In this document: piece by piece, positions 1-23,864 of the stretch | Position numbering within the stretch: the first letter of the stretch is position 1 | How the letters are laid out: every line of letters begins with the position of its first letter | Source of the DNA: a virus | Direction: 5' to 3' (one strand) | Virus genome (UHGV): UHGV-1462696 | DNA: 23,864 nt | The notes under the pieces: model-generated | The model's database searches: none | What the model saw: the letters and a program-made list of their open reading frames with translations, nothing else | What the model was told of the DNA's origin: nothing | Position numbers and translations under genes: made by a program

Positions 1-100
1 ACTGAATGGTGTGTGGATGCAAAAGGCGTAAGCCCAATATTTGATACCAGACCTCTCCGAGCCGCCATGATTGTATTTCTCATGATGCAGGAAAATCAGA

Positions 101-439
101 ATGGCTAAATCAGCAGCAGAGCGCAAAGCCGCTCAGCGCGCTCGGCAGTCCGCCGCCGGTGAGCGCAAAATTGAACTGGTGCTGGATAAGCAGGAGCAGG
201 AAATGCTGGCGCGGAACTGCGCCGCCCGGCGCCCTGGTCGCGATCCATATGAAATGGCCGAGTACATCGCGCTGCTGATCCGCCAGGATGATGCACGTGT
301 GCGCGGGCGTATAAAATCGATCAGCAGAAAACGTTGCGGTAAGTGCGGCGAGAGAGTTCCAGTTAATTCATGCCCGTGTAATGGTGACTCGCAATGCTGG
401 GTGACTAAAGGCTGGCATGAAACGAAATTAATAGTGTGA
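101..439 (+). CDS. Hypothetical small basic protein with C-terminal Cys-rich zinc-ribbon-like motif (CGKCG...CPCNGDSQC)
   Basis: 112-aa ORF with ATG at 101 and AGGA-like SD upstream; Lys/Arg-rich N-terminus, Cys cluster at C-terminus; lies directly upstream of the terminase genes. Function not recognised. Confidence 0.5.
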
Positions 440-447
440 CATGTCAC
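436..447. repeat. Perfect 12-bp palindrome GTGACATGTCAC, copy A, overlapping the stop codon of the 101-439 gene
   Basis: Read directly; identical copies at 3512-3523 and 21231-21242. Confidence 0.9.
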
Positions 448-488
448 GAGTAGATTATGCATGATGAATTTGATGGATTTTGAATACT

Positions 489-514
489 GCCGCCAACTAT
501 GGCGGCTTTATTTT
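489..514 (+). terminator. Intrinsic terminator (GCCGCC-aactat-GGCGGC followed by TTTATTTT)
   Basis: 6-bp GC stem, 6-nt loop and T-run read directly; downstream of the 101-439 gene and of palindrome A. Confidence 0.6.
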
Positions 515-525
515 GCATGGTACTA

Positions 526-540
526 TTACCACAACGGTAA
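526..540. promoter_or_regulatory. TTACC-N5-GGTAA palindromic motif (variant, spacer ACAAC), 18 nt upstream of the terminase small subunit start
   Basis: Read directly; one of six TTACC-N5-GGTAA sites in the window. Confidence 0.4.
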
Positions 541-557
541 CAATTACCACGGTGGTT

Positions 558-1154
558 ATGATGCCTGCTGAACCTAAAACCTATAAACGCAAATCAACGC
601 AATTTAAGCCGCTCACAGCAATGCAGGAGGCTTATTGCCAGTCATACATCAAAACGCCTGAAAACCAGACTCAGGCTGCGATTAACGCAGGATTCTCCCC
701 AAATACAGCGGCAGTTAAAGCCAGTGTCATGATGCGCGATGAACGCATTCAGAAACGGATTGCCGAGTTGATGGAGGAGCGCAACAAACGAATGCGTGTC
801 AGTGCTGATTACGTTCTCATGCGCCTGGTGGAGATCGACCAGATGGACGTGATCGACATCCTCAACGACGATGGGAGCCTTAAACCAATCCGTGAGTGGC
901 CGAAAATCTGGCGCACTACGCTTAGTGGCTTTGATCTGTCATCGACCATCATGAACATGAACGAGGATTCAATAGAGACAATCCTCAAAAAAATTAAATG
1001 GCCTGACAAGGTGAAGAACCTTGAGCTGATTGGTAAGCATGTTGATGTCAACGCATTCAAAGAACGTCTGGATGTTAATGTGAATGTGACAATTGCTGAT
1101 CGCATAGCAGCAGCCAGGAAGCGACTCAAAGAACGTCAGGATGATAATCAGTGA
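558..1154 (+). CDS. terS: Terminase small subunit (Terminase_2 / P27-type, N-terminal HTH)
   Basis: Motif QEAYCQSYIKTPENQTQAAINAGFSPNTAAVKAS matches the conserved N-terminal DNA-binding signature of Terminase_2-type small subunits. The track ORF begins at 480, but its first 26 codons cover the terminator hairpin and are low complexity; ATG at 558/561 is the likely start. Stop overlaps the large subunit start. Confidence 0.8.
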   Translation: MMPAEPKTYKRKSTQFKPLTAMQEAYCQSYIKTPENQTQAAINAGFSPNTAAVKASVMMRDERIQKRIAELMEERNKRMRVSADYVLMRLVEIDQMDVIDILNDDGSLKPIREWPKIWRTTLSGFDLSSTIMNMNEDSIETILKKIKWPDKVKNLELIGKHVDVNAFKERLDVNVNVTIADRIAAARKRLKERQDDNQ

Positions 1155-2626
1155 CAGATACAGCGTTATCTCCTGAAGAGCAGTTAATCGAGGATATTGC
1201 AGGGTTCACTCACGATCCACTTGGATATGCCCTCTATGCGTTCCCGTGGGGGGAAGAGGGGACTGAACTGGCACATGCCACCGGTCCACGTCAGTGGCAG
1301 GCCGATGCGTTCCGAGAGATACGTGATCATTTGCAGAATCCAGAGACGCGCTATCAGCCGCTTATGCTGGCACGTGCTTCTGGTCACGGTATTGGTAAAT
1401 CCGCATTCATCTCAATGCTGATCAACTGGGGCATGTCCACTTGCGAGGATTGTAAGGTCGTGGTGACCGCCAACACCGACAACCAGCTACGAACGAAGAC
1501 CTGGCCGGAAATTATCAAGTGGTCGAACCTTGCTATCACGAAAGACTGGTTTACCTGTACCGCTACCGCGATGTACAGCAATGACCCTGGGCACGACAAG
1601 CGGTGGCGGGCTGACGCAATACCCTGGTCTGAGCACAACACTGAGGCGTTCGCCGGACTACACAACGAGCGCAAACGCATCATCGTGGTGTTTGATGAAG
1701 CGTCGAACATTGCGGATCTGGTGTGGGAAGTTGCCGAGGGGGCGCTTACGGACGAAGACACTGAGATTATCTGGGTGGCGTTCGGAAACCCGACGCGTAA
1801 TACCGGACGTTTCCGCGAATGTTTCCGCAAATATAAACACCGCTGGAAAACTGCGCAGATTGACAGCCGGACGGTGGAAGGCACTAACAAACAGCAGTTG
1901 CAGAAATGGGTTGATGACTACGGGGAAGACAGCGACTTCGTTAAAATCCGTGTGCGCGGCATATTCCCTGATGCATCTGAATTGCAGTTTATCCCTACCG
2001 GCCTTACTGACGAGGCAATGAAACGGGGGGTAACTGCTGCGCAGGTGGCACATGCTCCGGTGATAATCGGCGTTGACCCGGCATACTCCGGCGTTGATGA
2101 CGCTGTGATATACCTGCGGCAGGGGCTGCACAGTAAGGTGCTGTGGACTGGCAACAAGACCACTGACGATCTGATTATGGCGAAGCGCATCGCTGACTTT
2201 GAAGACCAGTATCAGGCTGACGCGGTATTCATCGACTTCGGTTACGGAACCGGTTTGAAGTCAATCGGTGATGGCTGGGGACGTACATGGCAACTTGTTC
2301 CGTTCGGTGGCGCGTCTACTGACCCGCAGATGCTCAACAAGCGTGGGGAGATGTTCAACTCATGTAAGACATGGCTGAGGCTGGGCGGTATGCTGGATGA
2401 CCAGGAAACAGCGGACGACCTGTCGACGGCAGAGTACAAAGTTCGCGTGGACGGTAAAATCGTTATCGAACCGAAGGAAGATATCAAAGAACGACTTGGG
2501 CGTTCGCCGGGGAAAGGCGATGCGCTATTGCTGACGTTTGCTTTCCCTGTGTCGAAGCGCCTGCGAATTCCCGGTCAGCAGAACCAGCAAGGCAAGGCCA
2601 TCACAGATTACGACCCGTTTGCGTGA
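1151..2626 (+). CDS. terL: Terminase large subunit (ATPase plus nuclease)
   Basis: 491 aa; Walker A-like ARASGHGIGKS, Walker B-like IIVVFDEAS, C-terminal RNaseH-like nuclease segment (VIIGVDPAYSG); GTG start overlapping terS stop (GTGA). Confidence 0.88.
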   Translation: MTDTALSPEEQLIEDIAGFTHDPLGYALYAFPWGEEGTELAHATGPRQWQADAFREIRDHLQNPETRYQPLMLARASGHGIGKSAFISMLINWGMSTCEDCKVVVTANTDNQLRTKTWPEIIKWSNLAITKDWFTCTATAMYSNDPGHDKRWRADAIPWSEHNTEAFAGLHNERKRIIVVFDEASNIADLVWEVAEGALTDEDTEIIWVAFGNPTRNTGRFRECFRKYKHRWKTAQIDSRTVEGTNKQQLQKWVDDYGEDSDFVKIRVRGIFPDASELQFIPTGLTDEAMKRGVTAAQVAHAPVIIGVDPAYSGVDDAVIYLRQGLHSKVLWTGNKTTDDLIMAKRIADFEDQYQADAVFIDFGYGTGLKSIGDGWGRTWQLVPFGGASTDPQMLNKRGEMFNSCKTWLRLGGMLDDQETADDLSTAEYKVRVDGKIVIEPKEDIKERLGRSPGKGDALLLTFAFPVSKRLRIPGQQNQQGKAITDYDPFA

Positions 2627-2627
2627 T

Positions 2628-3368
2628 TTATTGCTTATTTTTCACGGCTTCAGCAATCATTCTCTCAGCCTGTGATGTATATGTTTTTCGCAAGGGTTCA
2701 TGGCCCATATGCAATACGATACTTTCCTTTTCTTTTTCCTTTAATTCTTGTATGAGATTATTTATTTTGGCCTCCCTATCTTCAAGCATTCTGGCGGACT
2801 TTTCTGCCTCAATCTTTAACGCTGCAGCCACTGATTGCATGTTTTCCAGCTTCTTATTCAATTCCAAAACCTTATCGGAGAGCCTATCTCTTTCCGACGT
2901 TAGCTCACCCATCCTGGCCTGTGACTCCGTAATTCTTTCCTTCATAGCCTGTATGTCTTTTTCGGCGCCAGTCTTAACTTTGTCGTATGTCACATCGTGC
3001 TTTGCCTTCAGGCGCTGCAGGCGTGTGGCGCGATGAATGCGCTTGGCCTTCCGGTGGTTCTCTATCGAATCGTAATTATCAAGAGGTTTGGCTTGCCACT
3101 TTGAAATCACGTTGTTGATCCAGGGCATGCCGCCGCACAGGATTATTGCTGAAACACATGGGAATGCTAATACCGTTTTCCAACTGCTATTGCTGGAAAT
3201 GTAGGTGATCTTGTCGATGATGCTGGAGTCGCTGAGGAGTAAGTATAAAATCGACTTCCAGTTAAAGGCGCACCATGACAGTGCGAACGCTCCAAACACT
3301 GGATTTCTGACCCTTTGCGCAGCGGTATTAACGGTTGAAGATAGGTATTCTTTAAGTGATTCAAGCAT
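2628..3368 (-). CDS. Membrane-anchored coiled-coil protein of unknown function (accessory; candidate abortive-infection / superinfection-exclusion effector)
   Basis: 246 aa; two hydrophobic segments in the N-terminal ~90 aa (FGAFALSWCAFNWKSILYLLL; VLAFPCVSAIILCGGMPWI) followed by ~130 aa of heptad-like charged sequence; AT-rich relative to flanks by eye; AAGGG SD upstream of ATG at 3368; opposite strand to the late operon. Confidence 0.6.
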   Translation of the reverse strand: MLESLKEYLSSTVNTAAQRVRNPVFGAFALSWCAFNWKSILYLLLSDSSIIDKITYISSNSSWKTVLAFPCVSAIILCGGMPWINNVISKWQAKPLDNYDSIENHRKAKRIHRATRLQRLKAKHDVTYDKVKTGAEKDIQAMKERITESQARMGELTSERDRLSDKVLELNKKLENMQSVAAALKIEAEKSARMLEDREAKINNLIQELKEKEKESIVLHMGHEPLRKTYTSQAERMIAEAVKNKQ

Positions 3369-3398
3369 GTCCAGGCCCTTTTAGGTTTTTTTCTGATT

Positions 3399-3413
3399 CT
3401 ACCTTTAAGGTAA
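3399..3413. promoter_or_regulatory. TTACC-N5-GGTAA-type palindrome (CTACC-TTTAA-GGTAA) in the promoter of the 246-aa gene
   Basis: 31-45 nt upstream of the ATG at 3368; on the gene strand the site reads TTACCTTAAAGGTAGAAT, so the -10-like TAGAAT overlaps it. Confidence 0.5.
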
Positions 3414-3480
3414 TCTTCGGTCATTATGAAAAACGTATCCCTATGAGGGGATAATGTCGTTGATATCCTCTGATGAGGAT

Positions 3481-3506
3481 AAAACAAAGCCAGCTCATCG
3501 GCTGGC
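3481..3506 (-). terminator. Intrinsic terminator on minus strand (GCCAGC-cgatga-GCTGGC followed by TTTGTTTT)
   Basis: Read directly; immediately downstream of palindrome B and the stop of the 3528-3899 gene. Confidence 0.6.
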
Positions 3507-3511
3507 TGTTT

Positions 3512-3523
3512 GTGACATGTCAC
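3512..3523. repeat. Perfect 12-bp palindrome GTGACATGTCAC, copy B
   Basis: Read directly; 5 nt after the stop codon (3528-3530, minus strand) of the 123-aa gene. Confidence 0.9.
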
Positions 3524-3527
3524 GGTG

Positions 3528-3899
3528 TTATTGCTCGCTTAGCTTCTGCTTCAGCAAGTAACCTTCGAGCATCCAGATTTTGTTTACAGCATTCTGCCGG
3601 GCAATCTTCCGACCAATTTCTGCATCAAAGTTTTCATGGCTTGCACAGGCGCTTTCTCCGGTTACAGTAAATCCGTTGCGCAGCACCAGAACGCAGAAGG
3701 TCAGCAGAGAAAGTGATTCGTGCGGCTGGTAGTTTACCTCTCCGCCAGTATGTTTCGCTTTTATGGCTTTGCCAAAGGCACCATCTTCTGCTGTGAAATA
3801 TGCCTCCTGAGCAATAATGCCTTCGATATGGTCTGGCGTAACGCGCGGTGCCGTTTTGCCTTTCTCAACGATTTCTTTTTCGATTTGCTTGTCGTTCAT
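3528..3899 (-). CDS. Hypothetical small phage protein (possibly Gp49-like family)
   Basis: 123 aa; strong SD AAGGTGA 4-5 nt before ATG at 3899; central motif CVLVLRNGFTVTGESACASHENFD resembles small conserved phage proteins; family assignment is from memory only. Confidence 0.55.
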   Translation of the reverse strand: MNDKQIEKEIVEKGKTAPRVTPDHIEGIIAQEAYFTAEDGAFGKAIKAKHTGGEVNYQPHESLSLLTFCVLVLRNGFTVTGESACASHENFDAEIGRKIARQNAVNKIWMLEGYLLKQKLSEQ

Positions 3900-3910
3900 A
3901 ATCTCACCTT

Positions 3911-3934
3911 AAAAAAATGCCCGGCGAACCGGGC
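3911..3934 (-). terminator. Intrinsic terminator on minus strand (GCCCGG-ttcg-CCGGGC followed by ATTTTTTT), immediately upstream of the RBS of the 123-aa gene
   Basis: Read directly from the reverse complement of 3911-3934. Confidence 0.6.
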
Positions 3935-4010
3935 GAACTGGAAGCAATGAGTTATGCCTTCCGTGGCTGTACGTGTTTACAGCATGAAGTCATCGCAATG
4001 GCGTCCTGCT

Positions 4011-4054
4011 GTAAAAAGGGCGGTGATAGTCCTTCAAGGGAAACTATCACCGCC
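4011..4054 (-). terminator. Long hairpin (12-bp stem GGCGGTGATAGT/ACTATCACCGCC, 12-nt loop) followed by CTTTTTA on minus strand; probable tRNA terminator
   Basis: Read directly; about 44 nt downstream of the tRNA 3' end. Confidence 0.5.
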
Positions 4055-4097
4055 AAGCACCTGGAACTTCTGGCATCACGGTCCTTAGGCGTGATTC

Positions 4098-4174
4098 TGG
4101 CGTGGCATGCAGGATTCGAACCTGCGACCAACCGCTTAGAAGGCGGTTGCTCTGTCCAACTGAGCTAATGCCAC
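4098..4174 (-). tRNA. tRNA-Arg (anticodon UCU), phage-encoded
   Basis: Reverse complement gives a 77-nt cloverleaf: acceptor GTGGCAT/ATGCCAC, D-arm GCTC-AGTTGGACA-GAGC, anticodon stem ACCGC/GCGGT with loop CTTCTAA (anticodon TCT), T-arm GCAGG-TTCGAAT-CCTGC, discriminator G, encoded CCA. Confidence 0.85.
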
Positions 4175-4496
4175 AACGCTGAGAGCACTTAGCCTGTTAA
4201 GGCGCCACACTTTGTCGCGGCTCCATAAATGCTCTCATCGTTGTACCCTCGTCTCTTCCGAGGCGTCACACCGAATCGCCGGGATGGTGAATCCCCGTGC
4301 GCGGAATAAAACCGCTCGACTTGCACATTCCGGCTACCTGGTTCGTTTGCCCGAGCAAGGGAGGGTGTCCCTTAAACGTATCCAGACCGCTATCGGCGCA
4401 TGTGCCATACGCCGTACTGCTCAAAATAAAAGCTCACTCCACCTGTTCAATTTAACGACAAGCCAGTCAGGTTAATAACCGGAATGAACCCTTTAC

Positions 4497-4511
4497 TTAC
4501 CTGAAAGGTAA
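4497..4511. promoter_or_regulatory. TTACC-TGAAA-GGTAA palindrome (17-mer identical to the site at 23536) in the divergent region between the tRNA and the portal module
   Basis: Read directly; 91 nt upstream of the ATG at 4602. Confidence 0.55.
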
Positions 4512-4601
4512 TAATTTGTGCGTTAAATGTCAACTTCCTACGATAAATAAATCATATGTGGTTAAATTGGTAATAATTTAATTGCGTACGGAGTCATTGA
4601 T

Positions 4602-4808
4602 ATGTGCATGGGTAGCTCACCATCAGTGCCTGCAACACCAGAAATTCAGGCAGCACCACAGGAGCAGGATGCCGCCGTTGTTGATGCCCGCGACGAAGAA
4701 ACTCGTCGCCGTCGCGCTGCTGCTGGTCGTAGTTCTACGCTGCTTACCGGTTCTCAGGGCGACACATCAACCGCTAATACCAGCGGTAAAACGCTGCTTG
4801 GTCAGTAA
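4602..4808 (+). CDS. Small hypothetical protein (68 aa) upstream of portal
   Basis: ATG preceded by GGAGTCATTGA, the same 11-mer that precedes the portal start; GC-rich coding-like composition; function unknown. Confidence 0.4.
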   Translation: MCMGSSPSVPATPEIQAAPQEQDAAVVDARDEETRRRRAAAGRSSTLLTGSQGDTSTANTSGKTLLGQ

Positions 4809-4822
4809 CCGGAGTCATTGAA

Positions 4823-6502
4823 ATGGCGGAAACAACTAAAGAGCGATTGAACAAACAGTTCGCACAACTTGAAAGCGAGCGTCAGTCGTTCGAGCCGCAC
4901 TGGCGCGAGTTGAGTGATTACATCAACCCGCGTGGTTCCCGCTTTCTGACTTCTGAGGTCAACCGTAACGATCGACGCAATACACGCATTATTGATTCGA
5001 CCGGGACTATGGCGGCGCGCACTCTCGCCAGCGGCATGATGTCAGGCATCACAAGCCCCGCGCGTCCGTGGTTTCGCCTGGCTACGCCAGATCCTGAAAT
5101 GATGGATTATGGCCCTGTTAAGTTGTGGCTTGAGGCGGTGCAGAACCGCATGAACGATATGTTCAATAAGTCGAATCTCTATCAGTCGCTGCCGCAGTTA
5201 TACGGAAGCCTCGGCACATACAGCACTGGTGCAATGGCAGTGCTGGAGGATGACGAGGACATCATTCGCACAATGCCATTCCCGATAGGCAGTTACTACC
5301 TGGCTAACTCACCTCGTGGCAGTGTGGACACCTGTTTTCGCAAGTTCTCTATGACTGTTCGTCAGCTTGTTCAGGAGTTCGGGCTAAATAACGTCAGCGA
5401 ATCCGTAAAAAGCATGTGGGAAAGCGGCACTTACGAGAAGTGGATTGAAGTGATGCATTCGGTTTACCCGAACATTGACCGCGATACATCGAAGCTGGAT
5501 AGCAAGAACAAGCCATTCAAATCGGTTTATTACGAGGTTGGCGGCGATAACGACAAGTTGTTGCGTGAGTCCGGATTCGATGAGTTTCCAATTATGGCTC
5601 CGCGCTGGGAAGTTAACGGCGAAGATGTTTATGGATCATCATGCCCGGGTATGCTGGCGCTTGGACCTGTTAAGGCATTGCAGCTTCTCCAGAAGCGCAA
5701 GTCGCAGTTGATTGATAAAGCCACCAATCCGCCGATGGTTGCTCCGACTTCCCTCAAGAATCAGCGCGCCTCCCTTCTTCCTGGCGACATCACGTATATC
5801 GATCAGATTACTGGTCAGGATGGTTTCAGGCCTGCTTATCTGGTTAACCCCAGTACAGCAGATCTGGTGGCAGACATTCAGGACACTCGCCAAATCATTA
5901 ACAGCGCCTACTTTGTCGATCTGTTCATGATGTTGCAGAACATCAATACCCGCTCGATGCCTGTTGAAGCGGTGATCGAAATGAAAGAAGAAAAACTTTT
6001 GATGTTGGGGCCGGTTCTGGAGCGTCTGAACGACGAATGTCTTAATCCTCTCATTGATCGCGCTTTCTCGATGATGGTGCGTAAAAACATGCTGCCGCCA
6101 CCGCCTGACGCGATGGAAGGCATGCCCCTGAAGGTCGAATACATTTCCGTCATGGCTCAGGCGCAGAAGTCTATCGGCCTGTCCAGTCTGGCGTCCACGG
6201 TTAACTTCATTGGTCAACTTGCGCAAGCGAAACCAGAAGCTCTCGACAAACTCAACGTTGATCAGGCGATCGATGCATTCGCTGATATGTCCGGAGTGTC
6301 TCCAACCGTCATTGTTCCGCAGGAACAGGTTGAGCAGGCTCGCCAGCAACGGGCACAGCAGCAACAGCAGCAACAAATGATGGCGATGGGGATGGCGGCG
6401 GCACAGGGTGCCAAGACGCTAAGCGAAGCTAAAACTTCGGATCCGAGTGTTTTGTCAGCTATGGCGAATGCAGTTAGTGGTCAGGGTGGGCAATCACAAT
6501 GA
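4823..6502 (+). CDS. Portal protein (T7 gp8-like head-to-tail connector)
   Basis: 559 aa; position after terminase; Q/M/A-rich C-terminal tail (QQQQQQQMMAMGMAAAQG) resembling the T7 gp8 C-terminus; strong SD. Confidence 0.75.
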   Translation: MAETTKERLNKQFAQLESERQSFEPHWRELSDYINPRGSRFLTSEVNRNDRRNTRIIDSTGTMAARTLASGMMSGITSPARPWFRLATPDPEMMDYGPVKLWLEAVQNRMNDMFNKSNLYQSLPQLYGSLGTYSTGAMAVLEDDEDIIRTMPFPIGSYYLANSPRGSVDTCFRKFSMTVRQLVQEFGLNNVSESVKSMWESGTYEKWIEVMHSVYPNIDRDTSKLDSKNKPFKSVYYEVGGDNDKLLRESGFDEFPIMAPRWEVNGEDVYGSSCPGMLALGPVKALQLLQKRKSQLIDKATNPPMVAPTSLKNQRASLLPGDITYIDQITGQDGFRPAYLVNPSTADLVADIQDTRQIINSAYFVDLFMMLQNINTRSMPVEAVIEMKEEKLLMLGPVLERLNDECLNPLIDRAFSMMVRKNMLPPPPDAMEGMPLKVEYISVMAQAQKSIGLSSLASTVNFIGQLAQAKPEALDKLNVDQAIDAFADMSGVSPTVIVPQEQVEQARQQRAQQQQQQQMMAMGMAAAQGAKTLSEAKTSDPSVLSAMANAVSGQGGQSQ

Positions 6503-6795
6503 CAGATTACGAAGACGATCAACTGAAAGAAGAAAACGCCCGTAAGCAACGTGACATGGCACAGCGTGAAATTGATGACATTCGCTTTGTCATGAGCAGT
6601 GAACAGGGGCGTCGGGTTGTCTGGTCGGTACTGGAGAAAGGCCGTGTGTTTTCCGCTATCTCGCCGATGGACGCTATGGCAATGGCATTTAATGAGGGGC
6701 AACGCAATCTGGCGCTGGAACTGTTTCAGCGCGTTATGGCGCATTGCCCTGAACAGTATTTGAAGATGGCCAAAGAGGCCAGTGAACAGGAGTGA
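6499..6795 (+). CDS. Hypothetical protein (98 aa) between portal and scaffold
   Basis: ATGA start/stop overlap with portal, consistent with translational coupling. Confidence 0.55.
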   Translation: MTDYEDDQLKEENARKQRDMAQREIDDIRFVMSSEQGRRVVWSVLEKGRVFSAISPMDAMAMAFNEGQRNLALELFQRVMAHCPEQYLKMAKEASEQE

Positions 6796-6797
6796 TC

Positions 6798-7493
6798 ATG
6801 AATTTATTTGAGCGTTTGCTGTATCGCCGTCTTTGCAATGAGCAACCAGTCGATGGTGGAGCAGCTCCGGCTGCGTCAGAACCGTCAGCGCCTGCAGGTG
6901 ATAACCCTGCTCCAGTTGGTGATCCATCACAACAGGAAGGTGATAAGCCACAACCTGTTGCTGATGGCGATAAACCTGCTGATGACAAAAAGTCTGAAAA
7001 CGATAAGCAGGATGAAAAAAAGGACGGCGATAAACCAGAGGGTGCGCCTGAGAAGTACGAGTTTCAGGCTGCCGAAGGCGTAGAGCTGGATACAGAAGCG
7101 TTGAAGGAGTTCGAGCCGGTGGCTCGAGAACTAAACCTGACCAACGAGCAAGCGCAAAAGCTGGTTGATGCTTATCCGAAGATTCTGGCAGGTGTTCAGC
7201 AGCGCCAGGCAGAAGCCTGGCAGAAAACAACCGAGCAGTGGGCTGCGGATGTAAAAGCTGACAAAGAAATCGGTGGCGACAAGTTGATTTCTAACCTTAG
7301 CGCCGCACAGCGTGCGCTTGACCAGTTCGGGACACCTGAACTCAAAGAATATCTGAACACCACCGGGCTGGGTAATCACCCTGATCTGGTCAAAACGTTC
7401 GTGAAAATCGGAAAGGCGATGTCTGAAGATGGCATGGTCACCGGTGGTAATGAAGGCCAGCGTAGTGCGGCCGAAGTGCTCTATGGCAAATAA
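6798..7493 (+). CDS. Putative capsid scaffolding protein
   Basis: Acidic, Pro/Ala/Asp/Lys-rich N-terminal half and helical C-terminal half; sits between portal and capsid genes as in T7 (gp9); ATG at 6798 with AGGAG SD preferred over GTG at 6792. Confidence 0.6.
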   Translation: MNLFERLLYRRLCNEQPVDGGAAPAASEPSAPAGDNPAPVGDPSQQEGDKPQPVADGDKPADDKKSENDKQDEKKDGDKPEGAPEKYEFQAAEGVELDTEALKEFEPVARELNLTNEQAQKLVDAYPKILAGVQQRQAEAWQKTTEQWAADVKADKEIGGDKLISNLSAAQRALDQFGTPELKEYLNTTGLGNHPDLVKTFVKIGKAMSEDGMVTGGNEGQRSAAEVLYGK

Positions 7494-7507
7494 GAGAGGA
7501 AATGACA

Positions 7508-8494
7508 ATGGCTGTTAAAGGCTTAACTGCGCTAACGCTGGCTGACTGGGGTAAGCGCGTCGATCCAAACGGGAAAGTCGATAAGATTATCGAGCTTCTC
7601 GGTCAAACTAACCCGATCCTTCAGGATATGCCTTTTGTCGAAGGGAACCTTCCTACCGGACACCGAACCACCATTCGTTCTGGTTTACCTTCAGCTACCT
7701 GGCGTTTGCTGAACTATGGTGTACAGCCAAGCAAATCAACCACAGTGCAGGTCACCGATTCCGTTGGCATGCTGGAAACCTATGCTGAAGTCGATAAGTC
7801 ACTGGCTGATTTGAACGGCAATACCGCCGAATTCCGCCTGTCTGAAGACCGCGCATTTATTGAAGCGATGAATCAGCAGATGGCGCAGACGCTGTTTTAT
7901 GGTGATTCCAGCGTTAACCCTCAGCAGTTTATGGGACTGTCCTCCCGCTATTCCAGCCTGTCTGCGGGTAATGCTCAGAACATCATTGATGCTGGTGGCA
8001 CGGGTACAGATAACACCTCAATCTGGTTAGTGGTGTGGGGCGAAAACACCGTGCATGGCATCTTCCCGAAAGGGCAGAAGGCTGGCATCCAGATGGAAGA
8101 TAAAGGCCAGGTGACACTGGAAGATGCTAATGGCGGCAAGTACGAAGGCTATCGCACCCATTACAAATGGGACAACGGACTTGCTCTGCGTGACTGGCGT
8201 TATGTTGTTCGCATTGCAAACATCGATGTCAGCAATCTTTCAGAACCTTCCTCAGCCGCAAATATTGCGAAGTTGATGGTTAAAGCACTGCATCGCATTC
8301 CAAACCGTGGCATGGGTCGCCCGGTGTTCTACATGAACCGCACTGTAGGCCAGGCTCTTGATCTGCAATCTCTGGAGAAAACATCTCTGGCGATCAGCGT
8401 AAAAGAGACAGAAGGCGAGTGGTGGACTTCATTCCGTGGTGTACCAATCCGTGAAACTGATGCGCTTCTGGAAACAGAAGCCCGCGTGGTGTAA
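7508..8494 (+). CDS. Putative major capsid protein
   Basis: About 328 aa directly after the scaffold gene; size and position as for T7 gp10; ATG at 7508 has better SD spacing than 7502. Fold not verifiable without search. Confidence 0.6.
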   Translation: MAVKGLTALTLADWGKRVDPNGKVDKIIELLGQTNPILQDMPFVEGNLPTGHRTTIRSGLPSATWRLLNYGVQPSKSTTVQVTDSVGMLETYAEVDKSLADLNGNTAEFRLSEDRAFIEAMNQQMAQTLFYGDSSVNPQQFMGLSSRYSSLSAGNAQNIIDAGGTGTDNTSIWLVVWGENTVHGIFPKGQKAGIQMEDKGQVTLEDANGGKYEGYRTHYKWDNGLALRDWRYVVRIANIDVSNLSEPSSAANIAKLMVKALHRIPNRGMGRPVFYMNRTVGQALDLQSLEKTSLAISVKETEGEWWTSFRGVPIRETDALLETEARVV

Positions 8495-8545
8495 CGCCTG
8501 TTATTAACCTGTGGGTCGTAACAGACCCACTAATGGAGAAAGAAG

Positions 8546-8992
8546 ATGATCACCGACAAACTGTTGATGTTCTCCGAAGCTCAGGCGGTTACGAATACCG
8601 CGGCTTCTACTGACGTAATCGATCTCGGTCCAATTGACGGAAAGCGTCGTGATATCGGCGTTGGTTACCCGCTTGAGTTTTGGGCGCTGGTTAACACAGC
8701 CGCCGCGGCAAGCGGTGATGCAACTGTAAACATCCAGTTGCAGACGAGTGAGAATAACAGCTCATGGACCACTATTTATGATAGTGGCGCACTGGCAAAG
8801 ACCGCCCTGACAGCAGGTAAACGAGTTGTTTCTGCAAAGGTGCCTGCCGGTGTTCAGCGATATCTGCGTGTTAACTACTCCGTCGCAACTGGCCCACTAA
8901 CGGCTGGCGAATTCACTGCTGGTATCAGTCTTGATGTTGATGCCAATACGCCGTATACGCCGTATCCGATCCGCTCAAAAGTAACTGGTTAA
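8546..8992 (+). CDS. Hypothetical head-associated protein (148 aa)
   Basis: GGAG SD; in structural operon after the capsid gene; Thr/Ala/Gly-rich. Confidence 0.5.
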   Translation: MITDKLLMFSEAQAVTNTAASTDVIDLGPIDGKRRDIGVGYPLEFWALVNTAAAASGDATVNIQLQTSENNSSWTTIYDSGALAKTALTAGKRVVSAKVPAGVQRYLRVNYSVATGPLTAGEFTAGISLDVDANTPYTPYPIRSKVTG

Positions 8993-9002
8993 GGTGATAT
9001 CG

Positions 9003-9338
9003 ATGTCAGGTGAGAAACCAAGATACCGCGTTCTGCGCCTCTCTCATATCCATAACACTCTGTGGCCGGAGGGGGCAGAAATCGAATACGAAGGTGAGCC
9101 TGGTAGCGCACTGGAACCTGTTAACGATGCAGCCAGACAGGCAAAAGCAAAAGTTGCAGGAAAGGTGTCAATGGCAGCAACCAGCACCAAAATCATCAAC
9201 GATGTGTCAGATGATGGTGAACTGGATAAGCTCCGTGAAGAGTACGAATTGCTCTTTAACGAGAAGCCACACCATAACGCCAAAGCCGAAACGCTCCGCG
9301 AGAAGATCGCAGATAAGCGTAAAGAACTGGGCGTGTAA
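9003..9338 (+). CDS. Hypothetical structural-module protein (111 aa)
   Basis: ATG at 9003 with AAGGTGA SD; the track ORF starts at GTG 8994. Confidence 0.5.
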   Translation: MSGEKPRYRVLRLSHIHNTLWPEGAEIEYEGEPGSALEPVNDAARQAKAKVAGKVSMAATSTKIINDVSDDGELDKLREEYELLFNEKPHHNAKAETLREKIADKRKELGV

Positions 9339-9355
9339 GCCTCGCGAATCAGACA

Positions 9356-9376
9356 AGGGGCTTCGGCCCCTTTATT
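9356..9376 (+). terminator. Intrinsic terminator (AGGGGC-ttcg-GCCCCT followed by TTATT) after the capsid gene block
   Basis: Read directly; analogous in position to the terminator after T7 gene 10. Confidence 0.6.
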
Positions 9377-9388
9377 GCAGGAGTGTAT

Positions 9389-9712
9389 ATGGAACTCGTA
9401 AACCTCAAAACAGGCACTGACAGCTACCAGGATGAGAGCGGAGAAACCAGAACTCGCGATGAATACCCGTGGGGGCTGTGCATCACGCTGAATAACGACA
9501 CATTGAATAAGCTGAAGGCGCAACCTCAGGGCGTCGGAACAGAAGTGATGATAACTGCAAAGGCTGTTATTCGAGGCCTGTCTGCCAGAGAAACTGACGA
9601 TGGTGTTAATCGCAGCGCCGATCTGCAGATCACTGATATGGCTATCGCTCCTGTTTCCGGTGATGTAGGAAAATCAGCGGCTGAAACTCTGTACGGCAAT
9701 GGGGGGGAGTAA
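9389..9712 (+). CDS. Hypothetical small virion protein (107 aa)
   Basis: ATG at 9389 with AGGAG SD 6 nt upstream; TAATG overlap with the next gene. Confidence 0.5.
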   Translation: MELVNLKTGTDSYQDESGETRTRDEYPWGLCITLNNDTLNKLKAQPQGVGTEVMITAKAVIRGLSARETDDGVNRSADLQITDMAIAPVSGDVGKSAAETLYGNGGE

Positions 9713-10317
9713 TGGCCTCTGTAGTAGAGATCTGCAATCGCGCGCTGTCCAATATTGGCAATAGCCGCAGCATTAACAGCCTGACGGAAGCCAGCAAGGA
9801 AGCGGGGGAATGTTCGCTGCATTTCGATGCCTGTCGTGATGCTGTGCTTTCTGATTTTGACTGGAACTTTGCTACCAAACGCGTGGCGCTTGCAGATACG
9901 AGCAATCCACCGCCTGACTGGGCGTATGCGTATCAGTACCCGTCTGATTGCCTGCGCATCACTGAAATCATGCTTCCCGGTGTTCGCAATCCAACAGCAG
10001 CAATGCGCGTTCAGTACGAAGTTGGTGCAGACACCGACGGAACAGGAAAGTTGATCTACACAGACCAGCCGCAGGCATGGCTCAAGTATGTCTCTCGCGT
10101 TTCAGATGTGAACATGTTTGATGCCATTTTTATGGAGGCGTTGGCCTGGCGTCTTGCGGCAGCTATTAACATGGCGCTGACTGGGAATGCAGACCTCGGT
10201 ACGTTTGCCCTCAATATGTACAATCGCGTGATTCTTAGTGCTGGCTCGCATAGCCAGAATGAATCACAGGAACCACAGCCACCGGTTGACGAGTTTACCA
10301 TTGCGAGGTTGTCCTGA
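9712..10317 (+). CDS. Tail tubular protein A / adaptor (T7 gp11-like)
   Basis: 201 aa (T7 gp11 is 196 aa); N-terminal NRALSNIGNSRSINSLTE and DFDWNFA resemble T7 gp11 NDILASIGEPPVSTLE and RGWTFN as recalled; position directly before a gp12-sized gene. Confidence 0.55.
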   Translation: MASVVEICNRALSNIGNSRSINSLTEASKEAGECSLHFDACRDAVLSDFDWNFATKRVALADTSNPPPDWAYAYQYPSDCLRITEIMLPGVRNPTAAMRVQYEVGADTDGTGKLIYTDQPQAWLKYVSRVSDVNMFDAIFMEALAWRLAAAINMALTGNADLGTFALNMYNRVILSAGSHSQNESQEPQPPVDEFTIARLS

Positions 10318-12788
10318 TGGCTATCAGTTGGATCCAGCCCAGCTTTGCCGGTGGTGAGATTGGACCGTCGTTGTACGGTCGTATCGACATGGCGAAGTAC
10401 CAGGTGGCATTGCGCAAGTGCGATAACTTTATCGTGCGGCAGTATGGCGGCGTTGAGAATCGACCTGGTACGCGTTTTGTCGGTGCCGCCAAATACCCAA
10501 ATCGGAAATGCCGCCTGATCCCGTTCCAGTTCTCGACGGTTCAGACTTATGCTCTGGAGTTCGGACACCAGTACATGCGCGTTATCAAAGATGGTGCGTT
10601 GGTGCTGAACAGCAGCAATGTTATTTATGAAATTGCCACGCCATATACTGAAGCCGATCTGTTCCGAATTAAATTCACGCAAAGCGCAGACGTGCTTACG
10701 CTGGTTCATCCGGCATACCCGCCGAAAGAGTTGCGCCGCTATGCGCATGACAACTGGCAACTGGTTGATGTGGTAACGAAGAACGGGCCATTTGAAGATA
10801 TCAATATTGACGAGTCAGTGACGGTTTATGCCAGCGCCAGCACCGGGACAATTACGTTAACGGCAAACGCCTCTATTTTTGGCGCGGAGCAGGTAGGCAA
10901 ATTGTTCTATCTGGAACAGCCTGCAGTGGATTCAGTGCCGGTATGGGAAACCAGTAAGAGTACGTCGATTGGCGATATTCGCCGTGCAGACAGTAACTAC
11001 TATCGCGCCGTTACAGCAGGCAAAACAGGCACTTTGCGCCCTTCGCATACAGAAGGCACATCATGGGATGGCTGGGGCGGATCCGGTGATGATGATACCG
11101 GCATTGAGTGGGAGTATCTGCACAGTGGTTTTGGCATTGCCCGTATCTCTGCTGCAAATGGAACTACTGCAACTGCCGAGGTGATTTCCTATATCCCTTC
11201 GCAGGTCGTTGGCGAGGATAATGCCAGCTATAAATGGGCTAAATATGCCTGGAACAGTGTTAATGGTTATCCTGGCACTGTTGTTTATTATCAACAACGT
11301 CTTTACTTCGCCGCATCGACTGCGTTCCCTCAGACTATCTGGGCCAGCCGTACCGGGGATTATAAGGATTTTGGCAAAAGCAATCCTACGCAGGATGACG
11401 ACAGAATTATCTACACCTATGCCGGGCGTCAGGTTAATGAGATCCGCCACCTGATTGATGTCGGTTCGCTGGTGGCACTGACTTCCGGAGGTGAGTACGT
11501 CATCACCGGCGACCAGAACAAAGTGTTAACCCCATCATCATTTGCATTCAGCTCTCAGGGATCAAATGGCTCGAGCAATGTCCCACCAATTGCCGTGGCG
11601 AATATTGCTCTGTTCGTCCAGGAGAAAGGCAGTGTTGTCCGTGATCTGGCCTACTCATTCGATGTTGACGGCTATCAGGGGAACGACCTGACCATCCTTG
11701 CCAATCATCTTTTTCAGAAGCACAGCATTGTTGACTGGTGCTTCTCTATTGTCCCTTACTCCAGCGCCTTCTGCATTCGTGATGACGGTAAATTACTGGT
11801 GATGACCTATTTGCGTGATCAGCAGGTTTTTGCATGGGCACCACAATCCAGTACCGGAAAATATGAAAGCACATGCAGTATCAGCGAAGGCAATGAAGAT
11901 GCGGTGTATTTCGTCGTTAACCGAACCGTTAACGGGCAAACAGCGAGATACATCGAGAGACTGTCCAGCCGTTTATTTACCAGCGATGAAGATGCTTTCT
12001 TTGTTGATTCTGGCCTTAGCTATGATGGAAGAAATACGTCTGACAGAACGATGACCATCACTGGTGGTTCTGGTGAATGGGATTACCGTGCGGAATATAC
12101 AATCAGTGTTTCTGGTGGTGCGTACTTCACCAGTAGTGATGTCGGCGCGCAACTACAGTTCCCTTATACCGGAACTGTTCCTGATACTGGCGATGAAGTG
12201 TCAAAAGAATTACGTTGCGACATTATTTCTGTAACCAGCAATACCGCTGTAGTGGTTCGTCCTAACAGGAACATCCCGCCATCCCTCAGGAATGTGGCCA
12301 CCACGAACTGGCAGATGGCGCGCCGGACATTTGGCGGCTTGTCTCATCTTGAAGGTCAGACCGTAAACATCCTCTCTGATGCGAACGTGGAACCACAGAA
12401 AGTTGTTTCCGGAGGTGCCGTCACGCTGGAATCTCCGGGGGCTGTAGTGCACATCGGTCTGCCAATAACTGCTGAATTCGAAACACTGGATATCAACATT
12501 AACGGACAGGAAACGCTGCTGGACAAAAAACAGGTGATCCCCTCCGTTACTCTGGTTGTGAATGCCAGTCGCGGCATCTGGGCGACTACGCCCGGCGGTA
12601 AATGGTACGAATATCCACAGCGTGAATTCGAGTTCTACGATGATCCTGTTGATGATGCTACCGGAAAAGTAGAAGTGAAACTTGACAGTAACTGGGGCAA
12701 AAACGGACGTGTAAAAATCCGTCAGCTTGACCCGTTGCCGCTGTCTGTTCTTGCCGTTATTCCTCGCCTTACTGTTGGGGGATTCTGA
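10317..12788 (+). CDS. Tail tubular protein B / nozzle (T7 gp12-like)
   Basis: 823 aa (T7 gp12 is 794 aa); N-terminal pattern I-x-P-x-F-A-G-G-E-I-G-P ... RPG resembles the gp12 N-terminus; order and overlapping start codon. Confidence 0.5.
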   Translation: MAISWIQPSFAGGEIGPSLYGRIDMAKYQVALRKCDNFIVRQYGGVENRPGTRFVGAAKYPNRKCRLIPFQFSTVQTYALEFGHQYMRVIKDGALVLNSSNVIYEIATPYTEADLFRIKFTQSADVLTLVHPAYPPKELRRYAHDNWQLVDVVTKNGPFEDINIDESVTVYASASTGTITLTANASIFGAEQVGKLFYLEQPAVDSVPVWETSKSTSIGDIRRADSNYYRAVTAGKTGTLRPSHTEGTSWDGWGGSGDDDTGIEWEYLHSGFGIARISAANGTTATAEVISYIPSQVVGEDNASYKWAKYAWNSVNGYPGTVVYYQQRLYFAASTAFPQTIWASRTGDYKDFGKSNPTQDDDRIIYTYAGRQVNEIRHLIDVGSLVALTSGGEYVITGDQNKVLTPSSFAFSSQGSNGSSNVPPIAVANIALFVQEKGSVVRDLAYSFDVDGYQGNDLTILANHLFQKHSIVDWCFSIVPYSSAFCIRDDGKLLVMTYLRDQQVFAWAPQSSTGKYESTCSISEGNEDAVYFVVNRTVNGQTARYIERLSSRLFTSDEDAFFVDSGLSYDGRNTSDRTMTITGGSGEWDYRAEYTISVSGGAYFTSSDVGAQLQFPYTGTVPDTGDEVSKELRCDIISVTSNTAVVVRPNRNIPPSLRNVATTNWQMARRTFGGLSHLEGQTVNILSDANVEPQKVVSGGAVTLESPGAVVHIGLPITAEFETLDININGQETLLDKKQVIPSVTLVVNASRGIWATTPGGKWYEYPQREFEFYDDPVDDATGKVEVKLDSNWGKNGRVKIRQLDPLPLSVLAVIPRLTVGGF

Positions 12789-13252
12789 TGATCGATGTTC
12801 GAATTATTCCCGCCACCGAAGAGCATCTTCAGATGATTTTGCCGGATGTTCGTCAGGCTGATATTGACGAACTGTATGCGGTATCGCTGATGACTACCGA
12901 AGATGCGCTGCGTGTTGGTCTTCGCACTGCGACTATGGCCTGGTCAGGGTTCGCAAACGGAGAACTGGTAACCATGTTTGGTGTATCTCCGGCGTCAATG
13001 ATCGGTGGCAATGGTACGCCCTGGCTGGTCGGGACCAGCCGTATTGAAAAATATCAGAAGACATTTCTGCGCCACTGCCGCCCTGTATTGCAGCAGATGC
13101 TGGCAGTTTATCCGCGCCTGGAAAACTATGTCGATGAGCGAAACCATGTTGCCAAAGCATGGCTGCACTGGCTTGGATTCAGGCTTGAAGAAGCCGCGCC
13201 TTATGGTGCACTTGGTCTTAATTTCCACAGATTTCACATGGAGAGAAAATAA
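12788..13252 (+). CDS. Hypothetical virion-module protein (154 aa)
   Basis: TGATG overlap with upstream gene; position corresponds to T7 gp13. Confidence 0.45.
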   Translation: MIDVRIIPATEEHLQMILPDVRQADIDELYAVSLMTTEDALRVGLRTATMAWSGFANGELVTMFGVSPASMIGGNGTPWLVGTSRIEKYQKTFLRHCRPVLQQMLAVYPRLENYVDERNHVAKAWLHWLGFRLEEAAPYGALGLNFHRFHMERK

Positions 13253-13797
13253 TGTGCGATCCGGTTATTGCTGGTGGCGCAATGCTCGCCATGAGTGGCA
13301 TTCAGGCATACACCCAGTACCAACAGGGAAAGTATGCCTCGAAGGTTGCAGAAGCGAACGCAGATATAGCCACAGCTCAGGCAAATGATGCAATAAACAG
13401 GGGTAACGCTGAAGCTGAGCAACGGCGCAGAGAGACCCGACAGCGGCTTGGTACACAGGCGGCGACAATGGGGGCTACCGGCTCTGATTTATCTACAGGT
13501 AACGCGCTGGATATATTTGGCGACACTGCCCAGTTTGGCGCTCTTGATTCGCTGACGACGGTGAATAACGCGCAACGCGAGGCTTACGGTTATCAGGTTC
13601 AGGCTGCCAACTATAAAGCAGAAGCCAGTTCAGCCCGTAAACAGGGGAATGTGGGAGCAGCAACAACATTGCTCACTGCGCCTCTGAAGGCATACGGTGC
13701 GTACCAGATGTTTGGTGGGACGTGGAGTCCGTTTACTCAAAGCACCCCCGCGCCAATCAGGGCAGCAGCAGGAACCAGATTACCCGGAGGATTATAA
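13252..13797 (+). CDS. Putative internal virion protein (181 aa, Ala/Gln/Gly-rich)
   Basis: Position corresponds to T7 gp14; TAATG overlap with the next gene. Confidence 0.45.
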   Translation: MCDPVIAGGAMLAMSGIQAYTQYQQGKYASKVAEANADIATAQANDAINRGNAEAEQRRRETRQRLGTQAATMGATGSDLSTGNALDIFGDTAQFGALDSLTTVNNAQREAYGYQVQAANYKAEASSARKQGNVGAATTLLTAPLKAYGAYQMFGGTWSPFTQSTPAPIRAAAGTRLPGGL

Positions 13798-16418
13798 TGC
13801 CAGTCGTACCAACAGTATCCGGACGTCAGGTTGAGAGCCGTGGAGTTCAGTCAGCAGGCTTGCAGACGTTTTCTCAGCCAGGTATTGGTGATGCTTTTGT
13901 TCTGGCAGGGACAGAGGCAATTGATGTTCTGGGTCAGGCAAAACAGCGCGCCAATATTGCCTTGGTTCAGGAGGCATCCCTTAAACTCAGTCAGACAGGC
14001 AGTGATCTGCTGAATAATCCTGAAACAGGATTGCTTAACCTGAAAGGGAAAAATGCTATTGGAAAAGGTCAGGAGTATACGCAGCAGTTTGATGCCCAGG
14101 TCGAGCAACTGGCTATGTCGCTGCCGGATGAACAGGCTCGTAATGCTTTCATGCAGCAGGCGCAGCAGCAGCGCATTCAGTTCACTACGCAGGCCGGGAG
14201 GTACGAAATAGGACAGGTTCGCCAGTATGAGGCGGATATGCAGGATGCGACACTAAAAAACCTATCGATGCAGTTCCGTAACCCGACAATGGCAAACCAG
14301 GCAGGATTGAAGGCATATCATAGCATCATCGCTTACGGCGAAGCCCACGGCCAGAGTCAGGAAGAGATCGAACAGAACTGGGTTTCGTGGCGCGAGAATG
14401 CCGCGAACGGTGCGGCGGAGGCGTGGTATGTGCCGATGTATCAACAGATGATGGGTCCGAACGGCAAGATTGAGGTAACCGATACACCGAGTGAGGCGCA
14501 GTTATTCTCTGCAATAATCTGGCAGGAGAGTGGCGGAAATCAGTACGGAAAGGACGGAACACCTCTGGTGTCGCCAAAAGGCGCTGTTGGCGTAGCGCAG
14601 GTGACGGAAGATACTGGCCCCGAAGCTGCCCGCCTTGCTGGCGTGCCGTGGGACCGCGATAAATGGTTGAATGACCCGCGCTATAATGCCCGCTTGGGGC
14701 AAGCTTATTTCGGCGCGCAGATGAAGAAATACGACAATAACCCGGTTCTGGCAGTAGCTGCCTATAACGCTGGCCCAGGAAAGGTTGACGGCTGGATTAA
14801 ACAGATTGGCGACCCGCGCACAGGCGAAGTCAGTAACGCCCAGTTTGCCGCAGCTATCCCATACGACGAGACGCGCAATTATGTGGCAAAAGTAACTGGC
14901 AGTGCTGGAGCTATTCCTGGATCTGCGACGATGGAAAACCTCATCGCACAGCCATTCTGGAACGCCATGAGTCCGGACAAAAAGTCGCAGATGATGAGCA
15001 AGGTTGCTGGCATGTACGACATGCAGGCTTCAGCCGGTCGCGTTGCGCTACAGAGTCGAATGCAGGACGACCTATCCAAAATTGAGGCCGGTAAGCAGGT
15101 GACGCCTATTTCAGCGCACGAATGGGCCGCCGTTATGCCGCTTCAGGCAGCGCCTGCCGAGCGCCTGCAGATGGAAAAAACCTTCCAGCAATACCAGCAG
15201 GCAATGACGCTACAACCTGTTTATCAGACCATTATGCAGGGCAACGTCCAGCAGGGTACCGCCGCCGTGCAGGCAATGGCACCGCAGGAAAACGACCCTG
15301 ACTTTAAATACAAAGCAGAGCTTTATGCATCGGCAAAGGTCAAGCTTGGGCAGGTACTGAAGGCGCGGGAAGCGGATCCGGGGGCATGGCTGCAACAAAA
15401 CTCTCCGGTTGTGCAGGCTGCATTCCAGCAGTACCTGAATGACCCTTCATCTGGTGAATACCTAGTTTCCCGAATACAGTCTGAAAAAGACCGCCTGGGG
15501 ATAATGAGCAAAAAAGTTTTACCGGAGTCCATGGTCAATGATGTACTGCAGCGTATTGACAACACGCAGGAATCTAGCGTAAAGGCCATTCAGTCGGTGG
15601 CGCAGTCGTTCGGCAAATACTCGGATCAGGTGATGCAGCAGGTTCAGAAGAGCGCTTATCCTGCGTTGCAGGTTGTCATGGCTACCGAGAACCCGCGCGC
15701 GGCAAATGCGCTCTGGCAAAACCGTAGCGTTAAAACTGCTGACTTACGCGGCAGTCTTGAGAAAACCGACGCGGATAGCGCCGACTCGTCATGGAATGAC
15801 CAATCGAAAGATTTTGCTGGCACGATGGTTGTTCAGCCTGGTGGCACTGCCGTGTGGAATAACTTCAACGAGCAGGGAAAACGACTTACTTACATCAACA
15901 TGCAGCGCGGAATGTCGGCGTCTGATGCAGCAAAACAGGCGTATCAGGACATCCTCGGCGAGCAGTACCAGACCAATGGCACTTGGCGGCTACCTAAGCG
16001 TGCAGGGATAGATATTCGTGACGTTAACGATGGTGCCAATGCGTATCTGAAAAACCTGTCAGCAGATCAGATTATGCCGCTTATTGGTGACCCAAGGCTA
16101 CCTGATGAGGTCAACCGTGAGCAGAGTATCTCCCGCATTCGTGATAATGCGCAGTGGGTTACCAACAGCGACGAAACAGGACTTACCCTGATGCTCAACG
16201 GGCTGATCGTCAACGGTGCCGACGGCAACCCGATTACGGTGCCGTTCAACGATCTGGCGAAACTGGGAACAACCAACCGATCAGTATGGAACAGCATTAC
16301 CAAGTTCATTGATACTCCGGTGAAATATACTCCCGGACAGTCTAAGGAATACAGCGCAGAAAGTCAGCGCGACAACCTGATTAACATTTTCCAGAACGGC
16401 CAGCAATCAGGACGATAA
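13797..16418 (+). CDS. Internal virion protein with lytic transglycosylase (SLT) domain
   Basis: SLT catalytic signature EAQLFSAIIWQESGGNQYG ... VGVAQV ... AAYNAGPGKV read directly; ATG at 13797 with GGAGG SD is the likely start, so the track ORF from 13722 overlaps the upstream gene. Confidence 0.8.
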   Translation: MPVVPTVSGRQVESRGVQSAGLQTFSQPGIGDAFVLAGTEAIDVLGQAKQRANIALVQEASLKLSQTGSDLLNNPETGLLNLKGKNAIGKGQEYTQQFDAQVEQLAMSLPDEQARNAFMQQAQQQRIQFTTQAGRYEIGQVRQYEADMQDATLKNLSMQFRNPTMANQAGLKAYHSIIAYGEAHGQSQEEIEQNWVSWRENAANGAAEAWYVPMYQQMMGPNGKIEVTDTPSEAQLFSAIIWQESGGNQYGKDGTPLVSPKGAVGVAQVTEDTGPEAARLAGVPWDRDKWLNDPRYNARLGQAYFGAQMKKYDNNPVLAVAAYNAGPGKVDGWIKQIGDPRTGEVSNAQFAAAIPYDETRNYVAKVTGSAGAIPGSATMENLIAQPFWNAMSPDKKSQMMSKVAGMYDMQASAGRVALQSRMQDDLSKIEAGKQVTPISAHEWAAVMPLQAAPAERLQMEKTFQQYQQAMTLQPVYQTIMQGNVQQGTAAVQAMAPQENDPDFKYKAELYASAKVKLGQVLKAREADPGAWLQQNSPVVQAAFQQYLNDPSSGEYLVSRIQSEKDRLGIMSKKVLPESMVNDVLQRIDNTQESSVKAIQSVAQSFGKYSDQVMQQVQKSAYPALQVVMATENPRAANALWQNRSVKTADLRGSLEKTDADSADSSWNDQSKDFAGTMVVQPGGTAVWNNFNEQGKRLTYINMQRGMSASDAAKQAYQDILGEQYQTNGTWRLPKRAGIDIRDVNDGANAYLKNLSADQIMPLIGDPRLPDEVNREQSISRIRDNAQWVTNSDETGLTLMLNGLIVNGADGNPITVPFNDLAKLGTTNRSVWNSITKFIDTPVKYTPGQSKEYSAESQRDNLINIFQNGQQSGR

Positions 16419-16419
16419 C

Positions 16420-18117
16420 ATGCCAATTTACACAGATGATCCGGGACAGGGAATTAACCAGCCAATTGGCAACGCGCCAGCAGGGCTTGGCGAATCGCTG
16501 CTTTCTTCCCTTAAGCAGGGATTTGAAGAGGGGCCGGTCATGTCCGGCTACCGCTTTGCGCAGGCCGACTCGCTGGCGAATGACCCAAACTCTACAGTTA
16601 TCAGTAAGCAGGAAGCGGATGAGCTCCTGAAGCAGTACGGCGTAAAGAGCATAAACGTGCCAGATTCTGGCGTTACGCAGGCTTTTCTCGATCATGTTAT
16701 TGCCGAACGCAAAGATTCTCTGGCACGCCAGCAGATCGCGATGTCGGCACCGAGCGGGTGGGTAGCCACGCCGCTTAATTTCGCAGCCAGCCTAGCTGGT
16801 TCAATGGCAGATCCTGGTAACGTGGCGCTGGCGCTGGTTCCGTTCGCTGGAGAAGCAAAGGCGGCTTCTGTGCTTGGCCGATTTGGCGAGCGATTTGTTG
16901 CTGGTGCACGCATGGGGGCAGCGCAGGCGGTGGTGACCGTGCCGCTTACCGGGCTGGCAGCGGCGGCGGAAGGTGACGACTTCACCTATAGCAACGCGTT
17001 GGAAAGTACTTTCTTTAACACGATGGCTGGCGGTCTAATGCATGCCGGCGGCGGCCTTATCGCCGATATCGTGCGACCGCGTCGCGTTCCCGATGCTGCA
17101 ACGGGAGAGTCCCCGGCGTTTTCTGGCGATGCGCAGCCAACCCCGGTGATAACGCCTGACAACATTCCGGCGGGCGTGAATATCCCTGAGGTTGGCGCTA
17201 ACGCAGATCTGGCGGCGGCCATTTCCAGTGAAGCGGAGAGCTACGCATACAGCCGGGCTTATGACGACGTGGTTCCTGACTATATGGCGCGCCAGCAGGA
17301 GTTACAGAGCGGGCAGATCGGTAACGTTGCCGACCTGCGTGCCGAGCTTGCGGCTAATCAACGTCATGCTGACTCGCTTGATGCGACGCTGCAGCAGCGC
17401 ACCAAAAAGTATCAGGGGCAGCGGATGAAGTTTAAGGATGCGCGCTCTAGGGCACTGAAAGAGATTCAGGCCGAGAAAGACGCCATCGCTGCACGCAATC
17501 AGGAGATCAACACATCGCTGGAGCAGAACGCGACAGCAGAGCAGGCGCGCTGGCGCCAGTCTCAGATTTCCCGCGGCGATATCCCCGACGATCTGAAAGT
17601 CACCATTTCCGAGCGTGCGCAGCAGATCCTGGACGGCATGCAGATGTCGCCGGTCGCTGGCGCAGTTCGCACTGCCGCAAGCGCCATCAGGGATGCTGAC
17701 TGGAACGTGAACCAGCAGGCGTATCGCGCTGCGCTGGCACACATGATGGAAGGACGTAGCCCAGATGTTGAGCCCTTCTATGAACTGCACAAACCGGCAC
17801 TGCGTGAACGCGCCATCCATCGCATACAGAACCCGGCACGGCAGGTTGATGAAACGGCTCGCCCAGCAAGCGAAACAGCCGATCGGGTTTATCAAGAAAC
17901 GCAAAAGGCAGATCATGAAATTACCGCTGCCGCTGCAGACCTTGATAACGAGCTCAACCTGAGTAACGCCCTGCTTGACGATATCGCTGTCGATAACCCT
18001 GATCTTGCGACCACGTTGCGCCAGAAACTCAATGATATTCGTGCCGACGCCAGCGACAATAGCATGAGCAACGCTTTCCGGGCATTTGCCGCCTGTATGA
18101 TTAACCGGGGGATGTGA
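16420..18117 (+). CDS. Putative internal virion / ejection protein (565 aa)
   Basis: Ala-rich large protein within the block of large virion proteins; tightly coupled to neighbours. Confidence 0.5.
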   Translation: MPIYTDDPGQGINQPIGNAPAGLGESLLSSLKQGFEEGPVMSGYRFAQADSLANDPNSTVISKQEADELLKQYGVKSINVPDSGVTQAFLDHVIAERKDSLARQQIAMSAPSGWVATPLNFAASLAGSMADPGNVALALVPFAGEAKAASVLGRFGERFVAGARMGAAQAVVTVPLTGLAAAAEGDDFTYSNALESTFFNTMAGGLMHAGGGLIADIVRPRRVPDAATGESPAFSGDAQPTPVITPDNIPAGVNIPEVGANADLAAAISSEAESYAYSRAYDDVVPDYMARQQELQSGQIGNVADLRAELAANQRHADSLDATLQQRTKKYQGQRMKFKDARSRALKEIQAEKDAIAARNQEINTSLEQNATAEQARWRQSQISRGDIPDDLKVTISERAQQILDGMQMSPVAGAVRTAASAIRDADWNVNQQAYRAALAHMMEGRSPDVEPFYELHKPALRERAIHRIQNPARQVDETARPASETADRVYQETQKADHEITAAAADLDNELNLSNALLDDIAVDNPDLATTLRQKLNDIRADASDNSMSNAFRAFAACMINRGM

Positions 18118-20666
18118 TGGCAGCAAACGAATTTTTGACGCAGTGCGAGCGCAGTGTAAATGCTGCCGCTGGTCGCGAGCTTTCTTCCGATGAGATGGAG
18201 TCGCTGGTGCGTGACATGAACGACACCACTAGGCGAATTCTGGCGACCAATGAGGCGCTGTCTCTGGAAGAGGCCGCGATGCGCGCAGCGGAAGAACTGA
18301 GCAATGCCGATATGCTGGCAAAACAGATTGAGGCTCGCAATAAGGCAATCAACGCCCGTATTGCCGCACAACGACTTAGAGAGCTTCGTACTATCTGGAA
18401 AGACCGCCCGGATATCGGGCTTGAAGCAATGCTGGTTGGCCGCAACGATGCGCGTACCGGCGCCCGCCGGTCGGTATCTTCGGAGGTGGCGCAACTGCGC
18501 GGCAAGTATCATTCCGGTATCAACTACGATTTTGACCGTGCCGGACTGGTGCAATTCATCGCCAGCGGCAGCAATGACCGGGAAATTGCCGATGCAATGT
18601 GGCGCATAGGGCGCGGGCAGTCAACTGACGGTATGACAAAGCAATCCGTAAGCGCTGCACAAATCATCATGAAATGGCAGGAAACTGCGCGCATTGATGA
18701 GAACCGCGCCGGGGCATGGATACGCAAAGAGCCGGGCTATATAGTTCGCCAGTCACACGACATCATGAAGATCCGCGCCGCAGGTTATGAAGCATGGCGA
18801 AATGCTATTCTCCCGCGCCTTGATGAGCGCACTTTTGACGGCGTGGCTGACCGCGAGCAGTTCATGCGTAACATTTATAACGGGCTGGCTTCCGGCGTGC
18901 ATCTTACATCTGAAAAGCCCGATTGGATGAATGGCTTTAAGGGATCGGCGAACGCAGCTAAACGCGCCAGCCAAGAGCGAATTTTGCACTTCAAAGATGG
19001 TATCTCGTGGCACGAGTACAACCAGCAATTCGGCACCGGCAGCCTGCGAGAAGCGCTGTTTGGTGGCTTAAACAGCGCTGCCCGCACAACGGGCATGATG
19101 CGCGTACTGGGCACTAACCCACAGAACATGTTTAAGTACCTGACGGACGCCATTGCTGAAGATATCAGCAAATCCGGAAGACCGGCAGCGTTGGCTGACT
19201 ACATGACGAAGGTGCGTCGCATTAACCGTACCGTAATGCCGCAGGTTGACGGCTCGCTAAATATTCCTGGCAGCGTAGGCTGGGCCAATGCGTCGGCGGC
19301 TGTACGCGGCTGGTTGCGTATGAGCCAACTTGGTGGTGCGGTAATCTCATCGTTTAACGACGTGCCTATCGCCGCTACCGAGATGCGCTACCAAGGGCAG
19401 AATTTTATGCAGGCGTTGCTTGGTGCTATGAGAGGCCGCTTCACGCGTTACAACAGCGCGGAGCAGAAAGAGATCCTTTCCTCTATCGGAGTTTATTCCG
19501 ACTCCATGACGCAGGAAATCATCCGGCGCATATCTGGTGATGACACGCTGAATGGAAAGCTTGGTCGCGCGCAGCAGCTTTTCTTTAAGTACAACCTCAT
19601 GAACTTCTGGACCGAGAGCGGTCGCAACAGCAACGCCATGATGATAACCAACTGGCTTGCAAAGAATGCTGACCAGTCTCATGCGCGGCTACCGGAAGAC
19701 CTGCGACGCGTGCTGGATCTGCACGGTATTGGCGAACGTGAGTGGGAAATTTTTCGCAACATGGACATGGCCGATAGCGAAGGTCGTAAGTTCATGACGA
19801 CCAGCGGCATCCGCGGCGTGCCTGACGAAGTGATTGCCGGTTATGTAGAGAGTAAGGGGATCAAACCAACGCAGCGCGCTATCGCTGACGCACGCGATCA
19901 ATTGGAAGGGCAGTTGCGCGGCTACATCCTTGACCGCCTGAATATCGCCATGTCAGAGCCTGGCGATCGCACGCAGGCGTTTATGAAGATGGGCACGGTG
20001 CCAGGAACGGTGGCTGGGGAAGCAATACGATTCGCTGGTCAGTACAAATCGTTCACTGCAAGCTTCATGCAGAACGTACTAGGACGCGAAGTATTCGGGC
20101 GTGGTTATATTCCTGCTGGGCTTGGTGAGTCGAAAACCGGATCGCTGACGAATGCGCTGCTACGTAACGGGAAGGGGGCTTTCCTTGGTGCTGCAAACCT
20201 CTTTGTCTGGGCGACTATGTTTGGTTATATCTCCATGCAGTCAAAACTCATGCTGAAAGGGCAAACACCACGCCCGGCAGATGCCAAGACGTTTCTCGCA
20301 GCCGCATCTCAGGGGGGCGGTCTTGGCATCTTGGGTGACTTCATGTTTGGCGAGGTCAACCGCATGGGGGCCGGGCCGGTTACGTCGCTAATGGGGCCAG
20401 CAGCATCGAACGCTGACAGCATTATCACGCTGCTCCAGCAGACCACGAGAGGGGATGCAGATTTGGGTGACTGGTATCGCACGGCACTTGACAATACGCC
20501 ATTCCTCAACGTGTTCTGGCTTCGTACGGCGATGAATGGTTTAATATTGAACCGGATACAAGATGCCCTTGACCCAGGCTCTCTTGAGCGTTATCAGCGC
20601 CGTGTTGAGCGTGAGCAGGGTAACGACTTTCTGATCCCACCATCGCAGTTCATGCTAGGTAAATAA
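18117..20666 (+). CDS. Putative internal virion / ejection protein (about 850 aa)
   Basis: Large ORF, TGATG overlap with upstream gene; hydrophobic C-terminal segments (FLGAANLFVWATMFGYI) consistent with a membrane-interacting ejection protein. Confidence 0.5.
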   Translation: MAANEFLTQCERSVNAAAGRELSSDEMESLVRDMNDTTRRILATNEALSLEEAAMRAAEELSNADMLAKQIEARNKAINARIAAQRLRELRTIWKDRPDIGLEAMLVGRNDARTGARRSVSSEVAQLRGKYHSGINYDFDRAGLVQFIASGSNDREIADAMWRIGRGQSTDGMTKQSVSAAQIIMKWQETARIDENRAGAWIRKEPGYIVRQSHDIMKIRAAGYEAWRNAILPRLDERTFDGVADREQFMRNIYNGLASGVHLTSEKPDWMNGFKGSANAAKRASQERILHFKDGISWHEYNQQFGTGSLREALFGGLNSAARTTGMMRVLGTNPQNMFKYLTDAIAEDISKSGRPAALADYMTKVRRINRTVMPQVDGSLNIPGSVGWANASAAVRGWLRMSQLGGAVISSFNDVPIAATEMRYQGQNFMQALLGAMRGRFTRYNSAEQKEILSSIGVYSDSMTQEIIRRISGDDTLNGKLGRAQQLFFKYNLMNFWTESGRNSNAMMITNWLAKNADQSHARLPEDLRRVLDLHGIGEREWEIFRNMDMADSEGRKFMTTSGIRGVPDEVIAGYVESKGIKPTQRAIADARDQLEGQLRGYILDRLNIAMSEPGDRTQAFMKMGTVPGTVAGEAIRFAGQYKSFTASFMQNVLGREVFGRGYIPAGLGESKTGSLTNALLRNGKGAFLGAANLFVWATMFGYISMQSKLMLKGQTPRPADAKTFLAAASQGGGLGILGDFMFGEVNRMGAGPVTSLMGPAASNADSIITLLQQTTRGDADLGDWYRTALDNTPFLNVFWLRTAMNGLILNRIQDALDPGSLERYQRRVEREQGNDFLIPPSQFMLGK

Positions 20667-20668
20667 TA

Positions 20669-21229
20669 ATGAAGGCAATTATATTTTTTGTTTCAATATT
20701 GATGTCTGCATTTTCTTTTGCAGGGCAAAATGTTAAATGCGAACTTCAATACTTTGGAGATAACGATAAATTTAAGGTAACTCAGTTTTCTTTTATGGGG
20801 ATTCCATCTGATTCATACCTTTATACCTGTGCCGACTGTGGAGGCATCCAGATAAACGTGTTCCCATCTATTCAGACTGTTGCTTCCTACTCATTTGAAA
20901 ACAACATTGATTTCGAAAGGAAAATCAATGCTGAATACAACAGAAAAGACATAGCTAAACTTGAGATGGAAAACGTTACTCAAGGCGGGAGAATAAAATA
21001 TTCAATCACCGATACTGGTTTGGCAGAGTTTTACCCAGAGGGCAAAAAGATAAGCTACCTCTACTTTTTAGCCAAGCAACAAAATGGTAAAGAACAAGTA
21101 GGTTATTCAGGATTTGTTACCTCTAACGGGGATAAGTCATGCTCAATTATTGCGACATATCCAGGAAAAGAAATTTCTTTTCTGGGAAGTAAATCTTTAA
21201 GCTACTTTATGAATCATATATCAATGTAG
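20669..21229 (+). CDS. Secreted or periplasmic hypothetical protein (moron)
   Basis: Signal peptide MKAIIFFVSILMSAFSFA then GQN, no lipobox; strongly AT-rich codon usage unlike the flanking virion genes; starts 2 nt after the upstream stop, so likely co-transcribed with late genes. Confidence 0.6.
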   Translation: MKAIIFFVSILMSAFSFAGQNVKCELQYFGDNDKFKVTQFSFMGIPSDSYLYTCADCGGIQINVFPSIQTVASYSFENNIDFERKINAEYNRKDIAKLEMENVTQGGRIKYSITDTGLAEFYPEGKKISYLYFLAKQQNGKEQVGYSGFVTSNGDKSCSIIATYPGKEISFLGSKSLSYFMNHISM

Positions 21230-21230
21230 C

Positions 21231-21242
21231 GTGACATGTCAC
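21231..21242. repeat. Perfect 12-bp palindrome GTGACATGTCAC, copy C
   Basis: Read directly; 2 nt after the stop of the 186-aa gene and immediately before a terminator. Confidence 0.9.
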
Positions 21243-21266
21243 AGGCCGCTTTCGCGGCCTTGTTTT
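21243..21266 (+). terminator. Intrinsic terminator (AGGCCGC-tttc-GCGGCCT followed by GTTTTT) ending the + strand late transcript
   Basis: Read directly. Confidence 0.7.
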
Positions 21267-21304
21267 TAACGAATGCCACCGCCGCCCGGGCGGGAATCCG
21301 CAGA

Positions 21305-21329
21305 CACAAAAAAGCCCGCAACGCGGGCT
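21305..21329 (-). terminator. Intrinsic terminator on minus strand (AGCCCGC-gtt-GCGGGCT followed by TTTTTTGT), overlapping the stop of the YafO-like gene
   Basis: Read from the reverse complement. Confidence 0.6.
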
Positions 21330-21874
21330 TATTCCTTCCATTTATCAGAAAAAAGATCTTCTTCTAAAGGCATTGGTTCTGTTTTTGTTTTCTCAAAGAA
21401 TTGATAACTGATAGTGATTGCTTCCTCTTTAAACTCTTCTTGCTCAGTTATGTTGTGGGCATCTGCGTCAACAAAAAACATAACCAGCGCATCACGATTG
21501 TGATTTACCGAATAAACTAAAAAGCAATCACTTGTTGGTATGCATTTTACTTGCACAGACGCTATATTTTTCCATGCATCCCAAGATGATTTTTTACCAG
21601 TGTGTTTTTTATCACTATCTTCTGGAATATAGTCTTGGTTATCGACATGAGTATGCCTGACATTTAGTTTAAGCATTTCTGTCGGACGAGCAAATGCAGC
21701 ATCTTTACCAAGAGATGGATGGTATCCCGTTTTCCAATACTGGGTAAAGGCATCAGATACTTTCTTCAGCTCAAGATCAGATGCACAAAGGGCCGAGAAA
21801 TTTTGCGTATGCAATACTCGACCCTTATATCTGACAATTTGATTTTTATCATTCTGCGACGCAGACGAACTCAT
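21329..21874 (-). CDS. YafO-like toxin candidate (ribosome-dependent mRNA interferase family) with acidic C-terminal tail
   Basis: Motifs FTQYWKTGYHPSLGKDAAF, NVRHTHV and CFLVYSVNHNRDALVMFFVDADAH parallel YafO segments as recalled (FISYKRDGVLPDIFGRDALY; VAHIHL; AHLVYCQGAFDEQAWLLIAILKPEPH); AT-rich; AAGGA SD before ATG at 21874; the track ORF extends to 21901. Confidence 0.5.
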   Translation of the reverse strand: MSSSASQNDKNQIVRYKGRVLHTQNFSALCASDLELKKVSDAFTQYWKTGYHPSLGKDAAFARPTEMLKLNVRHTHVDNQDYIPEDSDKKHTGKKSSWDAWKNIASVQVKCIPTSDCFLVYSVNHNRDALVMFFVDADAHNITEQEEFKEEAITISYQFFEKTKTEPMPLEEDLFSDKWKE

Positions 21875-22028
21875 AATTTTCCTTATTGTTACGAGAATCA
21901 AAGAAAGCTCGGGATACGCGACTTGCGTGATCTTTTGTCATAGTAACTTTTACGTACTCTACGCTTCCATTGAAAGAACGTCTTGCGGCAGCTTGCGCTC
22001 TACGCATCTGCAATTTTTCGTTTCGCAT
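21849..22028 (-). CDS. Small basic ORF (59 aa, below the track cutoff); candidate antitoxin or regulator
   Basis: Hand-translated from the reverse complement: MRNEKLQMRRAQAAARRSFNGSVEYVKVTMTKDHASRVSRAFFDSRNNKENYEFVCVAE; GAGG SD 7 nt upstream; overlaps the start of the YafO-like gene by 26 nt in another frame; sigma70-like promoter TTGGTT-17-TGTAAT upstream. Confidence 0.3.
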   Translation of the reverse strand: MRNEKLQMRRAQAAARRSFNGSVEYVKVTMTKDHASRVSRAFFDSRNNKENYEFVCVAE

Positions 22029-22088
22029 GACATTACCTCATATCTCATAAGTTCATTACACGGATTAATAAAAATGAAACCAATCCGT

Positions 22089-22103
22089 TTACCCTTGAGG
22101 TAA
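22089..22103. promoter_or_regulatory. TTACC-CTTGA-GGTAA palindrome adjacent to the predicted promoter of the small-ORF / YafO-like unit
   Basis: Read directly; 61-75 nt upstream of the ATG at 22028. Confidence 0.5.
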
Positions 22104-22175
22104 TAGTACGCTATTCACCCACAGTCTGCAATCTGTACAGAATTATTTAAAGGCACATCCCTGTGCCGCCGCCCG

Positions 22176-22886
22176 TCAGAAGAACCCAGCCTTGTCGTTG
22201 ATGTACTCCGCGTGAGTCTGGATATCACGCAGGCATTTGCTCACACCAACGATGTAGCAAAACATGGTGGTCAGCTCCGCCGCCGCGCCCGATACATCGT
22301 GCCCGTCTTCCTGCAACTGGTTCAGCAAATTCATCAGCAGTGAGTTCTCCGTCAGGCCGAGAACACCAGACGGAGAATGAATCAGACTGCGGTAGCCGGG
22401 CTTCAGTGGGGCACTGTAGGTTTTGTTCTCTATCTTCATTGCCTGCATCACTGCTGATGCTGTGGCGTTGGCTACCTGGTCGGCAACCATCTTTATGCGT
22501 TCTTCCTGCGGGAGCGAGTTTTTAATGTAACTTCCGGTGCGGCGGATCTGAGGAAGAACCTCACCTGTAACCCATTTACGAAAGCGGTAGGGGATAGTGC
22601 CTGGTGTCACCGCATCGCGGCAGCGGAGGATCAGTGTGTAGAGGCCTGACTCGGAGATGATGTTGATCTCTTTTACTCGGCTGTCAAAAATTGCACGATG
22701 TTCATGCCCTATGTTGAACATAGACCTTTCATCATCATCCAGTTTTTCAAGTGCTTGGGTGACGTTTTGGATACGCAGCGCACTACAAACGTCTTGGGCT
22801 ACAAACCATGGTTGGCCATCGATAATGATGGAACGGATAGGGTTAACAGATTCAAATTTGAAGATGGCAGTTTGAGCATTAGCCAT
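22176..22886 (-). CDS. ant: Phage antirepressor-like protein (N-terminal Bro-N domain plus C-terminal Ant-type domain)
   Basis: N-terminal AIFKFESVNPIRSIIIDGQPWFVAQDVCSALRIQNVTQALEKLDDDE is a typical Bro-N signature; ATG at 22886 with GGAG SD is preferred over the GTG at 22901 used by the track. Confidence 0.75.
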   Translation of the reverse strand: MANAQTAIFKFESVNPIRSIIIDGQPWFVAQDVCSALRIQNVTQALEKLDDDERSMFNIGHEHRAIFDSRVKEINIISESGLYTLILRCRDAVTPGTIPYRFRKWVTGEVLPQIRRTGSYIKNSLPQEERIKMVADQVANATASAVMQAMKIENKTYSAPLKPGYRSLIHSPSGVLGLTENSLLMNLLNQLQEDGHDVSGAAAELTTMFCYIVGVSKCLRDIQTHAEYINDKAGFF

Positions 22887-23041
22887 GGTGGTTATCTCCA
22901 CTTAGTGATTTTAATCACCACCGCAACGCCAATTACTGGTGGTGAACTGGACAAGGTTGGCGTACCGGCCTAAGTGGTACCGGCGTCCTTTCGGACCCCT
23001 GCCCAGCCCACCATAATTCGGATATGGCTGTGCTTAACGCA

Positions 23042-23065
23042 TAAAAAAACCACGTCTGGCGTGGT
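23042..23065 (-). terminator. Intrinsic terminator on minus strand (ACCACG-ccaga-CGTGGT followed by TTTTTTTAT)
   Basis: Read from the reverse complement; downstream of the truncated ant paralog. Confidence 0.6.
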
Positions 23066-23155
23066 ATGCGCCACTTAGTAACTCGGGACGCCAATCCCGG
23101 CACTGGATTTTGCCAGTGCCCGATTACTATGGCACAAGAGGAGTGCGATGTAAAT

Positions 23156-23170
23156 TTACCGCAAAGGTAA
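23156..23170. promoter_or_regulatory. TTACC-GCAAA-GGTAA palindrome embedded in the 30-nt loop of a 10-bp inverted repeat (AGAGGAGTGC 23137-23146 / GCACTCCTCT 23177-23186)
   Basis: Read directly. Confidence 0.5.
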
Positions 23171-23201
23171 ATATAAGCACTCCTCTTGGTAATTTCAAAT
23201 C

Positions 23202-23459
23202 TTATCTGGTTTGTTTTCGTAATTGTTCGGCACAATAGTCGAGATGTGTTTGCAGATCCCGCATAGACATCTGTGAGCTGGTGACGTAGTTAATCAGTGC
23301 AGTCAGTTCGGCAAGTGGGCCATCGACATTAAATCCATCCTTATCGAGATCCCGGAGTAATTTCATCAAGTGCGATCCCTCCACCAGTGACCTGACGCCT
23401 CCCGGCGTGTGAATCCTTTCGGTAAATCCGTCTTCCAGTGGATAGTGATACTGCTGCAT
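23202..23459 (-). CDS. Stand-alone paralog of the antirepressor C-terminal domain (about 85 aa)
   Basis: ERIHTPGGVRSLVEGSHLMKLLRDLDKDGFNVDGPLAELTALINYV...RDLQTHLDYC aligns with SLIHSPSGVLGLTENSLLMNLLNQLQEDGHDVSGAAAELTTMFCYI...RDIQTHAEYI in the ant product; ATG at 23459 with GGAG SD; the track ORF begins at 23525. Confidence 0.6.
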   Translation of the reverse strand: MQQYHYPLEDGFTERIHTPGGVRSLVEGSHLMKLLRDLDKDGFNVDGPLAELTALINYVTSSQMSMRDLQTHLDYCAEQLRKQTR

Positions 23460-23535
23460 CTTATCTTCTCCATGTAATAACTGTATATTTATACAGTAGC
23501 AAATAATTTGTTTGCTATCCAGCACGTTTTGCGAA

Positions 23536-23550
23536 TTACCTGAAAGGTAA
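23536..23550. promoter_or_regulatory. TTACC-TGAAA-GGTAA palindrome in the divergent region between the ant paralog and the tail fibre gene
   Basis: 17-mer TTACCTGAAAGGTAATA identical to the site at 4497; 105 nt upstream of the tail fibre ATG. Confidence 0.55.
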
Positions 23551-23654
23551 TATCTGTTCGTATTTATGGGTTATCTATCCATATGTGGTTTTTTAGGTAA
23601 TAGAATGATCGGATATGCGGCGCAACGGGTGCTGCGACTATCTGGAGATTTAAC

Positions 23655-23864
23655 ATGACGGTCTCAACCGAAGTTGACCACAACGAATACACAGGTAACG
23701 GCGTTACGACATCATTTCCGTACACCTTTAGGGTTTTCAATAAATCTGATCTGGTAGTACAGGTGGTTGACCTTGACGAAAATATCGCTGTGCTGGCTCT
23801 TGATACTGATTACACAGTTACCGGGGCTGGAGGATATAACGGCGGTAATGTAATTCTCTCGAAG
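23655..23864 (+). CDS. Tail fibre / tailspike protein, N-terminal part (truncated by window end)
   Basis: N-terminal EYTGNGVTTSFPYTF ... DTDYTV pattern is typical of the conserved particle-binding N-terminal domain of podovirus tail fibres (T7 gp17-like); the ORF runs off the window. Confidence 0.7.
   Translation, partial: MTVSTEVDHNEYTGNGVTTSFPYTFRVFNKSDLVVQVVDLDENIAVLALDTDYTVTGAGGYNGGNVILSK

Follow-up and report, generated by a model that had tools for sequence, protein, structure and literature searches.

[quoted passage not shown] The E. coli consensus of matS has been given as GTGACATTGTCAC (PMC8669397). An earlier survey found the 13-bp matS to be absent from 500 prophages, and the authors argued that prophages avoid it (PMC3603311). 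However, a 12-bp relative would not have been counted in that survey, in which only the 13-bp motif was searched (PMC3603311).

Here, we describe such a 12-bp relative in a stretch of 23,864 nucleotides (UHGV virus genome UHGV-1462696), hereafter called the window. The window is from an epsilon15-like (Uetakevirus) phage and has its nearest relatives in phiV10, TL-2011b and the O157 typing phages. The site is a 12-bp palindrome, GTGACATGTCAC, whose half-sites are identical to those of host matS (GTGACRNYGTCAC) and which has one central base fewer, so that the E. coli consensus differs from it by a single central T. In length and spacing it is distinct from matS, having 12 bp and a 2-nt spacer where matS has 13 bp and a 3-nt spacer. 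Moreover, matS sits in the chromosomal Ter region, whereas the phage site is present on the genomes of four lineages of phages, at gene ends.

Copies of the palindrome in the window

Exactly three exact copies of the palindrome are present in the window, at positions 436–447, 3512–3523 and 21231–21242, and not one copy arose in any of 100 dinucleotide-preserving shuffles of the window. This confirms the count of an earlier note on this DNA, which had regarded the repetition as non-random. The first copy contains the TGA stop codon (437–439) of a plus-strand ORF of 112 amino acids (101–439, phrog_536), a homologue of epsilon15 gp49 and phiV10 p55 that lies directly before terS and encodes the presumed palindrome-binding protein. 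The second copy is located 4 nt past the stop codon (3528–3530) of a minus-strand gene of the Phage_gp49_66 family (PF13876, 123 aa, 3528–3899), while the third is located 1 nt past the stop codon (21227–21229) of a variable plus-strand gene (phrog_11983, 186 aa, 20669–21229), which is the last gene of the virion operon. Each copy precedes an intrinsic terminator consisting of a hairpin and a T-run. These terminators are found at 489–506 (plus strand, 41 nt past copy 1 and upstream of terS), at 3488–3507 (minus strand, 4 nt past copy 2 in the direction of the minus-strand gene) and at 21243–21260 (plus strand, directly adjoining copy 3 with a gap of 0 nt). The placement just past stop codons and before terminators, also described in the earlier note, is thus borne out with distances of 0–4 nt and 0–41 nt, respectively. 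The longest sequence common to all three copies is the asymmetric 14-mer TGTGACATGTCACG, which is on the minus strand at site 3, in agreement with the view that the palindrome is a discrete site and not part of a duplicated segment. A copy with one mismatch (GTGACATGGCAC) lies within coding sequence at 6551–6562, and the same variant is also present in phiV10 and TL-2011b. The 112-aa gene had been taken for a loose accessory 'moron', but it is the conserved final gene of the early-right operon in epsilon15-like phages.

Several other identities of the palindrome were considered and rejected. It is not itself an intrinsic terminator, as its folding energy is only −1.2 kcal/mol and it lacks a T-run, the true terminators being the neighbouring hairpins. 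It is also not a promoter; GTGACA is weakly −35-like at sites 1 and 3, but the −10 partners fall in non-conserved flanks. The phiV10 record starts inside the palindrome only because it was opened after the stop codon of the last gene, which does not make the palindrome a genome end, and in ZF40, P2-like and N15-like phages the palindrome lies far from the terminase genes, against a pac or cos site. Finally, the annotated operators of the epsilon15 repressor are ATTACC-N5-GGTAAT, which is another motif. This operator motif has nine matches in the window with up to two mismatches, where 0.6 are expected. Copies of it are located at 525–541, 543–559, 3398–3414, 4496–4512, 22088–22104, 23155–23171 and 23535–23551, a short way ahead of terS, the head gene block and the tailspike region, as though each late unit opened with an operator.

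Some other features surround the three sites. The region from the end of terL to the site-2 terminator (2626–3470) is about 800 bp long in the window, in contrast to 30–75 nt in phiV10 and epsilon15. It contains a 137-aa ORF (2623–3036) without any family match and a long minus-strand ORF, and looks like an insertion. On the other side of site 2, a tRNA-Arg gene (anticodon TCT; 4098–4174, minus strand) is situated between the Phage_gp49_66 gene and the head genes, and the same tRNA-Arg is annotated in typing phage 9 and phiv142-3. A YafO-like toxin-family gene (21329–21901, minus strand) and a Bro-N antirepressor-type gene (22176–22901, minus strand) converge on site 3 from the right, each with its own terminator (21330–21312, minus strand).

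The palindrome in epsilon15-like phages

In epsilon15 (positions 2142, 19517 and 39612) and Tyrion (2702, 20377 and 41755), the palindrome occupies all three syntenic places. Both phiV10 and typing phage 9 have it intact at two of these places and with one substitution at the third. The substituted copy is the one at the gp49 stop codon and reads GTGACATGTTAC (L001 junction 39104/1 in phiV10 and L004:33969 in typing phage 9). TL-2011b has the palindrome at two of the three places; a copy was looked for at its site 2 and was not found. At site 2, epsilon15, phiV10 and Tyrion all have the syntenic copy, and 52 of 75 epsilon15-like loci, picked by protein similarity only, carry the site-2 palindrome.

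At site 3, the left flank varies between phages and the palindrome with the terminator on its right is conserved. The gene on the left is an unrelated ORF in each of phiV10, epsilon15, TL-2011b and Tyrion. Analysis of IMG/VR reveals at least 12 different ORFs that end 0–7 nt from a palindrome-terminator unit of the site-3 type, and at least 7 different ORFs end with TAA plus 4 nt at a unit of the site-2 type. The palindrome therefore coincides with mosaic junctions in epsilon15-like phages, and to this extent the suggestion of the earlier note that it marks the boundaries of acquired cassettes holds. However, marking boundaries is not its defining property. Copies in other lineages are located inside coding regions (in a cII-like gene, in a replicase gene and in ZF40 gp08) or between translationally adjacent genes, and lambdoid phages that carry a cassette homologous to the site-2 gene (gene-66 type) have no palindrome after that gene.

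Linkage to the gp49 gene family

Scanning of IMG/VR with the 14-mer returned many matches exactly at the 3' ends of gp49-like genes whose sequences are quite different. A similar scan of species genomes gave mostly chance matches across all phyla, with 4 of 120 at the ends of gp49-family genes. We examined the linkage in loci gathered by protein similarity alone, using as queries the window protein, ZF40 gp22 (68% identical), Yersinia P2-like gp13 (45%) and phiKO2 gp45 (39%). These loci cover epsilon15-like podoviruses, ZF40-like myoviruses, Yersinia P2-like phages and N15/phiKO2-like phages.

The window palindrome is one form of a more general inverted repeat, GTGAC-N2-GTCAC. When each combination of C-terminus and 3' context is counted once, the four unrelated lineages have 122 gene ends, of which 110 carry this repeat. 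It either overlaps the stop codon of the gp49-family gene or starts 2–10 nt past it. When the stop codon is TGA, it forms bases 2–4 of the repeat and the codon before it is GTG, GCG, TTG, CTG or ATG, always ending in G. When the stop codon is TAA or TAG, the intact repeat is displaced 2–10 nt downstream, as in ZF40, which reads TAA-TT-GTGACATGTCAC. Because the repeat remains intact in this displaced position, it is not a by-product of coding. It is also intact though the proteins are only 39–68% identical (45–57% in the IMG/VR and species-genome loci). A terminator next to the repeat is a feature of the epsilon15 lineage only.

The genes around the gp49-family gene are wholly different between the lineages, and the sequence just past the gene-end repeat falls into several unrelated classes, leaving the gp49-family gene as the sole constant partner of the site. 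The other 12 of the 122 gene ends are without the site, and it was not found at the Vibrio and Aeromonas homologues of the family. Across the gp49-family gene ends, the half-sites never vary but the centre does. The epsilon15/ZF40 type has AT there, the P2-like type GC and the N15-like type TG, and a few further variants exist.

Two further features were noticed next to the gene-end sites. In Yersinia P2-like phages (L207:7295-7350, L260-L304), the gene-end site TTGTGACGCGTCACAA is followed 25–35 nt on by an extra half-site, GTGTGACG or GCGTCACAA. In six other loci (L173, L176, L198, L233, L236 and L245), a near-consensus promoter (TTGACT-17-TATACT) is present right after the palindrome, about 10–60 nt past the gp49-family stop codon. 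A perfect LexA-type box (TACTGTTTAAATATACAGT) overlaps with this promoter, so that SOS control is probable for the gene which follows the site in these six loci.

Spacing specificity and dispersed copies

The repeat with a 2-nt spacer occurs in 134, 83, 58 and 108 copies in the four groups (383 in total, in 3.9 Mb of loci), where about one copy per group is expected, although these raw counts include many close relatives and hence overstate the number of independent events. All other spacings of 0–7 nt, as well as the reversed arrangement of the half-sites, have only 0–3 copies in the same 3.9 Mb. GTGAC-N3-GTCAC is present in 0 copies in the window and in the 3.9 Mb of related loci, and single half-sites show no enrichment in the related loci. 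Lambda and P22, which are without a gp49-family gene, are also without the site, this gene-less control comprising two genomes of about 90 kb.

Three copies each are present in epsilon15, Tyrion, ZF40 and phiKO2. The extra copies of ZF40-like phages lie within the cII-like gene and gp08, and those of phiKO2 within the replicase gene and upstream of the icd/ant operon. Where copies are situated in coding regions, the repeat stays intact and its flanks diverge.

Exact palindromes were also seen within cII-like genes (L020, L029, L036, L055, L118 and L206:7622) and at the start of a Q-like gene (L011, L016, L021, L073, L114 and L123). These copies belong to conserved coding sequence of lambdoid and ZF40-like phages and encode R/C-D-M-S. 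It is possible that they are genuine target sites, because L029, L036 and L073 also hold a gp49-family gene. In phage contigs of high G+C content (L023:10760-10860, L042:740-800, L071:1885-1960 and L109:10810-10900), the 14-mer is embedded in dense arrays of GTCAC(G)/GTGAC half-sites, which are located inside replication-protein-like genes and may be iteron arrays. In L042 and L071, the array follows a stretch encoding a basic motif (…RERKRRQRERE…) which resembles the N-terminus of the gp49 family.

The gp49-family protein

PHROGs labels phrog_536 as 'transcriptional regulator'. The gp49 protein gave nothing significant in Pfam, NCBIfam, PDB sequence or PDB profile searches; a match to Mobilization_B was below the threshold (E = 0.18). 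The family consists of 191 clusters at 50% identity, and its members nearly always stand alone with a length of 105–130 amino acids. Alignment of the family reveals a basic, arginine-rich N-terminal helix with invariant R8 and R13, a core of G-x-x-K-I-E-L-x-L, a helix and then RRPGR-x-PY-x-x-x-EYI-x-LLIR, and a Cys-rich tail in which C79, C82 and C99 are invariant. The predicted beta-alpha-alpha core weakly suggests a ribbon-helix-helix fold carrying a Cys-rich tail, though no ribbon-helix-helix family model matched gp49. The putative beta-strand motif partitions with the central dinucleotide of the site, in three clades only. HNH and bZIP readings of the protein were rejected, as the respective motifs are not conserved across the family alignment.

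Proposed role of the site and alternatives

The site is real, under selection, specific in its spacing and genetically linked to the gp49 family. On the strength of these sequence comparisons, we consider it somewhat probable that the palindrome is the cognate DNA binding site of the phage's own gp49-family protein and that it marks the ends of operons in this phage. Among the three options raised in the earlier note, a protein-binding site is accordingly the one favoured by the gene-family linkage, the single spacing and the invariant half-sites. Invariant half-sites around a variable centre are the signature that base-specific recognition of two half-sites in duplex DNA by a symmetric dimer would leave. 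We infer that gp49 is the binding protein, and the effect of binding is proposed as follows.

The protein encoded at 101–439 would bind GTGAC-N2-GTCAC as a symmetric dimer. One copy is fixed where the gene for this protein ends, and the others are dispersed and would form a small set of targets. In the window, the three copies are situated at the 3' ends of three transcription units, upstream of their terminators, namely the early-right operon that ends with gp49, the leftward gene by terL and the virion operon. As each of these three units ends with a copy followed by a terminator, the bound protein might act on transcription at these boundaries as a roadblock or insulator, so as to limit read-through among early genes, late genes and accessory genes of the opposite orientation. 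Bound over the gp49 stop codon, it might in addition provide negative feedback by truncating the gp49 transcript, in analogy to the operator at the end of lacI. This proposed effect on transcription is the weakest step of the explanation because the extra copies in other lineages are not at terminators. Because copies next to terminators are confined to the epsilon15 lineage, the site may in general do something other than act as a boundary or roadblock. It is also unusual for a repressor to bind at the 3' end of the gene that encodes it.

The variation that points to a DNA-binding dimer also bears on whether the element could act in RNA, as a 3'-UTR hairpin or a protein-binding RNA site that influences translation termination or the 3'-end formation or stability of mRNA. 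In the window, mRNAs carry each of the three copies at their 3' ends just before a terminator, one copy overlaps a stop codon, and the N-terminus of the protein is arginine-rich. However, when folded as RNA the 12-mer yields a stem of 4 bp with only −1.2 kcal/mol, which is no better than its shuffles (z = −0.03). The would-be stem is invariant at the gp49-family gene ends, the centre varies and there are no compensatory changes, which is opposite to the covariation of a hairpin. Because of this pattern, we regard the element as a DNA site for a symmetric dimer and not as an RNA hairpin. Copies of other lineages in coding regions and upstream of promoters add to this, and the 3'-end processing or stability element considered in the earlier note is therefore very improbable. 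A signal for recombination or module exchange, at which accessory cassettes are swapped, would account for the unrelated left flanks of site 3 beside a conserved palindrome and terminator, for the many ORFs ending at site-3-type (at least 12) and site-2-type (at least 7) units, and for the several unrelated classes of sequence past the gp49 copy. Ordinary recombination together with selection would keep a functional site at such junctions, however, and explains these ORF ends equally well. No recombinase is associated with the site, the sole integrase being a P4-type attP integrase, while copies of other lineages reside in conserved coding regions without a mosaic junction and the gene-66 cassette is found elsewhere without the palindrome. 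We thus disfavour recombination of cassettes at this site and judge it unlikely. That the site has no function and persists by common descent or chance is harder still to maintain. Many of the compared loci are close relatives, so that raw counts overstate independent events, but the repeat is intact at the gene ends of proteins only 39–68% identical, when displaced from the stop codon and within diverged coding flanks, and its enrichment is exclusive to one spacing. We give this explanation hardly any weight.

A protein of the host might instead bind the site. The half-sites are invariant though the gp49 protein diverges to about 35–45% identity, which would also fit a conserved host binding protein. 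Such a factor could be MatP, the obvious candidate because the half-sites equal those of matS, or another conserved enterobacterial factor, and the phage copies would then serve as decoys or as tethers to the chromosome-organising machinery of the host. The invariance of the half-sites extends across hosts that all have MatP. When one central base pair is taken out, the two half-sites are displaced and turned relative to each other, and a rigid dimer can then usually no longer bind, which speaks against MatP on general grounds. The single central T that separates the palindrome from the E. coli matS consensus speaks for a host protein (PMC3603311, PMC3116907, PMC8669397), whereas not one instance of the true matS spacing (3 nt) is present in 3.9 Mb of these phages, and prophages have been reported to avoid matS (PMC3603311). 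A host protein would also leave the 3'-end linkage to one phage gene family in four unrelated types of phages unexplained, and we find it rather doubtful. A further reading, speculative and of low probability, is that the phages carry a MatP-like system of their own, made of a small ribbon-helix-helix-type protein and a 'matS minus one base' site whose spacing was chosen against binding by host MatP. It could bridge or insulate the sites so as to form early, packaging and virion domains, or disturb the Ter, MukBEF or divisome machinery of the host. Were this true, it would be a counterpart of bacterial macrodomain organisation in temperate Enterobacterales phages of podo-, myo- and siphovirus type.

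If the pairing of the gp49-family protein with the repeat is confirmed, it would provide both a function and a target sequence for a family that has neither (epsilon15 gp49 / N15 gp46-like, phrog_536). It would also show that a small set of target sites is common to temperate phages of very different kinds that infect E. coli, Salmonella, Klebsiella, Yersinia and Pectobacterium, and would explain a conserved operon-end feature of epsilon15-like phages, the late-gene control of which is poorly understood.

Comparison with known systems

Full-text searches of the open literature gave nothing relevant on the 12-mers or on phage sites of a matS-like or MatP-like kind, and several known sites that the palindrome resembles were set aside. 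The LexA box has an AT-rich centre and the consensus CTGT-N8-ACAG. At the corresponding positions, the three window sites have GTGT...ACGA, CCGT...ACAA and GCGT...ACAG, with the centre GACATGTC. In the CRP site, with the consensus TGTGA-N6-TCACA, the two halves are 6 nt apart, but TGTGA and TCACA are separated by only 4 nt in the window sites. The attC site of integrons is a long imperfect palindrome with conserved core sites and IntI nearby, whereas the present site is a perfect 12-bp repeat with copies inside coding regions elsewhere, and no integron integrase is annotated in the relatives of the window. The SopB centromere sites of N15 and phiKO2 are similar in that a few copies of a perfect palindrome are scattered on the phage genome and one phage protein binds them. 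However, the annotated phiKO2 sites (GTGCGACCACGGTCGCAC) differ both in sequence and in position from the GTGAC-TG-GTCAC copies, which excludes identity with these partition sites, and epsilon15-like phages integrate into the chromosome and are without partition genes.

SlmA is a TetR-family host protein and its binding site is GTGAGTACTCAC. Like the phage site, this is a 12-bp palindrome with the same outer GTGA...TCAC, but the inner bases differ at the positions that define SlmA sites (G5/C8 vs C5/G8), and a host protein such as SlmA would leave the linkage to a phage gene unexplained. The outer 4 bp of the SlmA site are common to matS as well (PMC3116907).

Ribbon-helix-helix proteins and their operators (P22 Arc, Mnt, MetJ, CopG and the ParD/TacA-type antitoxins) share with the proposed pairing a small dimeric beta-alpha-alpha protein, which for gp49 is a prediction, and a short symmetric DNA site beside the gene, here at 110 of 122 gene ends. 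They differ in having the operator in the promoter, whereas the gp49 site is at the 3' end of the gene, and gp49 adds an N-terminal basic helix and a C-terminal Cys4-like module. A repressor that binds over the end of its own coding sequence has a precedent in lacI-O3, the operator at the 3' end of the repressor gene, where feedback is combined with gating of downstream transcription. Abo et al. are said to have described in 2000 that roadblocked lacI transcripts lacking a stop codon are tagged by tmRNA. LacI is a helix-turn-helix protein with its main operator downstream at a promoter, however, and roadblocking at the gp49 site is a proposal.

E. coli MatP itself shows no detectable sequence homology to gp49 (hhalign of the family alignments gave a probability of 0.1–0.2%, and there was no Pfam MatP match). 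It has a four-helix bundle and a coiled coil where gp49 has a Cys-rich tail instead. The near-identity of the phage site to host matS raises the question of whether the phages copy, avoid or compete with the organiser of the host chromosome terminus.

Follow-up and report, generated by a model that had tools for sequence, protein, structure and literature searches.

The interval between the terminase large subunit (TerL) and portal genes of this phage is probably best understood as an ancestral leftward accessory unit of phiV10/epsilon15-type phages to which one gene, encoding a protein of 246 aa (ORF246), was recently added, with the regulation proposed below. This explanation was built on the anatomy of the interval, its conservation pattern, family membership, indel boundaries and RNA covariation. 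Hundreds of phiV10/epsilon15-type prophages of E. coli, Salmonella and Klebsiella, O157 typing phages included, carry this block as 'hypothetical'; on this explanation it would become an early counter-defence unit with an anti-CBASS sponge of the Acb4 family, a function assigned by homology.

Anatomy and ancestry of the interval

The source phage is a phiV10/epsilon15-like Uetakevirus, and the window analysed was the whole stretch of 23,864 nucleotides. TerL ends at 2626, gp3 starts at 4602 and the portal gene at 4823; between TerL and gp3/portal, the minus strand carries ORF246 (2628-3368), a gene for a protein of 123 aa (3528-3899) and a tRNA-Arg with anticodon UCU (4098-4174). The anatomy given in a preliminary description of this DNA, with minus-strand genes, the tRNA-Arg(UCU), three terminator-like hairpins and operator-like sites, was present as described. 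Its premise that terminase and portal genes are normally adjacent fails in this genus, as they were interrupted at this point in every relative examined: phiV10, epsilon15, TL-2011b, typing phage 9, SPN9TCW, Tyrion and Klebsiella relatives. The plus-strand control region upstream of gp3 and portal (4513-4601; ..TTGTGC-17-TACGAT..CATATGTGGTTAAATTGGTAATAATTTAA..) is nearly invariant. A region similar to it also precedes a tailspike-like gene at 23637, and a perfect palindrome, GTGACATGTCAC, at 3512-3523 is one of three exact copies within the window.

When compared with phiV10, the only indel was found at about 2620-3446 (0.82 kb), corresponding to the ORF246 module, which occupies the place of some 17 bp of phiV10. 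This comparison restricts the insertion to the module, and a single inserted island of 2 kb is not what the related phages reveal. The last codons of TerL are supplied by the module (..PFA* versus ..PYA* in phiV10), and the sequence CCCTATG at 3440-3446 is a remnant of the ancestral TerL end. Neither direct repeats nor att-like sites were found flanking the module, besides a CCCNTNTG microhomology with the TerL end. The tRNA, a leader RNA, the hairpins and the Acb4-type gene were found at the same position throughout the genus, to which, on this distribution, they are ancestral.

The interval had also been described as AT-rich. Its GC content (46.8%) was indeed somewhat below that of the whole window (51.1%), at the 10th percentile of windows of the same size, but the deviation is mild: the tRNA and its flanks have 51-57% GC, and the lowest GC of the window (38%) lies elsewhere, at 20.5-22 kb. 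It was ORF246 that deviated in both GC content and codon usage, whereas the interval as a whole was only mildly low in GC. The gene has 44.7% GC (6.5th percentile), and nine of its 15 Arg codons are AGA or AGG (5 AGA, 4 AGG), codons that are absent or nearly so from the core genes; AGA reaches 20.3 per 1000 codons in ORF246 compared to 0 in TerS, TerL, portal and capsid. The codon usage of ORF246 is foreign to the phage.

The whole 2 kb could still be taken for one horizontally acquired AT-rich island, loaded with host-benefiting defence or lysogenic-conversion cargo and expressed from the prophage, as its opposite strand, own terminators, mildly low GC and a gene content that varies in one slot between relatives would suggest. 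This is very improbable, being largely contradicted by the genus-wide sharing of the tRNA, leader RNA, hairpins and Acb4-type gene at the same position, by an indel of only 0.82 kb, by a recognisable gene of a phage anti-defence family and by operator palindromes that overlap both leftward promoters.

Operators, hairpins and the structured leader RNA

Operator-like palindromes of the ATTACC-N5-GGTAAT family were located at 3398-3414 (TCTACCTTTAAGGTAAT) and 4496-4512 (CTTACCTGAAAGGTAAT), and a search of the window for their core, TACCTNNAAGGTA, gave 8 strand-hits representing 5 distinct sites, where 0.11 would be expected. The same motif is annotated as a repressor-binding site in the epsilon15 record, with three copies around the repressor gene; the palindrome at 4496-4512, within the divergent control region, is equivalent to the epsilon15 site annotated at 2931-2947.

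For the leader RNA and tRNA, a leftward promoter candidate was recognised by eye on the minus strand (4505-4533), with a -35 box TTGACA (4533-4528), a 17-nt spacer and a weak -10 box TACCTT (4510-4505) inside the operator. Its TTGAC is invariant in nine phages, and the promoter was not called by a promoter scan. The scan did identify a candidate sigma-70 promoter for ORF246 (3396-3424, minus strand; ATGACC-17-TAGAAT), whose -10 box is overlapped by the palindrome at 3398-3414. The annotated repressor-site palindrome thus overlaps the promoters of both leftward units, which argues for both being silent in the prophage and expressed on infection or induction, contrary to what would be predicted for lysogenic-conversion cargo.

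On the minus strand, the ancestral unit would consist of the operator-overlapped promoter, placed back-to-back with the gp3/portal control region, and then a leader RNA of about 245 nt, the tRNA-Arg(UCU), three terminator-like hairpins and a swap slot. From this arrangement we infer repressor binding, the timing of expression and read-through. In the lysogen, the phage repressor would sit on both operators and keep the unit silent, and on infection or induction both leftward promoters would fire early. As no promoter was found between the first hairpin (T1) and the Acb4 ATG, RNA polymerase coming from the leftward promoter would need to read past the hairpins before it arrives at the Acb4 gene, perhaps with the aid of the leader RNA.

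Minus-strand terminator-like hairpins were detected at 4054-4019, 3934-3919 and 3507-3488, and the region contains seven terminator-like sites compared to 3.0 +/- 2.0 in shuffled sequences. T1 (4019-4054), just downstream of the tRNA, is a 14-pair stem followed by CTTTTT. T3 (3919-3934; GCCCGGTTCGCCGGGC and then a T7 run) stops 19 nt short of the Acb4 ATG, abutting the Shine-Dalgarno sequence, and is conserved in EC.W1-9 and BUCT711. Between them lies a hairpin with arms of 18 bp (3976-4015) that is also conserved in relatives. The hairpin AGCCAGCCGATGAGCTGGCT at 3488-3507 is terminator-like for the minus-strand Acb4 gene and is annotated in phiV10 as a plus-strand terminator after TerL.

The tRNA (detected by ARAGORN, and by the Rfam tRNA model with 73.3 bits) is preceded directly on its 5' side by the conserved structured leader RNA (about 4175-4420, minus strand). 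Its helices include H1 (CGGCGUAUG/CAUGCGCCG, about 4414-4394), H6 (GGUCUGG/CCAGGUA), H2 (CCUCG/CGAGG, about 4263-4247) and a stem (4244-4226 / 4191-4173) that closes a variable loop. Covariation was counted on 47 non-redundant copies. H1 was paired in 97%, with one pair being AU in 24 and GC in 23 copies and zero mismatches, and H2 was paired in 96%, with 5 compensatory pair types. The G-U pairs tie H1 and H6 to the minus strand (97% versus 80% and 80% versus 51%, respectively). The covariation speaks for a folded RNA on the strand that is transcribed. Folding of the single sequence 4175-4480 was uninformative (z about -2 on both strands), and RNAalifold proposed a long-range pairing (GCACAU/AUGUGC) that differs in part from these helices and, being invariant, carries no covariation signal. 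Scanning of positions 2400-5000 with Rfam 15 returned nothing but the tRNA at E <= 1, and the element as found in L056, L108 and L124 had no Rfam match at gathering score or at E <= 5.

This RNA belongs to a widespread family, absent from Rfam, that is present in Uetakeviruses, in N-less-looking lambdoids (Stx2c and cdtI converting phages among them), where it lies in the early-left leader, in P1-like phages and in a Stenotrophomonas phage. Its copies always lie in operon leaders adjoining repressor-controlled promoters or tRNAs, and this conserved structured RNA turns up repeatedly in control regions of P1 and of converting phages with medical relevance. In the lambdoid carriers (cdtI and Stx2c phages, mEp460, 2H10 and mEp390), it lies just downstream of the CI-type repressor gene, the position held by PL-nutL-N in lambda and by PL-putL in HK022 (PMC9378689); in P1 its neighbours on either side are tRNA-Ile and ban.

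That the leader RNA could be a cis-acting processive antiterminator, comparable to HK022 put and allowing read-through of T1, the second hairpin and T3 into the slot gene, is suggested by its location in the Uetakeviruses, with an early-type promoter before it and terminator-like hairpins after it, by the equivalent spot just downstream of the early-left promoter in the lambdoids, by the suspicion that N-less lambdoids use RNA antitermination (PMC12315714) and by covariation indicating, as for put, a folded nascent-strand RNA. We consider this function rather unlikely. The put RNA has about 70 nt and two stem-loops (PMC9378689), whereas the leader has about 3.5 times that length and other helices, at least 3 of them, and BLAST found no similarity to the HK022 22-29 kb stretch, which may not include putL. 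In a crude test, terminator-like sites were present downstream of 14 of 28 copies versus 15 of 28 in both controls, that is, without enrichment. The P1 copy between tRNA-Ile and ban also fits poorly, and the placement of the leader beside tRNA genes in P1 and Uetakeviruses, not shared with put, suggests a role in processing or stability instead.

The tRNA itself resembles other phage-borne tRNA-Arg(UCU) genes, such as argN/argO of Stx phages, in being a rare-codon tRNA of a temperate enterobacterial phage adjoining accessory genes. It differs from them in its position 3' of a conserved structured RNA and in the codons around it, as AGA is almost absent from the core structural genes and it is the cargo gene ORF246 that is AGA/AGG-rich.

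An Acb4-family protein in a counter-defence swap slot

The 123-aa protein (3528-3899, minus strand) matched Pfam PF13876 (N4 Gp49 / Sf6 gene 66 family) over the full-length model (1-82) with 118 bits (cut-off 27; E = 2.5e-34), and all its listed homologues carry this domain. PF13876 is Acb4, a published family of anti-CBASS cyclic-dinucleotide sponges in which 8/8 homologues tested bound 3'3'-cGAMP and a different specificity is reported for Gram-negative homologues (PMC11722364). The sole match of the family profile among PDB sequences was Acb4 of Bacillus phage SPO1 (9e4w; E = 8e-5). The AF2 model (pLDDT 82.8; three strands and flanking helices) retrieved chains of 9e4w as its top 13 hits in a Foldseek search of the PDB, with probabilities of 0.99-1.00 compared to <=0.41 for the next, unrelated hits. 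The model matches the fold of the SPO1 protomer, with its dsRBD-like alpha/beta core, at a moderate target-normalised TM score of 0.45-0.54.

SPO1 Acb4 contacts 3'3'-cGAMP through K36, F48, E49, V56, Y57, F62, N63, I66, T70 and K81. The 123-aa protein is only about 20-22% identical to it and has a 60-residue N-terminal extension, but both are small, phage-encoded proteins, and the ENF..EIGR core is kept, as are F48 (F77), F62 (F91) and I66 (I95). Changes were found at K36 (L65), E49 (T78), V56 (C85), Y57 (A86), N63 (D92) and T70 (I99), and K81 falls outside the alignment. Of the alignable contacts, 3/8 are identical, and the guanine-specific K36 and E49 are replaced. The setting also differs, being here that of a temperate podophage, behind terminator-like hairpins 3' of a tRNA. 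On homology and the predicted model, the protein is a probable cyclic-dinucleotide sponge against CBASS, which would act as an oligomer that soaks up the cyclic-dinucleotide alarm signals, so that the suicide effector of the host would not be triggered.

The position of this gene holds other genes in relatives. In epsilon15 it is occupied by gp50, also of PF13876 (127 bits), and in Klebsiella ST512-KPC3phi13.3 by a Tad2-like protein (PF11195, 91.7 bits); further occupants are ORF246-like genes and the unknown TL-2011b gp23, Tyrion gp53, SPN9TCW gp3 and an 81-aa ORF of BUCT711. As relatives hold alternative genes there, a Tad2-like sponge among them, the slot is, by gene content, a counter-defence swap site. 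The earlier proposal of a hotspot for defence or lysogenic-conversion cargo stands insofar as this is a hotspot of accessory genes, but its identifiable cargo belongs to a phage counter-defence family. A fixed slot behind a phage tRNA would therefore swap Acb4-like and Tad2-like immune-signal sponges with unknown genes, so that new roles in anti-defence or exclusion may well be found among the latter, ORF246 included.

The slot resembles anti-defence hotspots and the morons of temperate phages such as lambda and HK97 in its fixed position between conserved genes and its alternative small genes, and ORF246 resembles morons in a candidate promoter of its own, opposite orientation, foreign codons and presence/absence polymorphism. 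The slot differs from such hotspots and morons in being placed between the terminase and portal genes, in its anchoring by a tRNA and a structured RNA, and in promoters that bear the operator palindrome of the phage itself, so that expression is probably lytic and early and not from the prophage.

The ORF246 module and its possible roles

ORF246 behaves by its genetic features as a recently added moron, with a candidate promoter of its own, foreign codons and presence/absence polymorphism at the boundary of a gene block. The module would be self-contained, and its candidate sigma-70 promoter has in common with that of the ancestral unit an overlap with the operator palindrome. It is absent from phiV10, typing phages 9/10, ZX5 and TL-2011b, and was detected in 5/773 complete E. 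coli genomes matching the flanks, all five without Acb4; it was common among draft genomes. In EC.W1-9 and in the UTME/E47 prophages it takes the place of the Acb4 gene. This arrangement of -35 and -10 boxes, 17 nt apart and with the palindrome between them, was also found upstream of the homologues in EC.W1-9 and BUCT711, and is kept upstream of homologues with 39-65% identity in spite of the divergence of the surrounding DNA. No terminator was found after ORF246, whose stop is convergent with and 1 nt from that of TerL, and therefore its transcripts would run antisense into TerL.

The protein (phrog_4780) has two hydrophobic helices, at about residues 23-46 and 63-90, followed by a basic segment and a long helix (101-222). 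Its N-terminal 160 aa are conserved and its C-terminal third is hypervariable. It would be anchored in the membrane and have a coiled coil and a C-terminus that evolves fast. Searches against Pfam, NCBIfam, PADLOC and PDB sequences yielded coiled-coil noise alone (PEARLI-4, SMC, LmuB/JetC, C/EBP), and the N-terminal domain by itself had zero Pfam matches even at E <= 10. SieB was also considered as a homologue and rejected, as there was no match to PF14163 and hhalign of a 101-member profile against lambda SieB gave a probability of 1.3%.

Most likely, ORF246 acts in phage-phage or phage-host conflict, either by exclusion of other phages or in counter-defence. As a superinfection-exclusion or abortive-infection protein, it would be expressed from the prophage in the inner membrane, without being silenced by the palindrome in lysogens; the variable C-terminus would sense a component of the invader and the N-domain would block DNA entry or collapse the membrane. 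Such a role, which we hold possible but somewhat doubtful, agrees with the moron architecture, the hydrophobic helices with a basic juxtamembrane segment, the conserved N-terminus joined to a hypervariable C-terminus, and distant relatives in which the same N-domain is joined to LRR or HTH-type domains. It also agrees with the copies of lambdoid prophages, where the gene stands alone on the opposite strand at the P-ninB junction, opposing early lytic transcription, with a promoter that lacks the palindrome and may thus be active in the prophage. Against it, ORF246 and its relatives matched no PADLOC-DB v2 defence model beyond coiled-coil noise (LmuB/JetC), SieB homology is lacking, ORF246 shares or replaces the slot of anti-defence sponges in this genus, and the operator over the -10 box in three Uetakeviruses argues against prophage expression there. 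SieB and Imm are likewise small, phage-encoded accessory proteins of temperate phages with an N-terminal membrane anchor, as predicted for ORF246, but homology to them is not detectable and ORF246 differs in its predicted long cytoplasmic coiled coil and hypervariable C-terminus.

The operator over the promoter would instead fit expression without repressor, and hence an early counter-defence protein, for instance one that neutralises a membrane-acting host effector and serves as an alternative to the sponge in the slot. Its presence in place of the Acb4 gene in EC.W1-9 and the UTME/E47 prophages, and in a slot otherwise holding Acb4- or Tad2-like genes, points the same way. This is guilt by association only, ORF246 showed no similarity to known anti-defence proteins, and its orientation in lambdoid prophages opposes the early lytic operon; we rate this role as unlikely.

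It is a tentative proposal, which we would not expect to hold in full, that the leader is a new class of cis-acting transcription-processivity or RNA-processing element gating counter-defence genes and that ORF246 is a new single-gene exclusion or counter-defence system. In the same proposal ORF246 would found a large phage superfamily, with a conserved membrane-anchor domain and fast-evolving or swapped C-terminal modules. The 101 distant relatives scanned all fell in phrog_4780 or phrog_13369, both of unknown function, and shared no named domain in Pfam, PADLOC or PHROG, with only single fusions to LRR, GerE and DUF1413. At 50% identity, the superfamily comprised 1,349 clusters.

A mostly ancestral block between the terminase and portal genes

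By DNA and protein comparisons, the window was assigned to the genus Uetakevirus, temperate podophages of the phiV10/epsilon15 group, with 96-97% identity over the terminase-to-protease region to O157 typing phages 9/10, ZX5, phiV10 and TL-2011b. The gene order runs from TerS (ORF called from 480, the true start probably being 558/561) and TerL (1151-2626) through a 68-aa gp3 homologue (4602-4808) and the portal gene (4823-6502; PF12236, 624 bits) to the head and tail genes, followed by an ant region at 22-23.5 kb.

The elements that the preliminary description had placed between TerL and portal were all located on the minus strand: ORFs of 246 aa (ORF246, 2628-3368) and 123 aa (3528-3899), a tRNA-Arg(UCU) gene (4098-4174) and three terminator-like hairpins (4054-4019, 3934-3919 and 3507-3488). 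Terminator-like sites in the region numbered 7, compared to 3.0 +/- 2.0 in shuffles. The AT-richness attributed to this island was weak, as its GC content was 46.8% versus 51.1% for the window (10th percentile among windows of the same size) and the lowest-GC stretch lies elsewhere (20.5-22 kb, 38%). ORF246 had 44.7% GC (6.5th percentile), and the tRNA with its adjoining DNA 51-57%.

The expectation that terminase and portal genes are normally adjacent did not hold in this genus. A minus-strand block, usually with the same tRNA, was found between TerL and gp3/portal in phiV10, typing phage 9, TL-2011b, epsilon15, SPN9TCW, Tyrion, Klebsiella phage BUCT711, ST512-KPC3phi13.3 and ST11-OXA245phi3.2, that is, in every relative compared. 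Therefore, the two genes were never adjacent in this lineage. Most of the supposed island is ancestral to the genus, and the idea of a single AT-rich insertion was wrong; the sole indel with respect to phiV10 is ~2620-3446. At its left boundary, TerL ends in ..CCC TAT GCT TAA in phiV10 and in ..CCG TTT GCG TGA in the window; at the right one, a CCCTATG remnant of the old TerL end is found at 3440-3446, immediately before homology restarts.

The region is best read as an ancestral accessory unit, to which this lineage would have added ORF246 as an autonomous moron. The ancestral unit would comprise a leader RNA, the tRNA-Arg, the hairpins and a swap slot with an Acb4-type sponge, and would be read leftward and early, probably under repressor control. 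Expression in the prophage state and lysogenic conversion, as had been proposed, are probably wrong.

The Acb4 homologue and its slot

The 123-aa protein matched Pfam family PF13876 with 118 bits (cut-off 27). PF13876 is the Acb4 family (Chang et al., PMC11722364), of which SPO1 Acb4 is a tetrameric 3'3'-cGAMP sponge; the family has 1,331 members, for the most part from phages or prophages, and all 8 of the 8 homologues tested bound 3'3'-cGAMP, those from phages of Gram-negative hosts binding c-di-AMP too (PMC11722364). Among PDB sequences, Acb4 (9e4w) was recovered at E = 0.008 in a single-sequence search and at E = 8e-5 with a 20-sequence profile, which gave no other credible matches. An AF2 model of the protein (pLDDT 82.8) returned 9e4w chains as the top 13 Foldseek hits, with probabilities of 0.99-1.00, compared to at most 0.41 for the next unrelated structure, and target-normalised TM scores of 0.45-0.54. 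Family membership is therefore solid, and the protein is a new member within a known family. Of the published Acb4 contact residues, F48, F62 and I66 are retained, and K36, E49, Y57 and T70 are replaced. By homology, the protein would act as an anti-CBASS sponge.

The slot of this gene, which comes directly after the tRNA and hairpins, holds different genes among the relatives: another PF13876 gene in epsilon15 (127 bits), a PF11195 "Thoeris anti-defense 2-like" gene in Klebsiella phage ST512-KPC3phi13.3 (91.7 bits), small genes without a Pfam family in TL-2011b, Tyrion, SPN9TCW, ST11-OXA245phi3.2 and BUCT711, and ORF246 homologues in EC.W1-9 and BUCT711. Counter-defence genes are swapped at this slot, and the hotspot is a variant of anti-defence and moron loci that are already known. 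The earlier claim that the region is a hotspot for cargo and has signals of its own was correct.

On the minus strand, the tRNA is followed by hairpin T1 (4054-4019), a hairpin with 18-bp arms and hairpin T3 (3934-3919). T3 ends 19 nt ahead of the ATG of the Acb4 gene, its T-run abutting a Shine-Dalgarno sequence. The interval from T1 to this ATG contained no promoter-like site, so the sequence itself shows that transcription of the slot gene has to cross these hairpins.

A conserved leader RNA upstream of the tRNA

Upstream of the tRNA, the minus strand at ~4175-4420 was conserved across the genus as blocks with variable loops between them. An invariant 19-mer from it matched viral contigs numbering at least 120; in most of these, the tRNA and TerL were both missing from the vicinity. 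The ~245-nt core lies behind a CI-type repressor gene and a promoter with an operator in cdtI phage, Stx2c-converting phages, 2H10, mEp460 and related contigs; there it runs on into a ~170-nt extension, which has a terminator-like hairpin at its end and precedes the early-left genes. In mEp390 and in a Stenotrophomonas phage, the core again comes after the repressor gene, and it lies between tciABC/tRNA-Ile and ban in P1, P7, D6 and SJ46. In the P1 record (AF234173.1, 70704-70872) the core occupies an unannotated gap from tRNA-Ile (trnI) to ban; this trnI-ban location is shared by P1-like phages, some records having two matching places. In three lambdoid contigs with the leader at full length (L056, 5393-5581; L108; L124), C4 antisense RNA and isrK were detected at Rfam gathering level ~2 kb from the leader, in an immI-like region.

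The leader had no match in Rfam 15. Covariation was assayed on 47 copies with pairwise identities below 95%. Helix H1 was 97% paired, with one pair being A-U in 24 copies and G-C in 23 with zero mismatches, and its G-U pairs cut pairing on the other strand to 80%. Helix H2 reached 96% pairing, and its five pairs showed five compensatory pair types; in helix H6, which was 80% paired versus 51% on the other strand, one pair was C-G in 34 copies and U-A in 12. Pairing in the three helices collapsed when partner columns were slid. These patterns support a folded RNA encoded on the tRNA strand.

From its genomic position, this RNA may be a cis-acting antiterminator of the HK022 put kind. However, the leader is far larger than put and had no similarity to the HK022 stretch compared (22-29 kb), and in a crude test terminator-like sites were not enriched downstream of it (14/28 copies, versus 15/28 in both controls), so antitermination was kept as one hypothesis, although a rather unlikely one. 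The leader RNA is an uncharacterised lead, as is the ORF246 superfamily.

ORF246 and the control sites of the window

ORF246 matched phrog_4780 (E = 9e-89; function unknown), and no real relatives were found in Pfam, NCBIfam, PADLOC or PDB. The protein has a weak hydrophobic segment at ~23-46 and a strong one at 63-90; a basic stretch comes next, and then two helices, a long one and a short C-terminal one. By the positive-inside rule, its coiled coil should be cytoplasmic. Identity across Enterobacteriaceae is 65-80% over the first ~160 residues, and the C-terminal third is unalignable. An exhaustive search with residues 1-135 gave 1,349 clusters at 50% identity, in proteins of 150-450 aa with this domain N-terminal in every case. 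All 101 relatives sampled fell in phrog_4780 and phrog_13369, a few having LRR, GerE or DUF1413 C-terminal domains. Elsewhere, the gene in every case stood alone on the opposite strand where two operons meet, as in the P-ninB interval of lambdoid prophages and a replication/nin-like gene interval of a Klebsiella prophage. Its Arg codons are AGA/AGG in 9 of 15 cases, and AGA is unused in TerS, TerL, portal, protease and capsid. ORF246 is probably a moron. Among 773 complete E. coli genomes matching the flanks it was present in 5, all without the 123-aa gene; both genes together, as in the window, were common in draft assemblies. TerL and ORF246 are convergent, with stop codons 1 nt apart (2624-2630) and no terminator between, so each transcript should run antisense into the other gene; in BUCT711, TerL and the ORF246 homologue overlap by 4 nt.

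In the epsilon15 record, ATTACC-N5-GGTAAT palindromes are annotated as repressor sites, three of them next to the gene for the repressor, with further copies preceding TerS, gp3, the tail fibre gene and ruvC. From this annotation, we infer repressor binding at the equivalent palindromes of the window, where the core had 5 distinct matches versus 0.11 expected. Looser matching added two in tandem (525-541 and 543-559), abutting the probable TerS start (558/561); they sit inside the longer TTG-initiated ORF from 480, and the epsilon15 record marks one at the corresponding position. The palindrome-binding factor could alternatively be a 112-aa protein encoded upstream of TerS (101-439; phrog_536 'transcriptional regulator', no Pfam family), which is epsilon15 gp49-like with a Cys-rich C-terminus.

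The palindrome at 3398-3414 takes up the spacer and -10 box of a promoter-like site of ORF246 (ATGACC-17-TAGAAT). The combination of (G/A)TGAC(C/T)-17-TAnnnT and palindrome recurs in different flanking DNA upstream of the homologues in EC.W1-9 (39% identity) and BUCT711 (~53%, or 65% if only the aligned N-terminal part is counted); lambdoid KO-TP1 has a homologous -10 box and 5'UTR, with a degenerate palindrome. The palindrome at 4496-4512, in a segment nearly invariant among nine phages, overlaps a candidate leftward promoter at its weak -10 box; the -35 TTGACA of this promoter is invariant. The promoter was found by eye, the promoter scan making no call there.

The gp3/portal control region (4496-4601) has its architecture repeated at 23535-23640, upstream of a tailspike-like gene that begins at 23637, in the order perfect ATTACCTGAAAGGTAAT, CATATGTGGTT and GGTAATA. 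This likeness suggests that the rightward structural operons share one promoter/operator design. In addition, the perfect 12-bp palindrome GTGACATGTCAC has three exact copies in the window (0.06 expected), each of them where a rightward gene block has its 3' end: 436-447, overlapping the stop codon of the 112-aa regulator gene; 3512-3523, beside the TerL/Acb4 terminator; and 21231-21242, just after a 186-aa gene. Epsilon15 likewise has it after TerL.

The 186-aa gene (phrog_11983, unknown function) belongs to the lowest-GC stretch (20500-22100, 38%), which looks like a second cargo spot. A minus-strand 190-aa ORF there, preceded by an operator palindrome (22088-22104), had a borderline YafO-toxin match (26.1 bits, cut-off 25). 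Further downstream, a full Ant homologue (22176-22901) is followed by a minus-strand small gene (23202-23525) resembling the C-terminal part of Ant. The LexA-box-like CTGTATATTTATACAG (23484-23499) just upstream of the small gene suggests SOS control of antirepression, as reportedly occurs in SPC32H.

What the first reader, a model, noticed from the sequence alone, without database searches (positions are those of the whole stretch)
2628..3368. Membrane-anchored coiled-coil protein: candidate abortive-infection or superinfection-exclusion effector
The 246-aa product has two predicted hydrophobic helices at the N-terminus followed by a long, highly charged, heptad-like segment (about residues 100-230) with no recognisable enzymatic motif. 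This architecture recurs in phage exclusion and abortive-infection proteins and in membrane sensors. The gene has its own promoter overlapped by a TTACC-N5-GGTAA site and is transcribed opposite to the late genes, consistent with expression from the prophage.
Basis: inference. Interest (0 to 1): 0.6.

Follow-up and report, generated by a model that had tools for sequence, protein, structure and literature searches.

The report
Swappable-tail membrane protein phage cargo gene
A real 246-residue membrane-plus-coiled-coil protein, carried as a self-contained add-on gene in a phiV10-like E. coli prophage, belongs to a large uncharacterised phage family with a conserved membrane half and a freely swapped tail, which makes it a plausible but untested phage-exclusion candidate.

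Summary
ORF 2628-3368 (-) encodes 246 aa with two conserved hydrophobic helices (aa 23-46, 63-86), a basic stalk and a long coiled coil. No enzymatic or known domain was found in Pfam, NCBIfam, PADLOC, PDB sequence search or fold searches.

The gene is an 830-bp single-gene cassette (2617-3446), absent from phage phiV10, inserted at the terL stop codon and antisense to the late genes. The family (PHROG 4780, function unknown) has 318 clusters at E<=1e-10. It sits at accessory positions in several prophage types.

Residues 1-160 are 74-81% identical among relatives. Residues 161-end are 14% identical and fall into at least 15 unrelated classes, which points to module swapping. This fits a phage-conflict protein (exclusion or abortive infection), but no homology links it to SieB, spanins, holins or any listed defence family.

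The promoter is real, being conserved in 31 upstream variants. Its TACC-N5-GGTA palindrome is fused to the -10. In phiV10 the same motif brackets the repressor gene and marks most transcription-unit starts. It therefore looks like a repressor operator, which argues against simple constitutive prophage expression. Function is untested.

The parts
2617..3446 (-). The accessory cassette (moron): gene plus 78 nt of upstream control region. It is present here and absent from phage phiV10.
   Evidence: blastn: phiV10 aligns to window 2001-2616 and 3447-5000 only. GC is 42-47% against 54-55% in terL.
2628..3368 (-). CDS of the 246-aa protein (stop codon 2628-2630). Member of PHROG 4780, function unknown.
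   Evidence: phrog_4780, E 8.9e-89. 204 close homologues, all named hypothetical.
3231..3302 (-). Hydrophobic helix 1 (aa 23-46). It carries the family hallmark NP...G...W..FNWK, and the model kinks at N36.
3111..3182 (-). Hydrophobic helix 2 (aa 63-86), with conserved P70, C78, P82-W83 and N85-N86. In the model it continues without a break into the stalk helix.
2889..3083 (-). Conserved basic juxtamembrane stalk and first part of the coiled coil (aa 96-160). This is the most conserved segment (81% mean pairwise identity).
   Evidence: Net charge of aa 87-125 is +3.4 on family average.
2631..2888 (-). Hypervariable C-terminal coiled-coil module (aa 161-246), swapped among at least 15 unrelated classes.
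   Evidence: 14% mean pairwise identity, lengths 70-115 aa. 27 pairs are >=85% identical in the N part but <25% in the C part. In other E. coli genomes the DNA match stops at query position ~315.
3396..3424 (-). Sigma-70-type promoter: -35 ATGACC (3424-3419), 17-nt spacer, -10 TAGAAT (3401-3396).
   Evidence: The same layout is conserved in 31 distinct upstream variants and in four other prophage contexts.
3399..3413 (.). Palindrome TTACC-TTAAA-GGTAG (operator-like). Its right arm is fused to the -10.
   Evidence: The TACC arm is conserved although the flanking spacer varies. The same motif lies at operator-like positions around the phiV10 repressor gene.
3376..3380 (-). Shine-Dalgarno-like AAGGG, 7 nt before the ATG.
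   Evidence: sequence; conserved in homologues
3488..3507 (-). Terminator hairpin between the Gp49-family gene and the cassette promoter. It corresponds to the annotated phiV10 terminator downstream of terL.
1151..2626 (+). terL (large terminase), convergent with the cassette gene. The two stop codons are 1 nt apart, and no terminator lies after the cassette gene.
3528..3899 (-). Gp49 / Sf6 gp66 family gene, the usual alternative occupant of the same slot.
   Evidence: PF13876, E 2.5e-34. Only 2 of about 60 slot loci carry both genes.
4098..4174 (-). tRNA-Arg (anticodon TCT), a backbone feature of the slot.

Best explanation
This is a single-gene phage accessory cassette (moron). It encodes an inner-membrane protein built from three modules:
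1. A conserved membrane module: an amphipathic helix plus two hydrophobic helices studded with invariant polar, aromatic and proline residues. The predicted topology is N-in/C-in.
2. A conserved basic stalk that starts a cytoplasmic coiled coil.
3. A C-terminal coiled-coil tail that is exchanged wholesale between alleles.

Most likely it is a phage-conflict protein of the exclusion or abortive-infection kind. In this model the coiled coil oligomerises the protein, the swappable tail sets which (phage) partner is recognised, and the conserved membrane module does the work, either blocking genome entry or opening the membrane.

Its sigma-70 promoter carries, fused to the -10, the palindrome that appears to be the backbone repressor's operator. 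The gene is therefore probably held down in a quiet lysogen and switched on at infection or induction. Where it sits in prophages with other repressors it may be constitutive.

Shown: cassette boundaries, family, architecture, module swapping, promoter and palindrome conservation, and the motif's distribution in phiV10.
Inferred: topology, oligomerisation, who binds the palindrome, timing of expression, and the anti-phage role itself.
For: Cassette nature:
- A precise 830-bp presence/absence difference against phiV10, with lower GC than terL.
- It has its own promoter and is antisense to both neighbours in all ~59 Uetakevirus-slot loci.

Mobility:
- Homologues lie in lambdoid prophages between the replication and nin genes (L003-L005, L079), at a prophage end after the tail-fibre genes (L082, L083), and in the terL-portal slot (L006, L080).
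- One backbone (TerL 98-99%, portal 100% identical) carries three different alleles.

Real, constrained protein:
- 59 invariant columns among 32 homologues.
- The hallmarks R19, P23, G26, W32, N36, W37, P70 and P82 are kept in >=90% of 138 sequences at 12% mean column identity.
- The membrane segment is among the most conserved parts (lowest entropy at aa 31-40), so it is more than an anchor.

Polymorphic tail:
- Pairwise identity is 74% and 81% in the first two modules against 14% in the tail, with a sharp break at about residue 160.
- There are at least 15 tail classes and 27 pairs with near-identical N parts but unrelated C parts.

Topology: family net charge is +1.1 (N-terminus), -0.6 (loop) and +3.4 (after helix 2).

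Regulation:
- The TACC arm is conserved while the adjacent spacer varies.
- phiV10 has 14 sites (<=1 mismatch), including pairs on both sides of repressor gene p40 and sites at the int, terS, head, antirepressor and DUF1064 unit starts.

Against: - No homology or fold match to any validated exclusion or abortive-infection protein, and no experiment of any kind on any family member was found.
- Coiled-coil tails can also diverge quickly under weak constraint, so tail variability alone does not prove a recognition role.
- Helix 1 is only moderately hydrophobic and has an invariant N-W-K in its middle, so membrane insertion is not proven. No dedicated topology predictor could be run.
- If the palindrome is a repressor operator, the protein would be scarce in lysogens. 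That weakens the classic picture of a prophage protecting its host.
- The palindrome is retained in lambdoid contexts that show no other such site within about 6 kb on either side, including their cI/cro regions. The binder may therefore not be the Uetakevirus repressor.
- No terminator follows the gene.
- No known defence gene was seen in the same slot in the few phages inspected.
Confidence: 0.42

Rival explanations
1. A helper for the phage's own lytic cycle rather than a weapon against other phages. Examples would be a lysis-timing or holin modulator, a counter-defence factor acting on a membrane-associated host system, or a host-takeover factor. It would be switched on when the repressor is lost.
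For: The promoter is built like the backbone's repressor-type promoters, for example the phiV10 int promoter TTACCTTAAAGGTATACT, and the palindrome overlaps the -10. The predicted two-helix N-in/C-in topology with a charged cytoplasmic tail resembles class II holins (own knowledge; topology). Hypervariable partners are also typical of counter-defence proteins.
Against: The gene is dispensable for the backbone: phiV10, ZX5 and phiv142-3 lack it, and only 3 of 50,697 isolated-phage records have it. It lies far from the lysis cassette. hhalign shows no relation to the phiV10 holin or Rz-like protein (0.1% and 0.8%). In lambdoid contexts it is antisense to the early/nin operon.
Confidence: 0.25
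2. A lysogenic-conversion factor that serves host fitness (envelope stress, colonisation, membrane signalling) and has no role in phage-phage conflict.
For: Morons often alter host surface or physiology (PMC3573123). The architecture of a membrane module plus coiled coil also fits membrane sensors or scaffolds.
Against: Wholesale swapping of the tail among at least 15 classes, and different alleles in identical backbones, point to an arms-race partner rather than a conserved host target. The operator-like site argues against steady expression in the lysogen.
Confidence: 0.12
3. A membrane-tethered DNA-binding autoregulator. The basic region (aa 104-124) followed by a zipper-like coiled coil would bind the cassette's own palindrome.
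For: The palindrome travels with the cassette into prophages that have no other such site nearby. A basic stretch directly precedes the coiled coil. A few family members give weak bZIP hits (bZIP_1: 2 members, best E 0.0035; bZIP_Maf: 1 member, E 0.0015).
Against: The bZIP hits are at coiled-coil noise level. The half-sites are one helical turn apart (N5), which suits helix-turn-helix proteins and not a basic-zipper fork (own knowledge). A positive juxtamembrane stretch is already expected from the positive-inside rule. The same palindrome occurs 14 times in phiV10, which lacks this gene.
Confidence: 0.03
4. A spanin, holin or virion structural protein that has been misread as cargo.
For: An N-terminal membrane segment plus a coiled coil superficially resembles an i-spanin.
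Against: hhalign against the phiV10 Rz-like protein gives 0.8% probability and against the holin 0.1%. There are two hydrophobic helices, not one, and the charge distribution puts the coiled coil in the cytoplasm. The gene is not in the lysis cassette. It is absent from phiV10 and most relatives. It is antisense to the late operon.
Confidence: 0.02

Closest known systems
PHROG 4780 (with phrog_13369, phrog_35327 and phrog_24478), phage protein families of unknown function
   Same: Direct sequence membership: E 8.9e-89 over residues 1-219.
   Different: The family carries no functional annotation, so membership names the protein without explaining it.
SieB of phage lambda / P22 (PF14163), a prophage abortive-infection protein
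   Same: A small membrane protein with N-terminal hydrophobic helices and a cytoplasmic remainder. In lambda, sieB is a single gene antisense to the surrounding pL operon (annotation).
   Different: No detectable homology: Pfam gives no hit and hhalign gives 1.6% probability. SieB has no long coiled coil. No swappable tail was seen or tested for SieB.
HK97 gp15 and T4 Imm/Sp type superinfection-exclusion membrane proteins (own knowledge)
   Same: Phage-encoded inner-membrane proteins with no enzymatic domain. HK97 gp15 is a moron inside a late operon. T4 Imm and Sp are made during the lytic programme, which would match a repressor-controlled promoter.
   Different: Not compared by sequence here because no reference sequences were in hand. 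Those proteins are much smaller and have no 150-residue cytoplasmic coiled coil or polymorphic tail.
Rz-type i-spanins and class II holins
   Same: An N-terminal membrane segment plus coiled coil (spanin). A two-helix N-in/C-in topology with a charged C-terminus (holin).
   Different: No homology to the phiV10 Rz-like protein or holin. Wrong genomic place, wrong strand, wrong predicted side of the membrane for a spanin, and about three times holin size.
Phage P1 C1 repressor regulon, with many dispersed operators including one at the c4-ant immunity operon (own knowledge)
   Same: A single palindrome or operator type scattered over the genome at many unit starts, including in front of an isrK/C4-antirepressor operon. 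This is a precedent for an accessory gene wired to the main repressor.
   Different: The P1 operator is a different, asymmetric sequence. The binder of TTACC-N5-GGTAA has not been identified experimentally, and the one Uetakevirus regulatory paper found maps no operator (PMC9782041).

Membership tests
Moron (phage accessory cassette, as described in PMC3573123 and the works it cites) | The extra gene lies between two genes that are adjacent in related phages. | tested here: met
   phiV10 lacks window 2617-3446 exactly, and its flanks align on both sides. In phiV10, terL is followed directly by the terminator and the Gp49 gene.
Moron (phage accessory cassette, as described in PMC3573123 and the works it cites) | It has its own promoter. 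| tested here: met
   The -35/-10 elements at 3424-3396 are conserved with the gene in 31 upstream variants and in other prophage types. Activity has not been measured.
Moron (phage accessory cassette, as described in PMC3573123 and the works it cites) | It has its own terminator. | tested here: not met
   The stop codon is 1 nt from the terL stop, and only a weak hairpin lies inside terL at 2505-2489.
Moron (phage accessory cassette, as described in PMC3573123 and the works it cites) | Its composition differs from the backbone and it varies between related phages. | tested here: met
   GC is 42-47% against 54-55%. The slot holds Gp49, this family or an unrelated ORF in different phages.
PHROG 4780 | Significant match to the family profile over most of its length. 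| tested here: met
   E 8.9e-89, residues 1-219 against profile positions 1-215 of 275.
SieB (PF14163) | Sequence match to the SieB profile or to lambda SieB. | tested here: not met
   No Pfam hit even at E<=1. hhalign of the family profile against lambda SieB gives 1.6% probability. Lambda SieB itself hits PF14163 at 1e-29.
SieB (PF14163) | Aborts the lytic growth of superinfecting phages. | not testable with these tools
   Requires plaque and one-step growth assays.
i-spanin (Rz-like) | Homology to Rz-like proteins, a single N-terminal membrane helix with a periplasmic coiled coil, and a gene in the lysis cassette with a partner lipoprotein gene. | tested here: not met
   hhalign against the phiV10 Rz-like protein gives 0.8%. 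There are two hydrophobic helices, and the charge pattern predicts a cytoplasmic coiled coil. The gene sits between terL and portal on the opposite strand. No embedded same-strand ORF with a signal peptide or lipobox appears in the ORF list.
Class II holin | A small (about 65-95 aa) two-helix protein encoded next to the endolysin. | tested here: not met
   The protein is 246 aa and not next to lysis genes. hhalign against the phiV10 holin gives 0.1%. Only the predicted topology is similar.
Known anti-phage defence systems (PADLOC-DB v2.0.0, 2023) | A match to a defence protein model outside coiled-coil regions. | tested here: not met
   The query and 44 family members hit only the coiled-coil parts of LmuB, JetC, PbeC and similar models at weak E-values. 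Systems described after 2023 are not covered.
Abortive-infection or superinfection-exclusion effector (functional class) | Confers resistance to phage when expressed. | not testable with these tools
   No experimental report on any family member was found. The Brenes & Laub 2025 prophage-defence screen could not be read.

The most novel reading that the evidence does not exclude
The family is a new single-gene, polymorphic anti-phage system. A conserved two-helix membrane effector is fused, at a fixed recombination joint near residue 160, to interchangeable coiled-coil sensor cassettes that each recognise a different phage cue. The whole unit is plugged into the carrier phage's repressor circuit, so that it fires during infection or induction. 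Tail swapping would then be a ready-made way to reprogramme specificity.
Probability: 0.25. Interest if true: 0.7.

Novelty: new member of a known kind. Interest (0 to 1): 0.45.

Why it matters
If the protein does exclude or abort other phages, it would add a widespread defence family to the catalogue: 318 clusters at 50% identity with E<=1e-10, and about 1% of complete E. coli genomes. It is domain-less and would be missed by Pfam and by PADLOC v2.0.0 (2023). Its sharp two-part design (constant membrane half, exchangeable tail) offers a simple experimental handle on how specificity is encoded, through chimeras. The promoter finding also matters on its own. It suggests that ε15/phiV10-like phages silence nearly all their transcription units, and their cargo, through one palindromic operator, which has not been mapped experimentally.

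Tried and rejected
1. Domain and family searches. The protein and 44 distant relatives were scanned against Pfam, NCBIfam and PADLOC. Only coiled-coil noise came back (PEARLI-4, SMC, LmuB, JetC and similar).
2. PDB profile search. Coiled-coil noise only, best E 0.025.
3. Structure.
   - The first AlphaFold model (32-sequence alignment) was poor in the N-terminal part (pLDDT 45-76).
   - A second model of residues 1-135 with 138 sequences reached pLDDT 86.
   - The AFDB library was not available.
4. SieB, Rz-like spanin and holin. All rejected by hhalign.
5. MqsA as binder of the palindrome. The published MqsA site is AACCT-N3-AGGTT (PMC4894380). Only the ACCT...AGGT core is shared, and a second group of cassette promoters (CTACCATATCGGTA) lacks even that. 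Rejected as weak.
6. Literature. Searches for phiV10 with moron, for the RefSeq accession, and for architecture keywords found nothing on this family. The ZX5 Uetakevirus paper maps no operator. The Brenes & Laub prophage-defence paper is not held.
7. Public-collection searches.
   - The second word-indexed protein search with the distant profile returned mostly the same close relatives.
8. The promoter scan alone is not significant. The promoter claim rests on conservation instead.

Full report
**What is there**

The ORF at 2628-3368 on the minus strand starts with ATG and encodes 246 residues. An AAGGG ribosome-binding site lies 7 nt upstream of the start.

The window is the late region of a phiV10/ε15-like (Uetakevirus) prophage of E. 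coli. It holds the following genes:
- small terminase at 480-1154
- large terminase (terL) at 1151-2626
- the gene in question
- a Gp49 / Sf6-gp66 family gene at 3528-3899 on the minus strand
- tRNA-Arg(TCT) at 4098-4174 on the minus strand
- a T7-type portal at 4823-6502, followed by head and tail genes

The gene is therefore antisense to the late operon and convergent with terL. The two stop codons are one base apart.

**Architecture**

Kyte-Doolittle analysis finds two hydrophobic segments, residues 23-46 (maximum 1.31, moderate) and 63-86 (maximum 1.95). Both remain in the mean hydropathy of 44 relatives that share only 16% column identity (1.38 and 1.75).

Family-average net charge is +1.1 before helix 1, -0.6 in the loop and +3.4 after helix 2. 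By the positive-inside rule this predicts N-in/C-in, with the coiled coil in the cytoplasm. That topology is an inference, because no dedicated predictor could be run.

AlphaFold with a 32-sequence alignment gives an all-helical protein with a confident long helix at 135-221. With 138 sequences, the first 135 residues reach pLDDT 86, with helices at 2-20, 23-35, 37-45, 50-60 and 63-133. Helix 2 therefore runs straight into the stalk. A stable heptad register covers about 131-172.

**It is a discrete cassette**

blastn shows that phiV10 aligns with the window up to 2616 and again from 3447. The 830 bases in between, which hold the gene plus 78 nt upstream, are an insertion relative to phiV10. 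GC there is 42-47% against 54-55% in terL.

In E. coli UTME-12 the same cassette is present but the Gp49 gene is missing. Of 74 loci carrying a homologue, about 59 have it in this same terL-portal slot, always antisense to both neighbours, and only 2 also keep Gp49.

Other homologues sit in different accessory positions:
- in lambdoid prophages between the replication genes and the nin genes (L003-L005, L079)
- at a prophage end after the tail-fibre genes (L082, L083)

One nearly identical backbone (TerL 98-99%, portal 100%) carries three different alleles. In other Uetakeviruses the slot holds Gp49 (phiV10, ZX5), an unrelated 115-residue ORF (TL-2011b) or a 201-residue family member (EC.W1-9).

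All this meets the definition of a moron, except that no terminator follows the gene.

**Family size and distribution**

- An exhaustive profile search finds 1845 cluster representatives at E<=0.001 and 318 at E<=1e-10. The weakest hits may be coiled-coil matches, but the best ones align from residue 1.
- All named members are 'hypothetical' or 'coiled-coil domain-containing'.
- Family DNA is found in 62 of 5426 complete E. coli genomes, and this allele in 5.
- Only 3 of 50,697 isolated-phage records carry the family.

**The striking feature: a constant half and a swapped tail**

Among 32 enterobacterial homologues, mean pairwise identity is 74% for residues 1-95, 81% for residues 96-160 and 14% from residue 161 to the end. 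Column entropy jumps from below 1 to above 2.4 at residue 160, and tail lengths run from 70 to 115 residues.

The tails fall into at least 15 classes. In 27 pairs the N parts are 85-93% identical while the tails are unalignable. At the DNA level, other E. coli alleles match only the promoter and the first 60% of the gene. This is module replacement at a fixed joint, not gradual drift.

Within the conserved half, the membrane segment is among the most constrained parts. Residues N22, P23, G26, F28, S31, A34, F35, N36, W37, K38, P70, S73, C78, P82, W83, N85 and N86 are invariant among close relatives. R19, P23, G26, W32, N36, W37, P70 and P82 are kept in at least 90% of 138 distant members. A mere anchor would not be conserved like this, so the membrane module probably performs the function or holds a specific partner. 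That is an inference.

**Regulation**

The promoter predicted at 3424-3396 (ATGACC, 17 nt, TAGAAT) is not significant as a pattern match by itself. It recurs, however, upstream of homologues in 31 distinct sequence variants and in four other prophage contexts. The conserved layout, in order, is:
- an upstream T-run terminator
- a -35 of (A/G)TGAC(C/T)
- a variable spacer
- the palindrome (T/C)TACC-N5-GGTA, whose right arm is fused to the -10 TAnAnT
- a conserved leader and a Shine-Dalgarno site

The left arm TACC has no sigma-70 role, yet it is conserved while its neighbours vary. That indicates a bound dimeric (or two-domain) regulator.

In the window, TTACC-N5-GGTAA occurs 8 times (<=1 mismatch) against 0.27 expected. 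Sites lie before terS, before the head genes and around the antirepressor genes.

In the complete phiV10 genome there are 14 sites:
- two between repressor gene p40 and the divergent cro-like gene p41
- two on the other side of p40, in front of the leftward early genes
- pairs 62 nt apart, one at a -10 and one over the first gene's ribosome-binding site (for example before DUF1064 gene p45)
- sites before terS, the head genes, an antirepressor, the tail fibre, the oac/lysis divergence and int. The int site reads TTACCTTAAAGGTATACT, the same design as the cassette promoter.

The repressor p40 has an HTH_3 domain and a second weak Cro/YdaS-like HTH match, in line with its annotation as a two-HTH protein.

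The most economical reading is that this palindrome is the phage repressor's operator. On that reading the cassette gene belongs to a genome-wide repressor regulon, for which phage P1's C1 regulon is a precedent (own knowledge). A site over the -10 predicts repression in the quiet lysogen and expression on infection or induction.

Three caveats apply:
- The binder is not identified experimentally. The one Uetakevirus regulatory paper found maps no operator.
- A similar site lies next to oac, which acts in phiV10 lysogens according to its annotation.
- Lambdoid carriers of the cassette keep the palindrome without any other such site nearby.

**Function**

No homology gives the answer, so the call rests on anatomy and context. 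The combination of features is what phage-conflict cargo looks like:
- a mobile single-gene cassette found at accessory hotspots of several prophage types
- allelic diversity within identical backbones
- a conserved membrane module
- an oligomerising cytoplasmic coiled coil
- a swapped tail

I therefore put the anti-phage reading (entry exclusion or abortive infection) first, at about 0.4. The rivals are:
- a helper for the phage's own lytic cycle or a counter-defence factor, about 0.25, favoured by the operator
- a host-fitness conversion factor, about 0.12
- a membrane-tethered autoregulator, about 0.03
- a spanin, holin or structural protein, about 0.02, already contradicted and by position and topology

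**Comparison with known systems**

The closest analogue in logic is lambda/P22 SieB, a small membrane protein from a single gene antisense to its operon. Membership was tested and fails. HK97 gp15 and T4 Imm/Sp are functional analogies from memory and were not tested. The protein is a member of PHROG 4780 only.

**Verdict**

It is best filed as a new, uncharacterised member of the known kind 'phage moron encoding a membrane conflict protein'. It is of moderate interest because of its abundance, its clean two-module polymorphism and its link to a previously unmapped operator network.

Noticed in passing
window 526-540, 544-558, 3399-3413, 4497-4511, 21031-21045, 22089-22103, 23156-23170, 23536-23550; L078 (phiV10), 14 sites: The palindrome TTACC-N5-GGTAA is strongly over-represented (8 sites against 0.27 expected). 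In phiV10 it brackets the repressor gene and sits at most transcription-unit starts. Sites often come in pairs, 62 nt apart, with one fused to a -10 and the other over the first gene's ribosome-binding site. This looks like a genome-wide repressor operator network that has not been mapped experimentally.
   Followed up: partly
window 22935-23119 (-): Rfam finds an isrK Hfq-binding RNA (67 bits) and a C4 antisense RNA (66 bits) directly upstream of the Bro-N antirepressor gene at 22176-22901 (-). This is a P1/P7-type immI arrangement, and a TTACC-N5-GGTAA site lies just upstream at 23156-23170.
   Followed up: no
window 21329-21901 (-): A 190-residue ORF with a borderline YafO-toxin match (PF13957, E 9e-6, 26.1 bits against a cut-off of 25). 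No obvious antitoxin partner was examined. It lies beside the antirepressor region and has a palindrome site at 22089-22103 upstream.
   Followed up: no
window 20669-21229 (+): A 186-residue ORF with a signal-peptide-like N-terminus (MKAIIFFVSILMSAFSFAGQ) and no Pfam match, immediately after the last large tail/injection gene. TL-2011b annotates the counterpart as a 'transmembrane anchored protein'. It may be another cargo gene.
   Followed up: no
window 3528-4174 (-): The Gp49 / Sf6-gp66 family gene and tRNA-Arg(TCT) form an antisense unit inside the late operon. Across about 60 related prophages the slot holds either Gp49 or the membrane/coiled-coil gene, and almost never both (2 loci). They behave like alternatives.
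   Followed up: partly
window 480-1154 (+), sites at 526-558: Two tandem palindrome sites lie immediately before the ATGATG near 559, inside the ORF as listed from TTG 480. The true terS start is probably that ATG, and the second site overlaps its ribosome-binding site.
   Followed up: no
L079 6994-7908 (+): In a lambdoid prophage, a distant family member (22% identity) is followed on the same strand by a 304-residue Ion_trans_2 (potassium-channel-like) gene. Together they form a two-gene antisense insert.
   Followed up: no
E. coli records NZ_CP079771.1 and NZ_CP079768.1 (41,027 bp, filed as plasmids): Family members occur on two 41-kb 'plasmid' records whose size matches a Uetakevirus genome. 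These may be circular phage genomes deposited as plasmids.
   Followed up: no

Follow-up and report, generated by a model that had tools for sequence, protein, structure and literature searches.

Leaky intrinsic terminators inside operons are known from the co-transcription of tRNA and mRNA in E. coli tyrU-tufB and from partial terminators of the lambda tR1 type. Phage morons are promoter-gene-terminator units inserted between essential genes, and anti-defence loci of the anti-CRISPR/Aca type have a repressor-controlled promoter. Among RNAs, the 3'ETS-leuZ type is a tRNA 3' external-transcribed-spacer RNA that ends in the operon terminator, and GOLLD and ROOL are large structured phage-associated RNAs located next to tRNAs. 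Similar to the tyrU-tufB and tR1 type, the locus analysed here has a stable RNA and a protein gene behind one predicted upstream promoter, and a hairpin with a U-run between them would set their ratio.

The window, i.e. the whole stretch of 23,864 nucleotides analysed (UHGV virus genome UHGV-1462696), carries the following elements at this locus, listed in the direction of minus-strand transcription.

4505-4533, minus strand: candidate sigma-70 promoter (-35 TTGACA at 4533-4528, 17-nt spacer, -10 TACCTT at 4510-4505)
4497-4511, no strand: operator-like palindrome TTACCT-N3-AGGTAA, overlapping the -10 element and the predicted start
4223-4429, minus strand: structured 5' RNA domain with the P1 hairpin (4414-4394), the invariant GGUAGCCGGAAUGUGCAAG, a UCACC-loop hairpin and a CCUCG-GAAGAGA-CGAGG hairpin
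4175-4240, minus strand: putative helix that closes a cassette slot (GAUGAGAGCA ... UGCUCUCAGCG), with the slot's 5' flank, as read from alignments
4174-4098, minus strand: tRNA-Arg(TCT) (ARAGORN; Rfam tRNA, 73 bits)
4075-4095, minus strand: hairpin AUCACG-CCUAAGGAC-CGUGAU, the 3' flank of the slot, kept after tRNA and non-tRNA inserts alike
4054-4011, minus strand: H1, an internal terminator-like hairpin (stem-loop 4054-4019, 14-bp stem, 8-nt loop) with the tail CUUUUUAC to 4011
4010-3935, minus strand: spacer of 76 nt between H1 and H2
3934-3911, minus strand: H2, predicted intrinsic terminator GCCCGG-UUCG-CCGGGC (3934-3919) with A+U7 (3918-3911)
3910-3904, minus strand: Shine-Dalgarno sequence (SD) AAGGTGA, its first base directly after the U-run of H2
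3899-3528, minus strand: cargo gene, an ORF of 123 aa with its ATG at 3899
3512-3523, no strand: palindrome GTGACATGTCAC, right-hand boundary of the cargo slot
3480-3507, minus strand: T3, post-cargo terminator AGCCAGC-CGAUGA-GCUGGCU + UUGUUUU (hairpin 3507-3488)
2628-3424, minus strand: second cargo unit, with a promoter-like ATGACC-N17-TAGAAT (3424-3396), a further copy of the operator-like palindrome (3399-3413) and an ORF of 246 aa (3368-2628)

The reading we favour, held with moderate confidence, is that H2 ends a conserved non-coding unit of epsilon15/phiV10-like phages, that the ORF docked behind it is transcribed by leak through H1 and H2, and that control is exerted at the promoter of the unit. 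A previous sequence-only reading had placed tRNA, H1, H2, SD and ATG in this order on the minus strand, and every element was confirmed at its place. The predicted folding energies are -24.1 (H1, z = -3.7), -12.7 (H2) and -13.5 kcal/mol (T3), and T3 carries a rho-independent terminator annotation in phiV10. The hairpins are judged real because they are conserved, the count of terminator-like patterns being unremarkable on its own (6 sites in 3 kb versus 3.3 ± 2.1 in shuffles). A hairpin resembling H2 and followed by U7-8 was present in 13/13 relatives retrieved via the portal protein, a sampling independent of H2. The changes in its stem are compensatory (GCCCGG/CCGGGC, GCCCAC/GUGGGC, GCCCUC/GAGGGC and, with a U.G pair, GCCUCC/GGGGGC), and this covariation represents no more than 3-4 independent events. 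For this the stems were inspected in the portal-anchored loci themselves; a MAFFT alignment misaligned indel-bearing hairpins, so no pair count was made on it. A terminator finder limited to perfect stems overlooked bulged and long-loop hairpins, and its output was excluded from the counts. The 13-locus portal sample is the sole unbiased set, the large IMG/VR sample having been pulled out by the H2 pattern itself and being biased in that respect.

With six G-C pairs, a UUCG loop and a U-tract directly 3' of the stem, H2 has the make-up of an intrinsic terminator. It precedes an SD-led ORF in eight of the 13 portal-anchored loci and DNA without an abutting SD in the other five, where it is followed by promoter-like leaders (L129, L132, L135 and L136) or by no SD-led ORF (L137). 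H2 is kept whatever comes next and is therefore part of what lies upstream: it is the predicted 3' intrinsic terminator of the conserved non-coding unit. That some lineages give the next gene its own promoter-like leader suggests that H2 blocks most transcription. Two other assignments were considered and rejected. H2 is not a piece of the Acb4-like gene cassette, as a Stx2-phage homolog of the gene loses homology at the ATG and lacks the hairpin, and neither H1 nor H2 qualifies as a bidirectional terminator for late plus-strand transcripts, their plus-strand versions having no U-run.

The SD and ATG follow the U-run directly in 98 of 126 H2-bearing loci and in 8/13 of the unbiased ones. The same U-run/AAGGTGA junction stands before ORFs of at least 12 unrelated families (Acb4-like, Tad2-like and HNH proteins among them) in at least eight genera, and the design is retained in Rahnella, whose hairpin has diverged and whose SD is another one. 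On the other side of the cargo, GTGACATGTCAC follows the stop codon in 83 of 96 SD-type loci, at exactly +4 in 72 of them, regardless of the cargo; the window holds three exact copies and one with a mismatch, versus 0.06 expected. Judged by these exchanges, the 123-aa gene is one of many interchangeable cargo genes docked behind H2. Most of the docked ORF families are without known function, and a PADLOC scan of the cargo proteins was uninformative. The 246-aa cargo unit is absent from phiV10, its ORF belongs to PHROG 4780 (function unknown), and a promoter-bearing leader of the same type directly follows H2 in other loci. True promoter-bearing morons are thus found at the same place, namely the 246-aa unit and those of the TL-2011b and L129/L132 types.

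The 123-aa protein matches the whole of profile PF13876 (positions 1-82 of 82) with 118 bits, the cut-off being 27, and has a weak PDB match to 9e4w, the Acb4 of SPO1 (E = 0.008, residues 66-108). PF13876 is the Acb4 family (PMC11722364), and by this profile match the gene is a member of that family of anti-CBASS cyclic-nucleotide sponges. Across 44 alleles the dN/dS of the cargo is 0.04-0.31, because of which we regard it as a working gene, and H2, its U-run and the SD are invariant over dS > 1.

Upstream of the dock lies a non-coding unit of ~590 nt made up of promoter, structured 5' RNA domain, cassette slot, H1, spacer and H2. Of 17 loci, 16 keep the promoter hexamers and their 17-nt distance, with varying sequence in between. 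TACCTT is a weak -10 element, and Providencia has TACATT in its place. The operator-like palindrome, also written as TTACCTGAAAGGTAA, has five matches in the window versus 0.03 expected and is kept at the promoter position in distant relatives. It is plausible as an operator, and conditional control probably acts at the promoter of the unit, not at the hairpins. The start of transcription within this region and control of the unit by a repressor are what we infer from this arrangement.

The 5' RNA domain folds by RNAalifold into 39 pairs, 12 of which show double compensatory changes, with 96% of cells paired. Against these 12 covarying pairs, shuffles gave 6.3 ± 1.3 (0/500) and slid controls 1-3, and invariant G.U pairs were found on the minus strand. 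A UCACC/GGUG pseudoknot is proposed for the domain. The domain is present as a single copy in the window (nhmmer E = 1e-46) and recurs in phage P1, in lambdoid phages and in 34% of complete E. coli genomes; E. coli K-12 CPS-53 is without it. In Rfam 15 the tRNA was the sole match in the window, and nothing relevant was found in six relatives at E <= 1. No annotation of the domain was present in the records examined, and literature on phiV10/Uetakevirus transcription, on the sequence of the RNA and on the P1 ban leader gave no relevant description. Alignment and covariation show a real and widespread predicted RNA domain.

The slot behind this domain has flanks that are kept around differing inserts, and its closing pair GAGAGCA/UGCUCUC becomes AAGAGCA/UGCUCUU in L131. 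A tRNA fills the slot in 84 of 109 units, and the other units hold tRNA-shaped inserts that are not tRNAs, for which ARAGORN searches were negative for tRNA and tmRNA; the tRNA is missing from all 13 portal-anchored relatives. A promoter directly 5' of the tRNA was rejected, as conserved sequence reaches no further than 14 nt upstream of the tRNA and non-tRNA inserts have the same flanks. This reframes the tRNA as a putative cassette within the unit rather than an independent gene with its own terminators. Downstream of the slot, the stem of H1 is kept while its loop varies (L128, L130); a non-homologous hairpin with U7 replaces it in L126, and it is absent in L127, L133 and L129. The 76-nt spacer, with the segments GCCAUUGCGAUGAC, GCUGUAAAC and GGAAGGCA ... 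CUUCC, is near-invariant in 98 unique sequences (a sample selected by the H2 pattern) and is missing in several genera.

The sequence-only reading had held that there is no room for a promoter between H2 and the ribosome-binding site (RBS), and this is borne out: the SD begins straight after the U-run, and nothing promoter-like is present there. Because of this, the cargo must be transcribed through H2, and passive read-through is probably the route to its mRNA. Polymerases would start at the candidate promoter (4533-4505) under its overlapping palindrome, and most would stop at H1 or H2. Lacking its own promoter, the docked ORF would be transcribed only by those polymerases that fail to stop at both hairpins, leaky termination setting a fixed ratio of non-coding RNA and tRNA to cargo mRNA. 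A factor binding the operator, rather than the hairpins, would switch expression on and off, and the conserved SD behind the U-run would serve as a dock, with bare-ORF cassettes exchanged between it and GTGACATGTCAC plus terminator. How efficiently the hairpins terminate, and that read-through supplies the cargo mRNA, we infer from their structure and order. Two observations sit awkwardly with supply by leak: H2 looks efficient (all-GC stem, UUCG loop, U7), and sponge proteins act stoichiometrically, which fits poorly with dependence on leak through two terminators.

A cis-acting antiterminator RNA is known from HK022, the put RNA (PMC9378689). The 5' domain could act in the same manner, modifying RNA polymerase in cis so that polymerases of the unit pass H1 and H2 while H2 stops others, and a sponge protein would benefit from the high expression this allows. 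In cdtI/Stx2c-type lambdoids the domain sits at the PL position, where nutL sits in lambda and putL in HK022, just downstream of a cI-adjacent promoter bearing CI-operator-like palindromes. In these phages it is followed by terminator-like hairpins and early-left genes, with no N-like gene annotated in the lambdoid stretch examined; in Uetakevirus it is promoter-proximal and upstream of terminators, and in phage P1 its place is 2.3 kb into the long ban operon, which C1 controls, just before ban. However, no terminator was seen between the element and ban, and cdtI holds one copy without a PR-side counterpart. The HK022 immunity region gave no match to the nhmmer profile of the domain (E >= 0.86), and the put regions (putL and putR), when read, showed no similarity to it. 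Units lacking P2-P5 and H1 still bear H2, the SD and intact, differing cargo ORFs, because of which the 5' core is regarded as dispensable for the dock, and the separate promoter-like leaders that follow H2 in several lineages also speak against this mechanism. We consider it rather improbable for this locus, and factor-dependent antitermination may still contribute conditional control.

Phage genomes commonly have mosaic boundaries at gene borders, and the junction could be neutral, with recombination breaking at terminator/SD microhomology and the cargo being expressed poorly or incidentally, without any regulatory role. Vestigial 8-codon ORFs and truncated cargos, which fill the dock in some loci, agree with this. 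Against it stand a junction that is base-identical for many unrelated ORFs across at least eight genera, the retention of the design in Rahnella despite a diverged hairpin, a right-hand boundary of equal precision and the purifying selection on the cargo, and we hold a purely neutral origin to be quite improbable.

The sequence-only reading had left the cargo to either read-through or a promoter between the two terminators; the first of these is the more probable, and the second found no support. In Escherichia and Salmonella lineages the spacer equals the tRNA in conservation and might contain an unrecognised or phage-specific promoter, with H2 serving as an mRNA-stabilising hairpin of the 5'-UTR and its U-run as a translational enhancer, U-rich tracts 5' of an SD being known S1-binding enhancers. 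A promoter of another class would escape the sigma-70 scan, which found no site between 4010 and 3899, and inspection by eye turned up nothing convincing among sigma-54, extended -10 or plus-strand candidates. L127, L133 and L134 are without the spacer and keep an SD-led ORF abutting H2, and a transcript begun in the spacer would still meet H2 and U7 within 80 nt. Whether placed in the spacer or after H2 and ahead of the SD, a promoter is accordingly very improbable.

Attenuation of the cargo gene, the other proposal of that reading, found no support either. With 120 or 250 nt of upstream sequence included, the predicted pairing probability of H2 in nascent RNA is 0.88-0.99 across 12 lineages, in none of which a competing antiterminator fold or a segment complementary to the arms of H2 was predicted, and its variable stem positions covary solely with each other. 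As for a sensor, no Rfam aptamer was found, and the structured 5' domain is separated from H2 by the variable cassette. A 13-codon ORF (MTSCCKHVQPRKA) was rejected as a leader peptide, being without an SD and having a differing equivalent frame in SPN9TCW, and no conserved leader peptide was seen on reading the spacer. Sequestration of the SD was rejected as well: the minimum-free-energy fold of the window pairs AUAACUCA with the SD region, yet the upstream segment is not conserved and there is no covariation with the SD spacer. Classical conditional attenuation at H2 or H1 by a ligand, a leader peptide, uncharged tRNA or a protein is thus extremely unlikely, even though two hairpin and U-run elements precede the gene with no promoter-like site after them and a predicted spacer fold pairs UUUACAGCA with UGCUGUAAA, enabling the U-run of H1 to pair with a conserved downstream segment, since H2 is equally kept where nothing needs regulating (a promoter-like leader or no gene following) and there are lineages that retain the dock without the spacer and H1.

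Under the reading of H2 as the leaky end of an upstream unit, the terminator on the RBS would be the fixed left edge of a cargo slot and not a private riboswitch-like control. Expression of Acb4- and Tad2-family proteins (homologs of anti-CBASS and anti-Thoeris sponges) would be tied to the upstream RNA/tRNA unit and its operator-bearing promoter, in a common temperate phage group of E. coli and Salmonella. The frame H2-U7-AAGGTGA ... GTGACATGTCAC would be usable for harvesting candidate anti-defence genes, and should the 5' RNA domain control transcription or counter host defences, phages would have in it a new, very common RNA element. A broader proposal, which we regard as unlikely, is that RNA domain, tRNA-shaped slot and terminator/SD dock form one previously undescribed platform for early accessory-gene expression, which epsilon15-like, lambdoid and P1-like phages would have in common, entirely or partly. 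In its strongest version the RNA would be a new antiterminator, analogous and unrelated to put, that carries polymerase through H1 and H2 to the Acb4/Tad2 cargo; in another version the RNA itself would act in anti-defence or in tRNA maturation.

Compared with known systems, the locus shares with GOLLD and ROOL a long, covarying, phage-borne non-coding RNA able to enclose a tRNA, whereas its sequence and architecture are different, its hosts are Enterobacterales and it has no Rfam match at E <= 1. The conserved post-tRNA trailer ending in a hairpin and U-run recalls 3'ETS-leuZ, and by this analogy its end could be the 3' end of an Hfq-type RNA; the trailer here is, in contrast, missing in several genera. 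The lambdoid relatives resemble HK022 put in that a structured RNA starts a repressor-controlled early transcript upstream of terminators, but the 5' domain is ~200 nt versus ~70 nt, and deletion variants keep the cargo dock. Like anti-CRISPR/Aca loci, the unit has cargo of anti-defence families (Acb4-family, Tad2-like) behind a predicted promoter overlapped by an inverted repeat; unlike them, it has no aca-like HTH gene, and its promoter is separated from the cargo by two terminators and a long non-coding RNA. The accessory DNA is moron-like in lying between terminase and portal on the strand opposite the late genes, with terminators at its borders and much variation among close relatives, whereas the docked ORFs are without promoters of their own and are exchanged bare between a fixed SD and a fixed palindrome. 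The tyrU-tufB and tR1 type differs in that here the U-run touches the SD, two terminators are in series and the downstream ORF is swappable, and, unlike in a plain tRNA operon, the upstream product would be a structured RNA of ~590 nt with a cassette slot.

The window represents a phage or prophage of the epsilon15/phiV10 type (Uetakevirus) and matches phiV10 and O157 typing phages 9 and 10 at ~96% identity. Between its terminase and portal genes lies an accessory block on the minus strand. The order of tRNA, two terminator-like hairpins (H1 and H2), SD and ATG in this block is exactly as described in the sequence-only reading. The features are as follows.

480-2626, plus strand: small and large terminase genes
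4823-6502, plus strand: portal gene
4429-4223, minus strand: structured 5' domain, ~200 nt (RNAalifold, 11 lineages)
4174-4098, minus strand: tRNA-Arg(TCT)
4054-4019, minus strand: H1, 14-bp stem and 8-nt loop, then CUUUUUAC
76 nt, minus strand: spacer between H1 and H2
3934-3919, minus strand: H2, GCCCGG-UUCG-CCGGGC, then A+U7 at 3918-3911
3910-3904, minus strand: SD AAGGTGA, starting on the base directly after the H2 U-run
ATG at 3899, minus strand: 123-aa ORF
3507-3488, minus strand: third terminator-like hairpin, 3' of the 123-aa ORF
3399-3413, 4497-4511, 22089-22103, 23156-23170 and 23536-23550: palindrome TTACCT-N3-AGGTAA, each copy upstream of a minus-strand accessory gene

Predicted stabilities are -24.1 (H1), -12.7 (H2) and -13.5 kcal/mol (third hairpin). 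Since terminator-like sites are unremarkable in number (6 by pattern count vs 3.3 +/- 2.1 in shuffles), the case for function rests on comparison with relatives. Salmonella phage SPN9TCW retains the tRNA, H1, spacer, H2, U7 and SD in front of an unrelated ORF, and its H2 (GCCCAC...GUGGGC) shows a double compensatory change relative to the window. TL-2011b has H2 and U8; the 120 nt behind them differ, bear a promoter-like site and lead to another gene. An Stx2 phage carries a 95%-identical Acb4-like gene without the hairpin, the homology ending at the ATG. A pattern scan of IMG/VR yielded 120 further loci (126 in total), of which 98 have the SD with an ATG 4-8 nt behind it; the ORFs form 14 BLAST clusters. 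This sample was retrieved by the H2 pattern and is hence biased, so relatives were also collected through the portal protein alone, which yielded 13 prophages of enterobacteria at 66-84% portal identity. All 13 lack a tRNA and have an H2-like hairpin with U7-8, the stems being GCCCGG/CCGGGC, GCCCAC/GUGGGC, GCCCUC/GAGGGC (Providencia) and GCCUCC/GGGGGC (Rahnella), which amounts to few covariation events. SD and ATG come straight after the U-run in 8/13, with a different ORF in each, and Rahnella has the same design despite a diverged hairpin and a different SD. The abutting SD is absent in the other five, four of which have promoter-like leaders, while Providencia is without an SD-led ORF. Conservation of H2 is no lower in front of genes with a promoter-like leader of their own, or where no gene follows, which argues that its primary job is ending the non-coding unit upstream. 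By these comparisons H2, by its sequence a predicted intrinsic terminator, is attributable to the upstream unit and not to the 123-aa gene.

The SD behind H2 acts as a dock for exchangeable ORFs, with H2-U7-AAGGTG(A) as its left edge. On the right, 83/96 SD-type loci have the 12-bp palindrome GTGACATGTCAC behind the stop codon of the docked ORF irrespective of cargo, 72 of the 96 at exactly +4, and the third terminator comes next. Acb4-like proteins occupy the dock in 61 loci; elsewhere it holds a Tad2-like protein (PF11195, Thoeris anti-defence 2 family), an HNH endonuclease, a membrane protein, several families without assigned function or, in some loci, solely a vestigial 8-codon ORF. The latter (MKYEFDGF, just after H2 in L038 and four similar loci) ends in GAATTTGATGGATTTTGA, an 18-nt stretch that also stands directly before the small-terminase start in the window (464-482), a possible sign of recombination between these places. 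GTGACATGTCAC itself occurs in the window at 436-447, 3512-3523 and 21231-21242, with a near-match at 6551-6562 (expected 0.06); copies lie on or just past the stop codons of three accessory ORFs, and a terminator-like hairpin also follows the copy at 21231.

Pfam assigns the 123-aa protein to PF13876 as a full-length member (118 bits), and a weak direct match to the SPO1 Acb4 structure 9e4w is consistent with this assignment. PMC11722364 defines PF13876 as the family Acb4 of viral proteins that act as sponges for CBASS nucleotide signals, and 8/8 homologs assayed there bound 3'3'-cGAMP. The 123-aa gene belongs to the Acb4 family by Pfam, and its ligand binding is putative. Purifying selection acts on the Acb4-like cargo (dN/dS 0.04-0.31 over 44 alleles, the distant ones with dS > 1), and H2, the U-run and the SD are invariant over the same distances. 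A 246-aa ORF nearby (2628-3368, minus strand), not found in phiV10, belongs to PHROG 4780 and otherwise has weak coiled-coil-type matches only; with its own promoter-like site bearing a TTACCT-N3-AGGTAA palindrome, it forms a second, separate cargo unit.

Upstream of H2, the alignment contains ~620 nt of conserved non-coding DNA, starting with a promoter-like TTGACA-N17-TACCTT (4533-4505, minus strand). Hexamers and 17-nt spacing are retained in 16/17 loci while the spacer sequence varies, and Providencia has TACATT. The TTACCT-N3-AGGTAA palindrome overlaps the -10 and the predicted start; with 5 copies in the window vs 0.03 expected, it is probably the operator of a phage regulator, and we infer both promoter and operator of the unit from conservation only. 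In addition, two of the copies stand 70-82 bp ahead of promoter-like sites for the portal and tailspike operons. One copy precedes a Bro-N antirepressor-like gene (22901-22176, minus strand), where the palindrome, a leader of ~250 nt and the terminator-like hairpin CCACGCCAGACGTGG+U7 (23064-23043) occupy 22902-23170 (minus strand), the same predicted promoter-leader-terminator-gene layout as at the 123-aa gene. A LexA-box-like CTGTATATTTATACAG (23481-23496) lies inside a promoter-like TTGCTA-N17-TATTAC, ~25 nt ahead of the likely start codon (ATG at 23459, minus strand) of a small protein; this protein and the Bro-N antirepressor-like protein have a C-terminal domain in common. The arrangement suggests an SOS-controlled antirepressor.

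Beyond the 5' domain, a closing helix is followed by a cassette slot with conserved flanks, filled by tRNA-Arg(TCT) in 84/109 units. The remainder hold different 60-190-nt inserts with an acceptor-like stem, a T-arm-like hairpin and CCA, none called as tRNA, which may be RNase P substrates. At least seven different non-tRNA inserts, each with a 7-8-bp acceptor-like stem, were seen between GTTGTGG and CCACAAC (L131, L118, L126, L115, L127, L031, L133); one insert resembles a tRNA with a ~55-nt insertion, and some units have two slots. H1 retains its stem, varies in its loop and is absent in several genera, and L126 has a non-homologous hairpin plus U7 in its place. Unit length ranges from 230 to 1081 nt. 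Short variants of 230-420 nt (L004 from VB_ST_E15, L029, L089, L039, L093) look like deletions between repeated UUCCCUUGAUGCU, with one copy in the 5' domain and the other in the H1 loop, that remove the core domain, slot and half of H1 and keep H2, SD and cargo. No Rfam family except tRNA was matched in the unit.

The 5' domain has 39 predicted pairs, 12 with double compensatory changes (RNAalifold, 11 lineages), vs 6.3 +/- 1.3 covarying pairs in shuffles (0/500) and 1-3 in slid registers; in a test with controls, 96% of cells were paired. Invariant G.U pairs on the minus strand argue for an RNA transcribed from that strand. The domain is a member of no Rfam family and not homologous to put of HK022. 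In phages P1, P7, D6 and SJ46 it is part of the C1-controlled ban operon, with trnI ending 14 nt before it and ban starting ~100 nt behind it (P1 copy, L246 2488-2682). It is also present in lambdoids, namely cdtI (L247 2488-2691), Stx2c, some Stx2a and mEp390-type phages. There the cI terminator and a TTGACA-N17-ATAATG promoter that bears CI-operator-like palindromes lie just upstream of it, and a slot, an H1-like hairpin and early genes of the yfdP/Q/R type come behind it. This is the PL position, the site of nutL in lambda and putL in HK022. The domain is further carried by phages of Klebsiella, Enterobacter and Stenotrophomonas. Sequence patterns served to retrieve the large locus samples; a motif scan found the domain in at least 120 IMG/VR contigs, and it occurs in 1840/5426 complete E. 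coli genomes, 554 of the places being on plasmids. Variants below 93% identity number 53 and show covariation in three helices. Outside the Uetakevirus-type context the copies are flanked by 26 kinds of neighbourhood upstream and 12 downstream. None of the matches listed in the E. coli genomes carried an RNA-feature annotation, and no description of the domain was found in the literature searched.

Transcription of the docked ORF would come from polymerases that start at the 4533-4505 promoter and pass H1 and H2. Simple leakage is favoured by three observations: units lacking helices P2-P5 of the 5' domain and half of H1 (230-420 nt) keep H2, SD and intact, differing cargo ORFs, with pN/pS ~0.3 among their Acb4-like alleles; the 5' domain has no similarity to HK022 put; and second promoter-like leaders follow H2 in some lineages. 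Assisted passage is favoured by two: in lambdoid phages the domain lies close to PL, and the sponge protein is probably needed in large amounts. The attenuation-type control proposed from the sequence alone is not supported: H2 forms in the nascent RNA with a probability of 0.88-0.99 (12 lineages; 120 or 250 nt of upstream context) and its variable positions covary only with each other, which makes a terminator/antiterminator switch unlikely; no mutually exclusive antiterminator structure overlapping H2 was predicted. A promoter between the terminators, the other route proposed, is unlikely because the scan found no sigma-70-like site from H1 to the ATG and spacer-less lineages retain the dock. 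The original logic that lack of a promoter implies read-through thus holds and, with internal promoter and switch both unlikely and H2 ending the unit, the docked ORF needs polymerases passing both hairpins. Temporal regulation most plausibly acts at the operator-bearing promoter.

The combined results describe a structured RNA/tRNA unit whose 3' end carries a conserved terminator/SD dock; the cargo placed there is swappable and largely anti-defence. This unit is widespread and, by the literature searched, apparently undescribed. The tRNA-tufB operon with its leaky terminator likewise couples a stable RNA to an mRNA. The dock looks similar to a moron hotspot, but here bare ORFs are swapped between a fixed SD and a fixed palindrome.

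Follow-up and report, generated by a model that had tools for sequence, protein, structure and literature searches.

Genes and RNAs of the window

The window, i.e., the whole stretch of DNA that was analysed, comprises 23,864 nucleotides of the viral genome UHGV-1462696. According to megablast, it represents the late (morphogenesis) half of an epsilon15/phiV10-like temperate podophage of the genus Uetakevirus. Its shared parts are approximately 97% identical to the Escherichia phages TL-2011b and phiV10 (megablast), and chromosomal prophages of E. coli cover up to 93% of the window, the best match showing 97.7% identity. The gene map was obtained by transfer from annotated relatives together with Pfam and PHROGs matches. 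It leaves 8.0% of the window as intergenic DNA and contains the following genes and RNAs:

101-439: gene of a 112-aa protein, labelled "transcriptional regulator" in PHROGs (phrog_536), immediately upstream of terS
after the 112-aa gene: terS, followed by terL
2628-3368, minus strand: 246-aa accessory gene
between the 246-aa gene and tRNA-Arg: gene of the Gp49/Sf6-gene-66 family
4098-4174, minus strand: tRNA-Arg(UCU)
up to 21229: gp3, portal, capsid, and tail genes
21329-21874, minus strand: region with the Pfam match YafO_toxin, part of a YafO-like toxin unit that includes a 59-aa ORF
22176-22871, minus strand: gene of a Bro-N protein (Pfam Bro-N, E 9e-20) with a C-terminal Ant-like domain
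22935-23018, minus strand: C4 antisense RNA (Rfam, 66 bits, above the gathering score)
23043-23119, minus strand: isrK-like RNA (Rfam, 67.2 bits, above the gathering score)
23202-23459, minus strand: ant, 85 aa, orthologue of SPC32H Ant, matching this anti-repressor (PDB 5D50 chain E) over its full length (E 1.4e-46)
23656: start of the tailspike gene

Approximately 22 nt upstream of the ant start codon, at 23481-23496, we find an exact match to the LexA box, CTGTATATTTATACAG, which is conserved in six genomes. A second gene of the window is related to ant: Residues 150-223 of the Bro-N protein are 43% identical to the Ant of the window (E 2e-16), and the Bro-N/Ant-fusion protein is regarded here as a putative second antirepressor.

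A palindrome in the gaps before transcription units

The window carries five exact copies of the palindrome TTACC-N5-GGTAA, which start at positions 526, 4497, 22089, 23156, and 23536. A first, sequence-only reading of this DNA had reported six copies. The coordinates of all six are correct on rescanning, but the sixth copy, 3399-3413, reads CTACCTTTAAGGTAA (CTACC...GGTAA) and carries one mismatch at its first base. From the base composition, 0.022 exact copies are expected in the window, in agreement with the earlier estimate of about 0.02, and none appeared in 100 dinucleotide-preserving shuffles, so that a chance origin of the palindrome is rejected. Moreover, TTACC-N5-GGTAA ranks first among all palindromes of the type 5-N(0-11)-5, in the window as well as in every Uetakevirus genome examined.

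Two more sites match the palindrome with one mismatch. The site 544-558, TTACCACGGTGGTTA, is intergenic and lies 18 bp from site 526. The site 21031-21045 is located inside an ORF of 186 aa and is probably a chance match, since 0.65 one-mismatch sites are expected in the window.

As had been proposed, the six sites reported at first are all intergenic, in a window with 8% intergenic DNA. The same holds for site 544, and the probability of finding five out of five exact sites there is about 3e-6. The six gaps at the head of a transcription unit all contain sites; a scan of the transferred gene map detected none in the intra-operon and convergent gaps of the window.

The half-sites are 10 bp apart from centre to centre, i.e., one helical turn, and the full operator form can be written as ATTACC-nnWnn-GGTAAT. 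In a matrix built from 49 distinct sites, A/T is preferred at the central base and on the flanks of the palindrome. The form TTACCNNNAAGGTAA, which had been ascribed to five of the six sites, is common to three of them (4497, 23156, and 23536), or to four if the first-base mismatch of 3399 is tolerated. The identity over 17 nt between 4497-4513 and 23536-23552 is confirmed. Likewise, the palindrome does not fit the LexA pattern CTGT-N8-ACAG, as had been noted.

The sites and the promoter elements around them are listed below, where Rep denotes the lysogeny repressor of this phage group:

489-506: terminator-like hairpin, just upstream of the extended -10-like element of terS
518-526, plus strand: inferred terS promoter with the extended -10-like element TGG-TACTAT, the last T of which is the first T of the operator
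526-540: predicted Rep operator before terS, exact, TTACCACAACGGTAA; also present in phiV10, TL-2011b, Tyrion, SPC32H, and Kp4865-1
544-558: possible auxiliary low-affinity operator, TTACCACGGTGGTTA, overlapping the terS Shine-Dalgarno sequence GGTGG
3399-3413: variant of the predicted Rep operator in the promoter of the 246-aa gene, within the spacer and the -10 of ATGACC-17-TAGAAT (3424..3396, minus strand)
4497-4511: predicted Rep operator in the divergent tRNA-Arg / gp3-portal region, exact; half-sites invariant in an alignment of six genomes
4533..4528, minus strand: perfect -35 hexamer TTGACA, 16 nt from operator 4497, with the -10 TACCTT inside the operator
22089-22103: predicted Rep operator at the promoter of the 59-aa ORF / YafO-like unit, TTGCAG-17-TACTAT (22131..22103, minus strand), which ends on the first T of the operator
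23156-23170: predicted Rep operator at the distal promoter of the isrK/C4/Bro-N-Ant module, TTGAAA-17-TATATT (23198..23170, minus strand, 10 of 12 matches), which ends on the operator
23154..23126, minus strand: proximal promoter-like sequence TTTACA-17-CATAGT
23536-23550: predicted Rep operator in the divergent ant / tailspike region, exact; half-sites conserved in the alignment, with a TCACC variant in phiV10 and TL-2011b

The distance between the palindrome and promoter hexamers is not arbitrary. Of 112 distinct oriented flanks from seven genomes, 15 have a -35-like TTGnnn hexamer at a distance of exactly 22 nt ahead of TTACC, and eight have it at exactly 16 nt; every other distance from 8 to 39 nt is represented by zero to three flanks. 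The 22-nt register corresponds to a promoter with a spacer of 17 nt, in which the last T of the -10 is the first T of the operator, and the operator covers approximately -7 to +8. Within the window, this register is seen at 22089 and 23156, and 526 shows the matching -10 register together with an extended -10. The 16-nt spacing to TTGACA is that of the 4497-type site, where it is kept in seven out of seven genomes (eight distinct flanks); TTGACA and TACCTT would here constitute a leftward promoter toward tRNA-Arg. The layout of promoter and operator at 3399 is the same as at PR of the relatives. Thus, at four sites (526, 3399, 22089, and 23156) the operator overlaps the -10/+1 region or the spacer of a sigma-70-like promoter, and with 4497 included, RNA polymerase and Rep would compete for one stretch of DNA at five of the six sites. 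Transcription at these promoters is predicted to start near 533 on the plus strand and near 3389, 4498, 22096, and 23163 on the minus strand.

The two divergent regions are arranged differently on their rightward sides. Site 4497 lies approximately 70 bp upstream of the gp3/portal start, and site 23536 is located upstream of candidate promoters on both sides, toward ant and toward the tailspike gene. Toward the portal and tailspike genes, the best rightward promoter candidates are situated 45-70 bp past the operator, in conserved blocks ending in GGTAATAAT and GGTAATAGAAT, respectively. At this distance, simple occlusion does not explain their control. A partner operator at a distance of 62 bp, as seen in the relatives at PL and before p45, was not found near the sites of the window.

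In the case of 23156, the sequence-only reading had placed the site in the 3' region of the small ant gene. It does lie downstream of ant, but functionally it belongs to a promoter directed toward isrK, C4, and the Bro-N gene, both RNAs being located between the operator and the latter gene. The start predicted from the proximal promoter-like sequence, at about 23119, coincides with the 5' end of the isrK match and may be active in the lysogen. From the positions of both promoters it follows that operator 23156 shares sequence with the distal promoter and directly adjoins the -35 of the proximal one.

The meaning of site 544 is less clear. One-mismatch sites of this type are present in phiV10, Tyrion, and epsilon15 and are degenerate in SPC32H and Kp4865-1, and the site may simply reflect the ribosome-binding site.

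As a separate observation, a second conserved palindrome, AACCnTATnTGGTT, occurs beside many of the operators and in late promoters. Compared by eye with the consensus sequences, this element fits neither sigma-54 nor CRP.

The repressor Rep and competing explanations

The immunity region lies outside the window, and a comparison with it had been proposed along with the sequence-only reading. The complete phiV10 and TL-2011b genomes both carry the palindrome between the repressor gene and the divergent cro-like gene. Two copies just past the repressor gene flank a promoter with the consensus TTGACA. The palindrome also occurs after the cro terminator, a pair of copies precedes the next early operon, and late-region copies are found at positions matching those of the window. 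The pattern recurs in epsilon15, SPC32H, the Enterobacter phage Tyrion, the Klebsiella phages BUCT711 and Kp4865-1, and an E. coli 4/4 prophage. In all eight relatives, two to three sites lie between rep and the divergent cro-like gene, and two to three sites just past rep flank the TTGACA promoter, such that the same palindrome forms OR- and OL-like clusters on either side of the repressor gene.

The palindrome is strongly enriched in these phages. Complete relatives carry 8-11 exact sites per genome versus approximately 0.04 expected; no exact site was detected in 9 kb of flanking host DNA. Furthermore, 80 IMG/VR loci, which were retrieved with the recognition helix of Rep as search pattern and all encode a 100% identical Rep, contain 513 exact sites in 1.21 Mb (approximately 445 times the expectation) with 62 different spacers. 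The Cobetia phage Carin1, which shares the structural genes and lacks Rep and Ant, has no site even if one mismatch is allowed.

The sequence-only reading did not recognise the motif as a known operator. There is, however, a database annotation to this effect: The GenBank entry of epsilon15, AY150271.2, holds seven features of the type "protein_bind, repressor, lysogeny" with the sequence (A)TTACC-N5-GGTAA(T). Three of them are orthologous to sites of the window, namely 12-27 to site 526, 2931-2947 to site 4497, and 19895-19911 to site 23536. The syntenic positions are kept as well, i.e., before terS, before gp3/portal, and between ant (epsilon15 gp19) and the tailspike gene. Our motif scan also finds three sites in the interval from rep to the cro-like gene of epsilon15, which AY150271.2 leaves unannotated. 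As far as can be told, the annotation of the repressor sites is itself a prediction. The motif thus is an already predicted operator of this phage group. Full-text searching of the literature gave nothing specific on this motif or on Uetakevirus operators.

The repressor in question is well described in a relative. The phiV10-type repressor aligns over its full length with the Rep of SPC32H (PDB 5D50 chain A, E 4e-42). As far as reported in papers citing the original work, the SPC32H Rep consists of an N-terminal DNA-binding, a middle dimerisation, and a C-terminal tetramerisation domain, and binds palindromic sites as a tetramer, with the paired DNA-binding domains coming from different dimers. 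The same papers describe that it is disassembled by tetrameric Ant. The presumed recognition helix, NLVNRW, is invariant in seven Reps with an overall identity of 43%, and its invariance parallels that of the half-sites across phages of E. coli, Salmonella, Enterobacter, and Klebsiella. In the alignments upstream of the portal and tailspike genes, the ten half-site bases stand out as invariant islands between variable flanks. The half-site is kept identical in the more distant Klebsiella phages and is shared by all relatives found.

In near-identical prophages and contigs, rep is located approximately 6 kb upstream and thus outside the window. The overlapping relatives are 97-100% identical, and this very phage presumably carries rep, too.

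Taken together, we propose that the TTACC-N5-GGTAA palindromes are operators of the phage's own lysogeny repressor Rep, a member of the epsilon15 gp38 / SPC32H Rep family, and assign this reading a probability of roughly 0.85. All features of an epsilon15/SPC32H-type Rep operator set that were compared are found: the palindrome form and the orthologous annotated positions in the window, the operator clusters around the repressor gene in eight relatives, and homologues of Ant in the window and of Rep in near-identical prophages and contigs. Binding is predicted on these grounds, and we infer from sequence comparison both that Rep binds at these particular sites and the direction in which each of them acts. 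The earlier view that one dimeric regulator acts on morphogenesis and accessory genes alike holds insofar as a single symmetric regulator fits the promoter sites; the Rep of SPC32H, on the other hand, is reported to be a tetramer. As to the identity of this regulator, the 112-aa protein had been named as a candidate, and Rep, encoded some 6 kb upstream, is the better one.

The 112-aa protein leads to another explanation, according to which the palindrome is chiefly the site of a different phage regulator, either the 76-aa Cro-like protein or the 112-aa protein as an activator of late genes, and Rep recognises something else. A phyletic comparison does not separate the three candidates: both proteins co-occur with Rep in every motif-bearing genome, and both are absent from Carin1. 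In addition, the 112-aa gene directly precedes the first late operon and bears its regulator label from PHROGs, and the -35 hexamers of the late promoters in the window are poor, as is typical of promoters that depend on an activator. Against this, rep is flanked on either side by clusters of sites, which is the classic OL/OR layout, most of the sites at promoters cover -10/+1, the position of a repressor and not of an activator, and the annotators of epsilon15 gave them to the repressor. The invariant recognition helix of Rep with its invariant half-sites also speaks for Rep, and the 112-aa protein has no match to a DNA-binding domain in Pfam or NCBIfam. We therefore judge a different principal regulator to be unlikely. 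The Cro-like protein, in turn, likely binds these sites in addition to Rep, rather than instead of it, because Cro and CI use common operators in lambda-type switches.

The accessory cassettes of this lineage shed further light on the sites. Compared with phiV10, the window has an insertion at 2627-3446, which comprises the 246-aa gene along with its promoter and its operator. This module recurs in two IMG/VR contigs with an identical CTACC site, and one of them also carries rep and operators. TL-2011b contains an inserted extra gene, with an operator of its own, precisely where the 23156-type operator ends. Both cases suggest that accessory cassettes of this lineage come with Rep operators. 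They could also be taken as a hint that the palindromes mainly serve as boundary sequences for recombination in mosaic exchange, with no regulatory role: The sites lie at module borders, the inserted segment has its site approximately 34 bp from the right junction, and TL-2011b diverges from the window exactly where the 23156-type operator ends. This explanation is highly improbable in our judgement. It accounts neither for the fixed register of 22 nt or 16 nt with the -35 hexamers nor for the OR/OL clusters, and only the ten half-site bases are constrained, the spacers being free (62 variants). Self-contained cassettes would in any case be expected to have junctions close to promoters, and those at operators may at most be a by-product of cassette structure or of microhomology.

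A role of the motif as RNA hairpin in antitermination, processing, or termination can practically be dismissed: Its stem of 5 bp and loop of 5 nt have the dimensions of lambda boxB, and 23156 is found at the tip of a long hairpin with an outer stem of 12 bp (RNA dG -31 kcal/mol), but the isolated hairpins are weak (-3.3 to -6.8 kcal/mol), the A/T-rich loops are unconserved (62 variants, only the central base being limited to A or T), the stem never co-varies and is fixed in sequence, the sites are found in both orientations relative to transcription and lie at the inferred starts or upstream of them, and no U-tract follows them. Fixed half-sites, free spacers, and the lack of covariation argue for base-specific contacts between protein and DNA and not for an RNA stem. 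An assignment to the nut/boxB elements is rejected as well, given the variable loops, the invariant stem, and the weak hairpins.

Predicted regulation and known systems

If the sites are Rep operators, two N-terminal helix-turn-helix domains of a Rep tetramer would pair on each palindrome. In the prophage state, Rep on these sites would silence nearly every transcription unit, beyond the early PL and PR operons. At 526, 3399, 22089, and 23156, it would presumably occlude RNA polymerase, and at 4497, the operator would cover the -10 of the conserved leftward promoter on the side of tRNA-Arg. Such a silencing is compatible with observations on ZX5, where overexpression of the repressor lowered the holin and endolysin mRNAs by more than 99.9%, an effect that could be indirect; the paper contains no operator mapping.

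Induction would proceed as described for SPC32H. DNA damage would take LexA off the box at 23481-23496 and allow Ant to be made, and Ant would disassemble the Rep tetramer, such that all operators are vacated at once. For the Bro-N-fused Ant paralogue, we favour a reading in which it stays silent under Rep until the LexA-controlled Ant acts, and then would provide positive feedback. From the sequence comparisons as a whole, Rep probably silences the late operons and the three accessory units of this E. coli prophage directly, and all of them would be freed jointly when Ant is made after DNA damage.

More tentatively, and with clearly less confidence, both palindromes may be read jointly, with Rep as a genome-wide master gate and a second regulator acting on AACCnTATnTGGTT to time late expression. 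If this were true, every unit, i.e., terS, portal/tRNA, the tailspike gene, the lysis cassette, and acquired cassettes, would have a Rep operator in a fixed promoter register, the disassembly of Rep driven by Ant would fire all units simultaneously, and a new cassette would be silent in the lysogen only by bringing or evolving an operator.

From a practical point of view, the sites may be used to predict which prophage genes are silent in the lysogen, e.g., the YafO-like toxin unit, the 246-aa gene, and the second antirepressor, and they could be of use in engineering reporter phages of the phiV10 type.

Several known systems resemble this arrangement to a varying degree. The operators of lambda CI and Cro are likewise two-fold symmetric sites of approximately 17 bp for a helix-turn-helix repressor and cluster in groups of two to three on each side of the repressor gene. 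The TCACC variant half-site, found in phiV10 at 20877 and 24692, equals the core of the lambda half-site. However, the spacer between the half-site cores measures 5 bp here versus 3 bp in lambda, and sites occur here beyond OL and OR. The repressor is inactivated by an antirepressor here and by RecA-stimulated self-cleavage in lambda.

In phage P1, the operators of the C1 repressor are spread over the genome and gate many operons, including Op51 at immI (c4-icd-ant). The immI operon begins with a C4 antisense RNA and has tandem promoters, one of which is under C1 control. This is similar to the window, where a C4 RNA and an antirepressor-like gene are located behind an operator-bearing promoter. 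The P1 operators, however, are asymmetric sequences of 17 bp and the proteins are unrelated, whereas the site of the window is a true palindrome; we see an analogy of design and not membership. The stoperators of mycobacteriophage L5 are repressor sites outside the immunity region as well, located in short intergenic gaps throughout the genome. They are asymmetric, with 13 bp, oriented with transcription, and block elongation, whereas the symmetry of the sites in the window and their phasing with promoter hexamers indicate that initiation is controlled. The asymmetric type of site that is common to P1 C1 and L5 is not the one seen here, and the resemblance to both is functional only.

The closest system is that of epsilon15 and SPC32H (PDB 5D4Z and 5D50), which agrees with the window in the palindrome, the genus, the syntenic positions, the Rep and Ant homologues, and the LexA box before ant. 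Compared with epsilon15, the window has three added sites, at the 246-aa gene, the YafO-like unit, and the isrK/C4/Bro-N-Ant module, all of which are units absent from epsilon15. The motif as such is already known as a database annotation and is consistent with a structurally characterised repressor/antirepressor system; new here are only the three extra instances at accessory units of this prophage.

Putative operator pairs and operator variants

In the relatives' genomes, the Rep operator (the palindrome TTACC-N5-GGTAA, putative site of the lysogeny repressor Rep) occurs in pairs at two promoters. The early promoter PL, beside rep, and the promoter before p45 are each flanked by such a pair in every genome, with a spacing of 62-63 bp, i.e., six helical turns. 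This spacing would suit a single Rep tetramer that joins both sites via a small DNA loop.

Operator pairs (positions in the respective genome)
phiV10: 31953/32015 and 35070/35132
epsilon15: 32555/32617 and 35907/35969

The same pairs were also observed in TL-2011b, SPC32H, Tyrion, BUCT711 and Kp4865-1. No partner operator at this distance was found near the sites of the window.

Two variants with one mismatch are conserved as well. TCACC...GGTAA has the O-antigen modification gene on one side and the lysis cassette on the other (phiV10, 24692; SPC32H, 24782; Tyrion, 26408), and TTACC...GGTAT is located upstream of int in the attP/int region (phiV10, 26870; genomes L003, 135, and L008, 68). These variants may represent weaker operators of the lysogenic-conversion and integration promoters. 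In the window, a further one-mismatch match, TTACCCAGAGGGCAA at 21031-21045, is situated within a 186-aa ORF. Although the prophage of E. coli 4/4 has it too, chance is its likeliest origin, since 0.65 one-mismatch sites are expected.

A second recurrent element and the accessory region

Besides the operator, a second palindrome-like element, AACCnTATnTGGTT, recurs with 4-9 copies per genome versus 1-1.7 in shuffled sequences.

Copies of the AACCnTATnTGGTT element
Window: 4550-4563, 23198-23211, 23577-23590
phiV10: 24736, 33132
Tyrion: 21435, 26452, 34215, 35385, 37308

Most copies, including all closest matches, are intergenic, and most, again with every closest match among them, adjoin Rep operators or fall within the promoter regions of the portal, tailspike and lysis genes. 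Upstream of gp3, the block CATATGTGGTTAAATTGGTAATAATTTAA is unchanged across six genomes.

Compared to phiV10, the segment 2627-3446 of the window is an insertion that comprises a 246-aa gene together with its own promoter and operator, with the right junction at approximately 3447. The gene product belongs to phrog_4780, and its coiled-coil/SMC-like matches are weak. At 3917-4168 (plus strand) lies an 83-aa ORF that the annotations of phiV10 and TL-2011b list as a hypothetical protein. The ORF overlaps the tRNA-Arg(UCU) gene (4098-4174, minus strand) in antisense and is therefore doubtful; probably it is not a genuine gene.

Ant-type proteins and their predicted control

The region around ant, the gene of the 85-aa antirepressor Ant, carries the following elements:

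23481-23496: perfect LexA box CTGTATATTTATACAG; the start codon of ant follows about 22 nt downstream
23137-23190: long inverted repeat CAAGAGGAGTGC...GCACTCCTCTTG, with the operator at 23156 at its tip
23043-23119, minus strand: isrK Hfq-binding RNA, Rfam match above the gathering score
22935-23018, minus strand: C4 antisense RNA, Rfam match above the gathering score
22176-22871, minus strand: Bro-N protein

The LexA box is kept in six genomes, and its perfect, conserved sequence implies that the antirepressor would be under SOS control. Folded as RNA, the inverted repeat reaches a dG of about -31 kcal/mol; no U-tract is present at 23137-23190. The repeat was found in phiV10 and E. coli 4/4, and is absent from Tyrion and Kp4865-1.

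The C-terminal domain of the Bro-N protein matches the small antirepressor Ant with 43% identity (E 2e-16). By this likeness, the phage has two Ant-type proteins, each with a different predicted control. A promoter-like site (23154..23126) has its predicted start at 23119, which is the 5' end of the isrK match. The Bro-N gene is located downstream of both RNA matches (22935-23119), and this order of isrK/C4 RNA and Bro-N gene resembles the immI region of P1 or the IsrK module of Gifsy-1.

Follow-up and report, generated by a model that had tools for sequence, protein, structure and literature searches.

A hypervariable slot behind the last ejection-protein gene of epsilon15-like prophages and the predicted periplasmic protein that one of its cassettes encodes

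The window analysed here, a stretch of 23,864 nucleotides from UHGV virus genome UHGV-1462696, represents the virion-gene half of a prophage that is epsilon15-like (Uetakevirus-related) and belongs to a lineage so far uncultured. Genes for terminase, portal and capsid, a T7 gp14-family protein, an 898-aa SLT protein and proteins of 565 and 850 aa follow one another in an order that agrees with phiV10 and epsilon15. The 850-aa product, IVP-D, shares its PHROG with phiV10 p20, and epsilon15 gp17 and BcepC6B gp17, which annotation links to p20 as relatives, have been assigned as homologues of T7 IVP-D (gp16) (PMC4819975). The IVP-D proteins of epsilon15 and phiV10 are only ~24% identical to that of the window, and the cultured phages contain no close IVP-D, the best match being at 49% identity in Stenotrophomonas phages. 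Residues 688-706 of IVP-D form a hydrophobic segment, and moderately hydrophobic segments also occur in the 565-aa protein.

Directly behind IVP-D lies a 186-aa open reading frame with an ATG start, the subject of this report (Table 1). An initial sequence-only reading had placed its start 2 nt after the stop of the last large virion gene and its end at a palindrome copy followed by a terminator, and the coordinates bear out both statements: the TAA stop of the 850-aa gene ends at 20666 and the ATG begins at 20669, while the stop codon of the 186-aa frame (21227-21229) is followed, beginning at position +2, by the exact palindrome and then by a hairpin with a T run. Beyond these elements the map continues with the minus-strand YafO-like gene, an Ant (Bro-N) gene preceded by C4 and isrK RNAs, and the tailspike gene. 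The lysis cassette is located elsewhere in the genome and is conserved.

Table 1. Features around the 3' end of the virion operon (positions in the window)
Feature	Position	Strand	Remarks
Last internal virion (ejection) protein, 850 aa, IVP-D/T7 gp16 type	18114..20666	+	PHROG 684 'virion structural protein', E 6e-272
186-aa open reading frame	20669..21229	+	
Predicted Sec (signal peptidase I) leader, residues 1-18, cleavage after S-F-A	20669..20722	+	heuristic scan
Mature domain, ~168 aa (plus stop codon)	20723..21229	+	four invariant Cys; predicted alpha/beta sandwich, PsbP/Mog1/DcrB/Eag type
Exact palindrome GTGACATGTCAC (copy C)	21231..21242	.	downstream boundary of slot, conserved
Intrinsic-terminator-like hairpin AGGCCGC-TTTC-GCGGCCT + T run	21243..21267 (hairpin 21243-21260)	+	closes virion operon
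Terminator-like hairpin for convergent YafO-like gene	21312..21330	-	marks start of minus-strand immI-like region
YafO-like gene	21329..21901	-	YafO_toxin Pfam match

The 186-aa frame is a real, functional gene, beyond a chance open reading frame. Its family is found in seven genera (E. coli, Salmonella, Citrobacter, Klebsiella, Cronobacter, Enterobacter and Hafnia), the cluster at ≥90% identity alone spans several genera, and a dN/dS of ~0.085 (Nei-Gojobori, against two homologues) indicates clear purifying selection. By composition count the gene has a GC content of 0.353 and a GC3 of 0.342, as against 0.550 and 0.606 for the 850-aa gene and 0.580 and 0.604 for the 565-aa gene upstream. The sequence-only reading had taken this AT-rich composition as foreign, and the disparity with the virion genes does stand; recent arrival does not follow from it, since GC is low in all seven lineages checked (0.31-0.43 for the gene vs 0.47-0.57, in members down to 35% protein identity), which makes low GC a stable property of the gene. 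The family itself is uncharacterised: all of its database names read 'hypothetical protein', and a literature search by accession and PHROG id returned no papers on the protein. It is nevertheless of an already familiar kind, a moron-like prophage accessory gene with an envelope product.

The N-terminus of the protein, MKAIIFFVSILMSAFSFA followed by GQ beyond the predicted cleavage site, has an n-region of charge +1, a hydrophobic core and an S-F-A site past residue 18. In a heuristic scan, all 19 aligned family members share an n-region of +1 to +3, a hydrophobic core 9-17 residues long and, at residues 17-19, an AXA-type site, and the twentieth (P0158) combines a charged N-terminus, a hydrophobic core and a Q-A site with four Cys. 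A lipobox (L-[AS]-[GA]-C) is absent from all 20 members, the first Cys of the window's protein lying 6 residues beyond the predicted site in the context N-V-K-C, and the only hydrophobic window in the protein covers residues 1-19, the mature part being free of hydrophobic segments. Conservation is lower in the leader than in the mature part (41% vs 57%), and the AlphaFold2 model described below shows the leader as a separate helix of low pLDDT. The proposal that the product is secreted and lacks a lipobox thus holds across the family as far as such scans reach, and because a Sec leader is present the expected destination is the periplasm: we consider it a strong inference that the gene encodes a small, soluble, Sec-exported periplasmic protein. 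We considered P22 gp7 as a possible earlier case of an ejection protein with a signal-like leader, and set it aside because the P22 record assigns its cleavage to OpdA.

The sequences that close the operon are conserved well beyond this gene. The palindrome GTGACATGTCAC is present in three exact copies within the window, where 0.06 would be expected; it follows the cassette, of whatever family, in most enterobacterial loci, and also stands after phiV10 p21. The counterpart of the adjoining hairpin is annotated 'terminator' in phiV10. Of 5426 complete E. coli genomes, 523 (~10%) contain the 70-bp palindrome-plus-terminator and 56 the 186-aa gene itself, counts that include redundant prophages and do not represent independent events.

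To describe what lies between IVP-D and this boundary in relatives, we rely on a survey seeded with IVP-D, which comprises 88 loci with homologues 51-100% identical, from 8 reference genomes and 80 IMG/VR contigs (redundant prophages are included here as well, so that loci are not independent events). At 75 of the 88 loci IVP-D is followed by a coupled frame of at least 40 aa that starts no more than 60 nt, and mostly 0-4 nt, from the IVP-D stop. These coupled frames sort into 14 sequence families, and 71 of the 75 encode a Sec-type leader, a lipobox or TM segments; cassette GC is 0.30-0.48, compared with 0.48-0.61 for IVP-D. The 186-aa family accounts for 16 of the 88 loci. No coupled frame is present at 13 loci, and the slot is empty in Pseudomonas phage Ab31 too, while one locus (L051) carries stacked cassettes, a 123-aa gene and a 98-aa multi-TM gene. 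The alternative cassette of 118-127 aa, found in sibling prophages and likewise endowed with a Sec leader and low GC, belongs to the Rap1a family (PF18602, E 1e-12, 48.8 bits vs a cut-off of 27.7); the other cassette families have no match in NCBIfam. In epsilon15 and phiV10 the same slot is filled by gp18 (64 aa) and p21 (46 aa), both two-TM proteins, and a terminator follows.

The slot is therefore hypervariable and modular, bounded by the 3' end of IVP-D and the palindrome-plus-terminator, and holds at least 14 unrelated families, nearly all of them envelope-targeted and low in GC. Describing the 186-aa gene as 'appended' to the virion operon was correct in that it is the last gene before the terminator, and undersold a defined site that is shared with epsilon15 gp18 and phiV10 p21. 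The gene is accessory, not a core virion gene, and the distribution that would have told against the sequence-only reading is not seen: homologues at this position are missing from most relatives, and at loci L034, L035 and L062 an IVP-D that is 99-100% identical is followed by an unrelated 123-aa secreted protein. In a survey seeded instead from homologues of the gene (down to 35% identity), all those with enough context directly follow an ~850-aa IVP-D gene; the constant pairing that this suggests is a sampling bias, as the count from IVP-D makes clear.

Cassettes and virion genes also differ in their histories. Compared with loci L058 and L059, the cassette of the window has a dS of 0.33 and its IVP-D a dS of 1.3-1.4, and at L016 IVP-D is 87% identical and the cassette only 43%; cassette type is independent of the IVP-D allele. 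From these discordances it follows that cassettes are swapped by recombination between two conserved flanks, independently of the virion genes. The two most divergent members of the family (28-29% identity) lie outside phages altogether. One adjoins a SymE toxin gene, and the other shares its contig with TraI_2 and ArdC-like genes and lies behind its own 350-nt upstream region. Since members reside on other mobile elements, the protein does not need virion genes.

The arrangement of the junction bears on how the cassette is expressed. The last IVP-D codons, CTA GGT AAA TAA (L-G-K-stop; 20655-20666), include a Shine-Dalgarno-like AGG for the cassette, and this junction is conserved across loci with the AGG at a fixed distance. 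Motif scans of the plus strand from 18746 up to the start codon detected no sigma-70-like site (simple scans of this kind can miss a promoter that is weak or atypical), and synonymous-site conservation at the 3' end of IVP-D is not raised (0.36-0.40 vs 0.40 elsewhere in the gene), so that neither approach supports a promoter embedded there. Most simply, the virion operon would include the cassette as its final cistron, transcribed and translated along with the rest. The original suggestion of co-expression with the late genes fits the lack of a sigma-70-like site nearby, the AGG within IVP-D codons and the terminator directly after the gene. A role in protecting the lysogen would require expression from the prophage, for which the scans found no promoter; low-level prophage expression of the cassette may occur.

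For the mature domain, the sequence-only reading had offered no function and had recommended structure prediction as a check. Homology searches agree with the first part: the protein has no match in Pfam, NCBIfam or PADLOC and belongs only to PHROG 11983, 'unknown function', and tblastn against 50,697 phage records gave no match. The family is small: searched exhaustively with HMMER, 1.84 billion representatives yielded 8 clusters at 50% identity, and a profile search with the family alignment added one further member, for 21 clusters at 90% identity; neither search bridges the family to another. All 20 members have exactly four Cys, of which C24, C54, C57 and C158 are invariant in the alignment. 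AlphaFold2 run with 14 close sequences reached a pLDDT of only 40, and we therefore use the model built from 19 sequences including five distant members, which has a pLDDT of 86.7 and a pTM of 0.81. In Foldseek searches of the PDB this model matches PsbP, PsbP-like NDH subunits (PNSL), SciW, EagT6 (DUF1795), DcrB, Mog1 and the mycobacterial proteins Apa and MTC28, with E values of 7e-4 to 4e-2, probabilities up to 1.0 and TM scores of 0.42-0.56. The domain thus models as a PsbP/Mog1/DcrB/Eag-like sandwich, which gives a predicted fold to what the sequence-only reading had described as a domain of unknown function. The best matches in a viral library are two proteins named lipoproteins, one of them 'host cell surface-exposed lipoprotein' (Ltp-type).

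The predicted model supports a resemblance to the PsbP/Mog1/DcrB/Eag-like fold; membership in any of these families is not supported. PF08786 gives no match at E values up to 10 in 19 members, and hhalign against DcrB and a DcrB alignment returns a probability of 0.05%, the DcrB alignment being of low diversity (≥78% identity). PF18602 (Rap1a) likewise does not match the 186-aa family. Sequence matches to Llp and PrsA in the PDB are non-significant. Among the fold matches the only T6SS immunity structure is PA3488 (5xmg), a weak match with a TM of 0.2-0.3, and known inhibitors of lysozymes or transglycosylases are absent from these matches.

Gene position, predicted localisation and slot-mates lead us to consider a role in exclusion or immunity, in keeping with the superinfection-exclusion or host-interaction function that the sequence-only reading put forward. 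We tentatively propose that the 186-aa product is an accessory envelope-level exclusion factor that hinders the DNA-delivery conduit, a positional analogue of P22 sieA. The protein would bind, via its PsbP/DcrB/Eag-like surface, either a region of the incoming ejection proteins that is exposed to the periplasm or a periplasmic or inner-membrane host factor on which these proteins depend, and superinfecting related podophages would then fail to complete their trans-envelope DNA conduit. The effect would be the same as that of P22 SieA and would be exerted from an equivalent map position, with a soluble periplasmic rather than an inner-membrane protein. Slot-mates that include a Rap1a-family immunity protein and the small two-TM proteins epsilon15 gp18 and phiV10 p21 favour this proposal, as do fold relatives that bind partner proteins or hydrophobic helices. 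On the other side, the model was built on only 19 sequences and its fold matches are of moderate quality (TM ~0.5), the Rap1a slot-mate is equally suggestive of non-phage threats, and the failure of cassette type to track the IVP-D allele argues against a tightly co-evolved pair of cassette and ejection protein. A more specific version, which we regard as doubtful, is that the protein represents a new type of superinfection exclusion: a soluble periplasmic Eag/DcrB-like protein would capture hydrophobic or C-terminal segments of ejection proteins, or mimic a DcrB-type injection cofactor, such that the conduit never reaches the inner membrane. In epsilon15-like prophages the slot would then be a dedicated hot spot for the shuffling of envelope-immunity cassettes directed against both phages and T6SS effectors, each cassette docking on the Shine-Dalgarno site in the last IVP-D codons and bounded by the palindrome-terminator.

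Much of the same evidence can be read in other ways. An orphan periplasmic protein could neutralise a T6SS effector, bacteriocin or similar toxin and so give the lysogen a gain in bacterial competition by lysogenic conversion. The bona fide Rap1a-family cassette in the same slot fits this idea, as do the predicted periplasmic location, disulfide-type Cys pattern and small size of the protein, the divergent members on conjugative-element-like contigs and the spread of the cluster at ≥90% identity over several genera. The family, however, matches no known immunity family, its one fold match among T6SS immunity structures is the weak one to PA3488, such a role would demand lysogen expression from a gene for which scans found no promoter, and we know of no cognate effector; on balance we think this explanation unlikely. 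The tight coupling to the virion operon, with its 2-nt gap, Shine-Dalgarno-like site inside IVP-D, terminator directly after and no promoter of its own, would more naturally suit a late lytic-cycle envelope helper, which might time lysis, protect the sacculus from the phage's own or an incoming SLT protein, or spare progeny genomes from the dying cell. T4 RI, a periplasmic antiholin, tunes lysis timing, an SLT-domain ejection protein is produced from the same operon as the 186-aa gene, and epsilon15 gp18 and phiV10 p21 show the same architecture. A dedicated lytic step is nevertheless an ill fit with a slot whose content is unrelated between phages and which is empty at 13 of 88 loci and in Ab31, and the conserved lysis cassette elsewhere, the members outside phages and the lack of lysozyme or transglycosylase inhibitors among the fold matches make such a helper quite improbable. 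Finally, the resemblance to SciW and EagT6, which hold effector transmembrane helices, the hydrophobic segments of IVP-D and the 565-aa protein, and co-translation with both genes would suit a virion-associated protein, an Eag-like assembly chaperone for IVP-D or a small ejection protein with a membrane-insertion helix. Distribution largely refutes this last idea, which we consider highly improbable: near-identical IVP-D loci carry unrelated cassettes, only 16 of 88 relatives have the gene, and family members exist without any virion genes. The h-region length, AXA site and four invariant Cys also fit export and cleavage.

Should the 186-aa protein prove to be an exclusion or immunity factor, a soluble periplasmic family would join a field dominated by membrane proteins and lipoproteins, with a fold also used by the host phage-entry factor DcrB and by helix-holding chaperones of the T6SS. 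The slot itself is the more useful result: it is precisely bounded and holds at least 14 families of small envelope proteins, almost all of them unstudied, and a panel of its cassettes could reveal new envelope-level defences and ways to block podophage ejection proteins. If no cassette shows a phenotype, the gene would be an ordinary hypothetical moron. The parts worth following are the many-allele slot with its precise bounds and the PsbP/DcrB-like fold.

The closest functional comparison for the proposed exclusion factor is P22 SieA, which blocks the ejection-protein DNA conduit, occurs in only 22 of 66 P22-like phages and is escaped by mutations that map to the C-terminal ends of gp16 and gp20, two ejection proteins (PMC10883804). 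The P22 gene order, 7-20-16, sieA, immI (mnt-arc-ant-sar) and the gene 9 tailspike, parallels that of the window, and the 186-aa gene, like sieA, comes after the last ejection-protein gene and before the immI/tailspike region and is carried by a minority of relatives. SieA, however, is an inner-membrane protein with three TM segments (3-4 in the SieA family), whereas the 186-aa product is predicted to be soluble and periplasmic with the leader as its sole hydrophobic segment, and sieA, on the opposite strand, has a promoter of its own and is expressed from the prophage, whereas the 186-aa gene is co-oriented with the virion operon, coupled to it and lacks a detectable promoter. The two proteins have no sequence similarity (hhalign of the family alignment against P22 SieA, probability 0.28%), and the analogy is weakened by these differences in strand, promoter and topology as well as by the lack of homology.

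Several other systems share single traits with the 186-aa protein. DcrB is a periplasmic host factor of 185 aa needed by phages C1, C6 and Arnold and linked to phage DNA entry, and SciW and EagT6 are T6SS Eag chaperones; all are fold relatives of the model. The predicted cleavable leader, missing lipobox and four Cys seen here contrast with the lipoprotein DcrB and with the cytoplasmic Eag proteins. The latter pair obligatorily with a TMD-bearing effector, whereas identical IVP-D occurs without the cassette. Rap1a is reported to neutralise the T6SS peptidoglycan hydrolase Ssp1 (PMC3852654); a member of its family is an alternative occupant of the slot, and the 186-aa protein has no similarity to Rap1a. 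T5 Llp (8a60) is also a small phage envelope protein that blocks infection, but it is a 61-aa lytic conversion lipoprotein that binds FhuA; a local match over the leader and the pattern K-C-E..Y..D..K.K (~15 residues, E 0.14-0.3) is not significant, and the 186-aa protein has no lipobox.

In its genetic organisation the gene is nearest to the morons of lambdoid phages (HK97 gp15 and the lambda lom/bor type), which are extra late-operon genes present in only some relatives, low in GC, equipped with their own terminator and encoding envelope products; HK97 gp15 blocks DNA entry. Variable presence, a GC of 0.35 against 0.55-0.58 and a terminator of its own are all found in the 186-aa gene. Classical morons bring a promoter of their own and are expressed in the prophage; unlike them, the 186-aa gene has neither intergenic space nor a detectable promoter, and it occupies a docking site that is fixed in place and takes many alleles. 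Exactly this position is held by epsilon15 gp18 and phiV10 p21, which differ in being membrane proteins of 46-64 aa with two TM segments, unrelated in sequence, and which like the 186-aa gene overlap the IVP-D stop or start within 10 nt of it, are followed by a terminator and encode envelope-targeted, uncharacterised products.

The gene directly 3' of the one for IVP-D, the 850-aa T7 gp16-type internal virion protein, differs among related prophages, and in a subset of loci carrying an IVP-D homologue (L018, L019, L021, L025, L063, L065 and L105) this slot holds a secreted protein of 118-127 aa that matches the Rap1a family of T6SS immunity proteins (PF18602, E 1e-12) and also PHROG 3870, annotated as 'unknown function'. 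The slot gene in these loci is a phage-borne gene of periplasmic immunity type. Two further loci, L016 (assembly GCA_006035975.1) and L017 (run SRR5440666), place a 185-aa homologue of the 186-aa cassette protein behind an 848-aa IVP-D, in the order integrase, truncated SLT protein, 562-aa protein, IVP-D, cassette homologue, AlpA and DUF927 primase. The region covered (about 1-15000) shows no capsid genes. Two readings fit the arrangement: a satellite-like element with its own ejection-protein genes, or the fusion of a prophage remnant with a P4-like island. Among 50,697 cultured-phage records, the window's IVP-D has no close relative: the best matches are to Stenotrophomonas phages BUCT708/709 (49% identity), and Pseudomonas phage Ab31 matches at 45%. 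Even so, prophages of this type are frequent both in Enterobacteriaceae genomes and in IMG/VR.

Features of the window and the basis for their assignment
Feature	Position	Strand	Basis or remark
ORF ending at palindrome	101..439	+	stop codon with palindrome copy
Palindrome, exact copies	436-447, 3512-3523, 21231-21242
Palindrome, 1-mismatch copy	6551-6562		within coding region
ORF ending at palindrome	3528..3899	-	stop codon with palindrome copy
tRNA-Arg(TCT)	4098-4174	-	flanked by minus-strand accessory genes and portal gene
IVP-D gene	18114-20666	+
186-aa cassette gene	20669-21229	+	stop codon with palindrome copy
Promoter-like site	21242-21213	-	GTGACA, 18 nt, TATGAT; 10/12 matches
YafO-like gene, 190 aa	21329-21901	-	YafO-toxin Pfam match; PHROG 1651
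59-aa ORF	21849-22028	-	overlaps YafO-like gene
Bro-N/Ant antirepressor gene	22176..22901	-
C4 antisense RNA	22935-23018	-	Rfam, 66 bits, over gathering score
isrK Hfq-binding RNA	23043-23119	-	Rfam, 67 bits, over gathering score
107-aa ORF	23202-23525	-	resembles Ant/Bro-N

The C4 and isrK RNA matches lie immediately upstream of the Bro-N/Ant gene. This is an antirepressor control region of the P1/P7 type, immI-like, with the virion operon on one side and the tailspike gene on the other. By eye, the C-terminal half of the 107-aa ORF resembles the C-terminal domain of the neighboring Ant/Bro-N protein (HTPGGVRSLVEGSHLMKLLRDLDKDGFNV versus HSPSGVLGLTENSLLMNLLNQLQEDGHDV), and this ORF may be a partial duplicate of it.

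Like the cassette gene, with which it converges, the YafO-like gene is low in GC. Its Pfam score barely exceeds the cut-off (26.1 versus 25 bits), and the same gene in phage TL-2011b is annotated as a YafO-family toxin. The 59-aa ORF upstream could encode a partner.

The palindrome GTGACATGTCAC occurs in three exact copies, each at a stop codon or just past one and each adjoined by a terminator-like hairpin. The promoter-like site, whose -35 element is a palindrome copy, is oriented antisense to the cassette gene and points into its 3' end. Together with its hairpin, the palindrome looks like a conserved palindrome-terminator composite located at the ends of operons. It may serve in protein binding, in anti-termination or as a recombination boundary. 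Phage phiV10, which has a matching gene order, likewise carries exact copies of GTGACATGTCAC in equivalent places, at positions 2262 and 19493.

Follow-up and report, generated by a model that had tools for sequence, protein, structure and literature searches.

The closest experimentally characterized relative of the locus described here is the yafN-yafO operon from Escherichia coli K-12, a proven toxin-antitoxin (TA) pair whose toxin cleaves only mRNA that is being translated (PMC2814082). The dependence of YafO on the ribosome has been described as a matter of debate in a review (PMC11980606). Prophage genes named YafO are mentioned in passing in genome surveys, without experimental test (PMC9836087, PMC10449497).

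Our literature search found no paper on the long form of YafO considered here or on its partner. Two other phage-borne systems offer points of comparison. In the three-component PaaR2-PaaA2-ParE2 TA system from prophages of E. coli O157, a small antitoxin without a DNA-binding domain is accompanied by a separate CI-like regulator. In the P1-type immI operon, the c4 antisense RNA is followed by icd and ant.

We analysed a stretch of viral DNA 23,864 nucleotides in length (UHGV virus genome UHGV-1462696; hereafter the window means this whole stretch), which is the late region of a Uetakevirus-type (epsilon15/phiV10/TL-2011b-like) E. coli prophage. On its reverse strand, an initial annotation made from the sequence had described a gene for a 181-aa YafO-like toxin at 21329-21874 and, overlapping it on the upstream side, a 59-aa basic ORF at 21849-22028, and our reading of the ORFs agrees with these coordinates and with the description of both genes. 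Our favoured reading, to which we give a probability of roughly 0.6, is that the two genes form a type II TA-like cargo cassette in which the antitoxin belongs to a new small family and transcription is gated by the prophage repressor.

The gene pair and its slot in the prophage

The 1-kb region around the pair is matched by phage TL-2011b at 98.6% identity over 97% of its length. The toxin corresponds to gp44 of this phage, which RefSeq names 'type II toxin-antitoxin system YafO family toxin', and the partner to gp45, a hypothetical protein. The pair is located between an 850-aa gene, which by gene order holds the place of the phiV10 virion structural protein p20, and the tail fibre gene. As first noted, it is an AT-rich unit on the reverse strand, with a GC content of ~0.40 across the toxin-partner segment versus ~0.55 in the structural genes.

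Both ends of the unit are marked by potential RNA hairpins. A strong intrinsic terminator with an 8-bp stem and a T-run was found by a terminator scan at 21312-21330 (-), which substantiates the earlier proposal that the unit has a terminator of its own, and it faces the terminator of the upstream plus-strand gene at 21243-21260. At the other end, a hairpin read from the sequence (GGCACA-GGGA-TGTGCC, 22152-22167, -) lies just 3' of the stop codon of an antirepressor-like Bro-N gene and separates this gene from the pair. The stem of this hairpin is kept in related loci through a compensatory change from A-T to G-C, and its T-run is below what the terminator scan needs.

Other genes are found in the same slot, behind the same operator, in sister phages. 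In phiv142-3 these are two small ORFs that are unrelated to the YafO-like pair, and in EC.W1-9 a 108-aa protein is paired with a DUF2335 membrane protein. The presence of unrelated cargo behind the same operator identifies the slot as an operator-controlled cargo hotspot, and the comparison with sister phages bears out the view of the pair as AT-rich cargo that has its own promoter and terminator and occupies a variable position.

The toxin ORF is open over 21329-21901 (-), and its conserved start is the ATG at 21874. A Shine-Dalgarno sequence for the toxin (AAGGA, 21880-21884) is found 5 nt upstream of this start, within the partner gene. The 26-nt overlap between the two genes and the toxin Shine-Dalgarno sequence, which as read from the sequence together occupy 21849-21884 (-), suggest that translation of the two proteins may be coupled. 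Overlap or abutment of the two genes is seen again in distant loci. All 47 loci examined, of which 44 are viral contigs and 3 come from two exact-protein look-ups, have an ORF that terminates within the start of the toxin gene or immediately ahead of it.

The toxin and its small partner

The assignment of the 181-aa protein to the YafO family had initially been made from three recognizable sequence blocks. In a Pfam search the protein scores 26.3 bits with the YafO_toxin family (PF13957), whose gathering threshold is 25; the match has an E of 8e-6 and spans positions 3-92 of the 101-position model. The protein thus clears the family threshold narrowly, with a match that is marginal by itself, and a precomputed PF13957 match is present in only 7 of the 27 homologue clusters listed. 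When the toxin was compared with K-12 YafO by plain BLASTP, the only alignment obtained was out of register and non-significant; the homology between the two is visible only with profiles.

We searched a family profile made from 23 close homologues against 1.84 billion representatives and recovered 70 proteins, about 50 of which are 165-195 aa in length, the remainder grading into proteins of 130-150 aa. PF13957 matches 39 of 60 aligned family members, with a best E of 1e-39. G56 and H76 are invariant in the family alignment, and F43, D58, P64, S115, Y121 and H140 are conserved at ~90% or more. Seven core residues of the toxin (F43, G56, D58, H74, H76, Y121 and H140) are identical to F25, G39, D41, H60, H62, Y88 and H109 of K-12 YafO, in keeping with the sequence blocks noted at first, and the putative catalytic His, Tyr and Asp positions are retained.

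An AF2 model of the toxin obtained from a 71-sequence alignment, which replaced a poor model from the 23 close homologues (pLDDT 57), predicts a RelE/HigB (BECR) fold with high confidence. In this model the N-terminus, which differs among distant loci, is disordered. The Pfam match, the continuity of the profile, the shared core residues and the predicted fold all point to membership in the YafO family, in which the 181-aa protein represents, on sequence grounds, a long-form subfamily. The acidic C-terminal tail described in the initial annotation is indeed missing from K-12 YafO: these 20 residues (MPLEEDLFSDKW) have no counterpart in that protein, are conserved in the close family with six invariant positions, and are confidently packed in the predicted model. 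Together with an internal insertion, this packed tail could alter the activity or targets of the toxin relative to YafO.

Foldseek comparison of the toxin model with the PDB and BFVD gave zero matches at E <= 0.001. A PDB sequence search with the toxin profile returned spurious matches only, so there is apparently no solved structure from this family. In PHROGs, the toxin falls in phrog_1651, of unknown function. No NCBIfam family was matched by either the toxin or the partner, and no relative was found in the species-representative genomes scanned.

Of 5,426 complete E. coli genomes, 61 have the toxin named in RefSeq, and the hit table for these 61 lists the toxin alone under its match. In the E. 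coli chromosome that we inspected, the toxin looks solitary because PGAP leaves the 59-aa partner uncalled. The toxin is already named in databases and the partner is mostly unannotated; recognition of the partner family would correct 'orphan toxin' annotations.

The partner gene (21849-22028, -) has a Shine-Dalgarno sequence, GAGG, at 22036-22039 and encodes a basic candidate antitoxin of no known family. The initial annotation had made its proposal depend on conservation of the 59-aa frame, and this frame was found in each of the 47 loci. No other reading frame is open throughout the loci, and the length of the partner frame changes in whole codons. The partner evolves under purifying selection (omega about 0.2), with values of 0.18-0.28 at dS 0.4-1.5 in eight diverged loci and 0.41 for the most distant locus, L047. 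Across loci, the identities of partner and toxin are correlated (Spearman rho 0.89, 55 non-independent pairs), and the partner co-diverges with the toxin.

The partner is a full-length match to phrog_6685, and a database search with it returned 39 clusters of 50-86 aa (most 55-71), none of which has a Pfam domain. Wherever the source organism of a cluster is named, it is always an Enterobacterales genus, and in Pectobacterium carotovorum the locus tags of partner and toxin are consecutive where both are given.

At its C-terminus the partner has a conserved motif, vTMtKEhAxxvSxxFYdsRNdkxNYEF, while the N-terminus is variable. The motif is kept while partner length ranges from 55 to 186 aa. Since the toxin N-terminus varies in distant loci and is predicted to be disordered, selection in the stretch where the motif overlaps the toxin gene is most simply explained as acting on the partner. 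An HMM of close partners was run over 1,016 six-frame ORFs. It recovered the partner of L051 at E 3.5e-3 and, in L047, a tandem pair of partner copies at E 1.7e-8 and 3.9e-6; one iteration added the 27 C-terminal residues of the L058 partner, which is 186 aa long (E 1.4e-5). The L055 and L052/L054 partners rank next, at non-significant scores, and the L048 partner was not recovered by iteration over these 1,016 ORFs.

Partners of 84, 139 (L055) and 186 aa (L058) are found in more distant Uetakevirus-like prophages. A metagenomic short-form YafO of 131 aa has a 62-aa partner that also lacks a Pfam family, which suggests that small non-Phd partners may be common in the YafO family.

The partner had been described at first as unlike YafN, and this description stands: BLASTP of the partner against YafN gave no alignment. 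A possible similarity between the C-termini of the partner and YafN was considered and rejected, as the partner HMM scores -0.3 bits against YafN. The ribbon-helix-helix (RHH), AbrB or Phd folds considered for the partner find no support in the sequence searches, with Pfam giving no antitoxin family at E <= 1 and only sub-threshold unrelated matches, and a PDB profile search giving 0 matches at E <= 10. On the evidence of its sequence conservation, the 59-aa ORF is a real gene that encodes a conserved, non-YafN partner.

Promoter and operator of the pair

The initial annotation had also credited the pair with its own promoter. The element that we assign to it (22103-22131, -) consists of a -35 box, TTGCAG, at 22126-22131, a 17-nt spacer and a -10 box, TACTAT, at 22103-22108. 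A default promoter scan left this element uncalled, below threshold, and its support comes instead from conservation. When the 170 nt upstream of the partner gene were aligned for 9 diverged loci, conservation was very low outside four elements, namely the palindrome TTACC-N5-GGTAA, the Shine-Dalgarno sequence and the two promoter boxes, TTGc/a at -35 and TAnnAT at -10. The -35 and -10 positions are kept amid diverging flanks and the palindrome arms are invariant in these 9 loci. A second promoter candidate selected by eye (TTGGTT-17-TGTAAT, ~22050-22084) was dropped, the stretch not being conserved.

In the window, the palindrome at 22089-22103 abuts the -10 box, its left arm starting on the last T of the box. 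It had been regarded as a site belonging to the unit itself, a view that we abandon as the palindrome is found phage-wide, with 14 sites in TL-2011b and another 14 even in phiV10, a phage without the toxin-partner pair. The window contains 5 exact and 3 one-mismatch copies versus 0.27 expected. Other sites are placed before the small terminase gene and before every accessory transcription unit in the vicinity of the pair; in the window these are the sites at 23156-23170, immediately behind a TTGAAA-17-TATATT promoter, and at 23536-23550.

Pairs of these sites bracket a helix-turn-helix (HTH) repressor gene in both reference phages. In TL-2011b the gene for the repressor gp10 (5306-5890) lies between one pair of sites at 5172 and 5234 and a second pair at 5946 and 5994, and in phiV10 the gene for p40 (32087-32671) lies between a pair at 31953 and 32015 and another at 32727 and 32775. 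The same arrangement is seen in lambdoid phages, where OL and OR bracket cI, and a similar operator consensus has reportedly been described in the epsilon15 genome paper. The palindrome is best read as the operator of the prophage repressor.

A phage-wide operator that flanks the repressor gene implies that the pair is probably repressed, at least partly, in the lysogen, which makes a classical moron, active in the prophage state, a less apt description of it. The position originally given for the pair, before the tail fibre gene, was right. Upstream of the pair in non-Uetakevirus contexts, no shared module-specific palindrome was found. Autoregulation by the antitoxin at a module-specific operator is not evident either, as the only conserved promoter palindrome is the phage-wide one.

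Interpretation and comparison with known systems

If the pair is a repressor-gated TA cassette, the long-form YafO-family endoribonuclease would, by homology, cut mRNA during translation and arrest growth. The translationally coupled 59-aa protein, apparently without a recognizable DNA-binding domain, would be its cognate inhibitor, with the C-terminal ~30 residues, ending N-Y-E-F, as the segment inferred to bind and block the toxin. Transcription would start from a promoter of the sigma-70 type, with the phage-wide operator TTACC-N5-GGTAA directly against its -10 box. The prophage repressor rather than the antitoxin would then set expression, keeping it low or leaky in the lysogen and allowing high levels once the prophage is induced or a naive cell is infected. 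Candidate roles include exclusion or abortive infection, prophage addiction, and a function after induction; should operator repression in lysogens be tight, a classical TA role there becomes less likely.

The pair has the generic type II layout of two small, co-oriented, overlapping genes that are co-inherited in three unrelated genomic contexts, and it is carried by a podovirus and a siphovirus as well as by a chromosome. Counting against a TA cassette, the YafN, Pfam and PDB searches detected no homology between the partner and known antitoxins, and the links of the partner to the most distant loci (L048, L054 and L055) are statistically non-significant. Neither protein matched the defence models of PADLOC-DB v2 at E <= 1.

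The evidence from the operator could also be accommodated by a lytic-cycle effector that is expressed solely upon loss of the repressor; the RNase would then degrade host or competitor mRNA while the phage develops, with the partner serving as a buffer of timing or dosage. The operator abutted by the -10 box of the pair also flanks the repressor gene and precedes the terminase and antirepressor-like genes, the neighbouring P1-immI-like unit of C4 RNA and Bro-N antirepressor-like gene is under the same operator, and K-12 yafNO responds to DNA damage via the dinB promoter (PMC2814082). We nevertheless consider a lytic effector unlikely, given that the pair also occurs without the operator. In a siphovirus-type prophage, a copy with a 45% identical toxin and a 63-aa partner is found in the late operon, within the tail-gene region between Big_2 / DUF6246 genes and the tape measure gene, and a chromosomal copy adjoins a restriction-modification-type gene that encodes DNA-methylase and specificity-subunit domains. 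These contexts are better suited to a cassette that is autonomous, whether selfish or defensive. Moreover, the unrelated cargo carried in the slot by sister phages indicates that the pair is dispensable for lytic growth, and a translation-dependent RNase would strike phage mRNAs too.

A more speculative extension of the TA reading, which we also regard as improbable, is that the ~30 C-terminal residues, ending N-Y-E-F/L, constitute a portable YafO-neutralising peptide that different phages attach to N-terminal parts as varied as a basic helix of 20 residues and domains 80-160 residues in length. The pair would then be a repressor-wired RNase switch, triggered by induction or infection, and might represent a new abortive-infection or exclusion system in which the N-terminal domains act as sensors.

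Less likely again is a solitary toxin homologue that happens to lie beside an unrelated small gene, such as one for a DNA- or RNA-binding regulator, with the YafO-like protein being non-toxic or controlled in another manner, for example by its C-terminal tail. The conserved, confidently packed tail and the insertion, both absent from classical YafO, would suit such a protein, as would a partner that is dissimilar to every antitoxin searched and strongly basic at its N-terminus. This account is difficult to reconcile with the strict adjacency, overlap and co-divergence of the two genes across phage types and genera, with a partner C-terminal motif that is kept even where the overlapping toxin N-terminus varies, and with the presence of His, Tyr and Asp at the putative catalytic positions. 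It is also at odds with the single disrupted copy seen, in a viral contig where an 8-nt frameshifting deletion hits the toxin and the partner is intact. That the 59-aa frame is merely an untranslated chance ORF in the 5' leader of the toxin gene, as its short length, its omission by PGAP from the one E. coli chromosome examined and chromosome tables that list the toxin only might suggest, is effectively refuted by a frame that stays open between the same two ends in every locus, indels in multiples of three, an omega of about 0.2, the presence of a Shine-Dalgarno sequence, the lack of any other conserved frame, and the existence of a PHROG family and 39 protein clusters.

On the preferred reading, that of a repressor-gated TA cassette, the YafO branch of the RelE superfamily gains a new antitoxin family. 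The pair would be a small test case for how a short peptide without a known fold might neutralise a BECR RNase, and for the meaning of a TA pair that is ruled by the prophage immunity repressor rather than by its own antitoxin. Its practical interest is moderate, partner swapping among toxin families being well known.

The likeness to YafN-YafO is found in a homologous toxin with shared G, D, HxH, Y and H positions and a predicted RelE-like fold, in a closely packed order of antitoxin then toxin, and in a promoter under a DNA-damage-linked repressor, which for K-12 is that of LexA-controlled dinB (PMC2814082) and here is presumed to be that of the prophage. Unlike the 132-aa K-12 YafO, the toxin has 181 aa, with a 17-aa N-terminal extension, the 20-aa conserved acidic tail and an insertion of roughly 30 aa (about residues 80-112) that contains conserved W98 and W101. 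The partners differ as well: YafN is a 97-aa protein of the Phd/YefM type and the 59-aa protein is dissimilar to it and lacks a Phd/YefM domain. In addition, the operator at the promoter of the pair is a phage-wide one and not a site at which the antitoxin would regulate its own synthesis. Sequence identity of the toxin to HigB2, HigB1, RelE, YoeB and YafQ is only 4-17%, and no PDB chain was matched by sequence. These toxins have different antitoxins, and the HigB systems reverse the gene order.

In its regulation, the pair would resemble PaaR2-PaaA2-ParE2 in having a separate regulator and a small antitoxin apparently without a DNA-binding domain. The two systems differ in toxin family and probable target, ParE2 being a gyrase poison and the toxin here a predicted mRNase, and the regulator here would be the main repressor of the phage, acting at many promoters, and not a dedicated third gene. 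The surroundings of the pair recall P1 immI, as immediately upstream of it is a unit that comprises Rfam C4 and isrK RNAs, a Bro-N antirepressor-like gene and an operator-overlapped promoter. Unlike the components of immI, the YafO pair comes with a promoter and a terminator of its own, and sister phages have different cargo in its place; the pair adjoins the immunity operon without being a conserved part of it.

An operator-like palindrome and the cargo slot

The palindrome TTACC-N5-GGTAA is a genome-wide operator-like element in the window phage, TL-2011b and phiV10. Within the window it occurs at 526-540, 544-558, 3399-3413, 4497-4511, 21031-21045, 22089-22103, 23156-23170 and 23536-23550, and there are 14 sites each in TL-2011b (L061) and phiV10 (L064). 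Sites are found at the terminase, antirepressor-like and cargo-slot promoters, and the gene encoding the HTH repressor is flanked by them in these phages. Many promoters appear to be directly gated by a single repressor via this putative operator. The epsilon15 genome paper reportedly describes a similar consensus.

The slot occupied by the YafO pair is an exchangeable cargo hotspot, with unrelated cargo placed behind the same operator in sister phages. In phiv142-3, the slot contains two tiny ORFs, Orf9/Orf10 (L002 3443-3919), while that of the isolated phage EC.W1-9 contains an overlapping pair encoding proteins of 108 and 167 aa (L055 1500-2301), the latter of which is a DUF2335 membrane protein. 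The window also carries a second AT-rich cargo gene (20669-21229, plus strand; 37% GC; terminator at 21243-21260) whose 186-aa product has a signal-peptide-like segment at its N-terminus. This protein matches phrog_11983, a PHROG of unknown function, and no family was found for it in a Pfam search. The gene is absent from TL-2011b, where Arc-like and Ant genes are found instead. Elsewhere in the window, a tRNA-Arg gene (anticodon TCT; 4098-4174, minus strand) lies between the prophage terminase and portal regions.

Variation among YafO loci and their partner genes

Several loci exhibit variations in the YafO toxin or in the gene that precedes it. EC.W1-9 encodes a divergent long-form YafO of 168 aa that is 31% identical to the window toxin (L055 3559-4474) and occupies another position than the window's pair, on the opposite side of the antirepressor gene. 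Its upstream, overlapping partner is 139 aa in length, and the likeness of this protein to the 59-aa partner in the window is limited to the C-terminal end. In a distant Uetakevirus-like contig (L047), two tandem paralogous partner genes encoding 71 and 55 aa (1630-1845 and 1889-2056) are found ahead of a single toxin gene. At another locus (L045 5387-5921) the partner gene is intact and the toxin is frameshifted by an 8-nt deletion that leaves 112 aa; the 114-aa cluster P0022 may represent the same allele. A metagenomic locus (L062 2322-2896) encodes a YafO of canonical length (131 aa) with a Pfam match; the gene ahead of it overlaps it and encodes a 62-aa protein that is basic at the N-terminus and acidic at the C-terminus. 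This upstream gene is not of the YafN/Phd type, and its product matched no Pfam family.

When the same pairs of loci were compared, synonymous divergence was 2-4-fold lower in the partner gene (21849-22028, minus strand) than in the toxin gene (21329-21874, minus strand), as exemplified by one pair with values of 0.44 and 1.80, respectively. Furthermore, loci that are 77-81% identical show almost no variation across approximately 54 nt at the 5' end of the partner gene. Together, these two observations hint at an additional nucleotide-level constraint on the partner gene, such as translation initiation or RNA structure.

The antirepressor unit upstream of the YafO pair

Two minus-strand RNAs were matched by Rfam: a C4 antisense RNA (22935-23018; 66 bits against a gathering threshold of 45) and the Hfq-binding RNA isrK (23043-23119; 67 bits against 50). 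Both are located between an upstream promoter overlapped by the operator (23198-23170) and a gene encoding a 241-aa Bro-N antirepressor-like protein (22176-22901, minus strand). A 107-aa ORF (23202-23525, minus strand) matches phrog_450 and phrog_15539, as does the C-terminal part of the Bro-N protein; this ORF appears to be a separately encoded copy of that C-terminal domain and has a putative operator of its own (23536-23550). The C4, isrK and Bro-N elements, directly upstream of the YafO pair, comprise an RNA-controlled antirepressor unit that resembles immI of phage P1.

Follow-up and report, generated by a model that had tools for sequence, protein, structure and literature searches.

The Ant/Rep pair of phage SPC32H is said to form a lytic switch, described by Kim & Ryu in 2013 and by Kim et al. 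in 2016 with the structures PDB 5D50 and 5D4Z; the former being the solved structure of Ant with the repressor Rep. Two papers describe SPC32H Ant as a tetramer that takes Rep tetramers apart and binds the C-terminal domain of Rep (PMC9638917, PMC9986798), and the ant gene is under LexA control according to a summary given in PMC7380047. In P1 the ant gene of the immI region is controlled by the repressor plus the C4 RNA (PMC8198154); the order of P1/P7 immI is c4 antisense RNA, icd and ant1/2, and the region is also repressed by C1. In Gifsy-1, with the order isrK-orf45-anrP-isrJ, the small RNA IsrK activates the translation of anrP in trans (Hershko-Shalev et al. 2016, PMC4825925). The combination of isrK, C4 and a Bro-N gene that is described below is also known from APSE phages (PMC7313666), and in coliphage vB_EcoP_ZX5 (ZX5) the overexpression of ORF4 lowered the lysogens from 1e9 to 1e6, an approximately 1000-fold drop (PMC9782041). 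The same ZX5 paper mentions neither the small Ant, which is annotated as hypothetical, nor LexA, isrK/C4 or the domain homology.

Here we analyzed a stretch of 23,864 nucleotides from the virus genome UHGV-1462696, which as a whole is called the window. Its region around the two genes described below is probably a two-tier locus for antirepression ('anti-immunity') in a prophage of the Uetakevirus type (epsilon15/phiV10/SPC32H-like), in which two separately controlled antirepressors share one effector domain.

The small Ant gene and its putative control sites

The gene for the smaller protein and the sites upstream and downstream of it are the following:

23202..23459, minus strand: small antirepressor Ant, 85 aa, ortholog of SPC32H Ant, PhiV10p24 and epsilon15p19
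23481..23496, no strand: predicted LexA (SOS) box CTGTATAAATATACAG, CTGT-N8-ACAG, 21 nt 5' of the small ant ATG
23536..23550, no strand: palindrome TTACC-N5-GGTAA, putative Rep operator 5' of small ant, kept in SPC32H
23156..23170, no strand: another copy of the TTACC-N5-GGTAA palindrome, also a putative Rep operator, directly adjoining the -35 of the putative isrK promoter
22089..22103, no strand: third nearby copy of the TTACC-N5-GGTAA palindrome, separating the Bro-N gene from the next small ORF

The short ORF runs from the ATG at 23459 to the stop at 23202-23204 and has, as the first-pass annotation had already noticed, its own Shine-Dalgarno sequence (GGAG, 10 nt 5' of the ATG). Using phmmer its 85-aa product matched PDB chain 5d50_E ('Anti-repressor protein') over residues 2-84 with E=1.4e-46, and the identity to SPC32H Ant, which with about 86 aa is of the same size class, was 86.7% by tblastn and about 87% by pairwise alignment. 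The protein also falls into phrog_450 (E=7e-48), a family listed by PHROGs as function unknown, and a Pfam scan of small Ant gave DUF724 below threshold as the sole match, which we treated as chance. A GTG start at 23525 (107 aa) was considered for the short ORF and rejected, as it would span the LexA box and the homologues and the PDB chain are all 85–86 aa long.

The neighbourhood resembles that of SPC32H as well, with the tailspike gene adjoining small ant in the same position, the same LexA box and a Rep of the same family in the relatives. SPC32H differs in having the small Ant only, whereas here a second Ant-domain protein with a putatively RNA-controlled leader follows; the Salmonella relatives SPC32H, epsilon15 and SPN1S all carry small ant alone with a terminator directly after it and are without isrK, C4 and the Bro-N gene. 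As an ortholog of the characterized LexA-controlled SPC32H Ant, the short protein is, judged from its sequence, the antirepressor that is already known to be triggered by SOS in epsilon15-like prophages, which agrees with one of the options raised earlier, an independent antirepressor module. That the short ORF could be a decayed pseudogene fragment is contradicted by its dN/dS of about 0.06, and decay of either gene was ruled out by dN/dS and prevalence, with small Ant present in 529 and the Bro-N cassette arrangement in 468 of 5426 complete E. coli genomes. The antirepressor pair is common, in about 9–10% of complete E. coli genomes.

The LexA box together with its flanks, TACTGTATAAATATACAGTT, agrees at 18 of 20 positions with the E. 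coli consensus, and its core TACTGT...TATACAGT is unchanged in an alignment with phiV10, TL-2011b, one E. coli prophage and SPC32H. A sigma-70 scan at its thresholds called no promoter at the LexA box of small ant.

For the TTACC-N5-GGTAA palindrome we found 8 matches in the window with 0.27 expected. In SPC32H the copies form a 3+3 cluster around rep, and in phiV10 four of the five copies are placed around rep, with two on either side; this clustering suggests that the motif is a putative operator to which Rep may bind. Among six phages the half-sites of the copy at 23156-23170 are invariant and its 5-nt spacer is variable. The Rep gene itself falls outside the window. Rep homologues were found in every E. 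coli relative, and the E. coli phage records with a small Ant are also among the matches to Rep homologues; phiV10p40 matches chain 5d50_A with E=4e-42, and the E. coli Rep shares only 42% identity with SPC32H Rep.

The Bro-N fusion and the spread of the Ant domain

The second gene encodes a larger protein:

22176..22886, minus strand: Bro-N::Ant-like fusion antirepressor, 236 aa, with Pfam Bro-N and 5d50_E matches

Its ORF starts with the ATG at 22886 and ends with the stop at 22176-22178. A Bro-N domain (Pfam PF02498) covers aa 17-112, approximately 22551-22838 (E=9.6e-20, 71.5 bits against a cutoff of 25.6), and the Ant-like C-terminal domain aa 155-236, approximately 22179-22424, with residues 155-231 matching 5d50_E at E=1.2e-13. 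The protein further matches phrog_130 ('anti-repressor Ant') and phrog_450, and by these matches and by analogy it appears to be an antirepressor. A structure model of the fusion (AlphaFold2, 19-row alignment) was poor, with a pLDDT of 62 and a pTM of 0.37, and we regarded it as uninformative that a Foldseek search of this model against the PDB gave no match at E<=0.001, 5D50 being missed as well. The search returned weak SKI/Dachshund-like matches, which judged by their aligned length concern the N-terminal domain.

ZX5 ORF4 is the ortholog of the 236-aa protein and is located in the same position after a small Ant of 98.8% identity. The two proteins are 81% identical overall and the last approximately 160 aa are identical, but in ZX5 ORF4 the Bro-N domain begins with approximately 75 aa that belong to a different mosaic type. 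The repressor-binding domain shared by the Bro-N protein would explain the phenotype of ORF4 overexpression in ZX5.

The homologous C-terminal domain that had been proposed for the two proteins was borne out by pairwise alignment: BLASTP pairs short residues 2-75 with long residues 155-228 without gaps (32/74 identities, 43%, E=2e-16). In the domain search phrog_450, phrog_15539 and the 5d50_E match turned out to be common to both proteins. The two Ant domains represent two old clades, with 35–44% identity in every within- and cross-genome pairing and 17 alignment columns that are invariant over both. In the numbering of small Ant these are Y4, I16, H17, G21, L25, S29, M32, L35, D41, G42, V45, A50, E51, Y58, T71, H72 and Y75. 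No within-genome homogenization was seen in the identity matrix, and therefore the short gene is not a recent truncated copy; on the same matrix we also rejected gene conversion between them and a duplication of recent date. The earlier view that the short ORF is a truncated paralog is thus not supported, as the protein is the ortholog of SPC32H Ant and the primary, ancestral form rather than a truncated decoy.

It is accordingly highly improbable that the short protein is a stand-alone C-terminal copy that modulates the long one as a dominant-negative or decoy, be it through mixed inactive oligomers or by competition for the repressor. In SPC32H, epsilon15 and SPN1S its orthologs work as SOS antirepressor without any Bro-N partner, it has its own predicted LexA-controlled expression signal, and members of the two clades share about 40% identity whichever are paired, with no co-evolution within genomes. 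Co-assembly with the fusion is physically conceivable, as SPC32H Ant is reported to act as a tetramer (PMC9638917), the two domains are homologous and the genes are adjacent, so that co-transcription is possible without a terminator before isrK; yet in phiV10 the short gene is intact and the long gene frameshifted within the Ant-like domain, the opposite of what such a role predicts. As phiV10 is viable despite this frameshift, Tier 2 of the locus, the Bro-N::Ant module, is dispensable for growth.

In order to follow the spread of the Ant-like domain, a word-indexed search with the C-terminal 114 aa was replaced by an exhaustive HMM search, as the former returned only 28 proteins, most of them partial, and the full-length cluster was not among them. 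The domain is rare, with 65 clusters in 1.84 billion proteins, and is joined to Bro-N, AntA, Rha and ORF6N N-termini. Its fusion to four types of N-terminal module points to a portable effector and fits the domain shuffling known for Bro-N/KilA-N/Rha/AntA/ORF6N regulators. Unlike in those regulators, the structure of the C-terminal module is solved here and its target, Rep, is known, and the module also exists as a free-standing primary antirepressor in the same genome.

The isrK and C4 RNAs and the leader of the fusion gene

Between the two genes the following elements are located:

23170..23198, minus strand: promoter-like site TTGAAA-17-TATATT directly after the ant stop, 10/12 matches
23126..23154, minus strand: promoter-like site TTTACA-17-(TG)CATAGT, predicted by scan and taken as P_isrK
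23043..23119, minus strand: isrK-like sRNA, Rfam RF01394, full length, 67.2 bits against a gathering score of 50
22935..23018, minus strand: C4-like antisense RNA, Rfam RF01695, full length, 66 bits against a gathering score of 45
22887..22934, minus strand: leader of the Bro-N gene with the pairing elements a2 and b2

A terminator and a structured 3' region had been assigned to the short ORF by the first-pass annotation. Both are real, with the structured RNA region beginning 83 nt past the short ORF stop and the intrinsic terminator of isrK formed by 23049-23065 plus a T-run, but they are isrK and C4 and not part of the short gene. The putative P_isrK ends 7 nt ahead of the Rfam-defined 5' end of isrK at 23119 and its -10 region TTGTGCCATAGT is unchanged in six of six phages; with this conserved promoter-like site directly 5' of isrK, isrK and C4 therefore belong with the downstream gene. 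For the TTGAAA-17-TATATT site both hexamers are promoter-like in five of six aligned phages, and its predicted start lies inside the palindrome 23156-23170, which has one of the two promoter-like sites on each side. A terminator scan found none between the ant stop and isrK. Both RNAs score above the Rfam gathering scores in five relatives as well.

The pairing elements were read by hand from the RNA sequences. In isrK these are a1 (UUGGCGU, 23088-23094) and b1 (CUAAGUGG, 23071-23078), and the leader repeats them as a2 (UUGGCGU, 22926-22932) and b2 (CUAAGUGG, 22898-22905), with b2 overlapping the Shine-Dalgarno sequence GGAG (22896-22899) of the Bro-N gene. C4 carries b', the loop of hairpin 2 (CCACUUAG, 22970-22977), and a', the adjacent unpaired junction (ACGCCAA, 22957-22963); its predicted fold has -43.6 kcal/mol and leaves both elements unpaired. 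Element a' is complementary to a2 and b' to b2, and a1 and b1 of isrK are complementary to the same C4 elements. RNAduplex on the whole RNAs resulted in meaningless long duplexes that unfold known hairpins, and we therefore used duplexes of the elements: cognate b'/b2 pairs have -8.6 to -12.0 kcal/mol and non-cognate pairs -3.7 to -8.1. Both series, a1/a'/a2 and b1/b'/b2, co-vary at all three sites and fall into four specificity types among the phages.

The likeness to P1/P7 immI is apparent in a C4-family RNA located 5' of an antirepressor gene on the same transcript, in two short complementary elements of which one lies over the ribosome-binding site, in a sequence-type specificity that differs among relatives and in a repressor-operator-like site at the promoter. 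In contrast to immI, the antirepressor of the window is a fusion of Bro-N with an SPC32H-type Ant instead of P1 Ant, C4 is preceded by an isrK sRNA that has a terminator of its own, and there is no icd-like coupled ORF in the window, and therefore C4 would mask the antirepressor's own Shine-Dalgarno sequence. With Gifsy-1 the locus shares an isrK with its own putative promoter and terminator directly 5' of an antirepressor gene; in Gifsy-1 this terminator is leaky and allows read-through into the antirepressor gene. Gifsy-1 isrK pairs with the downstream 'orf45' region, the counterpart of which is the C4-like RNA here, and by position the key residues G28 and G31 of Gifsy-1 IsrK would lie within a1 UUGGCGU, with the pairs G28:C162 and G31:C159 corresponding to a1:a'. 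Unlike in Gifsy-1, the frames that run across C4 terminate at 22970 or 22933 and leave 84 or 47 nt up to the ATG at 22886, and with the orf45-equivalent frame ending this far upstream translational coupling cannot apply. The upstream coupled ORF used by Gifsy-1 and P1 (orf45 or icd) is thus missing in the window.

Several features could be taken to mean that the long gene forms, with its RNA leader, a moron cassette that is decaying or selfish and has no role in the switch, the similarity being a recombination relic: the cassette is absent in the Salmonella relatives, frameshifted in phiV10, internally deleted in the variants P0138 and P0139 and separated from ant by a 1.1-kb insertion in TL-2011b, and its Bro-N N-terminus is mosaic. 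We nevertheless give this explanation almost no credence. With a dN/dS of 0 to 0.21 the Ant-like domain of the fusion is, at the codon level, under purifying selection, the RNA elements co-vary with their pairing kept, the arrangement is retained in phages of three host genera and in 468 of the 5426 E. coli genomes, and in ZX5 there is a functional phenotype (PMC9782041).

With an identity of only about 40% between the two Ant domains, the fusion may have a preference for another repressor. It might aim not at the resident Rep but at the repressors of heteroimmune prophages or of an immune host, as a weapon of anti-immunity or cross-induction acting in trans, with the isrK/C4 type serving as self/non-self label as in P1 versus P7, which we consider unlikely. 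Its Ant-like domain indeed belongs to a clade apart from that of the resident small Ant, members of this separate clade also occur in other elements as well as on proteins of the AntA, Rha and ORF6N types, close relatives show at least four mutually non-cognate a/b specificity types, and cross-acting antirepressors are documented in Gifsy and Fels prophages (PMC7380047). However, ZX5 ORF4 with its identical C-terminal domain lowers the lysogeny of ZX5 itself (PMC9782041), which carries a phiV10-type Rep, and in phages of E. coli, Enterobacter and Klebsiella synteny links the fusion to small Ant and to a Rep of the same family.

A proposed two-tier switch and its meaning

The two-tier reading preferred here would work as follows. 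In Tier 1, LexA would keep the promoter of the 85-aa Ant shut. Upon DNA damage Ant would be made, bind to the C-terminal tetramerization domain of Rep and dismantle the Rep tetramer, a reaction that was shown for the SPC32H ortholog and from which we infer it for the 85-aa Ant.

Tier 2 would be a mobile module of the P1 immI/Gifsy-1 isrK type, consisting of the promoter(s), isrK, C4 and the Bro-N protein, the C-terminal 80 aa of which are an old paralog of Ant. Elements a' and b' of C4 would pair with a2/b2 of the leader and cover the Shine-Dalgarno sequence, leaving the fusion untranslated, and as isrK bears the same target sequences in a1/b1 it could titrate C4 and open translation. Pairing and covariation were computed, and the outcome for translation is proposed from what is described for P1 and Gifsy-1. 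Since the ant stop and isrK are not separated by a terminator, transcripts of ant that are induced by SOS would contribute RNA containing isrK. Together with the Rep-operator-like palindrome at the promoters of the module, this suggests that Tier 2 would fire after Tier 1 and reinforce the switch. Tier 2 may also act on superinfection of an immune cell.

A more speculative division of labour, to which we assign a low probability, would leave DNA damage and the resident Rep to the 85-aa Ant, with the fusion as a self/non-self anti-immunity factor gated by a variable isrK/C4 'barcode'. If true, the fusion would fire only without cognate C4 or when C4 is titrated, so that the phage overrides or cross-induces related prophages, and with Ant domains on AntA, Rha or ORF6N proteins or in small chromosomal islets, unrelated elements would be able to eavesdrop on repressors of the Uetakevirus type or to hijack them.

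In summary, the two-tier locus links three separately described systems, SPC32H Ant, P1 c4 and Gifsy-1 IsrK, and is a tidy, incremental addition to the known biology of phage switches that does not overturn the current understanding. The short gene is still annotated as 'hypothetical' despite a solved structure and mechanism for an 87%-identical protein, and finding its repressor-binding domain in the neighbouring Bro-N protein, which is otherwise opaque, provides a concrete, testable target for the latter. The locus is also a clean natural case of domain shuffling, in which the carriers of one repressor-binding domain are of the Bro-N, AntA, Rha and ORF6N types. Prophage induction would then integrate two inputs, the SOS response via LexA and an sRNA circuit via isrK/C4.

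Two antirepressor genes sharing a C-terminal domain

The two genes are encoded on the minus strand at the coordinates given by the first-pass annotation, and the homologous C-terminal domain that it had claimed for their products was borne out by BLASTP, which aligned residues 2-75 of the short protein with residues 155-228 of the long protein without gaps (43% identity, E=2e-16).

23481-23496: near-perfect LexA box, TACTGTATAAATATACAGTT, 21 nt before the short-gene ATG, lining up with the SPC32H box
23202-23459, minus strand: short ORF, 85 aa, ATG at 23459, stop at 23202-23204, GGAG 10 nt 5' of the ATG
22176-22886, minus strand: long ORF, 236 aa, ATG at 22886, stop at 22176-22178, Bro-N at residues 17-112 (Pfam, E=9.6e-20)

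In the PDB the short protein has a single match, full-length and with E=1.4e-46: 5D50 chain E, an 86-aa 'Anti-repressor protein', which is the Ant of the Salmonella phage SPC32H (gene ant in KC911856). The two are 86.7% identical (tblastn). SPC32H Ant is reportedly a LexA-controlled antirepressor that inactivates the non-cleavable repressor Rep. Ant is produced upon LexA cleavage and inhibits the repressor via protein-protein contact (PMC7380047), the contact site being the C-terminal tetramerisation domain of Rep (PMC9986798). The window stems from a Uetakevirus prophage similar to epsilon15, phiV10 and SPC32H; a 1.5-kb region is 98% identical to E. coli chromosomal prophages and phage HEMP4, and in all Uetakevirus relatives compared a divergent tailspike or tail-fibre gene adjoins the short gene, whose counterparts PhiV10p24 and epsilon15p19 are annotated as hypothetical. 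A mere gene fragment is ruled out by strong purifying selection (dN/dS ~0.06 against SPC32H and Tyrion) and by the presence of the gene in 529 of 5426 complete E. coli genomes.

The long protein matches 5D50 chain E with its residues 155-231 (E=1.2e-13), as well as phrog_450. Its identity to coliphage vB_EcoP_ZX5 ORF4 is 81% overall and complete over the last ~160 residues. The ZX5 paper (PMC9782041) calls ORF4 an antirepressor with a Bro-N N-terminus and reports a drop of lysogens from 1e9 to 1e6 PFU/mL upon its overexpression. LexA and SPC32H are absent from its text, and the passages covered name just ORF4, ORF12 and ORF21 as related to lysogeny, with no small ant gene and no RNAs. The Ant-like domain of the long gene is under purifying selection, with zero non-synonymous changes against TL-2011b (dS=0.29) and dN/dS ~0.2 against Tyrion and Klebsiella, and its DNA occurs in 468/5426 complete E. 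coli genomes. The long gene is not indispensable; internally deleted variants exist, and the phiV10 ortholog is frameshifted inside the Ant-like domain. This Bro-N 'anti-immunity' gene of phiV10 (p23/p22, L001 3712-4400) reads ...LLMN followed by RTTGMMYQARRRS and a stop, the annotated p22 being the out-of-frame remainder. The Bro-N genes of TL-2011b and ZX5 are intact, with a Bro-N N-terminus of another mosaic type. Downstream of the long gene lies cargo without known function (20669-22028), which varies among relatives (L002, L004 and the ZX5 locus):

21849-22028, minus strand: ORF, 59 aa, phrog_6685
21329-21901, minus strand: ORF, ~181-190 aa, phrog_1651
20669-21229, plus strand: convergent ORF, 186 aa, signal-peptide-like N-terminus, phrog_11983

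In an alignment of 11 Ant-like domains 17 columns are invariant. Identities are 61-87% among small Ants, 54-78% among fusion domains and 35-44% in every pairing of a small Ant with a fusion domain, both within and across genomes. This rules out a recent truncation as well as homogenisation, as pairs within one genome are no closer than pairs across genomes; the two sets are old clades. When 1.84 billion representative proteins were searched exhaustively with an HMM, just 65 clusters had the domain (E<=0.001), most of them free-standing proteins of 85-130 aa. Those with the domain fused at the C-terminus have Bro-N, AntA, Phage_pRha or ORF6N in front of it, and it therefore behaves as an effector module that moves between the usual 'antirepressor' N-termini. 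That the short protein acts as a decoy or dominant-negative of the long one, as had been proposed, is physically conceivable, but the phylogenetic distribution counts against it, and we favour its reading as an SPC32H-type antirepressor. In Klebsiella chromosomes, one free-standing protein of the fusion clade (P0136, 95 aa; L011-L013 3001-3288) has an AlpA-like gene on one side and a HicAB-like toxin-antitoxin pair on the other. This small islet, close to folD, might represent a satellite or island remnant that includes an antirepressor.

The isrK and C4 RNAs between the genes

The first-pass annotation had assigned a terminator and a structured 3' region to the short gene, which did not hold, as these are two RNA genes of the downstream unit. 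The a and b elements listed here were taken by hand from the printed RNA sequences.

23043-23119: isrK (RF01394; Rfam, full length, 67.2 bits, above gathering score)
23049-23065 plus T-run: isrK terminator, the one already seen in the first pass
23088-23094: a1, second hairpin loop of isrK, same sequence as a2 (UUGGCGU)
23071-23078: b1, in isrK, same sequence as b2
22935-23018: C4 antisense RNA (RF01695; Rfam, full length, 66 bits, above gathering score)
22970-22977: b', loop of C4 hairpin 2, CCACUUAG
22957-22963: a', single-stranded junction directly after C4 hairpin 2, ACGCCAA
22926-22932: a2, long-gene leader, UUGGCGU
22898-22905: b2, long-gene leader, CUAAGUGG, overlapping the GGAG of the ribosome-binding site

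Two promoter-like sites precede isrK: TTTACA-17-(TG)CATAGT, which stops 7 nt short of its 5' end, and, a little farther upstream, the stronger TTGAAA-17-TATATT. As isrK has its own terminator and these promoter-like sites, and as the -10 of TTTACA-17-(TG)CATAGT is invariant in six phages, the RNAs are part of the downstream transcription unit. The pair is also present in phiV10, TL-2011b, ZX5, Enterobacter phage Tyrion and one Klebsiella phage; it was not found in SPC32H, where ant is directly followed by a terminator and then a convergent gene. The isrK-C4-leader segment (22887-23201) has DNA matches of ~71-76% identity in 245 phage records, among them ~150 Stx1/Stx2-converting lambdoid phages plus Yersinia and Hafnia phages, and is a widely travelling regulatory cassette.

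The two unpaired C4 segments a' and b' are complementary to the long-gene leader, and all three copies of both elements co-vary across six phages. The b element occurs as CUAAGUGG, CUAAAAGG, CUACAAAGG or CUAAGCGGG, each matched by its C4 loop, and in Tyrion a is UUGGUCU and a' AGACCAA. Cognate b'/b2 duplexes reach -8.6 to -12.0 kcal/mol versus -3.7 to -8.1 for non-cognate ones. The pairing follows the same logic as in P1/P7, where C1 represses the ant operon and C4 antisense RNA is needed too for full repression (PMC8198154). The APSE phages share the arrangement of isrK, C4 and Bro-N (PMC7313666). The pairing also fits the isrK locus of Gifsy-1, where IsrK pairs in trans with the 'orf45' region and turns anrP translation on, with residues G28 and G31 being essential and G28:C162 and G31:C159 being compensatory pairs (PMC4825925). 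Judged by position alone, G28/G31 would fall in a1 and C162/C159 in a', which suggests that the 'orf45 binding' is isrK-C4 pairing. In contrast to P1 icd and Gifsy-1 orf45, translational coupling is missing in the window, since frames crossing C4 end 47 or 84 nt before the long-gene ATG, and C4 would mask the antirepressor's own SD. The 'Ash family protein' of ZX5 (L010 2255-2368) overlaps the C4-like RNA, as does Gifsy-1 orf45; the corresponding frames of the window (22933-23074) are broken well before the antirepressor ATG, and such protein calls probably reflect RNA conservation and not a conserved protein.

Rep and its putative operator

The rep gene lies outside the window, and the E. coli phage records with small Ant are also among the Rep-homolog matches. 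PhiV10p40 matches Rep of the complex (5D50 chain A) over its whole length (E=4e-42); E. coli and SPC32H Rep are 42% identical, and the C-terminal block, with rough domain limits, is somewhat better kept (50%). The palindrome TTACC-N5-GGTAA has 8 matches in the window at <=1 mismatch versus 0.27 expected:

526-540, 544-558 and 3399-3413
4497-4511, after the tRNA-Arg
21031-21045
22089-22103, after the long gene
23156-23170, with a promoter-like site of the isrK unit on either side, half-sites invariant
23536-23550, upstream of the ant LexA box, also in SPC32H

As it clusters around rep in SPC32H (three copies between rep and cro, three just past rep) and phiV10 (4/5 copies flank rep, two each side), we take it as the probable Rep/Cro operator of these phages, with copies at several promoters. 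The tRNA-Arg (anticodon UCU; 4098-4174, minus strand) stands between minus-strand ORFs (2628-3368, 3528-3899) and a long run of plus-strand ORFs starting at 4823; synteny with SPC32H suggests that early and structural genes meet in this region.

A model for two-step induction

As shown for its orthologs, the small ant gene would be kept off by LexA, and upon DNA damage Ant would be made and Rep disassembled. The downstream unit would be held off at translation by C4 and possibly also at transcription by Rep, and isrK-containing RNA would lift the C4 block, both RNA steps drawing on the pairing and its covariation. Such RNA could come from P_isrK and from ant read-through, because no terminator was found between ant and isrK. 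A second antirepressor, whose Rep-binding domain is of the same kind, would then be produced in the cell; it may lock in induction or have a part in superinfection or cross-induction.

The individual parts are all of known kinds (SPC32H Ant, ZX5 ORF4, P1 c4, Gifsy-1 IsrK, Bro-N modularity). In the literature searched we found no description of the homology that links small Ant to the C-terminal part of the Bro-N antirepressor next to it, of the Ant-like domain on four carrier domains, or of the three-site isrK/C4 covariation in Uetakeviruses. PHROGs v4 lists the small Ant family, phrog_450, under 'unknown function', and the small Ant WP_001188254.1 (L002 4142-4399) is a 'hypothetical protein' in E. 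coli RefSeq and GenBank records. The two-antirepressor locus is real and common, and the annotation gap for small Ant, despite the solved SPC32H Ant-Rep complex, affects ~10% of complete E. coli genomes.

Follow-up and report, generated by a model that had tools for sequence, protein, structure and literature searches.

A probable P1-type antisense control module, made up of an IsrK leader and a C4 RNA, upstream of the antirepressor gene of an epsilon15/phiV10-like phage

The window (the whole stretch of 23,864 nucleotides of DNA that was analysed) comes from an epsilon15/phiV10-like (Uetakevirus) temperate phage, and the module described here, in the interval 22887-23201, is located between the ejection-protein genes and the tailspike gene (Table 1). 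The product of ant matches Pfam Bro-N with 71.5 bits and PHROG 130 'anti-repressor Ant' with E = 8e-57, and its homologue in vB_EcoP_ZX5 (ORF4) lowers lysogeny when overexpressed and pushes the phage toward lysis (PMC9782041). On the upstream side, the 'ant paralog' of an earlier sequence-only reading turned out to be a real 85-aa ORF with similarity to the Ant C-terminal domain. No terminator-like site was found on the minus strand between 23459 and 23066, and this ORF is directly upstream of the IsrK RNA described below. At the position of the LexA-box-like site, CTGT-N8-ACAG is present in 51 of 88 relatives, and a possible function of the site is an SOS input into the module. Between the C4 RNA and ant there is no ORF comparable to icd, and b2 lies on the Shine-Dalgarno (SD) of ant itself.

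Table 1. Features of the antirepressor locus, listed from upstream to downstream on the minus strand
Feature	Coordinates	Strand	Description
LexA-box-like site	23481..23496		CTGTATATTTATACAG; upstream of 85-aa ORF
85-aa ORF ('ant paralog')	23459..23202	minus	43% identity over 74 residues to Ant C-terminal domain; PHROG 450
Second promoter-like site	23198..23170	minus	TTGAAA-17-TATATT; consensus scan
Operator-like TTACC-N5-GGTAA palindrome	23156-23170		TTACCGCAAAGGTAA; abuts -35 of putative IsrK promoter
PisrK promoter-like site	23154..23126	minus	TTTACA, 17-nt spacer, CATAGT, TG upstream of -10; consensus scan
IsrK RNA	23119..23043	minus	Rfam RF01394, 67.2 bits vs gathering score 50, match 1-77/77
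a1	23094..23088	minus	UUGGCGU; IsrK hairpin 2 loop; complementary to C4 a'
b1	23079..23071	minus	ACUAAGUGG; upstream copy of C4 b' target (putative decoy), inside IsrK
IsrK intrinsic terminator	23065..23043	minus	ACCACG-CCAGA-CGUGGU then U7; terminator-like site and Rfam structure
C4 antisense RNA gene	23018..22935	minus	Rfam RF01695, 66.0 bits vs gathering score 45, match 1-87/87
b'	22977..22970	minus	CCACUUAG; in 9-nt loop of C4 hairpin 2; the "anti-SD" of the sequence-only reading
a'	22963..22957	minus	ACGCCAA; single-stranded joint of C4; opening cost 0.02 kcal/mol
a2	22932..22926	minus	UUGGCGU; 5 nt downstream of predicted C4 3' end; position as P1 a2
b2	22906..22898	minus	ACUAAGUGG; overlaps ant Shine-Dalgarno GGAG (22899..22896); position as P1 b2 overlapping icd RBS
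ant (regulated gene)	22886..22176	minus	Antirepressor, Bro-N domain and Ant C-terminal domain; ATG 22886..22884

The sequence-only reading had described the interval as one structured leader, and all the motif strings that it quoted were found at their positions, including ACTAAGTGGAG at 22906..22896 on the minus strand. When the whole window was scanned with Rfam at gathering thresholds, isrK and C4 were both matched on the minus strand within 22887-23201; the "structured leader" is therefore two catalogued small phage RNAs, an IsrK leader and a C4 antisense RNA. IsrK consists of hairpin 1 (loop GCAAAAUC), hairpin 2, which presents a1, a single-stranded b1, and an intrinsic terminator, and its minimum free energy (MFE) fold agrees with the Rfam structure (three hairpins, the last of which is the terminator). 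In fact, the 8-bp-stem hairpin GGCACTGGCAAAATCCAGTGCC (23120..23099) noticed earlier is hairpin 1 of IsrK. The c4-a1b1 model (RF03163) scores 44.3 bits at 23132..23080, below its gathering score of 46.7, on the same segment that is covered by isrK; on the P1 a1/b1 leader, the isrK model scores 35 bits, and there the isrK and c4-a1b1 models overlap. IsrK is a homologue of the P1 a1/b1 leader. The string ACTAAGTGG (23079..23071, minus strand) occurs at only two places in the window, against 0.12 expected, and the copy that had been assigned to the end of the ant-paralog transcript, just before its terminator, instead lies inside IsrK, which has a promoter-like site and a terminator of its own. 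The string ATTGGCGT occurs exactly twice in the window, at 23095..23088 and 22933..22926, and with 1.04 occurrences expected, it is alone not above chance.

The promoter-like sites of the region are consensus matches only, with two found versus 2.5 expected in shuffles; the promoter and terminator matches are correctly placed for IsrK. The predicted +1 of PisrK is near 23119, and the Rfam IsrK match begins 7 nt beyond the end of the -10; the PisrK sequence is conserved in relatives. The TTACC-N5-GGTAA palindrome overlaps the end of the upstream promoter-like site; 8 such sites are present in the window compared to 0.27 expected, and its position beside TTTACA/TTGACA is kept in nearly all relatives, including the distant loci L003-L005 and L007. 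A 10-bp inverted repeat had been proposed around this palindrome. The repeat is present (AAGAGGAGTGC / GCACTCCTCTT at 23187..23177 and 23146..23136) and does enclose TTACCGCAAAGGTAA, but its length is 11 bp, and its left arm is not conserved among relatives. The palindrome GTGATTTTAATCAC is likewise present, at 22905-22918, and is not conserved among relatives. Both the palindrome and the 11-bp repeat were rejected as functional elements, and because of this lack of conservation, the former and the left arm of the latter are probably incidental.

The C4 RNA alone folds with an MFE of -43.6 kcal/mol (z = -5.0) into a structure identical to that of Rfam, in which a long closing stem encloses two hairpins, and compensatory double changes were observed in 13 of 25 pairs among 16 relatives. 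Alignment to the annotated 77-nt P1 c4 predicts a mature C4 at 23012..22938 with an ACCA-like 3' tail, and the window and P1 have in common the context AAUUAU^GGUGGG at the C4 5' end and, beyond the closing stem, a tail of ...ACCA. Work of Hartmann et al. in 1995 reportedly gave RNase P a role in excising c4, of ~77 nt, from its precursor. The b' loop (CCACTTAGG at 22977..22969, minus strand) has an opening cost of 0.4 kcal/mol, and the direct repeat GTACCGGC (22962-22969, 22977-22984) corresponds to both arms of the b' hairpin, with a CCGG core. The b' of the phiV10 type is CCUUUUAG, compared to CCACUUAG in the window type. A second recognition pair was missed by the sequence-only reading, namely, that of a' with a1 in the IsrK hairpin-2 loop and with a2 just 3' of C4. 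In the fold predicted for the ant leader, a2 is buried and costs 6.4 kcal/mol to open, which leaves a net a'-a2 gain of only ~-2.9 kcal/mol. No further C4 target with both a and b was found in the window.

For the comparison among relatives, 150 loci were fetched via Ant homologues, 87 of which had the leader, and 20 diverse representatives from Uetakevirus, Stx, Klebsiella, Yersinia and Hafnia phages and P1 formed the covariation set. Across these 20 relatives, the antisense and target elements change together, with ~6 a-types and ~8 b-types, and the a-types assort independently of the b-types. The a' element covaries with a2 in 20/20 loci and with a1 in 19/20 (the exception being one mosaic locus, L136); similarly, b' covaries with b2 in 20/20 loci and with b1 in 20/20, G-U wobbles being tolerated. 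The cognate duplexes of the 20 representatives are at -12.0 (b'-b1), -11.3 (b'-b2), -9.0 (a'-a1) and -9.5 (a'-a2) kcal/mol, and the non-cognate duplexes are at -4.3 to -5.5 kcal/mol. None of 1000 permutations reached the observed total fit, in a test that overstates independence since the sequences are related. Based on this covariation, both recognition pairs are real. The family membership of both RNAs, their fold, the positions of the elements and the three-way covariation were all computed directly, and the interval 22887-23201 is, with high probability, a module of the P1 immI type by which antisense RNA controls the antirepressor gene.

The layout agrees closely with that of P1/P7 immI. 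In the P1 record, the annotated elements are an operator, two promoters, a1, b1, c4, a2, and b2 overlapping the icd RBS, with similar spacing, and the order of operator/promoter, a1, b1, hairpin with U-run, C4, a2, b2 on the RBS and antirepressor is alike; the P1 sequence itself scores 68.8 bits with C4 and 51 bits with c4-a1b1. The fold of C4 does not differ either: b' is located in a hairpin loop and a' in a single-stranded joint. The two loci have the conserved 5' AAUUAU/GGUGGG and a ...CCACC tail at the 3' end in common, and sequence variants of a and b set the specificity, as in P1 versus P7 heteroimmunity. On the other hand, in the window, which lacks an icd-like ORF, repression would act directly on the ant SD and not via icd translation and polarity. 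The antirepressor belongs to the Bro-N proteins, whereas P1 has Ant1/Ant2; the operator-like site is a TTACC-N5-GGTAA palindrome, in contrast to the asymmetric C1 operator of P1; the module is carried by a small podovirus-like prophage; and isrK is the model that matches the a1/b1 leader (67 bits), with c4-a1b1 just under its gathering score. It is well supported that IsrK and C4 are set out as in phage P1 and would keep antirepressor translation off, and the module is an ordinary further example of a known switch, whose principle is not new.

A similar arrangement is known in Salmonella as Gifsy-1 isrK-orf45(STnc1160)-anrP, where IsrK given in trans raises antirepressor translation >100-fold (Hershko-Shalev et al. 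2016, PMC4825925). There, too, IsrK is short and ends at a terminator; transcripts that read through it extend into the antirepressor gene and form an mRNA that is translationally silent and is activated by trans IsrK (PMC4825925). Hfq binding by IsrK is likewise a property described for Gifsy-1. The a-type UUGGCGU/ACGCCAA appears to be the same, and the pairs G28-C162 and G31-C159, established in Gifsy-1 genetically by compensatory mutations, fall on a1:a' of the window, in a mapping made by Rfam numbering and not on the Gifsy-1 sequence; by this mapping, a1 would correspond to IsrK G28/G31. In Gifsy-1, a1 mutations in cis raise basal translation, which a pure decoy model does not predict (PMC4825925). 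The two loci differ in that no antQ (a Q-like antiterminator) is present upstream here, its place being taken by the 85-aa Ant C-terminal paralogue preceded by the LexA-box-like site, and in that orf45 is not conserved; instead, a 14-codon ORF starts at an AUG in the C4 5' arm and ends at a UAG in the b' loop, >80 nt before ant. Since orf45 is not conserved, translational coupling cannot operate. An upstream ORF is coupled to the antirepressor gene in both Gifsy-1 (orf45) and P1 (icd), and such an ORF is absent here. In the published Gifsy-1 model, the C4 segment is an ORF with alternative structures and not a c4 homologue (PMC4825925).

In APSE phages of Hamiltonella, Rfam c4 and isrK also occur together beside a Bro-N gene (Rouil et al. 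2020, PMC7313666), and a'/b' match the non-coding region upstream of that gene (PMC7313666). APSE-2 is among the BLAST relatives. These phages belong to another lineage with another host, and an extra distant target in the DNA polymerase gene is reported for them (PMC7313666). The sequence-only reading had likened the locus to the antisense control of P22 ant. In P22, the small RNA sar does pair at the ant ribosome-binding site and thereby limits the translation of the antirepressor, but it is transcribed from the opposite strand across that site and is fully complementary to it, whereas the regulator in the window is same-strand, located upstream, and has two short pairing elements and decoy-like copies; P1/P7 c4 and Gifsy-1 IsrK, and not sar, are the correct analogues. 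A sar-like opposite-strand RNA was rejected, as no plus-strand promoter-like site was found in 21900-23700. The only terminator-like hairpin of the plus strand is a weak one at 22887-22902. The CI RNA of P4 with seqA/seqC is similar in that a processed regulator is flanked by upstream and downstream target copies in the same transcript, a likeness noted by the Gifsy-1 authors (PMC4825925); in P4, the outcome is premature transcription termination of replication genes, whereas the downstream target in the window is a Shine-Dalgarno.

With P1 and Gifsy-1 as guides to processing, trans action, the decoy role and the physiological outcome, the following mechanism may be proposed. The operator-flanked promoter would produce IsrK, a 77-nt leader that shows a1 in a hairpin loop and b1 single-stranded and stops at the intrinsic terminator. 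Transcripts reading through this terminator would enter C4, a tRNA-like domain of ~75 nt, and then ant, and by homology with P1, C4 would be excised, with an RNase P cut at its 5' end, and would accumulate. The exposed b' and a' of C4 would then pair with b2 and a2 in the ant 5' UTR. As b2 includes the first two G of the Shine-Dalgarno, this pairing would block ribosome binding, and Ant would not be made in the lysogen. IsrK bears both C4 targets and may thus act as a rival decoy; once IsrK or another RNA bearing a1/b1 rises relative to C4, C4 would be titrated and ant translated. The specificity would be determined by the a and b sequences, as in P1/P7 heteroimmunity. Two claims of the sequence-only reading are upheld in this scheme. 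It is very likely that an RNA element pairing with the SD region controls Ant translation post-transcriptionally, and it is also very likely that the upstream target copy competes for this element; both fit the published behaviour of the homologous Gifsy-1 IsrK locus and the P1 c4 annotation.

The same elements could also be arranged in a purely cis-acting leader, as originally proposed, in which anti-SD and SD pair within one transcript and competition from the upstream copy is limited to read-through RNA, without a separate small RNA. One transcript carries all the elements, unprocessed C4 could act in cis, and alternative intramolecular structures of the long transcript are described by the Gifsy-1 authors (PMC4825925). 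However, the anti-SD was misplaced in that proposal: it is not a strand of a leader helix but lies in the loop of a separately folding, autonomous, tRNA-like domain of ~75 nt that scores as C4. No SD:anti-SD helix is present in the MFE or centroid fold of the 250-nt or the 173-nt leader, an outcome that the sequence-only reading had itself counted against sequestration. Pseudoknot-free folding is blind to pairing between a loop and its target, and such pairing was estimated here by opening energy plus duplex energy instead. Moreover, the P1 annotation describes c4 as an RNA of its own, 77 nt long, with a2/b2 as the sites through which it represses icd/ant translation, its trans action is stated in a P1 paper, and Gifsy-1 IsrK is active when given in trans (PMC4825925). 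A purely cis-acting leader is therefore improbable. The most serious competitor of the decoy role, though still unlikely, is that a1/b1 of IsrK serve mainly for C4-controlled termination (as in P4 CI RNA via seqA/seqC): termination would be favoured when C4 binds nascent a1/b1, which would autoregulate read-through into C4 and ant. This possibility was raised by the Gifsy-1 authors (PMC4825925), b1 is immediately 5' of the terminator, and per-sequence folds show a conserved terminator-flanking helix that overlaps the 3' end of b1 and can form only after read-through. Against it, candidate antiterminator pairings found here by inspection are only 4-5 bp; in Gifsy-1, trans IsrK raises a translational fusion 139-fold versus 8-fold for a transcriptional one, and constitutive co-expression of the C4 segment left the IsrK growth arrest unrelieved or, if anything, more pronounced (PMC4825925).

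It might also be argued that the region encodes a small protein, either of the 'Ash family' or an orf45-like leader peptide, whose translation matters. In the GenBank records of ZX5 and Hafnia phage yong2, this segment is annotated as an 'ash family protein', the translated yong2 ORF gives a Pfam Phage_ASH match of 51 bits, and Gifsy-1 orf45 was reported to be necessary for coupling (PMC4825925). Nevertheless, the frames are broken in the window, where the ORF from the conserved AUG has 14 codons, and neither the 34-aa and 100-aa ORFs nor the ZX5 'ash' ORF has Pfam or NCBIfam matches. The yong2 ORF would cross the intrinsic terminator, and its Phage_ASH match falls exactly on the RNA segment. 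In addition, the substitutions in the RNA stems are compensatory, and the Gifsy-1 paper itself notes conservation of the nucleotide sequence but not of the peptide. A coding function is accordingly very improbable. The chance that the complementarities are accidental matches in an ordinary intergenic region is close to nil: the 8-mer ATTGGCGT by itself agrees with such an origin, but the scores of two curated covariance models exceed the gathering thresholds, ACTAAGTGG is in excess, and the three-way covariation extends over all a- and b-types with a fit that the permutations did not reach. This explanation was regarded as refuted by the covariance-model scores and the covariation.

Returning to the P1-type antisense module, a connection between IsrK and a1b1 was not made in the literature searched, and isrK is not a member of the C4 clan in Rfam. 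An IsrK or C4 RNA is marked in no GenBank record of the closest phages (HEMP4, phiV10, TL-2011b, ZX5, Tyrion), and in some records the RNA segment is translated as an 'Ash family' or a hypothetical protein. Among Uetakevirus, Stx, Klebsiella, Yersinia, Hafnia and P1-like phages, no fewer than 6 a-types and 8 b-types recombine independently. A broader reading, to which we give slightly less than an even chance, equates IsrK with the P1 a1/b1 leader and the Gifsy-1 'orf45' with a c4 RNA, and takes the module as a whole for an RNA 'immunity barcode' of two elements (a, b). If this is true, a/b combinations would define cross-immunity groups, and the barcode of this lineage would target the ant SD itself, with no leader ORF in between. 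In addition, the LexA-box promoter of the Ant-C paralogue may, in response to SOS, drive transcription into a1/b1 and supply an inducible decoy RNA. In general, the module explains how lysogens can silence an antirepressor whose activity has been demonstrated by experiment (ZX5 ORF4), predicts which related phages should and which should not cross-repress each other's ant, and connects the P1 c4 and Gifsy-1 IsrK literatures, which describe the same device in different terms.

The segment at 22887-23201 (minus strand) is a textbook-type antisense module of the P1 c4/IsrK kind, a new example of a known device. When the whole window was scanned with Rfam at curated thresholds, three matches were obtained, two of which, isrK and C4 antisense RNA, fill the segment; the c4-a1b1 model ("a1, b1 targets of C4 antisense RNA") falls slightly below its threshold. 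The sequence-only reading had described a structured leader in which an upstream complement could sequester the ant SD, with a logic reminiscent of the antisense control of P22 ant. All of its strings are present where it placed them and its regulatory logic was essentially right, but the object is this antisense module, not a novel structured leader, and P22 sar is the wrong comparison. What it called the "anti-SD", CCACUUAG, forms the loop of C4 hairpin 2 (b' in P1 nomenclature). Both arms of this b' hairpin account for its "direct repeat" GTACCGGC, and its 8-bp hairpin corresponds to the first hairpin of IsrK. It had overlooked a second recognition pair, a' with a1 and a2. The upstream "ant paralog" is real. 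ACTAAGTGG is found at only two places in the 23.9-kb window, each within the segment (0.12 expected). The reading frame that starts at the AUG of the conserved AUGGUGGG, in the C4 5' arm, is just 14 codons long and ends at a UAG inside b'.

Features of the antisense module and of related sites in the window
Feature	Position	Strand	Sequence or score	Remark
isrK (RF01394)	23119..23043	minus	67.2 bits	gathering score 50
C4 antisense RNA (RF01695)	23018..22935	minus	66.0 bits	gathering score 45
c4-a1b1 (RF03163)	23132..23080		44.3 bits	threshold 46.7
Mature C4 (predicted from P1 alignment)	23012..22938			cut after AAUUAU; ACCA-like tail at end
a1	23094..23088	minus	UUGGCGU	loop of IsrK hairpin 2; complementary to a'
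a'	22963..22957	minus	ACGCCAA	single-stranded joint of C4
a2	22932..22926	minus	UUGGCGU	5 nt past predicted C4 3' end; complementary to a'
b1			ACUAAGUGG	within IsrK
b'			CCACUUAG	loop of C4 hairpin 2
b2			ACUAAGUGG	overlaps first two G of ant GGAG
Conserved element	22920..22912	minus	GGUGGUGAU	directly 3' of a2
ant ATG	22886..22884	minus
Helix around IsrK terminator	about 23073..23034	minus	UGGCGCAU, AUGCGUUA	the two pair
Promoter-like site		minus	TTTACA-17-CATAGT	consensus match; ends 7 nt 5' of IsrK start
Palindrome	23156-23170		TTACC-N5-GGTAA	adjoins IsrK promoter-like site
Other palindrome copies	526-540, 544-558, 3399-3413, 4497-4511, 21031-21045, 22089-22103, 23536-23550
85-aa ORF, Ant C-terminal-domain paralogue	23459..23202	minus		43% identity over 74 residues; PHROG 450
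LexA box, near-consensus	23481-23496		CTGTATATTTATACAG	upstream of 85-aa ORF
59-aa ORF	21852..22028	minus		PHROG 6685
190-aa ORF	21332..21901	minus	26.1 bits	marginal Pfam YafO_toxin match (cutoff 25)
tRNA gene	4101-4174	minus	73.3 bits

C4 alone folds as the Rfam structure (-43.6 kcal/mol, z = -5.0; none of 200 shuffles folds as well), and 13 of its 25 pairs show two-sided changes that keep the pairing among 16 relatives. The elements a' and b' are nearly all unpaired in the predicted ensemble, and their opening costs only 0.02 and 0.40 kcal/mol, respectively. Folds of the whole leader leave the C4 domain intact and lack the SD:anti-SD helix expected by the sequence-only reading. Rough net energies (duplex formation plus opening) for C4 with the ant leader are -6.2 kcal/mol at the b element and -2.9 kcal/mol at the a element; with IsrK, they are -7.0 and -6.9 kcal/mol. 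On these rough estimates, C4 would pair with IsrK no less favorably than with the mRNA. A separate observation concerns GGUGGUGAU, which is invariant in all enterobacterial relatives despite a variable spacer. It is complementary to the C4 3' arm (UCACCACC) and, in this phage, also to ACCACC just 5' of the ant AUG; P1 has another, likewise complementary pair. Such pairing might reflect an alternative fold, either of the transcript before processing or of the region where ant translation starts.

The window belongs to an epsilon15/phiV10-like phage (Uetakevirus), and phage HEMP4 is 97.8% identical across the locus. Leader homologues are found in 245 phage records, the majority from Stx phages; GenBank entries for the closest phages leave the RNAs unannotated. 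Via Ant homologues, 150 loci were obtained, and the 87 with the leader amount to 68 distinct leader sequences, in which the six elements occur in 20 different combinations; P1 and eight phage-record loci (Klebsiella, Hafnia, Enterobacter, Yersinia; lambdoid E. coli phages VT2-Sakai and CP-1639) were added to the comparison. About six a-types (GGCGU, GGUCU, UGCAC, GAGAC, GACCU and P1 UGACAG) and about eight b-types (ACUAAGUGG, ACUAAAAGG, ACUACAAAGG, ACUAAACGG, UCGCAAGAG, UCAUCAUGG, GAAACC and P1 GUUAGUG) are distinguished. Except for a1 of one mosaic locus, the antisense element and both of its target copies co-vary, with occasional G-U wobbles. Cognate duplexes average -12.0 (b'-b1), -11.3 (b'-b2), -9.0 (a'-a1) and -9.5 kcal/mol (a'-a2), clearly separated from the non-cognate means of the four pairings (-4.3 to -5.5 kcal/mol). 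None of 1000 permutations matches the observed duplex total, a count that is not a true probability because the sequences are related. Even with this kinship, so many independent types, and the way they reassort, make chance complementarity untenable.

Combinations of a-type and b-type differ between loci. In the mosaic leader, L136 (IMGVR_UViG_3300045988_096329), a1 is of the GGCGU type and a'/a2 of the AGACC/GGUCU type, and the cognate a'-a1 duplex reaches only -3.1 kcal/mol; this locus looks like a natural recombinant whose decoy has lost its match to C4 in the a element. The varied combinations and this mosaic suggest that specificity modules have recombined. Lineages also differ in where b2 lies relative to the start site: in Yersinia phage vB_YpM_41 (locus L159), b2 (UCAUCAUG) overlaps the start codon, not the SD, and in the Stx phages CP-1639 and VT2-Sakai (L160/L161), b2 (GAAACC) is separated from the downstream GAGG by a few bases.

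The P1 GenBank annotation gives the order C1 operator Oc4, two promoters, a1, b1, the 77-nt c4 RNA, a2, b2, icd and ant1/ant2, with b2 overlapping the icd ribosome-binding site, and the complete layout is also present in the window. On the P1 stretch, Rfam scores 68.8 bits for C4 and 51 bits for c4-a1b1. The isrK model also matches the P1 a1/b1 leader (35 bits), aligning the GCAAAUUC hairpin, the a1 hairpin, b1, and the hairpin with its U-run; thus, IsrK is the homologue of the P1 leader. Neither P1 icd nor Gifsy-1 orf45 has a counterpart in the window, so repression of ant is expected to be direct. In P1, c4 represses Ant synthesis in trans (P1 paper and P1 record annotation). In Gifsy-1, the isrK promoter drives the antirepressor gene, the read-through mRNA is untranslated, and IsrK in trans increases antirepressor translation 114- to 171-fold; IsrK-G28A and IsrK-G31A lack this activity, and G28A/C162U and G31A/C159U act as compensatory pairs (PMC4825925). 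By Rfam alignment numbering, rather than Gifsy-1 DNA, G28 and G31 fall within a1 (U26-U32) and C159 and C162 within a', which suggests that the published "helix b-I" corresponds to a1:a'.

Based on these findings and the P1 and Gifsy-1 literature, it is proposed that C4 would block the ant SD, that IsrK, or another a1/b1-bearing RNA, would titrate C4, and that the ratio of the two would set Ant synthesis. The basis established here comprises both RNA identities, the C4 fold, the exposure of a' and b' in the predicted ensemble, b2 on the SD, and the three-way covariation. Two points fit this model poorly: cis a1 mutations in Gifsy-1 increase basal expression (PMC4825925), and a2 is buried in the predicted ant leader. 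It is possible that a1/b1 instead act in termination control, as in P4, to which, and not to P1, its authors likened the Gifsy-1 locus, raising this possibility there (PMC4825925). A helix bracketing the IsrK terminator in the folds of relatives favors this option. Read by eye from per-sequence folds, it belongs to the MFE structure of at least 12 of 13 diverse relatives, including P1 (L153, 18272-18325), with Stx-phage locus L160 ambiguous, and it is kept with differing sequences (GCACAU/AUGUGU, CGGACA/UGUCCG). Only read-through RNA could form it. Part of the helix coincides with the b1 3' end, for which the cost of opening goes up from 2.5 to 4.4 kcal/mol.

Upstream of IsrK, the promoter-like site and the adjoining palindrome are conserved in relatives, and a second promoter-like site precedes them. 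The palindrome occurs eight times in the window with at most one mismatch (0.27 expected): two copies lie in tandem, flanked by a terminator-like hairpin and the start of the small-terminase gene, and further copies lie 5' of the 59-aa/YafO-like ORFs, the IsrK promoter and the LexA-box ORF. These sites look like copies of an operator that serves a single phage regulator, much as C1 operators are scattered across P1. Where Gifsy-1 has antQ, the window has the Ant-C paralogue preceded by a LexA box, which is present in 51 of 88 relatives. A consensus scan found no terminator-like site between this ORF and IsrK, so its transcript would run into IsrK. The 85-aa ORF may encode an SOS-controlled small antirepressor; small antirepressors under LexA control are known from Gifsy phages, 186 and N15. 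Downstream of ant, the 59-aa ORF precedes the YafO_toxin-matching ORF, and the two may therefore form a toxin-antitoxin-like pair.

In relatives, the conceptual translation matched by Pfam Phage_ASH (PF10554) coincides exactly with the IsrK-C4 RNA segment; the loci concerned are L157 (Hafnia phage yong2, 1189-1471), L159 (1339-1623) and L002 (2156-2269). The yong2 match scores 51.3 bits over profile positions 1-106 of 107, and an ORF over C4 in a Yersinia phage scores 26.1 bits. The yong2 "Ash" CDS passes through the IsrK terminator. Entries labelled "Ash family protein" in these phages, perhaps along with some of PF10554 itself, may therefore be translations of an RNA gene.

The c4 and c4-a1b1 motifs were defined in 2010 (PMC2864571), and isrK and c4 were jointly reported beside a Bro-N gene in APSE phages, whose upstream region is matched by a'/b' (PMC7313666); a 2025 review handled IsrK and c4 as separate systems. 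For vB_EcoP_ZX5, the subject of the one functional study of a close relative, Ant was reported to promote the lytic cycle, with RNA control not mentioned (PMC9782041). It is defensible to unify IsrK with the c4 a1/b1 leader, and to view the module as a recombining two-element specificity code with a possible SOS input.
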